NCBI GenBank assembly: GCA_964481275.1
Contig: CAYZTD010000006.1
Location: 27,643 to 91,642, forward strand
Length of the DNA stretch: 64,000 bases
Direction of reading: 5' to 3'
Source: an uncultured Thermoplasmatales archaeon
GTDB taxonomy: Archaea > Thermoplasmatota > E2 > DHVEG-1
The translations under genes and the position numbers were made by a program. The notes beneath the pieces are model-generated. The model saw only the letters and a list, made by a program, of their open reading frames with translations, was not told the origin of the DNA and did no database searches. How positions within the stretch are numbered: position 1 is the stretch's first letter; each line of letters opens with the position of its first letter. Below are positions 1 through 64,000 of the stretch, in pieces.

Positions 1-367
1 ACCAGTATAGTTTTTCGTTATTATCGCCAATTATAACAGGATCATCACCTGTTACCATCTCAACATATTCCAAACACAAACCATCATTTATAACAGGCAG
101 AGTATCGCTAATATTAAGATTATATGCATAATGCACTCCTGGAGTTTCATTATAGTATGTTACATTTATTCTAAAAAATACTTCATCTCCTAGATCTATT
201 GTTACAAAATCGGTCCATTCTCCACCATCTATTTTGACTTGCTTATCTACATCTAATATTCCAACCATATTAGTTGTTTTTGTGTCTATTGCCATTCCTG
301 AAAAAACAGAACTTACAAGAAAAGCAGTTATCAATAGCGTCATTATTATTATTCTATTTTTTTCCAT
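1..367 (-). CDS. secreted protein, C-terminal part cut by window edge
   Basis: Minus-strand frame is open from ATG at 367-365 to position 2, checked triplet by triplet with no stop. N-terminus MEKNRIIIMTLLITAFLVSSVFSG looks like a signal peptide. Absent from the ORF track because it is truncated. Confidence 0.45.
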   Translation of the reverse strand, partial: MEKNRIIIMTLLITAFLVSSVFSGMAIDTKTTNMVGILDVDKQVKIDGGEWTDFVTIDLGDEVFFRINVTYYNETPGVHYAYNLNISDTLPVINDGLCLEYVEMVTGDDPVIIGDNNEKLYW

Positions 368-532
368 ATTTTCCTACCTCCCAAAAAAATGAACAAGATT
401 AGTAATATAATATTATATTATAAATTTTTTCTATTTATTTTATTTTGAAACATTTGTTATATTTTTTCTACACATCGCTCTTAATTTTTTACAAAATTAT
501 ATACAATTTGATTAAATAGATATTTTAGTATT

Positions 533-1237
533 TTATTTATTTAGAAAATCAAGAGCCATAATCTTTTTTCTTACAACACCAAGTGTAACAATTGAAAATA
601 GTAAAGCAGCTGCAAGTCCAAGAATTGCTCCAAACATATTAAACACAAGTATACCGTTATAAAAAGCATGAACTAGTATTGCTAACACAAAATATGGAAT
701 AACTCGTATAATACTTGTTTTATTCATTATTTTTTTACCATAACCATAGCCGGTCCATGCAGTAGCAGACGCATGTAAAAAACATCCACCTATACTTCGG
801 ATTATAATTAAAGTAAAAAAAAGTATCATACCCTCAGATAAAAAATTATATCCATAAAAAAGATTTTCAGTTGCAGAAAAACCAAGACCCGCAACAGCAC
901 CATAAATAAGACCATCTTCTGGTTCAACTAGTTCTTTTTTTATCGTTTTTAATCTTAAGGCCAGAGGTTTAGTAAGTTCTTCAGCAAATGGAGCAATAAC
1001 TACAACTGCAATTAAATGAGACATGCTCGGATTTATACTAGGTGCAATAGAATAGTTTAATAAAACCTCAAGAATTATTGCAGCAATTATTGCTATTGTT
1101 GCACCCCATAAAAATGAAAGTGCTATAGCACCCCATTTCTCCCGGTGATATTTTTCTGTATTTCTTATCCAAACAGCATATATTATTGGTGGAATAAATG
1201 CAGCAAGTAGTAAAATTATTATCTGTCCAATAGGCAT
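533..1237 (-). CDS. PrsW-family intramembrane metalloprotease
   Basis: 234-aa polytopic membrane protein. It carries PFAEELTKP (EE motif) and the His motifs FLHASA and HAFYNG typical of the PrsW protease family. Confidence 0.75.
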   Translation of the reverse strand: MPIGQIIILLLAAFIPPIIYAVWIRNTEKYHREKWGAIALSFLWGATIAIIAAIILEVLLNYSIAPSINPSMSHLIAVVVIAPFAEELTKPLALRLKTIKKELVEPEDGLIYGAVAGLGFSATENLFYGYNFLSEGMILFFTLIIIRSIGGCFLHASATAWTGYGYGKKIMNKTSIIRVIPYFVLAILVHAFYNGILVFNMFGAILGLAAALLFSIVTLGVVRKKIMALDFLNK

Positions 1238-1338
1238 AATCTGATATATTTTCCATAATTTAATACATTTTTTGTATGCACAATAATTTAAACAAAAAAA
1301 TAGAAAAAAGAAATAATTTTATAACAGATTTATAAAAT

Positions 1339-1704
1339 CTATTCTTGATTTAGATATACGAATTTTCCTATAATGAATCCAGTTGCGCTTTTTTCTATAT
1401 CATCTTGTTCTTCACAAGATACTTTAACTGTAACGGTACAAAAACAAAGGTATGGAGAATGACGGATAGTTACGTTAAGCCCATATTGATAGATTGTTCT
1501 ACTATCCTTAATTGGTTCACTAAGTAATTTATCACCATTATTTGAATTTTTCATATCAATTTCATAGTCTATCTTAGTACCTTCAGCATTTTTATCAAAT
1601 TTTACACAGAAATATTTAAACATATATTTAGTTCCAAGACTCCCGCAAATATCTATATCCTCTTCTGTAATTTTTGCTGAGGCAGTACTTATACCCATAA
1701 GCAA
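1339..1704 (-). CDS. small secreted/hypothetical protein
   Basis: 121-aa ORF whose track start is TTG. In-frame upstream residues IICIFIIGIFLL look like the true signal peptide, but no ATG precedes them, so the start is uncertain. Confidence 0.45.
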   Translation of the reverse strand: MLMGISTASAKITEEDIDICGSLGTKYMFKYFCVKFDKNAEGTKIDYEIDMKNSNNGDKLLSEPIKDSRTIYQYGLNVTIRHSPYLCFCTVTVKVSCEEQDDIEKSATGFIIGKFVYLNQE

Positions 1705-1900
1705 AAATATGCCTATTATAAAGATGCATATTATTTCTCTGTTCGTCTTACATCACTATTTTATTATTCTATGGAAATAATATATAAAGTTTATAGAACA
1801 ATAATCCTAACCCCCAAAGAAAATAGTTTTTTTAAATAATCAAATCATCAATAGTTTTAAAAAGATGAAGATAAATTGTTTTTTGGAGATTTAATTTAAA

Positions 1901-2914
1901 ATGAAAAAGAAAGCCATGCTTTTTGAAAAAAAATCTGATAAAAAAATTCATTGTATGCTTTGTGCTCATAATTGTAAGATTCCAGAGGGGAAATTTGGTT
2001 TTTGTAATGTTAGAGAAAATATCGAAGGTGAACTTTATTCTCATGTTTATGGCAAATTAATTGCAGAGCATGTAGATCCTATTGAAAAAAAACCATTATA
2101 TCATTTTTTACCTGGTTCAAGGGCATATTCTATTGCAACTCCTGGTTGTAATCTCCGTTGTAGTTTTTGTCAAAATTGGCAGATATCTCAGGTCACTAAA
2201 AATAAAAGAAAAGATTTTAATTCAAGATATATAGAGCCAGAAAAAGTTGTAGAAAAAGCTTTGAGATATAACTGTAAAAGTATTTCTTATACGTATACTG
2301 AGCCTACTATCTTTTTTGAGTATGCATATGATGTTGCAAAAATTGCAAAAGAGAAAGGTTTGAAAAATACCTTTGTAACAAATGGCTATATGACCGATAA
2401 AGCTCTTGAAAAGATTTCTCCTTATTTAGATGCTGCAAATTTAGATATTAAAAGTTTTAGAGATGATTTTTATAAAAAGATTTGTAAGGCAAGACTTCAA
2501 CCTGTTCTTGATTCTATTAAAAAGATGAAAGAACTTGGCATTTGGATTGAAGTAACAACTCTTGTTGTTCCTGAGCAAAATGATTCAAATGAGGAATTAA
2601 ATGATATAGCTGATTTTATTTCTTCTGTTGGAACTGAGATTCCTTGGCATATAAGTCGTTTTCATCCTGATTATAATTATAATGATTCTTATCCAACACC
2701 TATCAAGACCGTGCAGAAAGCCTATGATATCGGAAAAAAACATGGTCTTAAATATGTTTATCTTGGAAATATTTTAGATGAAAAAGATACTGTTTGTAGT
2801 AATTGTGGTAATGTTTTGATTAAAAGAGATTATATGAAAGGCACTATAACTAATATCGACAATGAAGGGAAATGTAGTAAATGTGGTACAGAAGTCGAAG
2901 GTGTATGGGAATAA
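1901..2914 (+). CDS. amrS: AmmeMemoRadiSam-system radical SAM enzyme (PflA-like activase fold)
   Basis: N-terminal HCMLCAHNCKIPEGKFGFCNVR cluster, CNLRCSFCQNW (CX3CX2C), and C-terminal CSNCG...CSKCG. The overall pattern is typical of this family. Confidence 0.85.
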   Translation: MKKKAMLFEKKSDKKIHCMLCAHNCKIPEGKFGFCNVRENIEGELYSHVYGKLIAEHVDPIEKKPLYHFLPGSRAYSIATPGCNLRCSFCQNWQISQVTKNKRKDFNSRYIEPEKVVEKALRYNCKSISYTYTEPTIFFEYAYDVAKIAKEKGLKNTFVTNGYMTDKALEKISPYLDAANLDIKSFRDDFYKKICKARLQPVLDSIKKMKELGIWIEVTTLVVPEQNDSNEELNDIADFISSVGTEIPWHISRFHPDYNYNDSYPTPIKTVQKAYDIGKKHGLKYVYLGNILDEKDTVCSNCGNVLIKRDYMKGTITNIDNEGKCSKCGTEVEGVWE

Positions 2915-2922
2915 AAAAAAAT

Positions 2923-3684
2923 TTATACGGGTCTTAAAGTTCCAGCAAATACCTGCCATGCCAGAGCTGATTTTGCAACTAGACTTAGGATGATATATAC
3001 TCTTTCACCATGCAAGTAGTATCTCCATCTTCCAATTTTTTTGTATTGCAAAAACATATTTATTGCAAAACAGTTGAAAAATATTGCAATTGTTACAAAG
3101 ATTGCTATTACAAAATCTGGTACTGATTCAGCAGTAATTAATGGTATAAATATTACAATCCATGGTATTATTCCAGCGATACATCCTATAATATATGATA
3201 TCCAGTTTGTTTCTTCTGTTGTTTGGTTGTGTATTTCCATCATTAGACCCATAAGGTTCATTACTGCGGTTAAAACAAATAGTGATATGAGTAGACCTAT
3301 GTCATATATTGTTACAAGCATTGCAATTATTACTATCATAACTGAAGCACTTATTGAGTATTCATACCATCTGTATGGATTCATTCCTCTCTTTAGATAT
3401 TTTACATATCTTTTGTAAAGATATGTGCTTATTAGAAGATGTGCTGTAGCTGAAATAAATAAGAACAATGCTACCAAGGGACCTATTTCTATGTTAAATA
3501 AGGTTTCAGTTGCTGGAGATATAGTTGCAGTGTTTACATTATATGCTGGATATGAATAGGTAACTGGCAAGGAAAAATCATTACTTAAATGTAGCATTAG
3601 TAAAGCCTGTGCTGAATGTATCACAAACATTACTAAGTTGAAGTATCTTAATCGTTTAAATATTCCTTCTTCTGTATCTGTCAT
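2923..3684 (-). CDS. heliorhodopsin (7-TM retinal protein)
   Basis: GERVYIILSLVAKSALAWQVFAGTL (Schiff-base Lys), NPYRWYEYSISASVMIVIIA (counter-ion Glu), GCIAGIIPW, and His in VIHSAQ and ATAHLL. These match my recollection of heliorhodopsin 48C12 and TaHeR. Confidence 0.87.
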   Translation of the reverse strand: MTDTEEGIFKRLRYFNLVMFVIHSAQALLMLHLSNDFSLPVTYSYPAYNVNTATISPATETLFNIEIGPLVALFLFISATAHLLISTYLYKRYVKYLKRGMNPYRWYEYSISASVMIVIIAMLVTIYDIGLLISLFVLTAVMNLMGLMMEIHNQTTEETNWISYIIGCIAGIIPWIVIFIPLITAESVPDFVIAIFVTIAIFFNCFAINMFLQYKKIGRWRYYLHGERVYIILSLVAKSALAWQVFAGTLRPV

Positions 3685-3885
3685 AAAATCCCCTTTAATT
3701 TTTAAATTTTAAAATTATAATAATGTATAGAAATATAAGGCTATTGGTCTACTCAAATTAATTAATAAATTTAATAATTCTAAAATATCAATAATCAACC
3801 TTTATATTTTGTCGAGTTCAGTAAGTTTTTGATGGTGTAAAAATCAACGAAAACTTTATAAAGTTACAAGTAACGCAAGGAAACC

Positions 3886-4539
3886 ATGTATAAACCAAAA
3901 AAAATATTGATAGGGATTTCAGTCATTCTTACAATATCGCTTGTGATATTTGCAGGTTGTACAGAGCAATCTCAAGATGACAAATCAAATTCTGATATAT
4001 CTGGAACTGTTGTTGCAACTGTAAACGGTGAAAAGATAACTTCGGAAGAAGTTACATCGATGCAACAAGCATATGAACAACAAGGTCAACAGATATCTGA
4101 AGAAGATGCACTTGAACAATTAATAAACCAAGAAATACTTTCTCAAAAAGCTCAACAGGAAGGATTTAATCTTACTGATGAAGAAGCAGAAGCAGAGATA
4201 GAAGCACTACTTGGACAACAAGGAATGACCTTAAAAGAGTATAAAGATCAACTTGAGCAACAAGGAACGTCTTATGAAGAACAATTACAAAACTTCAAAG
4301 AACAATTAGCTATCCAAAATTATCAGGACGAAGCACTTGAAGGAGAAGATTTTAATGTGACTGAAGAAGAAGCAGAAAATTATTATGAACTTTACAAGCA
4401 ACAAGATCCAGAGAATACTCCAGATTATGAAGATATAAAAGATCAAATAATTGACTATTTACAACAACAAAAACGGCAAGAAGCAATAAATTCTTTAGTT
4501 CAAGAACTTAGAGAAGATGCAAATATCGAGTATAATTGA
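3886..4539 (+). CDS. SurA-N-terminal-domain-like lipoprotein chaperone (no PPIase domain)
   Basis: Signal peptide with lipobox-like VIFAGC. VATVNGEKITSEEV and a following Q/E-rich helical region resemble the SurA/PpiD N-terminal chaperone domain. Confidence 0.55.
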   Translation: MYKPKKILIGISVILTISLVIFAGCTEQSQDDKSNSDISGTVVATVNGEKITSEEVTSMQQAYEQQGQQISEEDALEQLINQEILSQKAQQEGFNLTDEEAEAEIEALLGQQGMTLKEYKDQLEQQGTSYEEQLQNFKEQLAIQNYQDEALEGEDFNVTEEEAENYYELYKQQDPENTPDYEDIKDQIIDYLQQQKRQEAINSLVQELREDANIEYN

Positions 4540-4628
4540 TAAAAGTTACTTTTTACTTGAGTAGTATCTAACTTTAACAGCTGAGATAAAAATGAAGGAG
4601 ATCTGGTTGGATATTCATGAAAAATTGT

Positions 4629-4927
4629 GCTGGGTGTAGGCCGTAAGCCTCCTTCTGTTGAATGACGGTATTCTACTATGCGTCTACCTTGCAGGCAGTC
4701 TGGACAACTGATCCTGCTTTTTGGACTTGCTCCAGGAATAGATTGACACGTTTCATCAAATCCTATAAAGACCTCAACACCAAGTGTATCATCGCATTTT
4801 TTATAGACTGTGTCGTTTCTGCGCCTCTATAGAGACTCTCGCCTCTACTACTTGCGTAGTAACCTGGTCCAGAGCGAGGGAGGACTTTCCTCAGCACGAA
4901 GCCGTGAACCGTCCACCTACGCCCAGC
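4629..4927 (-). ncRNA. rnpB: RNase P RNA (archaeal type)
   Basis: GC-rich ORF-free block. The minus strand reads 5' GCTGGGCGTAGG...GAGGAAAGTCC (CR-I, complement of 4882-4892)...ACAGAAGGAGGCTTAC (CR-V)...CCTACACCCAGC 3'. The terminal 12 nt pair to form P1. Length is about 299 nt and the ends are accurate to a few nt. Confidence 0.87.
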
Positions 4928-5078
4928 ATTTATAACTATTGTTAGTCAAAACTTTTTTATAAACTTTTTTACACATTTATTATAATTCCAAATCGACGAT
5001 AAATTATAAACATATCATAAATTATATAATATATAACTTTCTATATAATAATAAACATAAAAAAGTGATGTGCTGAAT

Positions 5079-6206
5079 ATGACAAAACCGCCCCAAAAAT
5101 TTCCTTCAAATAGACCATTTTTTAAAAAAATAGCATACAGCACATGTTGGGAAGATTTTGAAACCATAAACAAAGCCCTAAAAATAAACAAAAACGATAA
5201 ACTAATATCAATAAGCTCAGCAGGATGCAACGTTCTAAATGCACTTTTAAAAAACCCAAAAAAAATAATAGCAGTAGACTTCAACCCACATCAAAACCAT
5301 CTACTAGAACTTAAAATAAAAGCGATAAAACATCTAAACCACAAACAATTCTTAGAATTAATTGGAGTAACAGAATCAGATAAAAAAGAAAAAATATACA
5401 AAAAAATAAGAAAAAAACTAACAAAAAATACAAGAAACTTTTGGGATAAAAATATAAAACTAATAAAAAAAGGAATAACCTACAATGGAAGACAAGAAAA
5501 ATATATTAGACTGATAGGAAGGATAATAAGAAGTTTAAAAGGAAACGAATCATGTGAAAAATTCTTAAAAATGAAAGACCGGGAAAAACAAAAAGAATAT
5601 TTTGATAAAAACATTAAAGGAGTGATCTGGGATGCATTTTTTAAAATACTATACAGCAAACCAGTTATGCTTATAGTAAAAGATCGATTAGTTTTCAACC
5701 AGACAGATGAAAACTCATATCACATAAAATTTAGAAAAAGAGCAGAACATGCAATAAAAGACATACCAGTATACAAAAATCCCTTTGCATCATTTGCACT
5801 TAGAGGAAAATATCTAAACGAAGAATATTATCCAGAATATCTAAAAAAGGAAAACTTTGAAAAACTAAAGAAAAATGTAGATAAAATAGAACTAAAAAAC
5901 TCGACAGTAAAAGGCTTATTAGAAAAATTACCTAAAAACTCATATTCAAAAATAAATCTATCAAATTCATTAGACTGGATAACACCAGAAGAATTTATAG
6001 ATACACTAAAAGAAATCACAAGAGTTCTAAAAAACAATGGTAGATTCTGCTACCTTAACACACTAATCACAAGAAATATACCAAAAAATACCAAAAACAT
6101 AAAATCACATAAGAAAAAAGCAAATGAACTACTAAAAAAAGATAGAGCGTTTCTATATGGAAATTTTGAAATAGGAACCATTAAAAAAGGGAGGAAAGAA
6201 AACTAA
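5079..6206 (+). CDS. DUF3419 / BtaA-like SAM-dependent 3-amino-3-carboxypropyl transferase
   Basis: IAYSTCWEDFETINKAL, ISISSAGCNVLNALL and AVDFNPHQNHLLELK match the conserved N-terminal block of the BtaA/DUF3419 family. Start moved from GTG 5070 to ATG 5079, downstream of GTGAT. Confidence 0.75.
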   Translation: MTKPPQKFPSNRPFFKKIAYSTCWEDFETINKALKINKNDKLISISSAGCNVLNALLKNPKKIIAVDFNPHQNHLLELKIKAIKHLNHKQFLELIGVTESDKKEKIYKKIRKKLTKNTRNFWDKNIKLIKKGITYNGRQEKYIRLIGRIIRSLKGNESCEKFLKMKDREKQKEYFDKNIKGVIWDAFFKILYSKPVMLIVKDRLVFNQTDENSYHIKFRKRAEHAIKDIPVYKNPFASFALRGKYLNEEYYPEYLKKENFEKLKKNVDKIELKNSTVKGLLEKLPKNSYSKINLSNSLDWITPEEFIDTLKEITRVLKNNGRFCYLNTLITRNIPKNTKNIKSHKKKANELLKKDRAFLYGNFEIGTIKKGRKEN

Positions 6207-7114
6207 TGTCAAAAAGAATATGCATTATAGTAAATCCTTATTCACAAGGTGGAAAAACAAAAGAAAACTATCCTTCCTACATAAACAACCTAAAAAATAA
6301 CGGATTGATTTTTGATACATACCGTACTAAATCAAAAAGACATTCCACAGAAATTGTAAAAAAATATTTTGATGATTATGATACGTTTATCGCTATAGGT
6401 GGCGATGGATTACTACATGAAATGGCACAGGTTTTAGTAAACCATAAAGAAAAAAAACTAGGAATAGTGCCCAGTGGAAATGGAAATATGTTAGCATCAC
6501 ACCACTGGATATATAATATTGATGATGCAATAGATGCTATAAAAAAAAATAAAACAACTGAAATAGATCTAGTAAAAATAACTTTTAATACAGATAACAG
6601 TAAAAGAACAGTATACTCACATTGTATATTTGGAATAGGCTACATATCAGATGTAGTAAGACTTGCAGTAAATACATTTAGAATATTTGGACCAAAACTC
6701 TGCTATCCACTATCAGGTACACTAGGTGCTATGTATATAAATAGAAACAAAACAAAAATCACAATAGATAACAAAAAAGAAAAAATAGACAAATTAAATA
6801 CAATTATTTTTCTAAACCATGGAAGGATAGGATCCTTTAAAATGGTTGAAAACTCATCAGATAGAGATGGTAGACTAGATTATGTAATATACAAAAACAT
6901 GGGAAGAACAGAAGCGTTACTATGTGTCATGGAAGCAGCATTAAAAACAAAAATATTTAACAAAAATAAAACAGTAGGTCAAACCAAAAAAATAAAAATT
7001 GATTTACCTACAAAAAAAGAACTCATGATAGATGGGGAGATGTATGGCTACACAGATTTGATAGAAGCAAAAGTCATACATAAATCACTAAATGTTTTAT
7101 CAAATAAAAAATAA
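6206..7114 (+). CDS. diacylglycerol/lipid kinase family protein (YegS/LCB5 type)
   Basis: IIVNPYSQGGKT, IAIGGDGLLHE and GIVPSGNGNMLA are DAGK catalytic-domain motifs. The start overlaps the upstream stop (TAATG 6204-6208). Confidence 0.8.
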   Translation: MSKRICIIVNPYSQGGKTKENYPSYINNLKNNGLIFDTYRTKSKRHSTEIVKKYFDDYDTFIAIGGDGLLHEMAQVLVNHKEKKLGIVPSGNGNMLASHHWIYNIDDAIDAIKKNKTTEIDLVKITFNTDNSKRTVYSHCIFGIGYISDVVRLAVNTFRIFGPKLCYPLSGTLGAMYINRNKTKITIDNKKEKIDKLNTIIFLNHGRIGSFKMVENSSDRDGRLDYVIYKNMGRTEALLCVMEAALKTKIFNKNKTVGQTKKIKIDLPTKKELMIDGEMYGYTDLIEAKVIHKSLNVLSNKK

Positions 7115-7136
7115 AAAAAGAAAAAGGTAAAAATAT

Positions 7137-8024
7137 ATGGAAAATAACTTTTTAAGATATATAAAAAAAAGGTTTCAACCAATATTTTTTATACCAATAA
7201 CTCTAATTTTTTATCTAAGCTTTCATCTATTCTCAGATATAAATAAGACAGAGATAACAATCTCAATAGAAACACTATTTGGATTTCTAATAGTATTTCT
7301 AATATTTTTCCACATAAGACTTTTTGATGATATTAAAGATTATAAAAAAACAGATCCTTACAAAAAAATCAGCCTAAAAAAATACCTGATAACTGCAATA
7401 TTTTTAGAAATAGTTCTAAGTATATTTCTAGGACTAAGTGTTTTAATATTCTACATAGTTCTACTATTATTTTCAATAGGAATCTTTTATGATTTTTTTA
7501 TAAAAAAGATACTTACAAGAAATATTTTGATAAATAATTTTACACATCAAATTCTAATAGTATTAATAGGAATTTTTATTTTTGTAATAAATAACAAAAA
7601 TCTTTTTAAAATAAACTACAACTATCTGATATTTACATTAAATATGTATTTAATATTTGCATTTTTTGAATTTACAAGAAAAATCAAAAACAAAAAAGAT
7701 AAAGACTACAAAAAATCATATAACTATATATTTGGAAAAAATAAGTTTTCATTAATACTTATAACATTAACTTTTTTTACCTGTTTTCTAACAATATTTT
7801 CTTTTCTAAAAACAATATATATAACTAACCTTCTAGTAATTGAGATTATTATAGCAACAATTGCAATAATCTCAATAATATACTATCTTAAAAAAACTAT
7901 ACAAGAAAAAACATTGAAGAAGATATGTTTTCTATATTTACTCTTAACACTTTTAATCATAATTTTTACAAATATAATTTTAAAAAACATAATCTTTAAA
8001 ACAGGTTTATTGGTGGCAATATAA
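7137..8024 (+). CDS. polytopic membrane protein, UbiA-prenyltransferase-like
   Basis: About 9 hydrophobic segments. Asp-rich FDDIKDYKKTD follows TM2 and RKIKNKKDKDYKKSYNYIFGKN lies mid-protein, resembling the two UbiA Asp motifs. The family call is tentative. Confidence 0.55.
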   Translation: MENNFLRYIKKRFQPIFFIPITLIFYLSFHLFSDINKTEITISIETLFGFLIVFLIFFHIRLFDDIKDYKKTDPYKKISLKKYLITAIFLEIVLSIFLGLSVLIFYIVLLLFSIGIFYDFFIKKILTRNILINNFTHQILIVLIGIFIFVINNKNLFKINYNYLIFTLNMYLIFAFFEFTRKIKNKKDKDYKKSYNYIFGKNKFSLILITLTFFTCFLTIFSFLKTIYITNLLVIEIIIATIAIISIIYYLKKTIQEKTLKKICFLYLLLTLLIIIFTNIILKNIIFKTGLLVAI

Positions 8025-10708
8025 TGAATGAAAAAAATATCGGTGGAAAAGCATTAAATCTAAATATTCTAACAGAAAACAAAATACCAGTACCAAAATA
8101 TTTTGTAATAAGTACAAACGTATACAAACGATTTCTAAAAGAAAACAAAATCGAAAAAGAAATCAAAGAAATAATAAAAAACATTGATTTCAAAAACAAA
8201 AACAATGTGAGATATAACAGTCAAAAAATAAAGAATCTATTTTTAAAAAATAAAATACCTTATAGGGACAAAGAAAAAATATTAACAATTTTTTCAAAAA
8301 TAAAAAAACAAACAAAAAATGAATATTACGCAGTAAGATCATCAGCTATAGGAGAAGACAGTAGCAAACAATCATTTGCAGGACAGATGGATAGCTTTTT
8401 ATTTATATCAAAAGAAGAAGACATACTTAGATTTATAAAAAAATGCTGGGCATCAGCATACTCCAAAAGAGCACTAACATACAGAAAAATATCAAAAATA
8501 GATCTATCAGATATCTATATTGCAGTAATTATACAAGAAATGATATTTGGAGAGAAATCGGGAGTTGTATTTACCGCAAACCCTTTAAACAACAACCATG
8601 AAGAACTATTGATAAACTCAACATATGGAATAGGAGAAGGAATTGTATTAGGAGAGCTAAACACAGATACCATAGTATATAACAAAAAAATAAACAAATA
8701 TTCTTTCGAAACAGTCGAAAAAAAACATAAAATAGATTTCAACAAAAAAGAAAAGATAGGTACAATAAAAACAGTTATACCAAAAGAAAAACAAAAAAAA
8801 CTAAGTCTCTCAGAAAAAGAAATACAAAAATTAGCAGATTATGCAAAAAAAATAGAGAACATACAAAAAAAACCACAAGACATAGAATGGACCATAAAAA
8901 AAGAAAAAATATACATACTTCAAACAAGACCAATTACAACATTAAAAGAAAAAGATGAAAAAAAGATAATATGGGATAACTCAAACATAATTGAAAGCTT
9001 TCCAGGAATAACAGGACCACTTACTTTTTCATTTGCAAAAACATCCTGGGCAAGTGTCTTCAGACAAACCGCACTTGCAATGGGCGTATCAAAAAAAACA
9101 ATAGAAAAAAATAGTGAACTATTCAACAATATGTTAGGACTGATACATGGACGGGTCTACTACAATCTTATGAACTGGTATAAATTTGTATCATTTTTCC
9201 CTGGATTCAAAAACAATAAAAAATACATGGAACAGATGATGGGGATTAAAAAAAGTCTTAAATTCAAACAAGAAAAAAAAGTATCAACAGAAAAAATCAA
9301 AAATATACCTGGTTTAACAAAACTAATATATGGACTTATAAAAAATCATCTTCTTTTAGATAGGAAAATAAAAAACTTCCACCAAAATTTTGAAAAAAAC
9401 TACAACCAACTCAAAAATTTAAACATCAAAAATAAAAAACCCTGGGAAATAATAGAGATATATAAAACTGCAAAAAATAAACTACTAAATGGTTGGGAAA
9501 TAGAAGGAATAAACGATTATTCAGCTATGTATTTTTATGGGCTTGTAAAAAAACTAACAATAAAATATGATCTAGATAGCACAGGATCACTGCAAAACGA
9601 CCTGTTCTGTGGCGAAAAAGATATGGATAGCACAAAACCCACTAAAGAACTGATAAAACTCTCAGATATAATAAAAAAAGATAAAAAATTAGCAGAATTA
9701 TTTAAACATAAAAACGAAAAAGAAATACTAAACGAAATAAAAAACAACGAAAAGATAAGAGATTTTAAAAATAAATTTGAAAGCTATCTCAAAGAATATG
9801 GTTTTAGATGTATGAGTGAACTAAAACTAGAAGAAAAAAGCCTAATTGATGATCCAAGTTTTCTAATAACAATAATTAAAAATTATCTAAAAAAAGAGAA
9901 TCTAGATTTAGAAAAACTAAACAAAAAAGAATTAGAAAAAAGAAAAAACACAGAAAAAATAATACATAAAAAACTAAGATACAAACCATTCAAAAAACTA
10001 TTTTTCAGATGGGCGCTTAAAAACGCCCGTAAAAGTGTAAAATATCGAGAAAACCTAAGACTATGCAGAACAAAAGTATTTGGAATAGTAAGAGAAGCTT
10101 TTAGAGCAATTGGAAAATATTTTTCAGAACAGAATATAATTGATAAAAAAGAAGATATATTCTATCTTGAAATAGATGAAATATTTAACTTTATAAAAGG
10201 AACAAGTACCACAATAAATCTCAAAAATATTATAAAAACAAGAAGAGAAGAATACAAAAAATTCAAAAAAGAAAAACTTCCAGAAAGATTTACCACCTAT
10301 GGAATAGTAAACAACAAAAATATAGAAAAAATAATCATAGAAAAAGAAAACAAGAATATAACCTCAGACATTTTAAAAGGAATCAGTTGCTGCCCCGGAA
10401 TTGTAAAAAACAAAGCAAGAGTAATTCTTTCACCAGATGACAACGTCGAACTAAATGGAGAAATACTTGTTGCAGATAAAACTGATCCAGGATGGGTGCC
10501 ATTATATCCATCTGTAAGTGGACTTTTAATAGAAAGAGGAAGCGTGCTTTCCCATAGCGCAATTGTAGCAAGAGAACTAGGGCTTCCAACGATAGTAGGA
10601 ATAAGAGGTCTCACCTCAAAAATAAAAGACGGGGAAATCATAAAAATGGATGCAGAGAAAGGGATAGTATATCTAAAACCAGAAAAAAAAGAGGAAAACA
10701 AAAAATGA
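8024..10708 (+). CDS. PEP-utilising phosphotransferase, rifampicin-phosphotransferase-like (ATP-grasp + swivelling His domain, no TIM barrel)
   Basis: N-terminal GGKALNLNIL, AVRSSAIGEDS and QDIEWT...ILQTRPIT are PPDK_N-type ATP-grasp motifs. C-terminal GISCCPG...TDPGWVPLYPSVSGLLIERGSVLSHSAIVARELGLPTIVG is the mobile His domain. TAATG overlap at 8022-8026. Confidence 0.85.
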   Translation: MNEKNIGGKALNLNILTENKIPVPKYFVISTNVYKRFLKENKIEKEIKEIIKNIDFKNKNNVRYNSQKIKNLFLKNKIPYRDKEKILTIFSKIKKQTKNEYYAVRSSAIGEDSSKQSFAGQMDSFLFISKEEDILRFIKKCWASAYSKRALTYRKISKIDLSDIYIAVIIQEMIFGEKSGVVFTANPLNNNHEELLINSTYGIGEGIVLGELNTDTIVYNKKINKYSFETVEKKHKIDFNKKEKIGTIKTVIPKEKQKKLSLSEKEIQKLADYAKKIENIQKKPQDIEWTIKKEKIYILQTRPITTLKEKDEKKIIWDNSNIIESFPGITGPLTFSFAKTSWASVFRQTALAMGVSKKTIEKNSELFNNMLGLIHGRVYYNLMNWYKFVSFFPGFKNNKKYMEQMMGIKKSLKFKQEKKVSTEKIKNIPGLTKLIYGLIKNHLLLDRKIKNFHQNFEKNYNQLKNLNIKNKKPWEIIEIYKTAKNKLLNGWEIEGINDYSAMYFYGLVKKLTIKYDLDSTGSLQNDLFCGEKDMDSTKPTKELIKLSDIIKKDKKLAELFKHKNEKEILNEIKNNEKIRDFKNKFESYLKEYGFRCMSELKLEEKSLIDDPSFLITIIKNYLKKENLDLEKLNKKELEKRKNTEKIIHKKLRYKPFKKLFFRWALKNARKSVKYRENLRLCRTKVFGIVREAFRAIGKYFSEQNIIDKKEDIFYLEIDEIFNFIKGTSTTINLKNIIKTRREEYKKFKKEKLPERFTTYGIVNNKNIEKIIIEKENKNITSDILKGISCCPGIVKNKARVILSPDDNVELNGEILVADKTDPGWVPLYPSVSGLLIERGSVLSHSAIVARELGLPTIVGIRGLTSKIKDGEIIKMDAEKGIVYLKPEKKEENKK

Positions 10709-11802
10709 AAACATGTGAAAACTGTGTATTAAATGAAAAATATCCTCATATAAATTTCAATAAAAAAAATATATGTAATTACTGCACAAACTATGAAAAA
10801 TACAAAGATAAAATTGAAGACAAAAAACATTTAAAAAAACTATTTGAAAAAAGAATAGAAAAAATCAAAGGGCAAAACAAATACGATTGTCTTATAGGAA
10901 TAAGTGGTGGAAAAGATAGTTCATATGTATTACATATTCTAAAAAACAAATACAATCTAAATGTGCTGACATATACTTTTGACAATGGTTTTTTATCAGA
11001 TTATGCAAAAAATAATATTAAAAATCTTGTAGAGAAAATAGGTGTAGATCATTTTTTTCATAAAGCAGAATGGGATTTTCAAAAAAATTTATATAAAAAA
11101 TTTATGGAAACAAAAGGGATCCCATGTAAAGGATGCTCTCTTGGCGCATATGGAACAAGTTTTAAATTTGCATTTGAAAAAAATATACCGTTTGTAATAC
11201 ATGGTAGAACACTTTCACAAATTTTTAGAGAATTTGTACCAGAGAGTACAGATCCAACAATCCCTTTTATAAAAAATAATCTACAAGAATATAACAAAGA
11301 AAAACAGATAGAAACCTTAATCACTGTAGCAGATAGACTTATGAATCTAACCTCAGGAATTGGAAAAAATAATGAAGAACTATTAAACAAACTCTTGAAA
11401 GAATTCTTTCCAGATGTATCAGAATTATTAACTTCAGATATGATACCTGAATTTCTAGGATTTTTCCTATACTATCCTTATAACGAAAAAAATATAAAAA
11501 ATGTTTTAGAAAAAGAATTGAAATGGACAAGACCAAAAAAAGACAAAACTTTTTCACATGCAGATTGTCTGATACATGATGCAGTAGAATATATAAGATA
11601 CAAAAAATTTGGTTACACAATAATTGAACCAGAGATAAGTGTATTGATAAGACAAAACAAAATAACAAAAGAAAAAGCTCTAAAAAGAATAAAAGCAGAA
11701 CAAAAAGATATCTCAGAGCCAAAAGAATCCCTAAAAATACTATGTAAGAAACTTAACCTAGATTATAAAAAATTCAAAAAGAATCTAGAAAAAACAAATT
11801 GA
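10705..11802 (+). CDS. PP-loop ATPase, N-acetyl-sugar amidotransferase family (WbpG/WbuX-like)
   Basis: N-terminal CENC...PHINFNKKNICNYC zinc-ribbon pattern followed by the PP-loop ISGGKDSSY. ATGA overlap with the upstream gene at 10705-10708. Confidence 0.8.
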   Translation: MKTCENCVLNEKYPHINFNKKNICNYCTNYEKYKDKIEDKKHLKKLFEKRIEKIKGQNKYDCLIGISGGKDSSYVLHILKNKYNLNVLTYTFDNGFLSDYAKNNIKNLVEKIGVDHFFHKAEWDFQKNLYKKFMETKGIPCKGCSLGAYGTSFKFAFEKNIPFVIHGRTLSQIFREFVPESTDPTIPFIKNNLQEYNKEKQIETLITVADRLMNLTSGIGKNNEELLNKLLKEFFPDVSELLTSDMIPEFLGFFLYYPYNEKNIKNVLEKELKWTRPKKDKTFSHADCLIHDAVEYIRYKKFGYTIIEPEISVLIRQNKITKEKALKRIKAEQKDISEPKESLKILCKKLNLDYKKFKKNLEKTN

Positions 11803-11807
11803 TTGAT

Positions 11808-13403
11808 ATGGTAAAAAAATTTGATATCTTCACAGAAATCAAAAAAAATTTGAAAGAAACAGAAAAACAAAAAGCATTAATCTACAAACATAAAAATAAA
11901 TACAAATCAATAACCTACAAAGAATTCAACGAAAAAGCAGCAATTCTTGCAGCAAATCTCAAAAAAAAAGGAATAAAACCTGGCGACAGAATAGTAGTAA
12001 TGATACCTATCTCACTTAGTCTATATATCATTATTTTTGCATTGATAAAACTTGGAGCAGTAATTGTTTTTATAGACCCATGGATTGGGATAAAAAAAAT
12101 AAAAGAAAGCTGCAAGATATCCAGACCAAAAGGATTCATAGGAAATATTAAAGCAAATACATTACGCATTTTATCAAAAACATTTAGAAAGATACCTATA
12201 AAAATGACTGTAACAAAAACAAATGCCGAATTTTTAGAAACAATAAATAGGTTAGATTCAAATAAAAAAATCAAAACAAAAAACTATTACAAATCAGACT
12301 CTTTAATGTTTATCAGATTTACAACAGGTAGTACAGGTAAACCAAAAGGGGTTGAAAGAACCTATGGTTTTACTTGTAAAATGATAGAAGCAATAAATGA
12401 TTTTTTTCCTATAAAAAAAGCAGATGTAGATCTAACGACTTTTCCATTAAATCTGTTTTATGATTTAACAATGGGAGCAACAGCGTTGATACCATCTATC
12501 TCCTATGGTAGAATCAAAAAAATCAAGACTGAAGAATGTATAGAACAAATAGTAAAATGCAATGTTACAACTTTGTCAGGTTCACCATTTTTTTTAAAAG
12601 AAATAATAAACAAATGTCAAGATAAAAACATCAAACTAAAAAACCTAAGATTTGTCTTTACTGGTGGAGGACCCACATCAATAAATCTAATTAAACAAAT
12701 GAAAAAAACATTTCCAAAAGCAGAGATAAAAATAGTATACGGATCAACAGAATCATTTCCCATAGCATGGATAGATATAAAAGAAATAATATCAAAACTA
12801 GAAAAACAAACAATGAAAGGAAAGGGAATATGTCTAGGGAAAACACACAAAAATATTAACGTAAAAATAATAAAACCTACAGATCAAAAAATAAAAATCG
12901 AAACAGAAAAAGACTGGGAAAGTATATTACTAAAAAAACATGAAATAGGTGAAATAATAGTTACAGGCCCCCATGTTATAAAAAAATACCATGAAGAAAA
13001 AAACATGTTATTTGAAAAAAACAAAATAATTGACAATAGTAAAAATATCTGGCATAGAACAGGTGATGCAGGATATTTAGATGGAAAAAATAGGATATGG
13101 TTAGTAGGACGAAAAACAAATATTTTTAAAATAAAAAACAAAAAAATGGCCTCACTAATGTTTGAATATGTATTTGACACGATACCAGAAATAGAAAAAA
13201 CAGCTGTTATAAAAAATAATAAACTAATGATTCTAATCCAAGTAAAAAAAGATTCTATGAAAAAAAATATAGAAAAAAGAGTGGAAAAAATCTGTAAAAC
13301 AAATAATTTTCCAATAGAAAAAATATCCTTTATAGATAAAATACCCTTAGATGAAAGACACAACACAAAAGTTGATTATAAAAAACTAAAAAAACAGTTA
13401 TAA
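11808..13403 (+). CDS. AMP-dependent synthetase/ligase (ANL superfamily, acyl-adenylate forming)
   Basis: FTTGSTGKPKGV (A3 motif), YGSTE, and TGDAGYLD...LVGR. The track start 11799 is TTG, so ATG at 11808 is preferred. Confidence 0.85.
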   Translation: MVKKFDIFTEIKKNLKETEKQKALIYKHKNKYKSITYKEFNEKAAILAANLKKKGIKPGDRIVVMIPISLSLYIIIFALIKLGAVIVFIDPWIGIKKIKESCKISRPKGFIGNIKANTLRILSKTFRKIPIKMTVTKTNAEFLETINRLDSNKKIKTKNYYKSDSLMFIRFTTGSTGKPKGVERTYGFTCKMIEAINDFFPIKKADVDLTTFPLNLFYDLTMGATALIPSISYGRIKKIKTEECIEQIVKCNVTTLSGSPFFLKEIINKCQDKNIKLKNLRFVFTGGGPTSINLIKQMKKTFPKAEIKIVYGSTESFPIAWIDIKEIISKLEKQTMKGKGICLGKTHKNINVKIIKPTDQKIKIETEKDWESILLKKHEIGEIIVTGPHVIKKYHEEKNMLFEKNKIIDNSKNIWHRTGDAGYLDGKNRIWLVGRKTNIFKIKNKKMASLMFEYVFDTIPEIEKTAVIKNNKLMILIQVKKDSMKKNIEKRVEKICKTNNFPIEKISFIDKIPLDERHNTKVDYKKLKKQL

Positions 13404-14339
13404 ATTCTTATAAAATAAAGCATAATTTTTAAAATTTTTATCTTTTTTCTCTCTAAGTTTTTTAACTATATTATCAGTATATGTAAGATGATGTAAAACA
13501 AAATCACAATTATTTTCTATAGCTGTTTTATGTATCATATATCTAAAAGCAGAGCCAATACCTTTATTTTGAAAAGATTTTTTGATACCGATTGTCTTCC
13601 AAACCCAAATATTATCACCATATGGATTTTTAAAGTTAAAAGTAAAACCAACTGGTTCTTTTTTATAAAAACACATATCTACAACAGGGCTCAGTTTAAC
13701 TTTTTTGTTAAAACCTGAGACATATATTTTCTTAAAATCCTTGTAAGAAATAGGGGAGTACAAGGGGTTTTCTGTAAATGAATTCATAGATATTTTGTAT
13801 ATATCGTGTAAGGCAAAATAAATCTTAAAACCTTTATATATTTTAAAAGAGTAGCCCTTTTTAAGAATTTTTTTATATTTTTCTCTGTAATATTTAGCTT
13901 TTGAATCATAAGATTGAACTAAAGTACTACAATAATTTTTATATTCTTTATAATCTAATTTTTTTGCAATCTCTGGAAAATATTTTGGATTAGAAGGTTC
14001 ATTATAAATCTTAGTTTCTTCAAATCCTTTTATCATCCATCGATAAGAAAACCATGTACTATAATTAATAGGACCAACTAATTTTTTACCTGAAAAACTT
14101 TTTGCAGAATTCTCCATCTTTGTAAAAAGATTTCTTGCAACTACTAAATCATTTGGAAAATTAATAAAGCCAAATAACACAATGTTTTCAGAGATCTCAG
14201 GATTTTTCATTAAAACACAATAAGAGTTTTTTGTATTTTCAATATATTTCCATCTATTAAAATCTAAATTTTTTAATATAGAAGTTTCATTACCCCAATT
14301 TTTCTTTAATTTGTCTTTAATTTGTTTTATATCTTTCAT
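13398..14339 (-). CDS. GNAT-like acyltransferase domain protein
   Basis: The C-terminal part contains WKTIGIKKSFQNKGIGSAFRY, a Q/RxxGxG/A acetyl-CoA-binding-type motif. The N-terminal 200 aa are not recognisable. Last gene of a minus-strand string. Confidence 0.5.
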   Translation of the reverse strand: MKDIKQIKDKLKKNWGNETSILKNLDFNRWKYIENTKNSYCVLMKNPEISENIVLFGFINFPNDLVVARNLFTKMENSAKSFSGKKLVGPINYSTWFSYRWMIKGFEETKIYNEPSNPKYFPEIAKKLDYKEYKNYCSTLVQSYDSKAKYYREKYKKILKKGYSFKIYKGFKIYFALHDIYKISMNSFTENPLYSPISYKDFKKIYVSGFNKKVKLSPVVDMCFYKKEPVGFTFNFKNPYGDNIWVWKTIGIKKSFQNKGIGSAFRYMIHKTAIENNCDFVLHHLTYTDNIVKKLREKKDKNFKNYALFYKNL

Positions 14340-14359
14340 ATGTGTTTCCTAAAAAAAAC

Positions 14360-15964
14360 TTAATAATAAAAAAATTCCCCTTGAGATGTTTCGGTATCAA
14401 CTAATTTTCCATCTAAATATATTCTGGTATCAAAAATACAAGTTATACCTCTTGGTACAGACATAGTTAACATTACTTTTTCTTTCATAAAAGCTTCAAC
14501 ATCATCTATATCCTTTATCATTACATCTATCTCAAGATCATCTTTTGTATAAAAAATACCTTTTAATTTCAGATTTTCAGCTTTTTTCCTTCCAAGATTT
14601 TCAATGTAAACAAGCACTTTTAGTAATACTTTACCAGAAGAATCTGTATAAATAACAGATGAATTATCTCTCCAATGGTGATAGATTAAAGGTCTTGAGT
14701 TAATAGGATATACATCAATACTACTAGGATTTCTATAATCTTTATGGACAAAACCTAGTTTAATATCTGGAGATGTATCAAGAAAATAATAGTTATCAAC
14801 ATAATAATCATATTCGTGTAGTATAATATCACCTAAATTAACACCTGTTGCCATATGATCAGGTATACGTATCAAAGAAACATTATAACCCATCTCATCT
14901 AGAATACTTGCAGTAAGAATTGCTTTATCCTCGCAATCACCACCGCCCTGACCATCATTGTTAAATAAAGTATCAGCAGGATATTGGGGATCTTCAATTT
15001 CATTACCTTCTTCATCTAGATCAGGCCGGTATTTTAGATTTTGAACAAAACTTGCGATACTATTTATCTTTTCTGAATCTAATAGATCATCAAAAAATTC
15101 ACTAAACCTCACAGTAGAAATAATTTCATCTTTAACAAAATCAACAAAATCATCATCATATCTGTCAAAAATAAAGGCTGCATAATCCTCCAAATATAGA
15201 TCCTTGTTATCATAATAGTTATACATAAAATCAACAACAGGGAGAGTTAATGTTTCATCCAGGCCTTTATTATATCTTGTTGTTTCTAATATTTTCACAT
15301 TATTAAAACTCAAATTTTGTTTAACCAATAAGACATTGTTTACATCTTTTATCGTTAGTTCAAATAGATCATTATCCTTAATATCCTCAACATATACAAA
15401 AAAATTAGTAGTTTGATTTGAGTAAGGCAAAATAGAAACAGGTAAAATATAGCTTTCATATAGATTATCATTATAGTTTATTTTAGACAAAAAAGGATAA
15501 ACAGGAGTATCACCATTATTATAGAAATCAAGTTCAATACCCACCAATGATTTAGTACTTGATTTTTCCCATATTTTTAACTCATATGAATTTATATCCA
15601 AATTAGGTCCACCAAAAGAAAAAGTTTTTTCTTTGATTAGATTATTATCTCTATCAAAAGCTTTCAAGATTATGTCTTCTGAATAAATTGTTTCTCGATA
15701 TGAACCAAATTTTAATGTTGCATTATCATCTCCATAAAAATATTCCTCATCAATTTTTTCTGATTTTGAATTATATGTTTCAAGAGTGATCATGCTATTG
15801 TATCGAAACTTAATATATAACGAAGGAAAACCTTCGTCATCGATTACAGTCCATGAGCTAATCGAATAGTTTACTCCAGATATAACATCTTCAAAAATAC
15901 AACCTGAAAAACAACTAAAAACAAAGATTGAAATTAAAAAACTTGTAATTATTTTTTTGTTCAT
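14360..15964 (-). CDS. transglutaminase-like (Cys-His-Asp) domain lipoprotein
   Basis: Signal peptide with lipobox FSGC. Core is GGGDCEDKAILTASIL ... IPDHMATGV ... FLDTS, matching the C/H/D spacing of transglutaminase-like cysteine proteases. Confidence 0.7.
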   Translation of the reverse strand: MNKKIITSFLISIFVFSCFSGCIFEDVISGVNYSISSWTVIDDEGFPSLYIKFRYNSMITLETYNSKSEKIDEEYFYGDDNATLKFGSYRETIYSEDIILKAFDRDNNLIKEKTFSFGGPNLDINSYELKIWEKSSTKSLVGIELDFYNNGDTPVYPFLSKINYNDNLYESYILPVSILPYSNQTTNFFVYVEDIKDNDLFELTIKDVNNVLLVKQNLSFNNVKILETTRYNKGLDETLTLPVVDFMYNYYDNKDLYLEDYAAFIFDRYDDDFVDFVKDEIISTVRFSEFFDDLLDSEKINSIASFVQNLKYRPDLDEEGNEIEDPQYPADTLFNNDGQGGGDCEDKAILTASILDEMGYNVSLIRIPDHMATGVNLGDIILHEYDYYVDNYYFLDTSPDIKLGFVHKDYRNPSSIDVYPINSRPLIYHHWRDNSSVIYTDSSGKVLLKVLVYIENLGRKKAENLKLKGIFYTKDDLEIDVMIKDIDDVEAFMKEKVMLTMSVPRGITCIFDTRIYLDGKLVDTETSQGEFFYY

Positions 15965-15969
15965 CAGAA

Positions 15970-17202
15970 TTATAAAACAGCTTTTGTTTTTTCAAGTTTG
16001 TTCTTTATTACAGTACCAAGTCTTTTCATACCTTCCTTTATTTTTTCATTAGAAGAATAAGAAAAGTTTAGCCTCATGCTTCTTTCTCCGCCACCATCTA
16101 CATGAAATGCTTTGCCGTGTACATATGCTACTTTTTCTTTTATTGAATCTAAAAACATAACTTCGGTATCAATCCCTTCAGGTAGTGTAACCCAAGCAAA
16201 CATTCCACCTTTTGGTTTATGACATACATAACCTTCAGGGAAATACTCCTGCATATATTTCATCATTAGATCTCTTTTTGGTTTATACATCTCACAGATT
16301 TTCATAGTATGTAGATCAAGAGATCCTCTTTTCATAAATTCATTTGCTAGATATTGTGTGAAAGTATTAGTACATAGATCAAGGGCTTGCTTACATATAA
16401 CTATTTTTCTTGTAATCTCTGGGGAAGCTATGGCCCATGCAAGTCTAAATCCAGGAGATAATATCTTTGAAAAAGTAGACATATAAATTACCCTTCCTTC
16501 ATCATCAAATGACTTTATTGGTTTTATATGTGGTACATCATATCTTAGTTTACCATAAGGATCATCTTCTACTATAACTAAATCATATTCATTTGCGATA
16601 TTTATTAGTTTTTTTCTTCTTTTCTCAGGCATGATTACACCTGCAGGATTTTGAAAAGTAGGAACAACGTATATGAACTTAGGAATGATGTCGTCTTTCA
16701 ACAATTTTTTTATCTTATCCTCAAGGATATCAACTCTCATTCCTTCTCCATCAAGAGGCACACCTTCTAGATTTGATTCATAACTTCTAAAAGCATTTAT
16801 TCCCCCCAAATAGGTTGGAAGACCAACAAGTGCTGTGTCACCAGGGTTCAAAAATAATTTACCTATTATGTCTAAAGCCTGCTGAGAACCACTTGTAATG
16901 ATTATTTGATCTTCAGATGCATCTATGCCATCTTTTGCCGCTCTTTCAGCTAGAGCTTCTCTTAGATGTATATATCCCTGAGTTGTACCATACTGTAGAG
17001 CTTCCTGTCCTTTATTCTCCATAACATAATCAAAAACGCCTTCTATATCTTCTATGGGAAACGATTTTGGATTAGGTAGACCTCCAGCAAAAGAGATAAT
17101 CTCTGGATCCTGGGTTACTTTAAGTAATTCTCTGATTACAGATTTTCTCATTTTTCCGGCTCTATCAGAGTATAATCTATTTATATCTGAAATAAAAACC
17201 AC
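15970..17202 (-). CDS. PLP-dependent aminotransferase, class I/II (2-aminoadipate/aromatic aminotransferase-like)
   Basis: SVIRELLKV...ISFAGGLPNP near the N-terminus and the STFSKILSPGFRLAW PLP-lysine motif. GTG start at 17202. Confidence 0.9.
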   Translation of the reverse strand: MVFISDINRLYSDRAGKMRKSVIRELLKVTQDPEIISFAGGLPNPKSFPIEDIEGVFDYVMENKGQEALQYGTTQGYIHLREALAERAAKDGIDASEDQIIITSGSQQALDIIGKLFLNPGDTALVGLPTYLGGINAFRSYESNLEGVPLDGEGMRVDILEDKIKKLLKDDIIPKFIYVVPTFQNPAGVIMPEKRRKKLINIANEYDLVIVEDDPYGKLRYDVPHIKPIKSFDDEGRVIYMSTFSKILSPGFRLAWAIASPEITRKIVICKQALDLCTNTFTQYLANEFMKRGSLDLHTMKICEMYKPKRDLMMKYMQEYFPEGYVCHKPKGGMFAWVTLPEGIDTEVMFLDSIKEKVAYVHGKAFHVDGGGERSMRLNFSYSSNEKIKEGMKRLGTVIKNKLEKTKAVL

Positions 17203-17323
17203 CGTTGTGGGAAATAAAATATTGTTTTATATGTATTTCGTAAAAAATTTTATAAGCTTTAACTAAATAATCCCAAATATATTTAAAAAATTTGTAGACC
17301 TTTTTAATTTTGATAGGTAATAA

Positions 17324-17512
17324 CTATTTTTCTTTTTCAAGAGAAAACAATGGTTTCAAATGCTTATCAAAAGCAGGCATATCTTCAATAGTATCTCTAC
17401 AGATATTAAATCTTTGCATAATATGTAAAGCAAGCTCTTCATCAGATGAAAAATCTACATCTTCAAACATTGTAGTTATTTCATCCTTTTTATTAGAAAT
17501 TTTAACAACCAT
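17324..17512 (-). CDS. hypothetical small acidic protein
   Basis: 62-aa ORF with protein-like composition, preferred over the overlapping plus-strand 71-aa ORF, which is S/I/L rich. No recognisable SD. Confidence 0.3.
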   Translation of the reverse strand: MVVKISNKKDEITTMFEDVDFSSDEELALHIMQRFNICRDTIEDMPAFDKHLKPLFSLEKEK

Positions 17513-17871
17513 ATATAATCAGTAATTTAATAATTTGGATTATATTTATAAGCTTTTGCATTAGATATATAAAGATTTTTATAGATAAATAAAAAAAAAG
17601 GGATTATATTGCTCCAGTAATCTGGATGAATAACATTAAAATTATTACTACTGAAATAAAACAAACGCTTAAGACATCTTCTTTTTTATTATCGCTAATG
17701 TATATCCCGTCCCTATTTAGTTTATAAAAACATTATTTATGTATCTTTTTTGTAGGTGTATATGCAACTATATATTCATCTGTTAAAAAAGAAGAGTAAT
17801 ACTAGTAAAACTCGAAATATTTATATTATACCTAAAGCTACAAGATAAAAAATAAGAAAGGGGCAAAAAAG

Positions 17872-18906
17872 ATGGAGGCAATAATTTTAGCAGGCGGCTT
17901 TGGAACAAGACTTAGACCGTTAACATATACTAGAGCAAAACCGTTACTTCCGATTTTAAATAAACCAATGATTTCACATATTATAGAGTCTTTACCTCAA
18001 GAAATAGATAAAATAATACTTGCTGTGAACTACAGAAAAGATCAAATCGAAAAATATCTTAAAGAAAAAGAATATGAAATAGATATAATAGTAAACGATG
18101 AACCAAAACCTTTAGGAACTGGAGGAGCAGTAAAATTTGCTGAAAAACATATAACCGGACGTTTTCTTGTTTTAAATAGTGATATAATATGCTCAATTGA
18201 TCTAGCAAAAATGATAAATTTTCATAAAAAAAAGAATGCTGTTTCTACAATATCTCTGTGGCCTGTTGAAAATGTATCTGAATTTGGAGTTGCAGATGTA
18301 AAAGGAGAAGGGAAAATTGTTGGTTTTGTTGAAAAACCAAGTTCAGAAGAAGCACCTTCCGATCTCATAAACGCAGGGGCCTACTGTTTGGAACCTATGA
18401 TTCTTGATTATATAGAAACTGGGAAATTAGTTTCAATGGAGCAGAAGATATTTCCCCAAATAATTAAAGATACAGATAGGTTTTATGGTTTTAAATTTAG
18501 TGGATATTGGATGGATATCGGAAGGATAAGTAGTTATCTAGACATTCATAAGTTCTTACTTGATAAAAAAAACATAAAAAATTGTATAGGAGAAAATAGT
18601 GAGATAAAAGGAAACTTGAAAAAAACCACTCTTGGTAAAAATGTATATATTGGTAATAATTGCAAAGTTGAAAAAGCAGTTATATTTGATAATGCAAAAA
18701 TAGAGGATAATACTAATTTAAATAATTGTGTTATAGGTGAAAATACATTAGTCAAAAAATCTTCAAATATAAAAGATTCGGCAGTAGGTGACAATGAAAA
18801 AATAAATGAGAATACAAATATTGAAAACGAAATTATTTGGACTCAACCTAAACCTAAAGATTATCCTGATAAACAAATAGGAAATATATTAGAGAAAAAA
18901 GTATAA
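17872..18906 (+). CDS. sugar-1-phosphate nucleotidyltransferase with C-terminal left-handed beta-helix
   Basis: AIILAGGFGTRLRPLTYTRAKPLLPI signature, GTGGA, and C-terminal hexapeptide-like repeats (IGENSEI, IGNNCKV, IGENTLV). Confidence 0.85.
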   Translation: MEAIILAGGFGTRLRPLTYTRAKPLLPILNKPMISHIIESLPQEIDKIILAVNYRKDQIEKYLKEKEYEIDIIVNDEPKPLGTGGAVKFAEKHITGRFLVLNSDIICSIDLAKMINFHKKKNAVSTISLWPVENVSEFGVADVKGEGKIVGFVEKPSSEEAPSDLINAGAYCLEPMILDYIETGKLVSMEQKIFPQIIKDTDRFYGFKFSGYWMDIGRISSYLDIHKFLLDKKNIKNCIGENSEIKGNLKKTTLGKNVYIGNNCKVEKAVIFDNAKIEDNTNLNNCVIGENTLVKKSSNIKDSAVGDNEKINENTNIENEIIWTQPKPKDYPDKQIGNILEKKV

Positions 18907-18978
18907 TAGATTAAAACAATAAAAAAAGTGTTATATTTAATTTTTAATTATAGTTGAAAAAAATAAGGTGAAGATTAT

Positions 18979-20358
18979 ATGACTAAATTATTTGGAACAA
19001 ATGGTATACGAGGTGTAGTAAACAAAGATATGAATACAGATCTAGCTTTGAATATAGGAAAAGCTTGGGGCACATATCTTAAAAAAACAATTAAAAAACC
19101 TAAACTTGCAATAGGAACTGATGCGCGTCTTTCAAACCATATGTTAAAAAACGCTATAACATCTGGGCTTCTTTCTACAGGTTGTGATGTCGTGGATGTA
19201 GGTCTTGTCCCTACTCCAACTCTTCAATATTTTGTAAAAGAAAAAGATTTTGATTCAGGTGTAATTATTACTGCATCACATAACCCACCAGATTTCAATG
19301 GAATAAAAGGTGTAGCAAGTGATGGTACAGAATTTTCAAAAGATATAGAAGAGGAAATAGAAAAGATATATTTTGAAAAAAGTTTTTCACTTACATCATG
19401 GAAAGATGTTGGAAAAATATCTTTTTCCAATGATGCAATTGATCTATATATTAATGGTATTTTAAAAAATATTGATGTCGATTTAATTAAAAAGAAAAAC
19501 TTTCATATAGTGCTGGATTGTGGCAACGGCGCAGGAAGTGTTGTTACACCTAAGTTATTAGAAAAACTAGGTTGTAAAATTACTGAATTATATTGCAAAC
19601 CAGATGGTATGTTTCCAGGTCACAACTCCGAGCCGTTACCTGAAAATTTGACTGAACTTATTAGTAAAGTCCCAGAGGTAAATGCAGATTTAGGCGCAGC
19701 ACAAGATGGCGATGCAGATAGAGCAATTTTTGTAGATGAAAAAGGAAAATATATATGGGGCGATAAAACACTTGCTTTAGGAGCAAGATATGCTACAGAA
19801 AAAAAAGGTGGTATTGCTGTTACCCCTGTTACTACTTCTAGCTGTTTTGATGACGTAGTAAAACAAAATAACGGAAAAATAATTCATACAGCAGTAGGAT
19901 CACCGATTGTTGCTCGTGTCATGATTGATAAAAAATCTGTTTTTGGTGGTGAAGAAAACGGTGGACTTATTTTCCCTGAGATGCAGTATTGTAGAGATTC
20001 TGCCATGTCTATTGCAAAAATACTTGAGATAATGGCTAAAAAGGATAAAAAATTGTCAGAACTTATAGGTGAAATACCAAAATATGAAGTTTTTAAAACT
20101 AAACTCCCTTGCCCCAATGATAAAAAAGACATAATTATGAAAAAACTTATAGAAGAAACAAGAAATGATAAAAAAATACTTGAAATAGATGAAACAGATG
20201 GAGTCAAATTATATTTTGAAAACGGTTGGGTTTTAACGCGTCCTTCAGGTACAGAGCCTATTTTCCGCGTGTATTCTGAATCAAAAGATAAAAAAACAGC
20301 TGAAGGATTAGCTAATAAATACAAAAAAATAGTTGAAAATATAATAAAAAAATTATAA
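18979..20358 (+). CDS. glmM: phosphoglucosamine/phosphomannomutase family protein
   Basis: LFGTNGIRG, active-site TASHNPPDFNGIK, metal site DGDADR, and GEENGG. SD GGTGA upstream. Substrate specificity not resolved. Confidence 0.85.
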   Translation: MTKLFGTNGIRGVVNKDMNTDLALNIGKAWGTYLKKTIKKPKLAIGTDARLSNHMLKNAITSGLLSTGCDVVDVGLVPTPTLQYFVKEKDFDSGVIITASHNPPDFNGIKGVASDGTEFSKDIEEEIEKIYFEKSFSLTSWKDVGKISFSNDAIDLYINGILKNIDVDLIKKKNFHIVLDCGNGAGSVVTPKLLEKLGCKITELYCKPDGMFPGHNSEPLPENLTELISKVPEVNADLGAAQDGDADRAIFVDEKGKYIWGDKTLALGARYATEKKGGIAVTPVTTSSCFDDVVKQNNGKIIHTAVGSPIVARVMIDKKSVFGGEENGGLIFPEMQYCRDSAMSIAKILEIMAKKDKKLSELIGEIPKYEVFKTKLPCPNDKKDIIMKKLIEETRNDKKILEIDETDGVKLYFENGWVLTRPSGTEPIFRVYSESKDKKTAEGLANKYKKIVENIIKKL

Positions 20359-20449
20359 GATTTTTTGTTTTTTTCAAAGTAATAAATTAATAATAGTAGT
20401 TCTAATATTCGAATTCAAAAGAAAAAACACAAAATATGGATGATTAATA

Positions 20450-20869
20450 ATGACACAAGATGAAGAATTAAATAGATTAATGGTTATGGCCGAGCAATAT
20501 AAAGCACAGTTAAATCAAATAGACAATCAATTAGCATATATTCAACAGGCAATAAATGAATACAACAAATCAAAAATTACTATAGAAAATATAAGTAAAA
20601 CAGGAAAAAATTCAGATGTATTACTACCTATAGGAGGAGCTTCATATATAGATGCAAAAGCAAAAGATTCAACAAAAATACTTTTTGATATAGGAGCAGG
20701 ATATATAATAGAAAAAGATTCAGAAGATGCAATAAAAAAGATTGATAGTAGAATCAAAGAACTAGAAAAAAACATGGAAAAAATTGAAGAGTTAAGACAA
20801 CAAACTGAAAATGAAGCAACTGAAGTTTATCAAAAAGCACAAAAACTCTATCAGGAGCAAAACGAATAA
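20450..20869 (+). CDS. pfdA: prefoldin alpha subunit
   Basis: Coiled-coil / beta-hairpin / coiled-coil layout with VLLPIGGASYIDAKAKD...FDIGAGYIIEKD. It sits immediately upstream of ftsY, a conserved archaeal pairing. Confidence 0.85.
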   Translation: MTQDEELNRLMVMAEQYKAQLNQIDNQLAYIQQAINEYNKSKITIENISKTGKNSDVLLPIGGASYIDAKAKDSTKILFDIGAGYIIEKDSEDAIKKIDSRIKELEKNMEKIEELRQQTENEATEVYQKAQKLYQEQNE

Positions 20870-20886
20870 AAAAGGTAGAAGAAAAG

Positions 20887-22080
20887 ATGTTTAAATTTCT
20901 TAAAAATAAGTTAAAAAAATTTGAAGATAAACTCGAAGAAGAACTTGAAGAAGAATTAAAAAAAGAAGAAAAACCAAAAGAAAAGGTTCAACCTAAAGTT
21001 AAAAAAGAAGAAACAAAAACAATAGAAAAAAAAGTTAAAAAACCTGAACCAAAAAAAGAAGGAAAAAAAGAACCTATAAAAAAACCAAAAAAAGAAAAGA
21101 AAAAAATAAGCGAAGAAAAACAAAAACGTGAAGAAGAACTAGAGAAACAAATTGAAAAAAGTATTGAAACAGAACTCGAGCACACTCTCAAAACAAGAAA
21201 AAGTATAGGCGAAGTAGTAAAAAAAGAAGAAAGAGGTATAACACTTAGTGACGAAAGATTAGATGACCTTCTATGGGATTTAGAAGTAGGTTTACTCGAA
21301 TCTGATGTAGCATATTCTGTAATTGAATCTATTAAAAAAGACATTAAAGAAGAACTAAAAAATGTTACATTCAGTAGAAAAAAATTAAGTGAAACAATAG
21401 AAAATGTACTAAAAAATGCTATAAGCAATGTTTTAAAATCAAATGAGCTTGACTTCATAGAATTTATAGATAAAAAAGAAAAACCAGTAGTTATAATGTT
21501 TATCGGCGTAAATGGCAGTGGTAAAACTTTATCTATTGGAAAAATTGCTACCATGCTTAAGAAAAAAAGTTTTTCTTGTGTAATGGCTGCAGGTGATACA
21601 TTTAGAGCAGGTGCGATAGAACAATTATCAATACATGCCGAAAACGTTGGATGTAAAATAATAAAACATGGTGCTGGAGCAGATCCAGCTGCAGTAGCAT
21701 TTGATGCAATAGAACATGCCAAAGCAAAACATAAAGATGTTGTACTTTTAGATACAGCAGGTCGTGTTCAAACAAACATTAACCTTATGGATGAAATGGC
21801 AAAGATTAAAAGAGTTGCAAAACCTGATTTAATTATTTTTGTAGGAGATGCTCTTTCTGGAAATGATGCAGTAGAACAAGCAAAAAGATTCAATGAAATT
21901 GTAGGAATAGATGGAGTCATTCTTACAAAAGTTGATACAGATGCAAAAGGTGGAAGTGCCCTTAGTGTTGCATATACTATAGGTAAACCCTTGCTTTTTT
22001 TAGGTGTCGGTCAAGGATATGAAGACCAAATAGCTTTTGATCCAGAATGGATGCTTGGAAATATTTTTGGTAAAAAATAA
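20887..22080 (+). CDS. ftsY: signal recognition particle receptor FtsY
   Basis: K/E-rich A-domain followed by the NG domain: GVNGSGKTLSIGK, DTAGR, TKVDTDAKGG. Confidence 0.95.
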   Translation: MFKFLKNKLKKFEDKLEEELEEELKKEEKPKEKVQPKVKKEETKTIEKKVKKPEPKKEGKKEPIKKPKKEKKKISEEKQKREEELEKQIEKSIETELEHTLKTRKSIGEVVKKEERGITLSDERLDDLLWDLEVGLLESDVAYSVIESIKKDIKEELKNVTFSRKKLSETIENVLKNAISNVLKSNELDFIEFIDKKEKPVVIMFIGVNGSGKTLSIGKIATMLKKKSFSCVMAAGDTFRAGAIEQLSIHAENVGCKIIKHGAGADPAAVAFDAIEHAKAKHKDVVLLDTAGRVQTNINLMDEMAKIKRVAKPDLIIFVGDALSGNDAVEQAKRFNEIVGIDGVILTKVDTDAKGGSALSVAYTIGKPLLFLGVGQGYEDQIAFDPEWMLGNIFGKK

Positions 22081-22414
22081 ATCCTAATTTTTATTACGAT
22101 TTTCCTTTTGGGAAAGAGATGTAAAGAAAGCGGGATAGATTTGTACAACAAGTCCTTTTAAACCCTTTTTACAAAGTTTATTTTGAGGAGATAAAAAATG
22201 ATGATCGTAGGACAAATATCATCCAAACAAGAAGCAAAAGAAATGGAATTCGTAGCAAAATGTTTAGTTGTTGGAAATAGAGCAAAGGTACTAGCTAAAC
22301 AAATAAGATAATGAAGGTAGCATAATATGAAAGACAAAAAGAAAGATAAAAATAAAAAAACAATACCTGCTGATATACCTATCATATGGGTAAATATTTA
22401 AATTTTTATTAACT

Positions 22415-22846
22415 TTAATCTTTCCATATTGGTTTTACCCAAGAATCCATAAATCTTTCTGAAAGATCAGGTCTTGCTTTTGAAATATCTGTAACTGTTA
22501 TTATTCCAACTATTTCACCATTTTTTATAACTGGTAGTTTTTTAATATTATTAATTATCATTATTTTACTTGCTTTATCCAACCGTTCCAGATAATGTAT
22601 TGTTATTACATCACTTGACATGATATCTTTTACTTTAGTTGTTTCTGGGGGCATTTTGTTACATATTGTTCGTTCAATAATATCACGTTCTGTTATGATT
22701 CCTATACATTCTTCATTTTCTTTTACTATCAAACAACCCACTTTATGTTTTTTATAAAGATTGGCAGCATCCAATACAGATTGTTCTTTATCTATTGTAA
22801 CAACATTTTTTGTCATAACTTCTTTTACAAGCATAAATCTCACCAT
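22415..22846 (-). CDS. CBS domain pair protein
   Basis: Two CBS repeats (VMTKNVVTIDKEQSVLDA...GCLIV and IMSSDVITIH...KLPVIKNGEIVGIITVTDI). Confidence 0.85.
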   Translation of the reverse strand: MVRFMLVKEVMTKNVVTIDKEQSVLDAANLYKKHKVGCLIVKENEECIGIITERDIIERTICNKMPPETTKVKDIMSSDVITIHYLERLDKASKIMIINNIKKLPVIKNGEIVGIITVTDISKARPDLSERFMDSWVKPIWKD

Positions 22847-22931
22847 CCAATATGTAAAATCTTATTTAAAAGAATATAAACCCTAATATATTTATATAAC
22901 AAACGATAATATTCAAAATAATTAATATAGT

Positions 22932-23453
22932 GTGATACATGTGAAAATTAAAAAAAGAGATAAAATACTTAATGACATAATAAGAGATGGGAAAAAACAT
23001 CCAAAAAGATGGAGTGCAGCTTTTGGAAAAGACAATAAGAGATTATCTAGAGATTACTATGTATCTCATCCTAAAGTTGGTATATACCTGCTGAAAGAAT
23101 ATAATAAAAATCCTTTTAATATAAATGGTATCGGTGGAAAAATAGCAAGACGTATAGATCAAGATATCGAAGCTGAAATACATAAACATGACGGAGATTT
23201 TGGGATAGTTCAGGGTAATTTTCAAAAAGTTTTAAAAAATCTTGAAAAAGGTATCAAACCTGAAAAAATTTTTGAATCAGCTTTTAAAGGGAAAAAAGAT
23301 TTAGGATTAAAAATGCCTGTTAAAGGAAAAGCAAGTAGTTCTAAAAAAATCTTTGATCAAATAAATATAAACTCTTCTAAAAACCAGAAGAAAATTAATG
23401 AAAAATTTGAAAAAATTGCTTACGATGATGGATTGTACAAAGGATATGATTAA
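22932..23453 (+). CDS. hypothetical protein (basic, no recognised domain)
   Basis: 173-aa ORF with a GTG start. The composition is protein-like and I recognise no motif. Confidence 0.45.
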   Translation: MIHVKIKKRDKILNDIIRDGKKHPKRWSAAFGKDNKRLSRDYYVSHPKVGIYLLKEYNKNPFNINGIGGKIARRIDQDIEAEIHKHDGDFGIVQGNFQKVLKNLEKGIKPEKIFESAFKGKKDLGLKMPVKGKASSSKKIFDQININSSKNQKKINEKFEKIAYDDGLYKGYD

Positions 23454-24766
23454 TCCAAATATTTTTTGATTTGATTTACTGCTTTTTTTCTTTTTTCTTG
23501 AATTTCTACAAGCATTTTCTCCATAAGTTCTGATGCATATCTTTTACACATACCACACATTTGTTTTCCTTTTTTACATGAGTTATAAATATTTTGTAAT
23601 TCTTTATCATCCTCTATTAGATGATATAAAAACAATTCATATACAACACATTCATCAGGTTTACCACCATGTTTTTTTTGTTCTTCAAGGGATACTGCAC
23701 CACCTGTTTTACAATTCATTATCTTTTTCTTTGCAATTTCTGGTGTGTCTGTTAAAAAAATAGCACTTTCTGGTTTTGACGATGACATTTTATCACCTGT
23801 GAGACCAGTCATAAACCTATGAAAAGTAGCAGATGGTTGAAAAAAACCATATCCTCCTTTTTGTGGTTCTATCAAAGCTAGTTCAAGATTTATCTTTTCT
23901 ATATCTTCTTCTTTCGCATCATCTATGTATATTGCTTTATAGTTAGTTATTTTCCTTAGTTTTTTAAAACCCATCTTTTTTAGTTTTTTTTCTGCAAAAT
24001 TGAGAAGTTCTTCTATATTTTCATCTATTTTTACAAAAACACCTATTTTTTTATCTTTTGTTTTTGTAACATTATAAAATCTATATGATTGTGCTACATC
24101 CCGGCTGAGACGTATGTGAGGATCTTGATCTACTCCTACTGGTACAAGAGTTGGTTTGTTTCCACCATATTTTTTAAGTTGAACATGTAAGATATCGCCA
24201 TTTTGTATAAGTGGTGAAAAGATATGAGCCATACTGCTTGATCCTTTGAAGCCATATGTTGCTTGCATCTGTGACCAATTGATTTTTTTACTAAGAATAT
24301 AAGCTAAATCTTTTACATCTTCATTTTTTGACTGAAAATATATTCTACAGTTCTTAGGTTTTAACCCGAGAGCAATATAATTTGGTATATATTCAGTAAG
24401 AGCAAAATCTTTTGTTTCATCCATACTTAACTCTCTTGTAGCATATGCTTCAATATCTGCAACAGCAATGTTTATTTCTGCACCTATGCTCTGATAAAAA
24501 ATTAGCTGATCTATTACCATCTTATGTCCGAGATGCATCTTTCCTGATGGCATTAATCCTGTAAGAATAGCCCAAGGTTTTTTGTTTTTTATAGAATCTA
24601 TGATTAAATCATATCCTCTATGCCCAAAAACTATCCCTCGTCTTAGTAATTTATTTGATTTTGGTAGTTTTTTTAACATCTTTTTATTAAATTCATCTAT
24701 TCCAAATTCATCTCTAAGCCTTGAATAATCTTGATAAGTAGTTGAACTCCATGGATCTATTTTCAT
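23450..24766 (-). CDS. trpS: tryptophan--tRNA ligase, archaeal/eukaryotic type
   Basis: SGKMHLGH (HIGH-like), VGVDQDPHIRLSRD, GDKMSSSKPESAIFLTD (KMSKS), and C-terminal DECVVYE...CKKGKQMCGMCK. The track start is TTG 24787; ATG 24766 (MKIDPWSS) is preferred. Confidence 0.85.
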   Translation of the reverse strand: MKIDPWSSTTYQDYSRLRDEFGIDEFNKKMLKKLPKSNKLLRRGIVFGHRGYDLIIDSIKNKKPWAILTGLMPSGKMHLGHKMVIDQLIFYQSIGAEINIAVADIEAYATRELSMDETKDFALTEYIPNYIALGLKPKNCRIYFQSKNEDVKDLAYILSKKINWSQMQATYGFKGSSSMAHIFSPLIQNGDILHVQLKKYGGNKPTLVPVGVDQDPHIRLSRDVAQSYRFYNVTKTKDKKIGVFVKIDENIEELLNFAEKKLKKMGFKKLRKITNYKAIYIDDAKEEDIEKINLELALIEPQKGGYGFFQPSATFHRFMTGLTGDKMSSSKPESAIFLTDTPEIAKKKIMNCKTGGAVSLEEQKKHGGKPDECVVYELFLYHLIEDDKELQNIYNSCKKGKQMCGMCKRYASELMEKMLVEIQEKRKKAVNQIKKYLD

Positions 24767-24890
24767 AAATATCAATATCTTAAACAAGATTCATTTCAAA
24801 AAACTTACCTTTTGTTGAAATTATTATTTACCAAAAGGTTTTTATATATTATTACATTTATAATTATAGAAAAAATAAAATGTGATGAAT

Positions 24891-25346
24891 ATGAAATTAG
24901 AGAGAAAAAGCATAACTTTTTTAGTAATAGGTATGATGCTAGTAATACCAATCTCTGCCATGGGCCAGAATTTAAAGACATGCGACACAAAAGATAACAG
25001 CTATATTAAAATAAATGGTGAAGATGACTCTGTTATCACATATGGCGGCTTTTTAAGAATAAGAGTAAATATCGATCCAGATGAGAATTTAAATAACCAA
25101 GATTATTTTTCTGTTGTTTATATCCAATTTAACGATGGAAATCGTGTAAGATTAGAAGGCAGTATTAAGGGATGTACTTCCCGTATGATATATCTTTATA
25201 GATCCTTAGATGGTGTTCTTACTGGTAGGACCGGATCTATAACAGTAAACGTTGAAATTCGTAAAAGCACTGGTGGCGGTTGGTCTGAAACTATCCAAAC
25301 CGATGAAGAAACAGGAAGTTACTGGGGTCCTTTTGTCTTTATTTAA
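24891..25346 (+). CDS. small secreted protein, hypothetical
   Basis: Signal peptide KSITFLVIGMMLVIPISAMG. ATG 24891 lies 4 nt after the SD GTGAT, and the track start 24882 is the GTG of that SD. Confidence 0.55.
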   Translation: MKLERKSITFLVIGMMLVIPISAMGQNLKTCDTKDNSYIKINGEDDSVITYGGFLRIRVNIDPDENLNNQDYFSVVYIQFNDGNRVRLEGSIKGCTSRMIYLYRSLDGVLTGRTGSITVNVEIRKSTGGGWSETIQTDEETGSYWGPFVFI

Positions 25347-25519
25347 AAATATCAATAACTACAAATCTCTTTTTTTTCTAATTTTAAGTTATTTGTTAAG
25401 GACAAATCGTTTTTTAAAAAACTTTCCTTTTTGGATAGAATTAGGATAAAAGAACAGCAAAATTTATATATAATGTAATTATATATTAAATATACTATAA
25501 TAATTTCGATGTGATAAAA

Positions 25520-27673
25520 ATGAAAAAAAAGATAATAGCAATATTTATAACAAGTATTTTTTTGTTAAGCACTTTTAGCGCAATATCTATAGGTACAAAA
25601 ACAATATACGAAAAAAACAATACTATACAAAATTTTACTTTTACATCTGATGATGAAAAATGGGGATTGGTAGTACCAGAAGGATGGAATGATAACGAAG
25701 ACAAATTTAATCCAATATCTGCTAGATCCAACCTACCGGACAGATTTGACTGGAGAGAACTAAATGGATGTCCACCAATTAGAGATCAAGGTATGTGTGG
25801 AAGTTGTTGGGCTTTTGCAACAGTTGGTGTTCTTGAGTGCAATATTAAAATAAAGGAAGGTAAAGAAGTAGATCTATCAGAACAATGGCTCGTAAGCTGT
25901 AATACCTATGTAGATTCATGGGGAAGGCATTGGGGTTGTGATGGCGGATGGTACGCACATGATTATTTTATGGAAGAACCTGTAGGAGAAAAATATGTTG
26001 ATGAATGTGGTCAAACAGGTGCTGTTCTAGAAAAAAATTTTCCTTACGGAAGTCAAGAATGGGCAGATACAGGATATGTTCCAAATTGTGAATGCCCATA
26101 CCCACATCGATATTACATAAAAGATTGGAAATATATTGGGAGTCAAAATGGCAATACAATTGACCAAATAAAAAGTGCTATTCTTAACTATGGACCTATA
26201 GCATGCGCGGTTTATTGTGATAGCAATTGGGGAGAGTATAAAGGAGGAGTTTTTGATTATGATATTAACGCACCAAACGTTAATCACGCTGTAGTTTTGG
26301 TTGGATGGGATGATAATCAAGGTACAAATGGTGTATGGTTTCTAAGAAACTCATGGGGTCCTGACTGGGGGGAAGATAAAAATGGATTACCCTGGGACGA
26401 ATCACCAATGGGCGGAGGATATATGCGTATAGAATATAGCACATGTAACATTGGTCATTCAGCAAATTATATAGTATACGAACCAGAAATTCATACAATA
26501 GATTTAGATTTTACAATGCATAAAATAAAGGCTCTTGACAACATAGAACAAACTGAAGCTGAAGGTGAAGCAGATTGGTCTTATCAAATTTCCGTTCTTA
26601 GAGACAAAGAGTGGATTACAGTAGAAAATAATGATTACTCTGAAAACCAAGATGAAATAGTAAAGGATGTTAAACACGAGTTTAAAGTTACAGATAAAGT
26701 AGTTCCTATAAAAATAAAAGTCTGGGATAGAGATGAAGACGGAGATGATCTGGCAGATGCAAGTTCACATGAAGGTGGTGGAAAATATAACGATACATCA
26801 GATAGAAGAGGAGCTATATTTCATGGAAAATATGATATCCTTAACCATTCATTAATCGATAATTTCGAAGATTCAGAAATCGATGTTTTTGAAAAACGTG
26901 TTAATGGAATAGAAAGTTATTATTTTACTTCCGGAGAACTACCTCCAGACAACAGTATTGACGAAGAAGAATTGGATGTAGAAGTTTGGTTTAAAATCGA
27001 GGATAAATATTTACAACCCGAACCAACAATTCAAGGACCATCAGATGTAGTTCAAAGAAGAGCATTGGTACTTTATGGAGATGTAGAAAATGGAATAGCA
27101 CCATATACATATGAATGGGATCTCAATGACAACGGAAGATATGATGACGATGAAGATGCAGAGGGAAGTATGACATATAATGCATGGCCAAAAGCTGGAA
27201 CATATAAAATTAACCTTAGAATAAAAGATGGTTTTGACCAAATTGACGAAATATCAAAAATTATAGAAGTTGAAGAAAACCAACCTCCAGTAACATGTAT
27301 CAAAGGACCTACAAAAATTGAAAAAGATAAATTTTATACTTGGGAGATCTATGCTGTAGATCCAAATGGCGATCAAGTACGTTTATGGATACAAACACCA
27401 GGTGAGAAAATATGGGAAGTTGATTGGTCAGAAAACTACTATGACTCGGGGGAGATAGTTGAGTATACTGCAAGTTTTGGTGGACGTGGACCAAGATTAC
27501 CTATAAATTTTAATGCAAAAGCTAAAGATATAGATAATTTAGAAGGTGAAGAAACAAGTTTAAAAGTAACTTTTCCGAAAAGTAAAGGAATTAATCAAAG
27601 AATTATTTTTACTCTAAAACAAATGATGTATAAGAATGGATTATTACTAGAACTTCTCAATTATTTCTCATAA
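25520..27673 (+). CDS. secreted papain-family (C1) cysteine protease with C-terminal PKD-like domains
   Basis: Signal peptide. Catalytic QGMCGSCWAFATVG (Cys), NHAVVLVGWD (His), and WFLRNSWGPDWGE (Asn/Trp). PKD-like YEWDLNDNGRYDD. Start moved to ATG 25520 after GTGAT. Confidence 0.85.
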   Translation: MKKKIIAIFITSIFLLSTFSAISIGTKTIYEKNNTIQNFTFTSDDEKWGLVVPEGWNDNEDKFNPISARSNLPDRFDWRELNGCPPIRDQGMCGSCWAFATVGVLECNIKIKEGKEVDLSEQWLVSCNTYVDSWGRHWGCDGGWYAHDYFMEEPVGEKYVDECGQTGAVLEKNFPYGSQEWADTGYVPNCECPYPHRYYIKDWKYIGSQNGNTIDQIKSAILNYGPIACAVYCDSNWGEYKGGVFDYDINAPNVNHAVVLVGWDDNQGTNGVWFLRNSWGPDWGEDKNGLPWDESPMGGGYMRIEYSTCNIGHSANYIVYEPEIHTIDLDFTMHKIKALDNIEQTEAEGEADWSYQISVLRDKEWITVENNDYSENQDEIVKDVKHEFKVTDKVVPIKIKVWDRDEDGDDLADASSHEGGGKYNDTSDRRGAIFHGKYDILNHSLIDNFEDSEIDVFEKRVNGIESYYFTSGELPPDNSIDEEELDVEVWFKIEDKYLQPEPTIQGPSDVVQRRALVLYGDVENGIAPYTYEWDLNDNGRYDDDEDAEGSMTYNAWPKAGTYKINLRIKDGFDQIDEISKIIEVEENQPPVTCIKGPTKIEKDKFYTWEIYAVDPNGDQVRLWIQTPGEKIWEVDWSENYYDSGEIVEYTASFGGRGPRLPINFNAKAKDIDNLEGEETSLKVTFPKSKGINQRIIFTLKQMMYKNGLLLELLNYFS

Positions 27674-27693
27674 AAAATTATTAAAGATAATAG

Positions 27694-27781
27694 CGCTGAG
27701 GGGGAGATTTGAACTCCCGCTCCCCAGATGGAGAACCGGCTCTCAAGGCCGGCGCGGTAGGCCGGGCTTTGCTACCTCAGC
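27694..27781 (-). tRNA. tRNA-Ser (anticodon UGA)
   Basis: Hand-folded 88 nt. 7-bp acceptor GCTGAGG/CCTCAGC, anticodon stem CCGGC/GCCGG with loop CUUGAGA, long variable arm CTCC..GGAG, T-arm GGGAG-TTCAAAT-CTCCC, discriminator G. The D-stem has one mismatch. Confidence 0.88.
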
Positions 27782-27858
27782 AAAAAAATAAACTAAATTT
27801 TAGTAATAAATAGATAATAAAAAAATGTTTTTGATTAATTAATAGAATCTTAGCAATT

Positions 27859-28170
27859 TTATGATCTTAGAACTATTTCGATGTTTACACCATCAGGAAC
27901 TTGAATACGCATAAGTTGACGAAGGGCACGATCACTTGCATCTAAATCAATTAAACGTTTATGTATTCGCATCTCCCAACGATCCCATGTTTCTGTTCCT
28001 TCACCATCAGGACTCTTTCTACATGGAACTTTTAAATGTTTTGTAGGAAGGGGTATAGGTCCACTAAGATCAACACCTGTTCTTTCAGCTATCATCTTAA
28101 TTTGAGCGCATACTTCATCCAGCTTTTTTGCATCAGTGCTTATGAGTGATATTCTTGCTTTTTGTGCCAT
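27859..28170 (-). CDS. rps10: 30S ribosomal protein S10 (uS10)
   Basis: MAQKARISL...GPIPLPTK...[15 protein letters not shown], located downstream of tuf as in the conserved archaeal str-type cluster. Confidence 0.95.
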
Positions 28171-28232
28171 TCCATGTTACTCCAAAAATTTTTATATAAC
28201 AAAAACTAAAATAAAAAAATTTAGAGAAGCTA

Positions 28233-29519
28233 TTATTTAGCTTCCTCTACATCCAAACATACACCCGCAGCAACTGTTTGACCCATGTCACGTATTGCAA
28301 ATCTTCCAAGTTGTGGTATTTTCTTGGATGGTTCAATGACCATTGGACGTGTTGGTATAATTTTTACTATTGCGGCATCACCAGTTTTTATAAAATCTGG
28401 GTTTTCTTCTTTTACCTGACCTGTTTTTGGATCAAGTTTTTTCTGAATTTCATCAAATCTACAAGCAACTTGTGCTGTATAACAGTGAAATACTGGTGTA
28501 TATCCTTTGGTTATAACACTTGGATGGTTTAGAACCATAATTTGGGCAGTAAATGATTTAGCTACAGTTGGTGGATCATTTGCAGGTCCTGCAACATCAC
28601 CACGTCTAATCTCTTTTTTACTGACTCCACGCATGTTTACTCCAACATTATCTCCTGGTTCTGCCTTTGCTATTTCTTCATGGTGCATCTCAATTGTTTT
28701 AACTTCGCCTGTTGCACCACCGGGTTTCATACTTGGTTTGAATATAACTTTGTCACCTGCTTTCATAATACCTGTTTCAATTTTTCCAACAGGTACTGTT
28801 CCAACACCTTTTATTGTATAGACATCTTGAATTGGCCATCTAAGTGGCAGATTTGTTGGTTTGTCTTCTAAAGTAAAGTTATCAATTCCTTGCAAGATTG
28901 TTGATCCATCCCACCAATCAATTTTACCTTTATCTTTTGCTGAGTTATCCCCAACAAATGCAGATACAGGAATGAATTGAACTTGATCGTCTTTGTAACC
29001 GACACTTTTTGCAAGTTTTTGTACATCTGCTTTTACTGCTTCAAATCTAGATTTATCATATGCAGGTTTTGTATCATCCATCTTGTTTATTGCAACAATC
29101 ATTTGTTTTACACCAAGGGTACGAGCAAGAAACATATGTTCTTTTGTTTGTGCCATGATTCCATCTGGTGCTGCTACGACAAGTATTGCTGCATCTGCTT
29201 GGGATGTACCAGTAATCATATTTTTAACAAAATCTCTGTGACCTGGAGCATCGATAATTGTTACATAATACTTGTCAGTATCAAATCTTTTATGTGCAAC
29301 ATCAATTGTAACTCCTCTTTCTCGCTCTTCTTTTAAATTATCAAAAATCCAAGCAAGTGCAAAACTTTCCTTTCCTTTTGCTTTAGCTTCTTCTTTATAT
29401 TTCTCAAGCATATGAGCTGGGAACTGACCTGTTTCAAGCAGGATCCTTCCAACTAATGTAGATTTTCCATGGTCGACATGACCAATAATTACAAGATTCA
29501 TATGTGGTTTATCTGCCAT
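28233..29519 (-). CDS. tuf: translation elongation factor EF-1 alpha
   Basis: [17 protein letters not shown] and NKMD GTPase motifs, full length at 428 aa. Confidence 0.97.
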
Positions 29520-29658
29520 AATATATTTTCCTCCTTTTTTTACAAATTTAGTTTTATCATATATATTCTTCTATTATTCTTTTTGAAGGTTTGATAGCCG
29601 TATAAGCTTCCTATTTATAAGTTTTATTCTTATAAAATACTTATAATTCAACGGCTGA

Positions 29659-29731
29659 TGGGCTCGGCCGGATTTGAACCGGCGACCTCCGCCATGTCAA
29701 GGCGACGTCATAACCCCTAGACTACGAGCCC
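29659..29731 (-). tRNA. tRNA-Val (anticodon GAC)
   Basis: Hand-folded 73 nt. Acceptor GGGCTCG/CGAGCCC, anticodon stem TCGCC/GGCGG with loop UUGACAU, T-arm GCCGG-TTCAAAT-CCGGC, discriminator A. Confidence 0.9.
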
Positions 29732-29914
29732 CGAAGTTTATTTATTTTTTAGTAGTTTTTTAAAATGTGAAATAACAAATCTTTCTTAAATGTTTCAGTC
29801 TATAAAAATATCTTGGCTTTATTAAAACATATGTAGGTACATATGCAAATACATAAATATGTACTAAAAATATTAATAAACTGATAAATCATTAGATATT
29901 TTCCTACAGACGGG

Positions 29915-30079
29915 ATGGAGAGGATGCATTTGAATGAATACGAAATAGTAACAAAACAAGAGGATAATAGTTTTTTTAAAAAAGAAGTAGAGATCGATGA
30001 TGATACATTTTTTATGTGGAAAATGGAACTAAAAAAAGAATTATCAACTTTTTGGGAAAAAATGGGAGGAATATCTTAA
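29915..30079 (+). CDS. hypothetical 54-aa protein
   Basis: ATG..TAA ORF below the track cutoff (MERMHLNEYEIVTKQEDNSFFKKEVEIDDDTFFMWKMELKKELSTFWEKMGGIS). It is preceded by GACGGG, and no homology is recognised. Confidence 0.3.
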   Translation: MERMHLNEYEIVTKQEDNSFFKKEVEIDDDTFFMWKMELKKELSTFWEKMGGIS

Positions 30080-30145
30080 GAGATTAAAAAGTTAAAAATT
30101 TTGTAAAAACATTATATATGTAGGATTCTATTAGACCTCCTCAGA

Positions 30146-30544
30146 ATGGCTTATAGAACACCCTCATTAACAGTAGATGGAGCAATAGTAAAAGAAAATA
30201 AAATCCTCTTGATTAAAAGAAGAAATAATCCATTTAAAGGCTGCTGGGCTCTTCCTGGTGGTTTTGTAGAATATAATGAAAAAGTTGAAGATGCTGTTAT
30301 TAGAGAAATAAGAGAAGAAACAGGTTTAAACACAAAAATCAAAGAATTAATAGGAATATATTCAGATCCAAACCGTGATCCACGTGGACATACTGTTTCT
30401 ATTGTTTATAAACTAGACATTATAAAAGGTAATCTAAAAAGCGGAGACGACGCAGCTGATACAAAATTTTTTGATTTTAAAAATCTACCTAAACTTAGTT
30501 TTGATCATGATAAAATAATAAAAAACATTAGGAGGGAAAAATAA
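30146..30544 (+). CDS. NUDIX hydrolase
   Basis: Nudix box GGFVEYNEKVEDAVIREIREETGL. Confidence 0.85.
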   Translation: MAYRTPSLTVDGAIVKENKILLIKRRNNPFKGCWALPGGFVEYNEKVEDAVIREIREETGLNTKIKELIGIYSDPNRDPRGHTVSIVYKLDIIKGNLKSGDDAADTKFFDFKNLPKLSFDHDKIIKNIRREK

Positions 30545-30547
30545 AAT

Positions 30548-30850
30548 ATGTTTTGTCCAAAATGTAAATGTTTAATGTATCCACAGGACGACTTTATGGT
30601 ATGTCGTAAATGTGGCTTTAAAAAAAAGAAAAGAGGAAGTAACGTAGTTGTAAACAAACAAGAAAAAAAAGAAGTACCAATAATTGAAAATAAAGATGAG
30701 AATAATATTTTACCAAAAACAAAAATTAAATGTCCAAAATGTGGAAACAATGAAGCATATTGGATGATACGGCAGATGAGAAGCAGTGATGAACCGGAGA
30801 GCAGATTTTATACCTGTACTAAATGTGGATATAAGTGGAGAGAAGATTAA
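30548..30850 (+). CDS. tfs: transcription factor S (TFS / RpoM-like)
   Basis: N-terminal zinc ribbon CPKC...CRKC and C-terminal ribbon CPKCG...QMRSSDEPESRFYTCTKCG with an acidic DE loop. Starts 3 nt after the NUDIX stop. Confidence 0.85.
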   Translation: MFCPKCKCLMYPQDDFMVCRKCGFKKKKRGSNVVVNKQEKKEVPIIENKDENNILPKTKIKCPKCGNNEAYWMIRQMRSSDEPESRFYTCTKCGYKWRED

Positions 30851-30965
30851 AAATAATTTGGATTCATCTTTTAATATTGGCTAAAATGAGCCAAATGTTT
30901 ATATATTTATACTAATATAAAAGATAGCTTTAATCTAAGGTATAAAAGAGAGGGGGAGCAAAAAA

Positions 30966-31667
30966 ATGAAAAGTAGAATAAAAAAAGCTTTGGTTCTGAT
31001 AATATTTTTATTATTTATATCAGTAACAGCAGTTGATACTTGTTTTTGTAAGACACTTAATAAAAAAGTTGAGAAAGAAGAAATAATTGATACAAAAACA
31101 GTTACTTTATATAGACATGGATTAAAAGGTGAGATTACTCAAGTTGAAACACAAATTAAATTAAAGGAAAGTATGAATATTGAAAAAGCTCTTGAAGAAA
31201 AATGTAAGGAACTTTTTAAAGAAGATAACGAATTTCAAAATTACATAAAAAGTAAGATATTACAATTAAACAACTCAAATTTAACATTGGATGTAGGATT
31301 ATTTTTTATTTCATCTTATGGAAAAGGGTTTCATTTTAAAACAAAATGGGTTTTAAGAATGGTTATAAAATATGTTTTATTCAAACTCAATTTACCATCT
31401 TTAGGAGTACCTGGAAGAAAACGTATTTTATTTTGTAGCTATAAAAATGATCTTAATGCTTTAACAAATGTAACCCCAATAATAAGTGTATTAGGTAATA
31501 AAAATAATACAGTAATAAATGGTAATCATACAATAGCTGTATTAAATTTTAGAGGTTTTACTACTTGGCCAGGGCGTTTTGCAAATTTATTTTCCTTATT
31601 TACTAACTTTAAACCAATATTATCACGTTCATTCTATGGAATTACACCGTTCTACACAATAATTTAA
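30966..31667 (+). CDS. secreted hypothetical protein
   Basis: Signal peptide KKALVLIIFLLFISVTAV, SD GAGGGGGAG upstream, no recognised domain. Confidence 0.55.
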   Translation: MKSRIKKALVLIIFLLFISVTAVDTCFCKTLNKKVEKEEIIDTKTVTLYRHGLKGEITQVETQIKLKESMNIEKALEEKCKELFKEDNEFQNYIKSKILQLNNSNLTLDVGLFFISSYGKGFHFKTKWVLRMVIKYVLFKLNLPSLGVPGRKRILFCSYKNDLNALTNVTPIISVLGNKNNTVINGNHTIAVLNFRGFTTWPGRFANLFSLFTNFKPILSRSFYGITPFYTII

Positions 31668-31769
31668 TAAAATATACCGTCAGTGTTATAAACTCTAAAT
31701 GTATATTAATTTCAGAAAAAACAGGTTAACTATAACTATAAAATGTTATTTGGGGAGGAAAAGAATAGC

Positions 31770-32507
31770 ATGTTTAATGCAAAGGTTAAATCAGAGGTAT
31801 TAAAAGGTATAATTGATGTTACATCACCATTGGTAAATGAAGTAAAACTAAATATAAATTCCAAAGGTATCTCTCTTAGAGCAGTAGATCCTGCACATGT
31901 AGCATTAGTTGATTTAGATATTAAAAAAGATGCTTTTGAAGAATACAAAGCCGATGACATGGAACTAGGAATAGACATGGATAAACTAGGAAGTATCATG
32001 CGTCTATCAGGTACTGGCGATACAGTAAATATGGAATATGATGAAGACACCAATAGATTAGTACTAAAAATTGGAAATCTTACAAGAAGAATGGGTTTGA
32101 TAGATACCGCAGGTATGCCTGATCCAAAGATGCCTAACCTTGATCTACCAGGAAAAGTAGTATTAAAAGCATCTGAATTAACTCAAGGAGTCCGTGCATC
32201 TGAAGCTGTATCAGATCATTTAGCTCTAACTTTAAACAAAGATGATTTTGAGTTATATGCTGAGGGTGATACAGATACAGTTAACCTTAAACTACCAAAA
32301 AAATTACTTATAGATTTGAAAACAAATAGTAAATGTAAGAGCTTGTTTTCAATAGACTACTTTAGTAACATGATAAAACCAGTGCATGGTGAAAATCCTG
32401 TAACAATAATGATGGGAAACGATAATCCTATAAAAGTCGAGTTTGAAATAGCAAATAAAAAAGGACGAGTGACATATCTACTGGCTCCAAGAATTGAATC
32501 CGAATAA
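31770..32507 (+). CDS. pcn: DNA polymerase sliding clamp PCNA
   Basis: MFNAKVKSEVLKGIIDVTSPLVNEVKLNINSKGISLRAVDPAHVALVDL is a typical PCNA N-terminus. ATG 31770 follows the SD GGGGAGG, and the track start 31743 lies upstream of that SD. Confidence 0.9.
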   Translation: MFNAKVKSEVLKGIIDVTSPLVNEVKLNINSKGISLRAVDPAHVALVDLDIKKDAFEEYKADDMELGIDMDKLGSIMRLSGTGDTVNMEYDEDTNRLVLKIGNLTRRMGLIDTAGMPDPKMPNLDLPGKVVLKASELTQGVRASEAVSDHLALTLNKDDFELYAEGDTDTVNLKLPKKLLIDLKTNSKCKSLFSIDYFSNMIKPVHGENPVTIMMGNDNPIKVEFEIANKKGRVTYLLAPRIESE

Positions 32508-32542
32508 AAAAAATTCTTTTTAATTTTTTTGAGGTGTAATAT

Positions 32543-32869
32543 ATAATTAAAGAAGGCAGACGCCGGAGATATATTGGTTTTATAATTTCAAAAAAAGATG
32601 ATGAATTTGTTATTTCTAAAGATGATATGATACAAGCTATAAGAAATAAATGTAAAGAACTATACAAAGAAAAATGTAAAAAAATGGGTCTTTTTTTAGT
32701 AAGATTTGATGGAAATAGAGGCATAATTCGTTGTAAAAATTTAGAAAAAGAAAATGTTATCAATCTTTTGAATTTAATAAATCAAGTTAATTCAAAAAAA
32801 TTAGATATAAAAACTGTTGGAACATCCGGCACCATAAAATCTCTTATCAAAAAACATTTTAAGAGTTGA
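32543..32869 (+). CDS. rnp2: RNase P protein component 2 (Pop5/Rpp14 family)
   Basis: RRRRYIGFIISKK...GLFLVRFDGNRGIIRCKN...IKTVGTSGTIKSL matches the Pop5 pattern. The conserved N-terminal block lies upstream of the first ATG (32627). The frame opens at 32540 and only ATA 32543 or ATT 32546 follow the SD AGGTG, so the start is uncertain. Confidence 0.7.
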   Translation: MIKEGRRRRYIGFIISKKDDEFVISKDDMIQAIRNKCKELYKEKCKKMGLFLVRFDGNRGIIRCKNLEKENVINLLNLINQVNSKKLDIKTVGTSGTIKSLIKKHFKS

Positions 32870-33020
32870 ATTGTAAAGTATTAATAGGGTATAGTAGAAA
32901 AAAAAATAGAATTTTTATTTTTTTGCATGTATGTATGCAGACGAATATGTAAGTGAATAATTACAAAAACGATAAGTTCTTAAAAGAAAGTTTCATATAT
33001 ATTATTGAGTTGAGGATGGG

Positions 33021-33353
33021 ATGCAGGACGGAGATAGTGACGAAAATATGTCTCCTGATATTCTTAGACCTATAGTTATGAGGTCTTTGAGAAGGAGTAT
33101 TGTCAGAAAAAAAATTGCTGAATATCTTTTTGATATAAGTCCAAGTGGGAGTTACACTTCTGATATTGCATATAATGTTAAAACTACCCCTACAAATGTG
33201 ATTGGAGCAATAAGGGGCATGAATTCAAGATACAGAGAAGAAGAATCCCTCATAGGTCTTAATTTAGTTGAAAAAATAGAAAGTAAACACAATGTTAAAA
33301 TCTATAAACTTACTGATTTTGGAAAAGAAATAGTTAGAAACATTAAAGAATAA
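33021..33353 (+). CDS. winged-helix DNA-binding protein (putative transcription regulator)
   Basis: 110 aa. IVRKKIAEYLFDISPSGSYTSDIAYNVKTTPTNVIGAIRGM...KIYKLTDFG has a wHTH-like layout. Confidence 0.5.
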   Translation: MQDGDSDENMSPDILRPIVMRSLRRSIVRKKIAEYLFDISPSGSYTSDIAYNVKTTPTNVIGAIRGMNSRYREEESLIGLNLVEKIESKHNVKIYKLTDFGKEIVRNIKE

Positions 33354-33419
33354 AAAAAAGAATGGAAAAAAAGATTTTAAAAAAGAATTTTAGATATAAA
33401 TTATCTTATAAGTTCTATA

Positions 33420-33572
33420 TTAAAATCTTCTTGGTTTTTTCTTTTTATAACAGTCCCTGCAATAAACTGGACGTTCGCCATCTGGTTTAAAAGGAACTTC
33501 AGTTTCTTTTCCACATTCTGCACATGTCACTTTATGCATTTCTCGTGGTGGACCTCTATTATCTCTATACAT
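33420..33572 (-). CDS. CxxC-x17-CxxC zinc-ribbon protein (50 aa)
   Basis: Translated by hand: MYRDNRGPPREMHKVTCAECGKETEVPFKPDGERPVYCRDCYKKKKPRRF. The spacing is exactly CxxC-17-CxxC with a basic tail. Below the ORF-track cutoff. Confidence 0.65.
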   Translation of the reverse strand: MYRDNRGPPREMHKVTCAECGKETEVPFKPDGERPVYCRDCYKKKKPRRF

Positions 33573-33687
33573 TTTATTTCCTTCCATAACACTTATTTAG
33601 AAATAAGCGTTTTATATCCTGGCAAGCAATAAGTACTATATAATAACATCGTGATTTTCTTTAGCTAAAAATAAAATAATTATAGAT

Positions 33688-33852
33688 TTAAGTATAATTT
33701 CTCCATGACTCATCATCTTCATCATCACTTTCATATTCATCATCTTCAAATATTCCATAATCTTCTAATCTATCTTCATCATCCATTTCTTCAGAATGTT
33801 TTTTTTGACTTTTTTCTTTCTTTTTAGTTGTTTTTCTTTTTTTAGGTGGCAT
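33688..33852 (-). CDS. 54-aa protein with basic N-terminus and acidic C-terminus
   Basis: MPPKKRKTTKKKEKSQKKHSEEMDDEDRLEDYGIFEDDEYESDDEDDESWRNYT. A strong SD (AAAGGAGGAT, complement of 33860-33869) lies about 8 nt upstream of the ATG. Confidence 0.45.
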   Translation of the reverse strand: MPPKKRKTTKKKEKSQKKHSEEMDDEDRLEDYGIFEDDEYESDDEDDESWRNYT

Positions 33853-34047
33853 AGTTATTTAATCCTCCTTTTTGAAATCTATCTCTTTTAACTTGATAGT
33901 TTACCATTCATCTGTTAATAAGGATTGAGAGAAAATTACAAGGAAAAAATCAATAAAATCGTAAAAAACGCGGAAAAAACTTAAAAATTGATTTTATTTC
34001 GTTGCAAAATAACCTTTTTAAAGGAAAAAATAATTAGAGAGGATTAA

Positions 34048-34653
34048 ATGTTTGAAATTCTTGGTCTTATCGACTCAGAGACATATGCATGGATTTTATT
34101 ACCCTTGCTGATATTTTTTGCTCGTGTCTGTGATGTAAGCATAGGTACAATTCGTATAATCTTTGTATCAAAAGGGATAAAATATTTGGCTACACTTCTT
34201 GGATTTTTTGAAATACTAATTTGGCTTTTGGCAATTAGTCAGATAATGCAGAATCTTACAAATGTTTACTATTATATATTTTATGCAGGTGGTTTTGCAA
34301 CAGGTAATTTTGTCGGAATTTTAATTGATGAAAAGTTATCTATTGGAACTGTTATGGTTAGAATAATTACTAGAAAAGAAGCAAAAGATCTGATTGGTGC
34401 TTTGAAAAAAGCCAAATACAGAGTTACTTCTGTAGATGCAGATGGATCTAAAGGTAAAGTAAAGATTATTTTTACAGTTGTAAATCGTCAGAATATTCAA
34501 GATGTAATAAAGATTGTAAAAAAATTTAATCCTAACGCATTTTATTCTATCGAAGATATTAGATATGTTAGTGAAATTTTGCCATCTTATGCAAAGACAT
34601 GGTATAAAAATGATTTTTTTAGATTTTTTAAATGGCGTCGTAAAGGAAAATAA
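34048..34653 (+). CDS. UPF0316/DUF2179-domain membrane protein
   Basis: Three N-terminal TM segments with ARVCDVSIGTIRIIFVSKG. The C-terminal soluble domain VTSVDADGSKGKVKIIFTVVNRQ...AFYSIEDIR resembles Bacillus YebE-type proteins. Confidence 0.7.
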   Translation: MFEILGLIDSETYAWILLPLLIFFARVCDVSIGTIRIIFVSKGIKYLATLLGFFEILIWLLAISQIMQNLTNVYYYIFYAGGFATGNFVGILIDEKLSIGTVMVRIITRKEAKDLIGALKKAKYRVTSVDADGSKGKVKIIFTVVNRQNIQDVIKIVKKFNPNAFYSIEDIRYVSEILPSYAKTWYKNDFFRFFKWRRKGK

Positions 34654-34672
34654 TAGAATTTAATTTATAATT

Positions 34673-34711
34673 GAGAGCGGAAGAGAATTAAAAACATATG
34701 TTTCCGCTCTC
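34673..34711 (+). terminator. stem-loop 20 nt downstream of the DUF2179 gene
   Basis: Perfect 10-bp inverted repeat GAGAGCGGAA (34673-34682) / TTCCGCTCTC (34702-34711) with a 19-nt loop. It is GC-rich relative to its surroundings and has no clear T-run. Confidence 0.35.
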
Positions 34712-35008
34712 TATAAAGATAGTTGAATTAAAACCCTGCCTCTTCAAAATAGGCATATTGATTGGGATAGATATTGAAAAAATTATTTCTTGCTTTTTTT
34801 CTCTTTCTTTTTCTTTGGGGCCACTATTTTTTCACCTCTCTCGGGATTAATCCCTAAAAATAGTATTTATAACCTAATTCATAAAAAACACTACAGGATT
34901 CCTGTGAAATTAAAAAACAAATAACAATAATCCAAGGAAATTCTTACTAAAAAGCAAAATTTTTACATTTTTTATCTGATAATATTTTTACTAAATATAT
35001 GAAGGTTT

Positions 35009-35464
35009 TTATGGTATTTCCAGTGGCGAAATAAATTCATTATCTGCTTCTAACACTGTTACTATCTCCTCATCTCTCAAACCTAATGGTAGAAGCTGCA
35101 TTCTGATAATCTCTTTTAAATCTTTATAAGATGGTGCTACTATAAAAATCGCTAACCTTTTATTTCCAGATATCTGATAGACTCGTAAAACATTTTTTAC
35201 TTTTTTAACTTTATTTGTAATAGAGTCAAGATCAGAAGAAGAAACAGGATTTGCAAATATTATAGAAAAAAAATTCAAACCAAGAGCCGTCTTATCAATA
35301 AGAGCAGTATAACCCTGAATTATGCCTACTCTTTCCATAGCTTTAATTCGATCTCTAATTGTAGTTTCAGAGCGTTTAAGCTCAGATGCAATCTCTTTGT
35401 ATGTAACACGAGCATCTTTCTGTAGTAAATAAAGAATTTTCTTATTAATATTATCAATTTTCAC
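35009..35464 (-). CDS. Lrp/AsnC family transcriptional regulator
   Basis: IDNINKKILYLLQKDARVTYKEIASELKRSETTIRDRIKAMERVGIIQGYTALID plus a C-terminal RAM-like domain. GTG start. Confidence 0.9.
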   Translation of the reverse strand: MKIDNINKKILYLLQKDARVTYKEIASELKRSETTIRDRIKAMERVGIIQGYTALIDKTALGLNFFSIIFANPVSSSDLDSITNKVKKVKNVLRVYQISGNKRLAIFIVAPSYKDLKEIIRMQLLPLGLRDEEIVTVLEADNEFISPLEIP

Positions 35465-35549
35465 AACACAGTAAATAAATTATAGTTATAAAAATCTAGA
35501 GTATTGTTTTTGTTTAAAGTAATGATAAAGAAAATAATTTTCGTTGAAA

Positions 35550-35975
35550 TTAACCTTCAATTCTTTTTAAGTAATGGAACCAACCAAAAACAATAGCACC
35601 TGTATAAAAAAATACAAGCATAAAAATGTAAAGACTATTATTTATAATAAGTGTTACGTTATCCTCTATAAATATAACTAAAAAAGAAAGACATCCTGTA
35701 GATATAAATAAAAAAACAAAAAAAAGAAACTCGAAAGGTTTACTCTGAGGATAATTTTTCTTAAAATAATTTTTAACTTTTTCTTTATTTTTTGTTATTG
35801 CCCTAGCAAAGATTGCCCATATCGCTATTGCAATGAAATATGAATACCAAAAAACCGATACTATACGAGCTTCTACACTTAAAAAAACAAATCTCATCAG
35901 AAGATACCATACAATAATAATAAGAAGCACAGAAATTGTTACAGACCAAGATTCAATAGTTTTTATTATTTTCAT
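35550..35975 (-). CDS. hypothetical membrane protein
   Basis: Four predicted TM segments. The track start is TTG 36002, and ATG 35975 (MKIIKTIESW) is preferred. Confidence 0.5.
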   Translation of the reverse strand: MKIIKTIESWSVTISVLLIIIVWYLLMRFVFLSVEARIVSVFWYSYFIAIAIWAIFARAITKNKEKVKNYFKKNYPQSKPFEFLFFVFLFISTGCLSFLVIFIEDNVTLIINNSLYIFMLVFFYTGAIVFGWFHYLKRIEG

Positions 35976-36158
35976 TTTCTTTTGTTGTTTATTATAAATC
36001 AAATGACATGGTTTATATTTTTCTTAAAAGCAGAAATTTTAATTTTAGGGAAGAACTGAAATTATAACAGATTAGCACAAATAATAGATAAAGAAATTAT
36101 AGTTATAAAATTCCCGAAAAATTTTTATTTATCAAATAGGGTAAGGTTTTTTATCAAA

Positions 36159-36668
36159 ATGGATAAAAAAAATTTGTTTAAAGCTTTAAGTAGCGAAACT
36201 AGAATAAAAATAATGAAGATACTTTCAAAAAAGGAAATTCATTTATCAAGATTAGCAAGAGAGATAAGTATTTCCACACCTGTTACTTCAAGGCATGTAA
36301 AAATTCTTTTAGACTGTAAATTAATTAAAAAAAGAGTGATAGGAAATGTTCATTTGCTATATGCAAATCCTCAAATTTTAGATGATATATTAGAACCATT
36401 TGCTGAAGAATCTGTAATTGAAGTAAACAAAAATGATAATATTTACAAAGCTCTTAAGCAACTGCCTGGTGTGGAAGTTAAAAGAATCAATGGCAATCAG
36501 TTTATAACTTCAATAAATGGTGAGAAAGGATATTTTATATATGAAGTAGATGGAAAAATTCCCAAAATACCAATAGACAAATATAAAACAAAAAAAGATG
36601 TTACTCTAAATTTAAAGAAACTTGTTTCTGTAAATAAGAAAAAAGTAAATATTAAAGTTAAAGAGTAA
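36159..36668 (+). CDS. ArsR-family wHTH regulator with extra C-terminal domain
   Basis: LFKALSSETRIKIMKILSKKEIHLSRLAREISISTPVTSRHVKILLDCKLI is an ArsR/SmtB-type HTH. Confidence 0.75.
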   Translation: MDKKNLFKALSSETRIKIMKILSKKEIHLSRLAREISISTPVTSRHVKILLDCKLIKKRVIGNVHLLYANPQILDDILEPFAEESVIEVNKNDNIYKALKQLPGVEVKRINGNQFITSINGEKGYFIYEVDGKIPKIPIDKYKTKKDVTLNLKKLVSVNKKKVNIKVKE

Positions 36669-36751
36669 AAAATCAATAATTTTTTATATTTTACTTTCTG
36701 GAGGAGGCGTTTCATGAGGAGAAATCAAATCCATTAGGTATTTTTTTAGAA

Positions 36752-37237
36752 TTATTTGAATACTACTAACCAAAATACAGCAATAATTATGAATAATATT
36801 GTGAGAGGCTCCCATTTGTTAATAACTAAACCTAAAGATATCCCTGCTGCAGGTGCATGTTCTGTATTTGTAACTGCCATGATAAATATAGAAAAACCAA
36901 CTGCGATAGAACCAAATATGATTAAAGAGGTAGTTTGGCTAGCAAAAAGATTAGTTCCAATAGATGATTTTGAAACAAGATAGAAAATAAATCCTACAAA
37001 TAAACCTACGATATAACCTCCAATAAGACGTCTTGGATCAGATGAATATCGAGTGGGCATTGCAAATACAATAAAAGCACTTGCTCCAAGAGCAGTTATT
37101 AATGCTGCTTCATTTAATACATCTAAAAAAACAAGAATTGCAAGCATAGTAAGAGTTGCAAGAAAACACTGAAAAATGTATTTAAGAGTATTCTTTTTAA
37201 ATTTTTTATCAAAAATTATAACTCTTTTCATAAACAT
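36752..37237 (-). CDS. HPP-family membrane protein
   Basis: Four TM segments, with GASAFIVFAMP and TEHAPAAGISLG resembling the HPP motif region. Confidence 0.55.
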   Translation of the reverse strand: MFMKRVIIFDKKFKKNTLKYIFQCFLATLTMLAILVFLDVLNEAALITALGASAFIVFAMPTRYSSDPRRLIGGYIVGLFVGFIFYLVSKSSIGTNLFASQTTSLIIFGSIAVGFSIFIMAVTNTEHAPAAGISLGLVINKWEPLTILFIIIAVFWLVVFK

Positions 37238-37482
37238 CACGTAATTCTAAATTTATTATTGTTATAAACGTGTATTATAAACAATTTACTATGTTGATAT
37301 CCAAAAGGATTTATTAGTTATAGGCTAGTATAAAAGAAATATTGTAAAAAACGAGTATTTGCCGCCCCACATATTAAGTCGCTGAGGGGGTAATGTTTAC
37401 AATTGTACAATTTCTCTAAAAAAAAATTAGAATTCATTTTTTAGTTTTTCAAATATTTAGATGCAAAGTTAAAAATTTAATC

Positions 37483-38646
37483 TTATGTCTTCGAATATTT
37501 TTTTTTTCTTCTTTTATATCTTCTAAAGAAAGGGACCTTGTTAAATTGTGGAAAGCTTGCTTTTTTAATTCTAAGTTTTTCATTGCTCTGTACTCTTCTA
37601 AAATTATCATGATCTCTACTTGTGAGTAAAGTTACTGCATCACCATCTTCACCAGCTCTTGCTGTACGACCTATTCTATGAATATATTCTTTTGACGTTT
37701 TAGGTACATCATAATTGTATACATGTGAAACGTTTTTTATATCAAGACCTCTTGCAGCTACATCTGTTGCCACAAGTACATCTGTCTTTTGTCTTTTTAA
37801 TTTATCAAGTGATTTTAATCTTCTATTTTGTTTCATTCCACCATGTATAGCAGAAGCATTTATTCCTTGATTTCGCAGATTTTTAGCAAGTATATCTGTT
37901 TCTTTTCGTGTAGCACAAAATACAATTGCAAGACCTGATGTCGAATTTTTAAGTAAATGTACAAGTAAAGAAAACTTATCATTACTGTTGTAAATATCAT
38001 AATACTTTTGATTTAATTTATCGGTATCAACAAATGGTTTTGTTTTAAACACCAGTGCATCTTTTAGATGTTTTCTTGCTATTTTGTAAACATCTTGGGA
38101 TATAGTAGCACTAAACATCAGAGTTTGCCTATCTTTTGGAAGATTAAAAATTATTTTTTCAACATCATCGATAAAACCCATTTCAAACATCTTATCAGTT
38201 TCATCTAGAACTAGGAATCTAATTTTACTTAAATCTATAGTTTTTCTACGTATATGATCCAACAGTCTTCCAGGTGTTGCAACAACTATATTTGATTTAG
38301 GGATATCTCTTATCTGAGATTTGATGTTGACCCCGCCATATATATCAATTGCCTTTATTCCAAGATTTTTTCCAAAATCTTTAAAAACATCAGTTACCTG
38401 AATACATAATTCTCTTGTTGGAGTTAAAATAAGTACTTGTAAACCATTATCTGGTTTAATCATATCCAAAATAGGTAAACAAAAAGCAAGGGTTTTACCA
38501 GAGCCTGTCTCTGCTTGACCTACGATATCTTTTCCTTTTAATAGTTCAGGTATACATTTCTCCTGGATTGAAGTTAGATCCTTAAATCCAAATTCATCTA
38601 ATCTATCTTTTAATTTTGTATTAATATTTAGTTTTCCAAAATTCAT
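37483..38646 (-). CDS. DEAD-box ATP-dependent RNA helicase
   Basis: Q motif FKDLTSIQ, AETGSGKT, PTRELC, TPGR, motif II as LDETD (Thr replaces Ala), SAT, ATDVAARGLD, HRIGRTARAG, and a basic C-terminal tail. SD GGTGA upstream. Confidence 0.92.
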   Translation of the reverse strand: MNFGKLNINTKLKDRLDEFGFKDLTSIQEKCIPELLKGKDIVGQAETGSGKTLAFCLPILDMIKPDNGLQVLILTPTRELCIQVTDVFKDFGKNLGIKAIDIYGGVNIKSQIRDIPKSNIVVATPGRLLDHIRRKTIDLSKIRFLVLDETDKMFEMGFIDDVEKIIFNLPKDRQTLMFSATISQDVYKIARKHLKDALVFKTKPFVDTDKLNQKYYDIYNSNDKFSLLVHLLKNSTSGLAIVFCATRKETDILAKNLRNQGINASAIHGGMKQNRRLKSLDKLKRQKTDVLVATDVAARGLDIKNVSHVYNYDVPKTSKEYIHRIGRTARAGEDGDAVTLLTSRDHDNFRRVQSNEKLRIKKASFPQFNKVPFFRRYKRRKKKYSKT

Positions 38647-38677
38647 TTATTTCACCTTAAAATTTTTAAAAATAGCT

Positions 38678-38875
38678 TTACTTTATTATTTCTTTTATTT
38701 TTATAGCTTTAATTCCATTAACTGTTTTTTCTGCAATGTATTCAACAGAATCACCTGCATGAAGTAATGTTAGAAATGGTATATCTTTTTCGTATACCAT
38801 AGCACTTTTTCCATCTTGTCCTTCTATCAATCCACATTTCTTCCTGTCGCTGTACCAATTAACAATTCCTTTCAT
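38678..38875 (-). CDS. cold-shock-domain protein (divergent Csp)
   Basis: MKGIVNWYSDRKKCGLIEGQDGKSAMVYEKDI has the OB-fold Csp layout with degenerate RNP motifs. SD GGTGAG upstream. Confidence 0.75.
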   Translation of the reverse strand: MKGIVNWYSDRKKCGLIEGQDGKSAMVYEKDIPFLTLLHAGDSVEYIAEKTVNGIKAIKIKEIIK

Positions 38876-38916
38876 TCAATCTCACCAAATCTTAATTTTT
38901 TTTATAAAAATAAGCA

Positions 38917-39087
38917 TCAAAATGCATGTTTACAATTTTCACAGTTGTTATTAGTATTAGAATTTGTTTTTGAACTAAATTGAGAGCAAACCTCATGTTC
39001 GAATACTGGCCGGTTTAGAGCCTTACACCTAATTACCTTTTTTTGTTTTATACTTTCATTATTACGTCTTCTTTTATTTCTACTCAT
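38917..39087 (-). CDS. 56-aa basic Cys-containing protein, hypothetical
   Basis: Hand translation: MSRNKRRRNNESIKQKKVIRCKALNRPVFEHEVCSQFSSKTNSNTNNNCENCKHAF. SD GGTGAA lies 6 nt upstream. It has four Cys including a C-terminal CxxC. Confidence 0.4.
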   Translation of the reverse strand: MSRNKRRRNNESIKQKKVIRCKALNRPVFEHEVCSQFSSKTNSNTNNNCENCKHAF

Positions 39088-39270
39088 TTATAATTCACCT
39101 TAGCCAAATCTAGGGCTATATATGTTTAAAAAAATAAAAAAAATCAAATCCGTTGTAAACATTTAAAACGGATACTCAAGTTTCTATTTCCTTCTATTGT
39201 ATATAAGAGCATTCTTGTCTTATATAGTTTTGCATTATAAATAATTGAAAAATTTTATTTATATCCTAAC

Positions 39271-40209
39271 TTACAATAAGATATCTAAATCTAATTTGTT
39301 GTTCAATTCTTTATATCTATTACGAATAGTTACTTCAGTAACACCTGCTACTTCAGAGACTTCTCGTTGGGTTCTTCTTTCACCACAAATAACAGATGCG
39401 ATATAGATAGCTGCTGCAGCCATACCTGTAGGCCCTCTACCACTAGTAAGTTCTTTTTTATTTGCTTTTTTTAAGATATCAATTGTTTGCATCACAACAT
39501 CATTACTAAGCTTTAACTTACTACAAAATCTAGATATATAATCTTGTGGAGTTGTTGGTAATAGCTTTAATTCTAATCTACGAGATATATTCCTATAGTT
39601 CCGGCCAACTTCTTTTTTTTTAATTCCAGATACTTTACTTATCTCTTCTAGTGTTCTTGGTACGTTACACTGTCTGCAGGCAGCATATAAAACTGCTGCA
39701 GTAATCCCATCAATAGTTCTACCACGAGTTAGCTTATATCTTGCTGCTTTTCTATATATCATAGCTGCAGTTTCTCTAACATTTCTTGGGAGATTTAATG
39801 CTGATGACATCCTATCTAAAGATGAAAGAGCTAAAACAAGATTTCTCTCCAGACCATCACTTATTCTTGTCCTAGTATGCCATTTCCTTAGTCTAAATAG
39901 CTGAGCTCTATTCCTTGGTGGAATAGATCTACCATATGCATCTCTATTCTGCCAGCTGATATTTGTAGATAGACCTTTATCATGTCTTCTATAAGTCATC
40001 GGCGATCCCGTTCTACTTTTTTTCTCAAGTTGTTCATTATCAAAAGCGCGCCATTCCGGACCCTGGTCAATAAGTTCTGAATCTAAGACAAGTCCACAGT
40101 TTTTACATACAACTTCTGCCCTTGAATAATCTCTTGTTAAATGTGTACTACCACATTTTGGACACTTTATTGTTTCTTCTATTTCATTTTGTTTTTTTTC
40201 TTTTTTCAA
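39271..40209 (-). CDS. tfb: transcription initiation factor IIB (TFB)
   Basis: Zinc ribbon [25 protein letters not shown]-reader, and two cyclin repeats. The only possible start is TTG 40209, because an in-frame stop lies immediately upstream. Confidence 0.95.
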
Positions 40210-40275
40210 TTAAACCAGACCTAATTATTTTATCAGTATTAAATAGGAAAAAATGATGAGATTTTATAAATAAAT

Positions 40276-40467
40276 TTACAATTTTTTTATGTTCTTTGCT
40301 TTTGGTCCTCTATCTGAATCTTCAATCTCATATTCAACTGAATCTTCTTCATTAAGGTTCACACCTGTTGGAATATCAGATTGATGAACAAAAACATCTT
40401 TTCCATCTTCTCCTATAATAAAACCATATCCTTTACGAGAATTATACCATTTTATTTTACCTTTCAT
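40276..40467 (-). CDS. cold-shock protein (CspA family)
   Basis: MKGKIKWYNSRKGYGFIIGEDGKDVFVHQSDI with RNP1-like KGYGFI and RNP2-like VFVHQ. Strong SD AAGGAGGTGA upstream. Confidence 0.9.
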   Translation of the reverse strand: MKGKIKWYNSRKGYGFIIGEDGKDVFVHQSDIPTGVNLNEEDSVEYEIEDSDRGPKAKNIKKL

Positions 40468-41019
40468 ATTTAGTTCACCTCCTTATCTATTATACGATAA
40501 CTTTTAAAGACAAAAAACAAAAAATTCAAAAATTCGTATAAACGAAAATATGAAGTTTTTATCTTTACTCTCTTTTTAAAACTATAAGAACTAGTGATTT
40601 AAATAAATTTTTATACATTTCATAAGAAAATAAGTAACACAAATTATTTACTAAAAAATCCCATACATTTATTTAATCTGGAGACAAATTTAATACAATA
40701 ATTAAAGCAGGATTATATCAGAAGTTATTATTCTTTGGTAAATACCTTTCATCTAGGATGCATTCCATTTTCAGATCATTAATAACATGTCTTTTTAAGT
40801 CTATTTAAATCAGATATGTAATTAGCAAGAATCTTTGAGAGAAAAAAGGGTTTAGGAATGGATTCATAGGTATTATTCTCAAGATTGAATAAGTACAAAA
40901 AGAAGTTTTTTGTTGTATATAAGAATACCTAATTTGTTGTATTTCAAGAATATATAACAATAGAAATATTTATATATCTTTATTTATATAAATAAGTAGA
41001 GAAAAATGATGTGATAAAC

Positions 41020-42729
41020 ATGAATAAGAAGATTATAGGAATATTTTTAATGTTACTTTTTTTCATATCTACATTAAACAATTCAATAATTTCAACAGGT
41101 AAAAATTCAGATAAAAATTTAGTTGAAAACTTTACCTCAACTGATTGGGAAGAATTTGATAGTTCTCATAATCTCCAAGAGGGATGGCTTCATACAGACC
41201 ATGGATTTGAAGAAGAAACTAACGACAAAGGAATTCATATAAGAGTTGATACAAGCTGTGGACTTCTTGGCTACCTAAAATTAACACAAAAAGCATGGCA
41301 TACTAAATATTGGACTACTAGCCATGAAAGTAATTTTCAGTTTGTTTTTGATTACAGTACATGGGGCAGTATTCTTTTAGAAGGTATAAACTACTGTGGT
41401 ATCAATACAGGCTGGTGTAATGTTACTGTTTTTTTCCAAGTAATAGACATAGAAACAGATTCCTATTGGATAAATTATGAAAGATGTGTTGCTGCAAAAT
41501 CTGATATATTATTTCCAATAAGTCAAAATTTTGATGAAAATCTAAAATATTCTTCAAGAAAAATGCATATAACAGAAGGTAAAGATTTAATTATTAAAGC
41601 CGGAATAAAAGTACAAAATTATATTATAGCAGAACTTCTAGCGGCAGAAAGTTGTTATTCAAATATATATGGTAAAATGAATAGCATTAAGATTTATTCT
41701 GATTATGATCCCGATGCTCCAGTTTTATCAACAGACCCAGATTCCCCAAATCATAATTTTGGAACTCAATATAGAGGAATAAGAATATGGAGCTTTAATG
41801 TTTATAATAGTGGAGGCGGAACTCTTGGCGACTATGAAATATCTACAAAATCAGATTGGATAAAAAAGATAATAAAAATTCCTTTTTCATCTTATAATTA
41901 CTGGAAAAATTTTCTTATATTCAATACAACAGAATTAGCCGAAGGTGAACACGAGGCTACTTTTACAATTAATTCAGAATACGGATCGAAAACTGGTACC
42001 ATAAAAATTGATATTATTAATGCTCCACCGTACTCCCCTCACAATCCTTATCCAGAAGATGAAATGGAAGATGCCGTTGTTGGTCCTGATACTGGCACAG
42101 TATGGTTATTTTGGAATTGTAGTGATGTAGATAAAGATCCATTAACATATGATGTCTACTTTGGAAGTAATCCAGATACATTAACAAAAATCGAAAACCA
42201 AATCATAAAAATTCCTGGCGGCGCTTGTACCTATAAAACCGGTGTTGGATATGGTAAAACACGTTATTGGAAGGTTATAGCAAACGATTCCAAAGAACAT
42301 AGCACCGAAGGACCAATTTGGTCTTTTACAACTAATCTTAGACCTAATAAACCAGAAAAACCAGACGGAGAAACACATGGATCTAAAGATACTACTTATT
42401 CATATACAACAAAGACAACAGATCCTAATGGACATAATTTAAAATATAAATTTGATTGGGGAGATGGAACAGAATCAAATTGGCTTGGACCCTATGATTC
42501 AGGTGACACAGTAAAGGCAAGTCATACCTGGGAAGATAGAGGTAGTTATAACATAAAGGTAAAAGCTAAAGATAGTCGAGGAGGAATCAGTGATTGGTCT
42601 GAACCATTAAGCGTATCTATGCCAAAAACTAGAAACAAAGAAGTAAATTTACCGATTCGCAAATTTTTTGGTAGATCAGATATGCCATTAATATTTTTGA
42701 TACAACGGTTTCTATCTGGATTTCAATAA
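41020..42729 (+). CDS. secreted surface protein with FN3-like and PKD-like domains
   Basis: Signal peptide IIGIFLMLLFFISTL. The C-terminal part has LTYDVYFGSNPDTL...YWKVIANDS (FN3-like) and YKFDWGDGTESNW...SHTWEDRGSYNIKVKAKD (PKD-like). ATG 41020 follows GTGAT. Confidence 0.75.
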   Translation: MNKKIIGIFLMLLFFISTLNNSIISTGKNSDKNLVENFTSTDWEEFDSSHNLQEGWLHTDHGFEEETNDKGIHIRVDTSCGLLGYLKLTQKAWHTKYWTTSHESNFQFVFDYSTWGSILLEGINYCGINTGWCNVTVFFQVIDIETDSYWINYERCVAAKSDILFPISQNFDENLKYSSRKMHITEGKDLIIKAGIKVQNYIIAELLAAESCYSNIYGKMNSIKIYSDYDPDAPVLSTDPDSPNHNFGTQYRGIRIWSFNVYNSGGGTLGDYEISTKSDWIKKIIKIPFSSYNYWKNFLIFNTTELAEGEHEATFTINSEYGSKTGTIKIDIINAPPYSPHNPYPEDEMEDAVVGPDTGTVWLFWNCSDVDKDPLTYDVYFGSNPDTLTKIENQIIKIPGGACTYKTGVGYGKTRYWKVIANDSKEHSTEGPIWSFTTNLRPNKPEKPDGETHGSKDTTYSYTTKTTDPNGHNLKYKFDWGDGTESNWLGPYDSGDTVKASHTWEDRGSYNIKVKAKDSRGGISDWSEPLSVSMPKTRNKEVNLPIRKFFGRSDMPLIFLIQRFLSGFQ

Positions 42730-42797
42730 AATAATCTATCGTTTTTTCTATTTTTTAAAATATTGTTAAGGAATTTTTTATAAAAGATTAGTAGAAA

Positions 42798-42869
42798 AGC
42801 CGCTGGTGGGAATTGAACCCACGACCTATTCCTTACCAAGGAATCGCTATACCTCTAAGCCACAGCGGC
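42798..42869 (-). tRNA. tRNA-Thr (anticodon GGU)
   Basis: Hand-folded 72 nt. Acceptor GCCGCTG/CAGCGGC, anticodon stem ATTCC/GGAAT with loop UUGGUAA, T-arm GTGGG-TTCAATT-CCCAC. Confidence 0.9.
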
Positions 42870-43004
42870 AAATTATCTTTTTCAGTGAATGTAAAAGGGT
42901 TTATTTTATTTTTCGTAGTTTTTAATTAACATTTTTTGGGTTAAAAGATAAGTTTTTTTACTAAAGAAGTTATTTTTGCTAAAAATAAGGGAGAAAATAA
43001 TTCT

Positions 43005-43883
43005 ATGAATCCAATTGATTTACCTGATGTACAATCAAGTCCATCGCAATTTAATTTTAAACTTACTCGTGTTGGGGTTACGGATGTAAAAAAACTTGTA
43101 TATATCAAAAGACCTGATAAAAAACAAGCTATGCCATTAGTTGTAAAAATGGATCTTTTTGTTGATCTCCCCGCATCTCAGAAAGGAAGCCATATGTCAA
43201 GAAATCTTGAGCTTTTTTCTGAAACAATAGATAAAAATCTAAAAACAAGAGTTTCTGATTTGGAATCTTTCTGTGCTCAAACAGCTAAATTATTACTTGA
43301 AAAACATGATTACGCTACTTTTTCTGAAGTGAAAGCAGAAGCAGATTATTTTTTAGAAAGAACATATCCAGATAAAAAAAAGGGTCTGGAACCTTTCAAA
43401 CTTGTATCTGAAGCACGGGCAAAGGGAAATGGTGAAATAAAAAAATTAATTGGTGTAAAAGCAATAGGAATGACTGCTTGTCCATGTGCTCGAGAAGTTA
43501 TAAAAACAATTGGAAAATACAATAAAAGAGATATCCCCCCAACACATAATCAACGTAATATCACTACTCTTATGATAGAAGTACCAGGTGATGATAAATC
43601 TGTTGATGCAAACGATTTAATAGATATTGCTGAAAAATCATTTAGCAGCCCTACATATGGAATTTTAAAAAGAAGAGAAGAAGGAGAACTTGTATACAAC
43701 GCTCATAAAAACCCAAAATTTGTTGAAGATGTAGTAAGAGACATACTAAGTGCTATATTAAAAAAATACAAAAACTTGCCAGATGATGTTATAGTAATTG
43801 TAAGAAGTGAAAGCGAAGAATCAATACATAAACACAATGCCTTTGCAGAAAGAGTAACAACATTAGGTGAATTAAGGAAATAA
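43005..43883 (+). CDS. mptA: GTP cyclohydrolase, FolE2/MptA family
   Basis: DLPDVQSS N-terminal motif, QKGSHMSRN, and GMTACPCA, typical of type IB/MptA cyclohydrolases. Confidence 0.82.
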   Translation: MNPIDLPDVQSSPSQFNFKLTRVGVTDVKKLVYIKRPDKKQAMPLVVKMDLFVDLPASQKGSHMSRNLELFSETIDKNLKTRVSDLESFCAQTAKLLLEKHDYATFSEVKAEADYFLERTYPDKKKGLEPFKLVSEARAKGNGEIKKLIGVKAIGMTACPCAREVIKTIGKYNKRDIPPTHNQRNITTLMIEVPGDDKSVDANDLIDIAEKSFSSPTYGILKRREEGELVYNAHKNPKFVEDVVRDILSAILKKYKNLPDDVIVIVRSESEESIHKHNAFAERVTTLGELRK

Positions 43884-43930
43884 TTCTTTTTCAAAAACTT
43901 TTAAATTAATGCTTTTAATTACACACAAAT

Positions 43931-45067
43931 ATGTCAAAATATAAAATAGCATGGTTACCAGGAGATGGTGTTGGAAACGACGTGATGGATTGCGCAAAAA
44001 GAATTCTAGATGAAATAAGTCTAGATGCAGAATACTTACCAGGAGATGTAGGCTGGGAATTTTGGAAAAATGAAGGAGATCCTCTACCTCAAAGAACAAT
44101 TGATCTATTAAGTGAATGCGATTGTTGTCTTTTTGGAGCAATAACTTCAAAACCAAACCAGGAAGCACAAAAAGAACTAAAAGCAGAATTAAAAGGACAA
44201 GGATATGTATATTCAAGTCCAATTGTAAGATTACGTCAACATTTTAATCTTCATACAAATATGCGCCCCTGTAAAGCATTTGAAGGAAATCCATTGAATT
44301 ATCGTGATGATATAGATATTGTAGTTTTCAGGGAAAACACTCAAGGTCTATATGCAGGAGTAGAATTCAGCCCTGTTCCAGAAAACATTTTCAAAGCATT
44401 AAATACACACCCCAAAATGGAAAAATTCAAAGATGTTCCACTTTCAGATATGGCAATATCAACAAGGATCTTTACAAGAGATGGTTGTAAAAGCATTATC
44501 AATCAAGGTTTTAACTATGCAGATAAACACAATCGTAAAAGTGTAACTATTGTTGAAAAGCCAAATGTAATTCGTGAAACAAGTGGAATGATGGTCGAAG
44601 AAGCAAGAAAAATTGCAAAAAAATATCCAAATATTGAACTTTGGGAGACAAATATTGATGCGATGTGTATGTGGCTTGTAAAAAATCCACAAGATTATGA
44701 TGTTCTTGTATCATCAAATATGTTTGGAGATATCATATCTGATCTATGCGCTCAACTAGTTGGTGGTCTTGGTTTTGCGGCAAGTGGAAACATAGGTGAT
44801 AACTTAGCTATATTCGAACCAACTCATGGATCTGCACCAAAATATGCAGGACAATACAAAGTAAATCCTACTGCAATGCTTCTTTCTGTCAAAATGATGC
44901 TTGAATGGCTTGGTGAAAAAGAAGATGCAGAAAAACTTCAAAATGCAATAGCAACTGTCATAAAAGAAGGAAAAGTTAAAACTTATGATATGGGTGGAAA
45001 TAACACATCTATTGAGGTCGCAAAAGAAATTTCAAATAAATACAAAAAAGCAGTAAAAAGCATCTGA
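43931..45067 (+). CDS. isocitrate/isopropylmalate dehydrogenase family enzyme
   Basis: IAWLPGDGVGNDV, LRQHFNLHTNMRPCK, NMFGDIISDL, and EPTHGSAPKYAG. Substrate not resolved. Confidence 0.85.
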   Translation: MSKYKIAWLPGDGVGNDVMDCAKRILDEISLDAEYLPGDVGWEFWKNEGDPLPQRTIDLLSECDCCLFGAITSKPNQEAQKELKAELKGQGYVYSSPIVRLRQHFNLHTNMRPCKAFEGNPLNYRDDIDIVVFRENTQGLYAGVEFSPVPENIFKALNTHPKMEKFKDVPLSDMAISTRIFTRDGCKSIINQGFNYADKHNRKSVTIVEKPNVIRETSGMMVEEARKIAKKYPNIELWETNIDAMCMWLVKNPQDYDVLVSSNMFGDIISDLCAQLVGGLGFAASGNIGDNLAIFEPTHGSAPKYAGQYKVNPTAMLLSVKMMLEWLGEKEDAEKLQNAIATVIKEGKVKTYDMGGNNTSIEVAKEISNKYKKAVKSI

Positions 45068-45148
45068 ATTAGGTTAAGTCACAAATGGTGGTCTAAAAAC
45101 TTTATATACTGATATTTCTTATATAATATATTAGTAAGAAAATATAAG

Positions 45149-45262
45149 AGGCGAACTCCAATGAAATGTAAAAACCCATATTTTTTACACAAAACCCCCA
45201 TACTTTGTGAATAAATACCCTTTTCTGAATTGCATTTCATAGGAAGCCGCTTATCTTTTTTT
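45149..45262 (+). ncRNA. candidate structured small RNA or 5' leader element
   Basis: Closing helix 45161-45168 ATGAAATG / 45233-45240 CATTTCAT with outer pairs 45149-45153 / 45248-45252. Two internal hairpins (45069-style numbering corrected: 45169-45187 and 45188-45209) have C-rich loops CCCAUAU and ACCCCCAUAC. TATA-like TTATATAA sits about 25 nt upstream, and a T-run at 45255-45262 follows. Confidence 0.3.
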
Positions 45263-45350
45263 ATTTATCTATCAGAGATTACAAAAGTTAGAAGAAAAGA
45301 ATTTAAAGGGACATCTAATACCAAAAAAACGATTCTACAAGGTGAAAAAC

Positions 45351-46685
45351 ATGAACGGAAAGAAAAAAGTAATAATAATGGGTGCAGCAGGACGTGATTT
45401 TCATAATTTTAACACCTATTTTAGAAATAATAGAGAATATGAAGTAATAGCTTTTACAGCAACACAAATTCCAGACATACACGGACGAAAATATCCAAAA
45501 GAACTATCAGGTGAACTTTATCCAAAGGGGGTTCCAATATATGCTGAGGAAAAAATAACAGATTTAATTAAAGAACATAATATAGATTTAGTTGCATTCT
45601 CCTATAGCGATCTTTCTTATGATTATGTTATGAGTAAATCAGCTGAAGTTAACGCTGCTGGTGCAGATTTTGTATTACTTGGACCAAATAGTACTCAGAT
45701 AAAATCAAAAAAACCAGTAATTGCAGTATGTGCAGTTAGAACTGGTTGTGGAAAATCCCAAGTTTCACGTAAAATATTTGAAATACTACTTGAAAAAGGA
45801 CTTAAGGTTGCCTCAATCAGACATCCCATGCCCTATGACAAAGATTTAAACATGCAAACTCTACAAAGATTTGCAAGTTATGATGATCTAGATAAATACA
45901 ACTGTACAATAGAAGAAAGAGAGGAATACGAACCATACATAGATATGGGTGGTGTTATCTATGCAGGTGTTGACTACGAAAAAATACTGAGAGATGCTGA
46001 AAAAGAAGCAGATATCATAATTTGGGATGGAGGAAATAACGATTTTTCATTTTACAAACCAAATCTATTGATTACTCTAGCAGATCCACACAGACCGGGG
46101 CACGAAATAAGTTATTACCCGGGTGAAGTAAATATTCGTAGTGCAGATATAGCAATAATTAATAAAGTAAACACAGCAGATAAAAAAAACATAGAGTTAG
46201 TTCGTAAAAATATTAAAAAAGTTAATCCAAAAGCAAAAATTATAGAAGGAATCTCAACAGTTACACTAGATGAAAATAAAGATAAAATCTCTGGTAAAAA
46301 AGTACTAGTTATAGAAGACGGGCCAACAGTAACACATGGCAGTATGCCATATGGGGCTGGAACAGTAGCAGCAAAAGATGCAGGAGTTGCAGAAATTGTT
46401 GATCCAAGAGATTTTGCTGTTGGAAGTATAGTTGATACATTTGACAAATATACTCATTTAACAAATGTTTTACCAGCTATGGGATATGGTAAAAAACAGA
46501 TGAACGAACTCGAACAAACTATAAACAACTCAGATGTAGATGTTGTAGTAAGTGGTACACCTATTGATATTACACGCGTGATAAATCCTAAAAAACCAAT
46601 TGTACGTGTTAGATATGGTGTCGGAGATAAAACAACAGAAGAATTAAAAAAAGTAATAGATGATTTTACAAAAAAGCATCTATAA
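45351..46685 (+). CDS. P-loop protein of the family annotated as cyclic 2,3-diphosphoglycerate synthetase / predicted GTPase
   Basis: VIIMGAAGRDFHNFNTYFRNN...VIAFTATQIP N-terminal block and Walker A VRTGCGKSQ. ATG 45351 lies 5 nt after the SD GGTGA, and the track start is the GTG of that SD. Confidence 0.7.
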   Translation: MNGKKKVIIMGAAGRDFHNFNTYFRNNREYEVIAFTATQIPDIHGRKYPKELSGELYPKGVPIYAEEKITDLIKEHNIDLVAFSYSDLSYDYVMSKSAEVNAAGADFVLLGPNSTQIKSKKPVIAVCAVRTGCGKSQVSRKIFEILLEKGLKVASIRHPMPYDKDLNMQTLQRFASYDDLDKYNCTIEEREEYEPYIDMGGVIYAGVDYEKILRDAEKEADIIIWDGGNNDFSFYKPNLLITLADPHRPGHEISYYPGEVNIRSADIAIINKVNTADKKNIELVRKNIKKVNPKAKIIEGISTVTLDENKDKISGKKVLVIEDGPTVTHGSMPYGAGTVAAKDAGVAEIVDPRDFAVGSIVDTFDKYTHLTNVLPAMGYGKKQMNELEQTINNSDVDVVVSGTPIDITRVINPKKPIVRVRYGVGDKTTEELKKVIDDFTKKHL

Positions 46686-46691
46686 AATTTT

Positions 46692-47651
46692 TTATTTTAA
46701 TCTATTTCTTTCAAGTGCAAATTGTGCTAATAATGATTCTAATTGAATGTGAGCGTTACTCCCCTCTGTTATTCTAAAATCTGTTTCACCTGTTCTTTCA
46801 ATAAGATTTATCTTACTTTCATCTGGAATAGAAAGATCATATATAGTCTGATGAATTTGTTTTACTACATCTTCACCTGAAAGCCCATATTGTATCAATA
46901 AATCATAAAGAATGTTTCTTGCAGCCATAAATTTTCCTTCTAAAGCTGTATTTATAAGTTTTTTAATATCATCTGGTTTAGCAGTAGATGTAGTTTCATA
47001 AAGAAGTTCTGCTGTAATCTTATCATTTGTACTTGCACCAACCTGCAATATGTTTATTGCTTTACGAAGATCACCTTTAGATATAAATATAAGAGTTTCA
47101 AGTCCATCTTTTGTGATTTCTAGTTTCTCTTTTTGTGCAATTATTCTCATATATTTTTTTATATCATCTGGTTTTATAGGACTGAATCTAAAAACAGTAC
47201 ATCTAGATTGAATAGGTTCAATTACTTTAGAAGAATAATTAACAGATAGAATAAAACGACAGATACGGGTATATTTTTCTATAGTTCTTCGAAGCGCAGA
47301 TTGTGCATCATTTGTAAGAGAATCAGCTTCATCTAAAAAAATTATTTTAAAATCAGCTTTACCAATCGGTGCAGTTCTTGCAAAATCTTTTATTTTACCT
47401 CTTATAATTCCTATTCCTCTTTCATCACTAGCATTTAATTCATTCAAATTTTGTTTCCAGGTTTCACCAAATAGTTCTTTTGCCATTGCTAAAGCACATG
47501 TTGTTTTACCGGTCCCTGCAGGCCCAGCAAACATAAGATGAGGCACATTTTTTGTTTTTACATATGATTTTAATCGTTCAACTATCTCATTTTGACCTGC
47601 AACATCATCAAGTTTTTTAGGCCTATATTTTTCTATCCAGATTTCCTCCAT
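46692..47651 (-). CDS. rfcS: replication factor C small subunit
   Basis: WIEKYRPKKLDDVAGQ, GPAGTGKTT, LDEADSLT, SRC motif (IQSRCTVF). No intein. Confidence 0.95.
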   Translation of the reverse strand: MEEIWIEKYRPKKLDDVAGQNEIVERLKSYVKTKNVPHLMFAGPAGTGKTTCALAMAKELFGETWKQNLNELNASDERGIGIIRGKIKDFARTAPIGKADFKIIFLDEADSLTNDAQSALRRTIEKYTRICRFILSVNYSSKVIEPIQSRCTVFRFSPIKPDDIKKYMRIIAQKEKLEITKDGLETLIFISKGDLRKAINILQVGASTNDKITAELLYETTSTAKPDDIKKLINTALEGKFMAARNILYDLLIQYGLSGEDVVKQIHQTIYDLSIPDESKINLIERTGETDFRITEGSNAHIQLESLLAQFALERNRLK

Positions 47652-47684
47652 GGTAAAACCAACCCTGTAAGCATCTCTATTAAT

Positions 47685-48242
47685 TTAATCTTTTGTACAA
47701 AATTTTTCAACAAAAATAGGTATTTTTTCAATATTTTTTGATAATCTATGACCATCATTTAAAAATGTCACAGTTGCTTCTTGAGATTTTGCAAAATGTA
47801 TAACCCAACTATTTGGGACTGTTTCATCTTTGGTTCCCATAAGTATTAAAATTTCTGCTTTTATTTTTTCAGTAAAAAATCTTTTTTCTATCATATCTTT
47901 AAGTATTCTTTGAGGCATGTCTTTTATCTTTGTTATATGATAATCTTTTGGAATTATTGCTGGATTAAAAAGTATTAATTTTTTTATTTTTGGTTCATCT
48001 AAAGCTATTTTTGCTGAAAGAAAACCTCCGAGAGATGAACCAATGAGAACTACGTTTTCATCATTTTTTATTTTATTTTTTATGTTTTTTATACATTCTG
48101 ATATAATAAGATCCTCTGGATTGCAATCTCTATATTTAATGGACTCTACGTTTAGTTTTTCTTTTAACAGTTTTCCTTTTGTGCTATCAGGACTTGACAA
48201 ATATCCATGAACATAATATAGTTTAGTTTTATCGATTTGCAT
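47685..48242 (-). CDS. YqiA-like alpha/beta hydrolase (esterase)
   Basis: LYYVHGYLSSPDSTKG N-terminus, nucleophile elbow GSSLGG, and GTKDE / NDGHR. The pattern matches E. coli YqiA (UPF0227). Confidence 0.65.
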   Translation of the reverse strand: MQIDKTKLYYVHGYLSSPDSTKGKLLKEKLNVESIKYRDCNPEDLIISECIKNIKNKIKNDENVVLIGSSLGGFLSAKIALDEPKIKKLILFNPAIIPKDYHITKIKDMPQRILKDMIEKRFFTEKIKAEILILMGTKDETVPNSWVIHFAKSQEATVTFLNDGHRLSKNIEKIPIFVEKFCTKD

Positions 48243-48299
48243 AGTTTTTTCTAAAACCAGATTTTATATAAATTTTACTTAAAAAAAAAATTGAAAAGA

Positions 48300-48545
48300 T
48301 TATTTCTTTTCAATTCCACCCCATTTGGAGATGTACATTATTCCAAACACACAGAGTATTGTGATTACTATTACTATTATTACGCCACCAATAATTGCTT
48401 CTGTGCTGTCAAAACCTCCATCTTGCCACCATCCATAGAATTTTAATATTCCTATTATGACATCTCTCCATAATAGAGCTATCACAAATCCAAAAGCAGC
48501 AGCAATAGCTGTGGCTATATTTATTTTTACTTCTTTTAATTTCAT
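48300..48545 (-). CDS. small two-TM membrane protein
   Basis: MKLKEVKINIATAIAAAFGFVIALLW... ATG 48545 follows GGGGAGAAG, and the track start is TTG 48563. Confidence 0.5.
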   Translation of the reverse strand: MKLKEVKINIATAIAAAFGFVIALLWRDVIIGILKFYGWWQDGGFDSTEAIIGGVIIVIVITILCVFGIMYISKWGGIEKK

Positions 48546-48684
48546 TTTCTTTCTTCTCCCCAAAAATATTTTATATATTATAATCTCAAAATATGTATTT
48601 AAAATTAATCTATAGATATGTGAAAAATGTAAGAACTATATTTATTCCGAAGATTTATATATAGATATTTATTTAACTTTTGTA

Positions 48685-49293
48685 ATGATAAAGAAAAATT
48701 ATAGAAAAATCTTAACGTTATTGATATGTGCAGGGTTACTAGCAACAGGTATAATCCACTGCAGTGCAACCTCTGTAAATAAAAAGATAGAAAGGCAGGA
48801 TCAGAACATTGTTTTAAAAAATAGTGATGTAAATGAAACTCAAAATATTTCATTTAATTATTCAGTTGTAACTTTTGGACCTGCATATCAAATTTCTAAA
48901 ATAGAATTTCATGAAGGACCTGAAAAACAAATCAACAGAATAAATAAATTTTTAACTAGATGGAGATTAAATCCTTTGATACCTGTAGTTTTTTTATTAT
49001 TCAAAGATTTTCCAAATGATCTAGAACTATGCAATGCTTCATTTACAGTCACATATGAAAGAGCTGTTGAAAATGGTTCAAGACTATCATATTTAACTGC
49101 TTATTCAGAACTTTTCAATGATACTAACATGTCTCTTAATGAAACAACCTTTTTATTCAACACGCCCCATAGTATTACAGTTGAAGACTTTAATGGCATA
49201 TTTTATTTCAGCAGAGCAAAATTAATTGGTATTAAACCTGCACAATTCATGTTAGTTGGTGGATGCGGAAACGTTACTGAAAATCCACTCTAG
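48685..49293 (+). CDS. secreted hypothetical protein
   Basis: Signal peptide ILTLLICAGLLATGIIHCSA and several N-x-S/T sequons. No recognised domain. Confidence 0.5.
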   Translation: MIKKNYRKILTLLICAGLLATGIIHCSATSVNKKIERQDQNIVLKNSDVNETQNISFNYSVVTFGPAYQISKIEFHEGPEKQINRINKFLTRWRLNPLIPVVFLLFKDFPNDLELCNASFTVTYERAVENGSRLSYLTAYSELFNDTNMSLNETTFLFNTPHSITVEDFNGIFYFSRAKLIGIKPAQFMLVGGCGNVTENPL

Positions 49294-49301
49294 AAAAAAT
49301 A

Positions 49302-49700
49302 TTATTCTGAGTTAATAAATTCCAAATAAACTTTTCTTGAACGAGGGCCATCACCCTCATAAAAAAATATATGTTGCCATGTACCAAGAACAAGTTTTTT
49401 ATCGTTTACAATAATAGTCACAGAAGATCCTATAAGACTTGATTTTATGTGTGCATCACTATTTCCTTCGCTATGATGATAATCTCCACGTTCTGGTATC
49501 AAATTTTTTAAATTTGTAATAATATCTCTTTGAACACTTGTATCTGCACCTTCATTAATTGTCACACCTGCAGTTGTATGAGGTACATATACAACTACAA
49601 CTCCATTTTCTAGATTTTCATCTTCTATTGTTTCTTGAATGTCATTTGTTATATCAACCATCTCATTTCTTTTATTTGTCTTAACTTTTATCTCCCTCAT
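49302..49700 (-). CDS. YjbQ/UPF0047 family protein (secondary thiamine-phosphate synthase-like)
   Basis: VVVYVPHTTAGVTINEGADTSVQRD, HHSEGNSDAHIKSSLIG, and LGTWQHIFFYEGDGPRSR. ATG 49700 is preferred over TTG 49712. Confidence 0.85.
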   Translation of the reverse strand: MREIKVKTNKRNEMVDITNDIQETIEDENLENGVVVVYVPHTTAGVTINEGADTSVQRDIITNLKNLIPERGDYHHSEGNSDAHIKSSLIGSSVTIIVNDKKLVLGTWQHIFFYEGDGPRSRKVYLEFINSE

Positions 49701-49795
49701 AAAAATTCCCAACTTTTTAAATTAGTTAAATATTTAAATATTGTTTTTATGGATAAGTTTTTTGTAAGAACATATGATTTCAGAGTCAAATCAGG

Positions 49796-50413
49796 ATGAA
49801 AAAATATATGGAAAAAATAAAACCAAGCGCAATTCTTTTTGATATGGATGGAGTACTTGTTGATAGCCTTGATTCATGGTGGAATGCTTTAAATTACTCA
49901 CTTAAACATTTCAAACACAAAACTATTTCAAAAAAAGAATTTATAGAAAAATACTGGGGGCATGATCTTTTCTACAATCTAAATAAAATGAAACTACCAG
50001 AAAAAGTAGGACTTTTTTGTAATGAGGTTTACTATAAATATGTTGATAAAATTAAATTATATCCATATGTAAAAGAAACTCTTGAAAAATTAGAATCATA
50101 TAAAAAAAGTATTATCACAAACACTCCAAAAAAATGTACAAATCAGATTTTAAAAAATTTTGAACTGGAAAAATATTTTGATTTTGTAATTACTAGTTCT
50201 GATGTATCTATTGCAAAACCAGATCCTGAAATTGTTATTAAATCATGTGAAAAATTAAATGTTAAACCAGAAACTACTGTTCTTGTTGGTGATACAGATA
50301 GCGATATCAAAGCAGGAAAAGCTGCGGGATGTACTGTTATTGGTGTAAAAATAAAAGGAGATTATTTAATAGAAGATATATCCAAGCTACCTGATATTTT
50401 AGTAATTGATTAA
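49796..50413 (+). CDS. HAD-superfamily hydrolase (phosphatase, subfamily IA-like)
   Basis: ILFDMDGVLVDS (motif I), ITNTP (motif II), GDTDSDIKAGKAAG (motif IV). Confidence 0.85.
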   Translation: MKKYMEKIKPSAILFDMDGVLVDSLDSWWNALNYSLKHFKHKTISKKEFIEKYWGHDLFYNLNKMKLPEKVGLFCNEVYYKYVDKIKLYPYVKETLEKLESYKKSIITNTPKKCTNQILKNFELEKYFDFVITSSDVSIAKPDPEIVIKSCEKLNVKPETTVLVGDTDSDIKAGKAAGCTVIGVKIKGDYLIEDISKLPDILVID

Positions 50414-50455
50414 TATAATAATATAAAAAATCTTGATTACTGTTTTATCAATTAT

Positions 50456-50651
50456 TTATCTTACATTAAGCTGAAGATCATCATGTTCTAAAGAACGGAT
50501 TTTTAAGATATCCATAGTAACATCAAAATCTACCAGAGGATCTGTATCATCATTAGATGACAATATATTAGAAACTCTGGTAGAAAAGCTTGATATAAGT
50601 AAAATTAAGATTGAAACTAAAAATAAGTAAATTTCTAATTTATTTTTTCAT
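50456..50651 (-). pseudogene. small membrane/secreted protein interrupted at an A6 run (frameshift, sequencing error or alternative start)
   Basis: ATG AAA AAA TAA at 50651-50640. Removing one A gives a 65-aa ORF MKNKLEIYLFLVSILILLISSFSTRVSNILSSNDDTDPLVDFDVTMDILKIRSLEHDDLQLNVR ending at 50456. The span is 196 nt, i.e. 3n+1. Confidence 0.3.
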
Positions 50652-50818
50652 AGAAAAATACCCCTTTTCTTGATAATATGACAAAAGAATTATAAATATA
50701 TTAAGGGTGAAATAAACTTGAATTAATAAATAGTATAGATTATAGTAAAAAATAATCATTTTTAGATAGAAAATTATAATATACCCAATTTTTATTGTAA
50801 ATATGAGAGAGGGGATAC

Positions 50819-51166
50819 ATGAAGATAAGTTCAATCATAGTAATTACATGTATTTTATTTAGCACTATATCTTTAGTTGGTTGCATTGAAGATTATAAAA
50901 CAGAAGAAAAACTTATTGGAGTATGGCTACCAGAAGAAGATTTATACAAAAGTAAAAGATTTGAATTTCTAGAAAATGGTACATGCTACTTTAGAACATA
51001 TAAATACAAAGGAACATATGAAGTAAACGAAACAGAGAAAAAATTGACAGTACATGTAGATAAACTTGGAAAAACTTTTGTTTATAAGTATAAACTCATT
51101 TATGACAAACTCACTTTAACTAATGAAGATACTTTTGATATTATCGTTTATCGAAAACAAGAATGA
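50819..51166 (+). CDS. small lipoprotein, hypothetical
   Basis: Signal peptide with lipobox SLVGC. SD GAGGGG upstream. Confidence 0.6.
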   Translation: MKISSIIVITCILFSTISLVGCIEDYKTEEKLIGVWLPEEDLYKSKRFEFLENGTCYFRTYKYKGTYEVNETEKKLTVHVDKLGKTFVYKYKLIYDKLTLTNEDTFDIIVYRKQE

Positions 51167-51314
51167 AAATAGCTATTTTTAGATTAGATAATATTTAAGT
51201 AAAGATAATTATTAAAGAGATAGATATGAGGAAAAGAAATTTTATGAAACAAAGTAAATCTATATAACTTCAACTACAACCTTTTCCACAATAGATTTAG
51301 GAATAAGTGATATA

Positions 51315-51818
51315 ATGAATTCGAAAGATGAACTTCTTAAAAAAGCATATGATTTAGCATATAAATATGAAGCAGAAAGAGGTAGTTGCCCGCAGTGTGT
51401 ATATTCAGCAATAATGGAAGCTTTAGACATAGGCGATCCTAGTGTAGTAAAAGCAGCTGATGCTCTTGCTGGAGGTACTGCTCTCTCAACAGAAGGGACA
51501 TGCGGAGCATTGGTAGGTGGCCTTATGGCAATCAGCAGTGTAGTTGGTAGAACTTACAATGCTTTTTCCAAAGGCGATAGCAAACGGAGAGTTTTTCAAC
51601 CATCAAAAAAACTATATGATAACTTCAAAAAGGAATATGAATCAATTAACTGTAGAGACGTACATAAAAAACTCTTTGGAAGAACTTTTAATTTGATGGA
51701 TAAAGATGATTACGCAGAGTTTGAAAAAATGGGCGGTCATATTGATAAATGTCCTGAAGTTTCTGGAAAAGTTGCAAGATGGACTGCTGAAATTATTTTA
51801 GATGATATTTTAAAATAA
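51315..51818 (+). CDS. C_GCAxxG_C_C family protein
   Basis: ERGSCPQCVYSA, GTCGALVGGLMAIS and KCPEV follow the Cys pattern that names the family. Confidence 0.85.
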   Translation: MNSKDELLKKAYDLAYKYEAERGSCPQCVYSAIMEALDIGDPSVVKAADALAGGTALSTEGTCGALVGGLMAISSVVGRTYNAFSKGDSKRRVFQPSKKLYDNFKKEYESINCRDVHKKLFGRTFNLMDKDDYAEFEKMGGHIDKCPEVSGKVARWTAEIILDDILK

Positions 51819-51879
51819 TATTTTTTATATTTATAGTCGATAAAATTATATACTTTATATCTGTTTAATATTTTATAGG

Positions 51880-53598
51880 ATGAGAAAAATGAAAAACAAG
51901 TTTATTGTTATTTCAATTGTTTTATTGTTATTTTTAACACAAATTGCTTTTGGTATGAAAATAGAAAACCATAAAGAAAATACTATTAAAAACAACATAA
52001 ACTCTGACTTACCTTCATATTTTAGTTGGAGAGATATAGATGGAGTAGATTTTACAACACCGATACGTGCACAACAACCATATGCAAGTTGTGAAAGCTT
52101 TGCTTATGTTGCAGCACTTGAAACAATGGTACAATGGGAGGTGGGATATCCTTTCGGTTGTGACTTATCTGAAGCACATCTATATTTTTGGAGCGGAGGG
52201 AATCGCGATTGGGGAAGTTATCCTGAAAATGATACCAACTTTTTAGTTGAACATGGAGTCCCTGATGAAGCATGTTGGCCTTATCCAGGGCATTTAGAAA
52301 AACCTATAGTTTTTCCAAAAAATACAACCTGTGACAACTGGAGAGAAAGAACTGTTAAAATCAAAAACTGGAGTTATCTACCACCAAACAATATAACAGC
52401 GATAAAAGAAGCACTAATAAATAATGGACCAGTTCCAACTCATTTAAATGTTTACAAAGATTTTGGATATTACAAAGGAGGGATATATAAACATAGATGG
52501 GGTGATTCACAAGCTCTTCATCTTGTATGTATTGTAGGTTACAAAGATGATCCAAGTATATCTTCTGGTGGCTATTGGATTTGTAAAAACAGCTGGGGAA
52601 CCCATCTTAAATCAGGGAGACCCTGGGGAGAAAACGGATGGTTTAGAATTGCATATGGTGAAGCAAGTATTGAAGAAATGCCTGTTTTATTTGAAGGAGT
52701 CTATGGACAATTTCCAATTCTTTATGTTGATGATGACAACACAGAAGGTCCCTGGGATGGAAGTAAAGAAAACCCCTACAAGAATATTTCAGATGCAATA
52801 GATAAAGCATACAAGGGATGGACAGTTTTTGTTAAAAATGGAACCTATGAGGAAAATCTTGTTATAAACAAAACCATAAATATAGATGGAGAAAACAAAG
52901 AAAATACAATCATTGATGGAAAAGGAGAAAGTGTTGTAGTATACGTGCAAGCACCAGAGGTGAGAATATCTGGCCTCACTATTCAAAATAGCGGTAAAAA
53001 AAGATTAGATTCAGGTATCAGAACACTTACTCTTGATTCAAATCTTACTGTAAAAGATTGTATAATTAAAAACAGTGATGTAGGTATATATCTTAACTGT
53101 ATTGATACATTTAGTTATAAAAAATCAGGAAACAAAATCTTTAATAACACAATTACAAACAATGACATTGGAATTTTTACAACATGGGCAAATAACAATA
53201 AAATCAAAGGAAATATTATTTCTAATAATAAACTACATGGAATAGAGATGGAAGCAAGTAAAACTTCAGTCATTAAAAACAATACAATTTCTGATAACAA
53301 AGAAAAAGGAATCTTTTTACATGGAGCCTGTGATTATAATAAGATTCTAGAAAACAATCTTGAAAATAACTCATATGGTCTTTTAATTTCAGAAACAAAA
53401 AGATGTAAAATAGAATATAATAACTTTATAGATAACGACAAACAGGCAGGTTTTTTAAGTTCAAGGTTTAACATATGGCTAAATAATTACTGGTCTGATT
53501 GGAATAAAATTTTACCAAGACCTATAAAAGGAACAATAAATATTGGAAACATACCATGGATCAATTTTGATTTGCATCCTTCAACTCAGATAAACTAA
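51880..53598 (+). CDS. secreted papain-like cysteine protease fused to right-handed parallel beta-helix repeats
   Basis: Signal peptide. QQPYASCESFAYVAALE (Cys), LHLVCIVGYKD (His), WICKNSWG. The C-terminal half has repeated NN.I..N..GI units typical of pectate-lyase/NosD-type beta-helices. Confidence 0.8.
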   Translation: MRKMKNKFIVISIVLLLFLTQIAFGMKIENHKENTIKNNINSDLPSYFSWRDIDGVDFTTPIRAQQPYASCESFAYVAALETMVQWEVGYPFGCDLSEAHLYFWSGGNRDWGSYPENDTNFLVEHGVPDEACWPYPGHLEKPIVFPKNTTCDNWRERTVKIKNWSYLPPNNITAIKEALINNGPVPTHLNVYKDFGYYKGGIYKHRWGDSQALHLVCIVGYKDDPSISSGGYWICKNSWGTHLKSGRPWGENGWFRIAYGEASIEEMPVLFEGVYGQFPILYVDDDNTEGPWDGSKENPYKNISDAIDKAYKGWTVFVKNGTYEENLVINKTINIDGENKENTIIDGKGESVVVYVQAPEVRISGLTIQNSGKKRLDSGIRTLTLDSNLTVKDCIIKNSDVGIYLNCIDTFSYKKSGNKIFNNTITNNDIGIFTTWANNNKIKGNIISNNKLHGIEMEASKTSVIKNNTISDNKEKGIFLHGACDYNKILENNLENNSYGLLISETKRCKIEYNNFIDNDKQAGFLSSRFNIWLNNYWSDWNKILPRPIKGTINIGNIPWINFDLHPSTQIN

Positions 53599-54430
53599 AA
53601 TGTTTTTCTGTTGTAAGCCAATGATTAGGTAGATTACTACTTTTTATTCCATTATCAGGGTTATAGTAATAAATATCATTAAAAAAAGCCCAGTATTCTT
53701 CTACAGGATATGGCCTTGTTTTGAAATAATTAATTCCAACACCTGAAGATGAAACAAGTGTATTTGTATCATCATCCCAATAGGGTCCACTTGTTGCTTC
53801 TAGTTCATACCAGTTTCCATTTTGATAGATTTGTACCCATGCATGACCACTACTCTCACCTGAAAAAGAAACATTTCCGACAACCACTCTAACATTATCT
53901 TTAGAAAAACCCATACCTTCAATGATACTTACAAGTGTATAAGCCTGGCTTTCACAGTCACTTGCCATGTCATCCACAGGATTTTGAGGAAACAATGTTT
54001 TGTTTGGAGTATCTTCAATAAAGACTTTTGGTTTGAGCCACCACTCATTCTTATTATGTAGTGTATTATCTGAAACCCATGTCCACTGAACCGCAGCATT
54101 ATATGCATCAGAAATACTAGTAAAATCATTAGATTGAATATAATTTGTAACTGCTGGATGGTTAGGTGTTACAAAGGTTTGATAATGTGAAAGTCTATCT
54201 GGTTTTGTAAAATTGATTTTTGGTTCAAGAAGACCTCTATTTTCTCCATCTTCACTTCTAATACGCTTAATCATCTCATATTTTTTAAGATCCTCTCTAA
54301 CTTTTAACTTAAAATCTTGAAGTTGTTGTTCATAAGTATCATCCCTTTCTCCACCAATGTATAAATATGTTACAGCTGAAAAAACAAGGATTACTGCTAA
54401 CATTATACCAAAAATTGATAAATTATTCAT
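53561..54430 (-). CDS. transglutaminase-like domain protein, membrane anchored
   Basis: N-terminal TM segment. MASDCESQAYTLVSII ... SGHAWVQIY ... WYELEAT follows a Cys-His-Glu/Asp core pattern. Its 3' end overlaps the convergent protease gene by 38 nt. Confidence 0.7.
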   Translation of the reverse strand: MNNLSIFGIMLAVILVFSAVTYLYIGGERDDTYEQQLQDFKLKVREDLKKYEMIKRIRSEDGENRGLLEPKINFTKPDRLSHYQTFVTPNHPAVTNYIQSNDFTSISDAYNAAVQWTWVSDNTLHNKNEWWLKPKVFIEDTPNKTLFPQNPVDDMASDCESQAYTLVSIIEGMGFSKDNVRVVVGNVSFSGESSGHAWVQIYQNGNWYELEATSGPYWDDDTNTLVSSSGVGINYFKTRPYPVEEYWAFFNDIYYYNPDNGIKSSNLPNHWLTTEKHFSLSELKDANQN

Positions 54431-54521
54431 ACAAAAACCTAAAACATTTGTTTTTGTAATAAATTTATTCTTTTAAAAAACAAAACATTTAAACCGTGTT
54501 AATACATAACACATCCGGTGG

Positions 54522-55493
54522 ATGGGTATGGAATTTGAAAAAATAAATTTACTTAGCACTCTAAATAAAAAAGATGTAGATACTTTAATGGATTTATATT
54601 ATACTGATAACAAAATTTTGAAAGATAAAAATTTTGGAAAAAATGGTAAAAACTCTCTTGAACTTTTAGTTGAAAAAAATCTTATAACAACAAAACTTGA
54701 AAAAAATGAAAATAAGATTTTTTTAACTGACGAAGGACTTGAGATATGTGGGACATATATGTTTCAGCATATAGCACAAAAACAAGGAGATTTTTATAAA
54801 AAAATACAAGACCTACCTGATAGAGCAGTAAGTTGTCTAGTAAATAGAATAATATATCATGAAAGTATGGTTACTGAAACAGGAAAAATTGAACCTGTAA
54901 ATGAACCCTACAGTTTAGATGAAAGTACTTGGTATGAAAGAGTTTTATTTGAAGATGAAAGATTTGTTAATATTATGAATAAATTCTATGAAATATTAGA
55001 AAACATTGGTTTTGTAAAAAATATCGAAGGTGAAAGATTTAGTTCACCAGAAGTAGAAGAATTTTTGAAAAAAACTTACACAAATACAATGGATCTAACA
55101 TGGTCTGAAGAAGATTCTCTTAGATATTATTATTTTTTCTATATTTATGCTAAAGATCAAAAAAACTTGATTAATTTTAGTGGCAGAGGAGAGGATTATA
55201 AATCCATGTTTTTTGATGAAGATACAAACACAACTGAATACTGGTATTCATCAAATATATATAATCCAAGGGAAATGATTTCATCTATTGGGCTTAGTGA
55301 AAAAAGAGTAATAGACTTTCTTGAAGAAATGAAAAAAGAAGGTATTGTTAATGAACGTTATTATCCACTAAGTAACTCTTCATTTTTCAGCGAGCAAGAT
55401 AAAATATTTGTAATTCAAGACATAAATAATTATATGCAATTTATCAAAAGTAAATTTTTAAGTCCGGTTGTAGATTTATTAGTTGGTAAATAG
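54522..55493 (+). CDS. hypothetical protein with wHTH-like segments
   Basis: 323 aa. N-terminal SLELLVEKNLITTKLEKNENKIFLTDEGLE and C-terminal RVIDFLEEMKKEGIVNERYYP look winged-helix-like. ATG 54528 after the SD GGTGG is an alternative start. Confidence 0.5.
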   Translation: MGMEFEKINLLSTLNKKDVDTLMDLYYTDNKILKDKNFGKNGKNSLELLVEKNLITTKLEKNENKIFLTDEGLEICGTYMFQHIAQKQGDFYKKIQDLPDRAVSCLVNRIIYHESMVTETGKIEPVNEPYSLDESTWYERVLFEDERFVNIMNKFYEILENIGFVKNIEGERFSSPEVEEFLKKTYTNTMDLTWSEEDSLRYYYFFYIYAKDQKNLINFSGRGEDYKSMFFDEDTNTTEYWYSSNIYNPREMISSIGLSEKRVIDFLEEMKKEGIVNERYYPLSNSSFFSEQDKIFVIQDINNYMQFIKSKFLSPVVDLLVGK

Positions 55494-55665
55494 TATAATT
55501 TAATAAATTAAAATAGTCAAAAATTTTTCTTTTTAATAGTTATACTGCTCTTATTTCTACTATATAATAATTTATACATTTTGACGTTTTTACAGGAAAA
55601 CCTTATATATTATGCTAGATAGAATATAACATGTCAATATATGACAATATGGGTGGTAAAAAAAT

Positions 55666-55746
55666 ATGGATAAAATTGTTATAACAGGAGCAGTAACAAC
55701 TGCTTTAATTGCCGCAGCAACATATAGGATATCTTTAGGCATCTAG
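55666..55746 (+). CDS. 26-aa hydrophobic peptide, hypothetical
   Basis: MDKIVITGAVTTALIAAATYRISLGI. The SD GGGTGG lies about 9 nt upstream. Below the track cutoff, and the coding status is uncertain. Confidence 0.25.
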   Translation: MDKIVITGAVTTALIAAATYRISLGI

Positions 55747-55782
55747 TGTAATATTTTTAATCAAAAAATTATCTAGTGTTTT

Positions 55783-56766
55783 TTAAAACAATTCTGGCAA
55801 ACAACTTAACTTATACTGTTCATCAGTAACAAAAAATGATTGTTTTTTTATAGCACCAGAAAATTTTGAATTTATTTCATCAAGTATACTCATAAGTTCT
55901 TCGAGATTTTTTACAACAAATTCTGGTTCTAAATCAGCCCAACCAAGAGCTAGATTCATAAATTCTAAGTAAGGTTTGCTTTCAAGATGTTCAATTATTA
56001 GTTTTTTCATCTTATGATTTTTTAAATAAATATCAACTTTATAACTTTGAAGATTTAGCTTTGAGATATCAATATCTACACGGAATGCTTTTATTACTCC
56101 AGATTTGATAAGATTTTTTATTCTATAGTTTATTGTCTGCGAAGAACAATTAAATTTATCTGCAAGATCTATAAGAGAAGCACGAGCATTTTCCGCCAAC
56201 TCATTTAAAAGTTTGTAGTCAAGTTCATCGATTTCAACTGTGATTTGCCCGCATGTCTGCTTACAAATCTCCCTATCTTTTTTCAGTTCAACATTATCGA
56301 ATCCAGATAATAAATAAGATTTTTCATAAACGTTTGCCTGGATATATATTGATATTGAATATTTTTCGAAATATTCTTCATATTTATCAAGTGTTTTGTT
56401 CCAAAAATTATAAAACTCAAAAATATTATTTACCCATAAAACAACATCTAAATCGATCTCACTTTTTATTGTTGCTACAACCCAAGAATTTTTATAATCT
56501 ACAAAATATTTTATAATTTCATTTTTTATATCCTTTGTAATATACTGAAAATCAATATAAATTCTGAAAACATCATATCCAAGTTTAAAAGTATCAATAA
56601 CAGTCCAGTAATTCTTAATTAATCCTTCTTCTTCCATATTATTTATTCTATATGATACTACATCTCGGCCTAGACCTACTTTTTTACCTATCTGACTATT
56701 TGACTGCCTACAATCTAAATCCAACTCATATAAAATTTTTCTGTCTTTTAAATCGATTTTAGACAT
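55783..56766 (-). CDS. tandem (double) Lrp/AsnC-type transcriptional regulator
   Basis: Two HTH_AsnC-like units: LKDRKILYELDLDCRQSNSQIGKKVGLGRDVVSYRINNMEEEGLI and LDYKLLNELAENARASLIDLADKFNCSSQTINYRIKNLIKSGVI. Each is followed by a RAM-like region. The gene is divergent from the radical SAM gene. Confidence 0.75.
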   Translation of the reverse strand: MSKIDLKDRKILYELDLDCRQSNSQIGKKVGLGRDVVSYRINNMEEEGLIKNYWTVIDTFKLGYDVFRIYIDFQYITKDIKNEIIKYFVDYKNSWVVATIKSEIDLDVVLWVNNIFEFYNFWNKTLDKYEEYFEKYSISIYIQANVYEKSYLLSGFDNVELKKDREICKQTCGQITVEIDELDYKLLNELAENARASLIDLADKFNCSSQTINYRIKNLIKSGVIKAFRVDIDISKLNLQSYKVDIYLKNHKMKKLIIEHLESKPYLEFMNLALGWADLEPEFVVKNLEELMSILDEINSKFSGAIKKQSFFVTDEQYKLSCLPELF

Positions 56767-56856
56767 AATATTACAACTTTGTAACTTCTTATCTCTATTT
56801 TAGAATTTTGCATTTTAGTTAAATATATAAAGAAATAATTTATTGAAATAAATAGG

Positions 56857-64000: not shown

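Follow-up and report, generated by a model that had tools for sequence, protein, structure and literature searches.

The window, the whole 64,000-nt stretch of DNA from an uncultured Thermoplasmatales archaeon analysed here, contains a compact cluster of seven genes (Table 1). Read base by base, g1/g2 and g3/g4 are joined at TAATG junctions (6204-6208 and 8022-8026) and g4/g5 at an ATGA junction (10705-10708); g2 and g3 are separated by 22 nt (7115-7136) and g5 and g6 by 5 nt (11803-11807). g1 could also start at a GTG (5070) and g6 at a TTG (11799), the latter giving a protein of 534 aa. A sequence-only reading of this DNA had described a six-gene operon. The six forward-strand frames and all the junctions it named are present where it placed them, and they bear out a compact, co-oriented unit of g1 to g6. 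Its extent, however, has to be widened by the convergent gene g7, which is conserved alongside the others as a seventh member. The two convergent genes overlap by 6 nt, with the stop codon of g6 at 13401-13403 and that of g7 at 13398-13400, and a g7 homologue is convergent at the same position in L003, L004, L005 and L105; further homologues occur in L015, L016, L097 and L098. The only membrane protein among the seven is g3.

Table 1. Genes of the cluster and their positions in the window
Gene	Assignment	Position	Strand	Length
g1	DUF3419/BtaA-family class-I SAM-dependent transferase	5079..6206	+	375 aa
g2	soluble DAGK_cat/YegS-type lipid kinase	6206..7114	+	302 aa
g3	divergent nine-helix UbiA-superfamily membrane transferase	7137..8024	+	295 aa
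g4	Rph/PigC-family ATP-dependent phosphohistidine-swivel phosphotransferase	8024..10708	+	894 aa
g5	WbuX/WbpG-type PP-loop amidotransferase, N-terminal Cys-rich ribbon	10705..11802	+	365 aa
g6	ANL-superfamily adenylating ligase	11808..13403	+	531 aa
g7	tandem-GNAT acyl-CoA N-acyltransferase	13398..14339	-	313 aa

Profile searches upheld the six earlier family assignments at family level. g1 matches Pfam PF11899 (DUF3419) with 262 bits (1e-77) over profile positions 4-382 of 385, and its BLASTP alignment with BtaA of Rhizobium leguminosarum runs over the full length (27% identity, 7e-41). The gene for that reference protein adjoins a BtaB-type methyltransferase gene, and the identity of g1 to BtaA proteins from btaA-btaB contexts is 25-29%. 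Membership in the DUF3419 family therefore stands, while the low identity, the absence of BtaB from the cluster and a neighbour-joining tree in which cluster-type DUF3419 proteins were not separated from BtaA leave BtaA chemistry as a proposal, namely that g1 is a 3-amino-3-carboxypropyl (acp) transferase. It could be a methyltransferase instead.

The kinase g2 matches PF00781 (DAGK_cat; 2.5e-22) and YegS_C and carries a GGDG motif; its score against TIGR00147, 100 bits, lies below the cut-off of 118.65. Sphingosine and ceramide kinases, whose substrates are 2-(acyl)amino-1-ols, belong to the DAGK_cat kinases. Eight loci have only a DAGK-type gene, ten have only a gene for a dolichol-kinase-like membrane kinase, TM457, and none has both. 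This mutual exclusion points to non-homologous replacement of one lipid-alcohol kinase step. The CTP motif of dolichol kinase is also carried by phytol kinase VTE5. In the form D-x2-A-x3-G-x3-G-x(8-11)-K-[ST]-x-E-G, quoted for dolichol kinase in PMC13586052, it is present in 27 of 32 TM457 homologues. The C-terminus of TM457 shows weak GtrA-like similarity. Since the DAGK-type gene is interchangeable with TM457, a prenol or lipid alcohol is favoured as substrate over diacylglycerol.

On its own, g3 has no match in Pfam, UbiA included. The profile of its family matches the UbiA-family enzyme DGGGP synthase (PDB 6m31) at 2.5e-7. Its AF2 model (pLDDT 68) has nine long helices in a UbiA fold, with 6m31 as the best fold match (TM 0.61/0.64), followed by other UbiA folds; the membrane PRTase 8j8k is also among the matches. 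The first Asp motif is retained (D64-D65-x-x-D68). In place of the second Asp-rich motif the whole family has E-x-x-R-K...E..SY..G (E178-x-x-R-K in g3), and the RPLxxG loop is lost in g3 and the archaeal window-type proteins. With both elements missing, g3 may work without a prenyl diphosphate. The family, ~600 representatives at 50% identity, forms a clade of its own and includes ANL::UbiA-like fusion proteins in L016, P0168 and P0267; P0252 is probably another, judging from its length and match position.

Three domains were found in g4: PPDK_N (2.9e-92), the PEP-utilizers mobile (His) domain and Rph_4th. The enzyme had been described as PEP-driven, but the domain search detected no PEP-utilizers_C (PEP/pyruvate TIM-barrel) domain, and an ATP-grasp with a phosphohistidine swivel domain marks it as ATP-driven instead. 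It aligns with Listeria Rph (5fbs; 2.6e-86), including the catalytic His in 'VLSHSAIVARELGLP', except in the substrate-domain region (~309-540), which is unalignable. Scores fall far under the NCBIfam cut-offs for Rph (375 versus 999) and PigC (403 versus 1300); the nearest NCBIfam model is PRK06241.2-2, an uncharacterised 'PEP synthase' subfamily (856, cut-off 883). In 52 same-strand pairs the UbiA-like gene is followed immediately by the Rph-like gene, with gaps mostly of -20 to +20 nt. We know of no member of the PEP-synthase/Rph family that phosphorylates a phosphate monoester.

g5 contains the PP-loop SGGKDS, exceeds the cut-off of TIGR03573 (WbuX; 217.4 versus 203.2 bits) and matches a Legionella N-acetyl sugar amidotransferase (PDB 8wex) at 7.4e-13. 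g6 matches PF00501 (AMP-binding; 3.2e-47), carries the motifs TGSTGKPKG, YGSTE and TGD and a C-terminal Lys, and scores 420 bits against PRK09274 (cut-off 478) and 261 bits against the OleC type; in the PDB it comes closest to the LgrA adenylation domain (4e-31). The best Foldseek match of the g7 AF2 model (pLDDT 73.6) is the glucosamine N-acetyltransferase 5kf1 (8e-10), with further matches to MshD, FemX and the MprF C-terminal domain. Its Q-x-x-G-x-G motif reads 'QNKGIGS', and its bacterial homologues match Pfam Acetyltransf_1. A GNAT gene is present in seven loci, a formyltransferase gene in ten and both in none, which argues that an amine is N-capped. Amino sugars, rather than an acp amine, are suggested by the relatives of WbuX, by the top fold match of g7 and by the likeness of the formyltransferases to ArnA.

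The gene set is repeated on dozens of independent contigs. The seven-gene order recurs in independent archaeal contigs (L003, L004, L005/L006, L024 and L105; 37-83% identity) from three or more archaeal lineages, and the core, ANL followed by the UbiA-like and Rph-like genes together with DUF3419, occurs in Planctomycetes, Omnitrophica, Bdellovibrionales and Brevibacillus laterosporus and on a Roseinatronobacter plasmid. Besides archaea, the carriers are many uncultured and two cultured bacteria, and the core is mostly bacterial. This distribution, and the exchange of the DAGK-type kinase for a dolichol-kinase-like one, which points away from diacylglycerol, give no support to the relevance for mixed membranes once suggested for the locus.

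In 50 loci of at least 8 kb, the UbiA-like gene is accompanied by an Rph-like gene in 47, ANL in 41 and DUF3419 in 38. When at least 6 kb was available on both sides (21 loci), the Rph-like gene was always present, ANL and DUF3419 were found together in 16 and both were absent from 4; DUF3419 accompanies ANL in 16 of the 17 complete-flank loci having ANL. No other gene accompanies the UbiA-like gene as constantly as the Rph-like one, even where the rest of the cluster is absent. Some genomes have the UbiA-Rph pair alone (L009, L012), and a kinase-UbiA-Rph trio occurs without ANL, DUF3419 or reductase in L012, L069, L071 and L075. In archaeal loci the carboxylate-directed partners are ANL and WbuX, the latter restricted to these loci and one Omnitrophica locus; in archaeal L100 a PS-decarboxylase-like gene replaces both. 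All eight bacterial DAGK-type loci have ANL and a reductase (SDR in L016, L046, L072, L077, L093, L095 and L099, HMGR-like in L079), and many TM457-type loci have ANL with an SDR or an HMG-CoA-reductase-like enzyme, the latter sometimes with a second ANL. No reductase was found in the window cluster or any archaeal relative, so that bacterial and archaeal products may differ. Looking for the families in other genomes, as the sequence-only reading proposed, thus gave strong co-conservation and no refutation. Its view that no characterised pathway has this enzyme set also agrees with our results: none was found in the literature on the cluster or its families or as a curated family, and RefSeq protein names in a cultured carrier are generic.

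Our favoured explanation, held with some reserve, is that this conserved, uncharacterised cluster may make or tailor a membrane-bound isoprenoid-type lipid by means of two modules, with substrates, step order and product that we infer from the families. The lipid module would consist of the lipid-alcohol kinase g2, the transferase g3 and the phosphotransferase g4, which is translationally coupled to g3; the closest solved relative of g3 is an archaeal ether-lipid enzyme, DGGGP synthase. The most economical chemistry would be two successive phosphorylations, either from lipid alcohol to monophosphate to diphosphate or on a hydroxyl of the product, which would feed or come after alkyl/prenyl transfer. 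In the head-group module (g1, g6, g7 and g5), g1 would install the acp (homoserine-type) group, and g7 would N-acetylate its amine, a role that the formyltransferase would take in other lineages. The amidotransferase g5 would convert the acetamide to an acetamidine or amidate the acid, and g6 would adenylate the carboxylate for further ligation. Functional linkage of the genes is indicated by the ANL/UbiA-like fusions (in at least three, probably four, lineages), the kinase substitution and the GNAT/formyltransferase substitution. The UbiA fold and first Asp motif, the g4 catalytic His, the g5 PP-loop and the tandem-GNAT fold of g7 are intact. Since some genomes have just the UbiA-Rph pair, the modules could act on different molecules. 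Overall, the operon, which this archaeon shares with many uncultured and two cultured bacteria, probably serves to make and modify an unusual membrane lipid.

An unlikely alternative would take an acid through thioester, alcohol and monophosphate to an alkyl diphosphate, using the ligase, a reductase, the kinase and the Rph-like enzyme. The UbiA-like protein would move this unusual donor, possibly acp-derived, to an acceptor, and the kinases would act on a head-group-derived alcohol. The reductases of the bacterial DAGK-type loci and the HMGR-like genes of many TM457-type loci fit such a route, as do the ANL::UbiA fusions and the sphingosine and ceramide kinases within DAGK_cat. However, the window cluster and all its archaeal relatives lack a reductase, TM457 resembles long-polyprenol kinases, and the trio described above does without ANL, DUF3419 and reductase.

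Modification of a polyprenyl-phosphate-linked amino sugar or cell-surface glycan, which we regard as decidedly unlikely, would leave DUF3419 and ANL without a role. The kinase would make polyprenyl phosphate, the UbiA-like protein would attach a phospho-sugar, acting like DPPR synthase, a membrane phosphoribosyltransferase, and an amino sugar bearing an N-acetyl, N-formyl or acetamidino group would result from the action of WbuX and of GNAT or formyltransferase. g5 lies above the N-acetyl sugar amidotransferase cut-off and matches 8wex, but WbuX is missing from nearly all bacterial versions and its HisH/HisF-like partners are not in the cluster. Likewise, GlmU-like and phosphohexomutase-like genes lie at 17872-20358, but no GlmU/GlmM neighbours were seen in those flanks of other archaeal loci that were read. 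The fold matches of GNAT (glucosamine N-acetyltransferase, then MshD), the resemblance of the formyltransferases to ArnA and dTDP-amino-sugar formyltransferases, the 8j8k match of g3 and the GtrA-like C-terminus of TM457 also suit a glycan, whereas no glycosyltransferase, sugar aminotransferase or nucleotide-sugar enzyme is among the annotated genes in or beside the cluster (the ~50-locus comparison covered cluster-family queries).

It is very improbable that the product is a diffusible prenylated secondary metabolite, an antibiotic or signal, with the Rph-like enzyme phosphorylating it or a precursor for self-protection or export. Pairs of ANL and membrane UbiA proteins are known in prenylated aromatic-acid pathways, e.g. 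xiamenmycin, and provide a precedent. Members of the Rph family phosphorylate rifamycins and so inactivate them, and the PigC/RedH relatives (NCBIfam hits) have a part in making pigments. The B. laterosporus cluster adjoins a P450, an ABC exporter and FecCD-type permeases, and a MarR regulator is found in L014. However, the constancy of the Rph-like gene (47/50 loci, even without the rest of the cluster) and its tight coupling, seen even in two-gene loci, are the behaviour of a core catalytic subunit and not of a resistance gene, which makes the self-protection suggested by the sequence-only reading unlikely. PKS/NRPS, aromatic-acid and terpene-synthase genes are absent, the carriers include many anaerobic uncultured lineages whose genomes are small, and two unrelated lipid kinases swap for each other. 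Chance juxtaposition, for which one could cite gene-dense archaeal genomes and the frequency of short overlaps between unrelated genes, has a negligible probability and is effectively refuted by recurrence at dozens of loci in archaea and at least six bacterial phyla, conserved order, gene fusions and analogous-enzyme substitution.

The lipid module that we favour would follow the kinase/second phosphotransferase/UbiA logic of prenol salvage in plants and cyanobacteria (phytol kinase VTE5, phytyl-phosphate kinase VTE6 and UbiA-type VTE2; PMC9782597 and PMC9385802) and of the geranylgeraniol and geranylgeranyl-phosphate kinase activities of Sulfolobus. The bacterial alternative kinase TM457 shares the dolichol-kinase CTP motif. 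In contrast, the cluster would use an Rph-type dikinase as its second kinase in place of a VTE6/COG1836 protein, and the first kinase of the window is a soluble DAGK-type enzyme whose role is read from sequence. DGGGP synthase, the best profile and fold match of g3, and other UbiA prenyltransferases have the nine-helix fold and first Asp-rich motif in common with g3, which differs in its replaced second motif and lost RPLxxG loop. Rph and the condensing enzymes PigC/RedH/TamQ have the same three-part architecture as g4 (ATP-grasp, substrate domain, C-terminal swivel) and the conserved catalytic His; unlike these, the g4-type gene invariably has one for a UbiA-like membrane protein as its partner.

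The head-group module can be compared with the BtaA/BtaB pathway to the betaine lipid DGTS (Rhodobacter, rhizobia; BTA1 in algae), since g1 is a full-length member of the BtaA family and its proposed chemistry would likewise be SAM-dependent aminocarboxypropyl transfer to a lipid hydroxyl. The cluster partners are wholly different (ANL, GNAT or formyltransferase, PP-loop amidotransferase, UbiA-like and Rph-like), and the head group, trimethylated there, would be N-acylated or amidinated here. With WbuX/WbpG/PseA, which serve acetamidino sugars of LPS O-antigens, g5 shares the TIGR03573 assignment and PP-loop, and an N-acetyltransferase is encoded beside it, as acetamide-to-acetamidine chemistry requires; however, the cluster lacks a sugar-nucleotide/glycosyltransferase context and HisH/HisF-like ammonia-delivering partners, and g5 is only distantly similar to the solved Legionella enzyme. 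In diphthamide biosynthesis, acp transfer by Dph2 is followed by PP-loop amidation by Dph6. The families differ (radical-SAM Dph2 versus DUF3419) and the substrate there is a protein, so that the likeness would be a chemical analogy only: transfer of a SAM-derived 3-amino-3-carboxypropyl group, then amidation of the amino-acid moiety so formed by an ATP-dependent PP-loop enzyme.

The six plus-strand open reading frames that the sequence-only reading had proposed as one operon are present where it had placed them. Read base by base, their junctions are TAATG overlaps at 6204-6208 and 8022-8026, an ATGA overlap at 10705-10708 and gaps of 22 nt (7115-7136) and 5 nt (11803-11807), as it had stated. 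The six genes do not, however, stand as a complete set, since a convergent seventh gene, g7, is conserved alongside them in archaea. The stop codon of g7 (13398-13400) and that of g6 (13401-13403) fall in a 6-nt overlap. The window is archaeal, with about 28% G+C, and g3 is the only membrane protein among the seven.

Positions of the cluster genes (g1 to g7) and neighboring features in the window
Feature	Positions	Strand	Description
RNase P RNA	4632-4924	minus	Archaeal type; RF00373, 167.6 bits, full length
g1	5079-6206	plus	DUF3419 (BtaA family); Pfam 262 bits, near full length
g2	6206-7114	plus	DAGK_cat + YegS_C lipid kinase; GGDG motif
g3	7137-8024	plus	Divergent UbiA-superfamily membrane protein
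g4	8024-10708	plus	Rph-like phosphotransferase
g5	10705-11802	plus	WbuX-type PP-loop amidotransferase; TIGR03573, SGGKDS
g6	11808-13403	plus	ANL adenylating ligase; nearest models PRK09274, OleC
g7	13398-14339	minus	Tandem-GNAT acyltransferase, 313 aa; fold match + QNKGIGS
Secreted-protein gene	14360-15964	minus	534 aa; N-terminal signal or TM segment; weak DUF7490 match
Aminotransferase gene	15970-17202	minus	Class I/II; like MocR/PdxR effector domain without HTH
Sugar-nucleotide gene pair	17872-20358	plus	GlmU-like (NTP_transferase + hexapeptide) and phosphohexomutase-like (MTKLFGTNGIRG)
tRNA gene	27694-27781	minus	88 nt
S10-like ORF	27859-28170
EF-1alpha-like ORF	28233-29519
tRNA gene	29659-29731	minus
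tRNA gene	42798-42869	minus

The gene order DUF3419, DAGK-type kinase, UbiA-like, Rph-like, WbuX, ANL and convergent GNAT recurs in archaea. All seven genes were found in this order on independent archaeal contigs (L003, L004, L005/L006, L024 and L105) at 37-83% identity and part of the order on a Thermoplasmata MAG (L008), while the exact window proteins are also present on two other assemblies. The secreted-protein and aminotransferase genes beyond g7, which have the same orientation as g7, are shared with the closest relative, L004, alone and are not part of the unit. An archaeal variant on contigs L100 (4811-12074; GCA_964518165.1) and L104 has DUF3419, DAGK-type and Rph-like genes, no ANL or WbuX gene, and no UbiA-like gene between the DAGK-type and Rph-like genes. 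In L100 a phosphatidylserine-decarboxylase-like gene on the opposite strand lies between the Rph-like and UbiA-like genes, and a GNAT gene comes after the UbiA-like gene; this is a single case. The L104 contig stops after its Rph-like gene, and the context can be read only in L100.

Several other features lie near these clusters. The G+C-rich RNase P RNA gene is divergent from g1 and about 150 nt upstream of it. The GlmU-like and phosphohexomutase-like genes, 3.5 kb from the cluster, are the sole sugar-nucleotide genes near it and are probably unrelated, because none is found beside the cluster in the flanks read of L003, L005/L006 and L105. Of the window tRNA genes, one is 88 nt long, which hints at an intron or a long variable arm, and the EF-1alpha-like and S10-like ORFs lie between tRNA genes. 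Upstream of the cluster on L004, at a distance of about 5 kb, are two more PPDK_N genes (positions 1-3530), one of them fused to a nucleotidyltransferase domain.

Base composition gave no sign of recent transfer into the archaeon, and we rejected recent horizontal acquisition, because the G+C content at third codon positions is the same in the cluster (0.185) as in the rest of the window (0.169 ± 0.027). Overall DNA G+C is 25.8% in the cluster and 30.8% in the rest of the window despite this, and lysine makes up 16.1% of the cluster proteins (5079-14339) compared with 10.0% elsewhere in the window.

Scans with a profile of the UbiA-like protein recovered 9 relatives from genomes and 168 from metagenomes, and the same combination of families was found to be co-conserved in archaeal contigs and in many bacterial loci. 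Among 50 loci of at least 8 kb, the Rph-like gene is present in 47, the ANL gene in 41 and the DUF3419 gene in 38; for the 21 loci flanked on each side by at least 6 kb the numbers are 21, 17 and 16. Of these 21 loci, 16 have both ANL and DUF3419 and 4 have neither. In 52 pairs the UbiA-like gene is next to an Rph-like gene of the same orientation, mostly at a spacing of -20 to +20 nt. The trio of kinase, UbiA-like and Rph-like genes, or the pair of the latter two, also stands alone in some genomes beside unrelated genes such as transposases and CRISPR genes. ANL and UbiA-like proteins form a single polypeptide in L016 (Bdellovibrionales) and in the database representatives P0168 and P0267; a fourth such fusion, P0252, is probable, judged by its length and the position of the match only.

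Carriers include Planctomycetes, Omnitrophica, Acetothermia, Bdellovibrionales, Desulfobacterales, a cyanobacterium, Clostridia and Bacillota. Two are cultured, namely Brevibacillus laterosporus B9 and Roseinatronobacter sp. S2, where the cluster is on a plasmid and its genes have generic RefSeq names. The B. laterosporus locus (L098; NZ_CP011076.1, ~461-480 kb) belongs to a record that is entered as a 'plasmid' of 1.38 Mb, and PLSDB gives no annotation for this part of it. The cluster itself takes up about 463-475 kb. A cytochrome P450 gene follows the cluster there, and the flanks contain an ETX/MTX2-type toxin gene, two FecCD-type permeases and an ABC exporter. On a 2.9-Mb bacterial contig (L099), the Rph-like gene has a convergent neighbor at 12770-14158 that resembles PLD-type (PLDc_2) phospholipid synthases, an arrangement seen once among the loci compared. 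The sequence-only reading had considered the operon relevant to the question of mixed membranes. Given that the distribution is predominantly bacterial and that the kinase slot is prenol-type in most bacteria, the cluster says nothing clear about fatty-acyl or mixed archaeal membranes.

The data divide the cluster into what appear to be a lipid module and a head-group module. The former would consist of the kinase, the UbiA-like transferase and the Rph-like phosphotransferase. For the kinase, g2 matches the DAGK catalytic (PF00781, 2.5e-22) and YegS C-terminal (PF19279, 7e-6) domains and contains the GGDG motif in 'IGGDGLL'. These features uphold the earlier YegS-type lipid kinase assignment, with a score against TIGR00147 (100 bits) that is under the cut-off of 118.65. 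A DAGK-type kinase is present in 8 of the 21 loci; 10 have TM457, a membrane protein resembling dolichol kinase, in its place, 3 have neither and none has both. TM457 has a conserved core of about 215 aa that is also found as a stand-alone protein. It matched nothing in NCBIfam or Pfam beyond a weak CTP_transf_1 hit, and a profile search against the PDB gave no match. In 27 of 32 homologues of the core we found the pattern D-x2-A-x3-G-x3-G-x(8-11)-K-[ST]-x-E-G, which is the CTP-binding motif of dolichol kinase (PMC13586052). That two unrelated kinases take the same place suggests that the substrate is a lipid or prenol alcohol and not diacylglycerol specifically.

Alone, g3 of the window has no Pfam or NCBIfam match. 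A model (AlphaFold/AF2; pLDDT 68) has nine long helices, and its top Foldseek matches are all UbiA-superfamily structures (6m31, 7bpu, 4od4, 4tq3, 8djk and 8j8k; TM up to 0.64). A profile of 16 family members matches DGGGP synthase (PDB 6m31) at 2.5e-7, and bacterial members exceed the Pfam PF01040 cut-off (38.5 versus 34.2). The UbiA-like call made earlier for this 9-TM protein is thus confirmed by both the fold of the model and the family profile. The first Asp-rich motif, (N/D)DxxDxxxD, is kept, with D64-D65-x-x-D68 invariant; the bacterial and L003-type proteins also have its third Asp, which is one residue off in g3. The second motif, DxxxD, is replaced in all 16 aligned members by E178-x-x-R181-K182 ... 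E..S194-Y195 ... G200, and window-type archaeal members have also lost the RPLxxG loop. At E ≤ 1e-10 the family has 601 representatives (50% identity clusters) among 1.84 billion proteins. A relation to EboC and the Ebo cluster was dropped, its sole match being one of 5e-4 by a single bacterial member.

The third component, g4, contains PPDK_N (PF01326, ATP-grasp), Rph_4th (PF27448) and mobile phosphohistidine (PF00391) domains; the PEP/pyruvate TIM barrel (PEP-utilizers_C, PF02896) was not found. It aligns with Listeria rifampicin phosphotransferase (5fbs) at 2.6e-86, including the catalytic His. The description of this enzyme as PEP-driven is therefore incorrect: with ATP-grasp and swivel domains, an aligned catalytic His and no TIM barrel, g4 is ATP-driven. 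It is also not a true PEP synthase (pyruvate, water dikinase), lacking the barrel and scoring 329 bits against TIGR01418 (cut-off 740). The alignment with 5fbs fails over residues ~309-540, which form the substrate-binding part, and the score against the Rph family NF041857 is 375 bits versus a cut-off of 999. At E ≤ 1e-50 the subfamily comprises at least 1657 database clusters, all generically named, in which the archaeal proteins form a discrete clade (56-81% identity) with the nearest bacteria at 44-46%. No relative of Rph or PEP synthase is known to phosphorylate a phosphate ester.

The head-group module would comprise DUF3419, the ANL ligase and an N-acyl or N-formyl transferase, to which lineages add WbuX, a reductase or a decarboxylase. 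The match of g1 to PF11899 (1e-77) covers profile positions 4-382 of 385, so at the family level the BtaA-like DUF3419 assignment holds. An end-to-end alignment with Rhizobium leguminosarum BtaA gave 27% identity (7e-41), and in a neighbor-joining tree BtaA is nested among cluster-type DUF3419 proteins with no clean separation. The proposed aminocarboxypropyl transfer by g1 has indirect support, because the predicted accessory enzymes act on an amine and a carboxylate, both of which would be brought in by this SAM-dependent transfer. A second biological role for BtaA-family enzymes is possible.

The ANL ligase assignment of g6 is borne out by PF00501 (3.2e-47) and by the core motifs read in the sequence (TGSTGxPKG, YGxTE, TGD and the C-terminal Lys). 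Its score against PRK09274 is 420 bits (cut-off 478) and its best PDB match is an NRPS adenylation domain. An OleC beta-lactone synthetase was rejected (261 bits versus a cut-off of 900; no OleA, OleB or OleD). In one archaeal lineage the ANL protein is short, at 417-433 aa (L003, 14715-15968; L005, 9807-11108; L105, 12835-14118). It is without the C-terminal subdomain of ~100 aa, including the A10 lysine region, that g6 has, and there is no space for this subdomain ahead of the convergent GNAT gene.

No Pfam or NCBIfam family matched g7, and Acetyltransf_1 of Pfam is matched only by its bacterial homologues. Its model (pLDDT 73.6), built with database homologues, has a tandem-GNAT fold whose best Foldseek match is glucosamine N-acetyltransferase 5kf1 (8e-10), with MshD (2c27), 2wpw, FemX and the MprF synthase domain also among the best. 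The acyl-CoA motif Q/R-x-x-G-x-G/A is present as QNKGIGS. No locus has both the tandem GNAT, found in 7 loci, and a formyltransferase similar to Fmt and ArnA, found in 10; either enzyme would serve to N-cap an amine. For g5, a score of 217.4 bits against TIGR03573 (cut-off 203.2) and a PP-loop at residues 67-72 substantiate the WbpG-type amidotransferase assignment; the match to the Legionella enzyme 8wex is 7.4e-13. HisH/HisF-like partners (WbuY/WbuZ) and a polysaccharide context were absent among the nine ORFs in 5079-17202. Archaeal clusters have WbuX and no reductase. A reductase is present in all eight bacterial DAGK-type loci, of the SDR kind (epimerase/NAD_binding_4) in seven and HMG-CoA-reductase-like in one, and many TM457-type loci have an HMG-CoA-reductase-like protein, sometimes with a second ANL.

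We infer every substrate, the sequence in which the steps run and the product. In the window version, g7 would N-acetylate the amine, g5 would turn the acetamide into an acetamidine or carry out an amidation, and g6 would adenylate the carboxylate. Our fullest reading, which we regard as bold and rather improbable as a whole, is an undescribed route that leads to membrane lipids of a new class and is common to many anaerobic bacteria and to archaea related to Thermoplasmata. Such a lipid would be of the isoprenoid or ether type and bear a SAM-derived homoserine-type head group, with the amine acetylated and amidinated and the carboxylate activated, reduced or removed. In this route a membrane lipid would for the first time be the substrate of a phosphohistidine-swivel dikinase, namely the Rph-like enzyme; docked on a UbiA-type transferase, that enzyme might be the long-sought prenyl-phosphate kinase. 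A polyprenyl-phosphate-linked glycan is kept alive as another product because the WbuX family, the best fold match of g7 and the ArnA-like formyltransferases suit an amino sugar equally well; however, no glycosyltransferase or nucleotide-sugar enzyme is present among those genes of the clusters and their flanks that were annotated. Phosphorylation of a product for self-protection had been suggested earlier; self-resistance as the role of the Rph-like enzyme is unlikely, since no other gene accompanies the UbiA-like gene as constantly as the Rph-like gene does. An attractive idea that we dropped is that the HMG-CoA-reductase-like protein supplies mevalonate in bacteria without the MVA pathway.

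We rate the cluster as an orphan lipid or biosynthetic operon in which every enzyme comes from a known superfamily. Its unusual features are the obligate UbiA-like/Rph-like pair, the ANL::UbiA fusions and the replacement of enzymes by analogous ones at two steps. Of all the results, these patterns of substitution tell the most about the cluster. As the sequence-only reading had supposed, no characterised pathway with this enzyme set, and no description of the gene set, was found in the literature on the cluster or its families. Curated libraries give its proteins generic or sub-threshold names only, and the sole mention of DUF3419 found in the literature on biosynthetic gene clusters is as a flanking gene. 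If the membrane-lipid reading is true, it defines a widespread orphan lipid pathway, with a UbiA-like family of about 600 representatives at 50% identity, common to both sides of the archaea-bacteria divide. It would also provide a second biological context for DUF3419/BtaA-family enzymes, a new job for Rph-like enzymes, for which PEP synthase or resistance gene is the routine annotation, and gene candidates for archaeal prenol and prenyl-phosphate kinase activities. With two cultured carriers, the cluster is experimentally tractable now.

Two known systems can be compared with the cluster. BtaA proteins from a btaA-btaB context are only 25-29% identical to g1. The btaA and btaB genes are paired in L101 and L102, whereas the g1 cluster is without btaB, there being no methyltransferase gene, and hence no BtaB-type N-methyltransferase, within 5079-17202. 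For the lipid module, the simplest scheme would be two successive phosphorylations around an alkyl or prenyl transfer. Prenol and prenyl-phosphate kinase activities have been measured in archaea since 1996; in Sulfolobus both geranylgeraniol and geranylgeranyl-phosphate kinase activities were measured, and reviews from 2022 name no genes for them (PMC9385802). The scheme would follow the same logic as phytol salvage, in which VTE5, then VTE6 and then VTE2 act in succession (PMC9782597).
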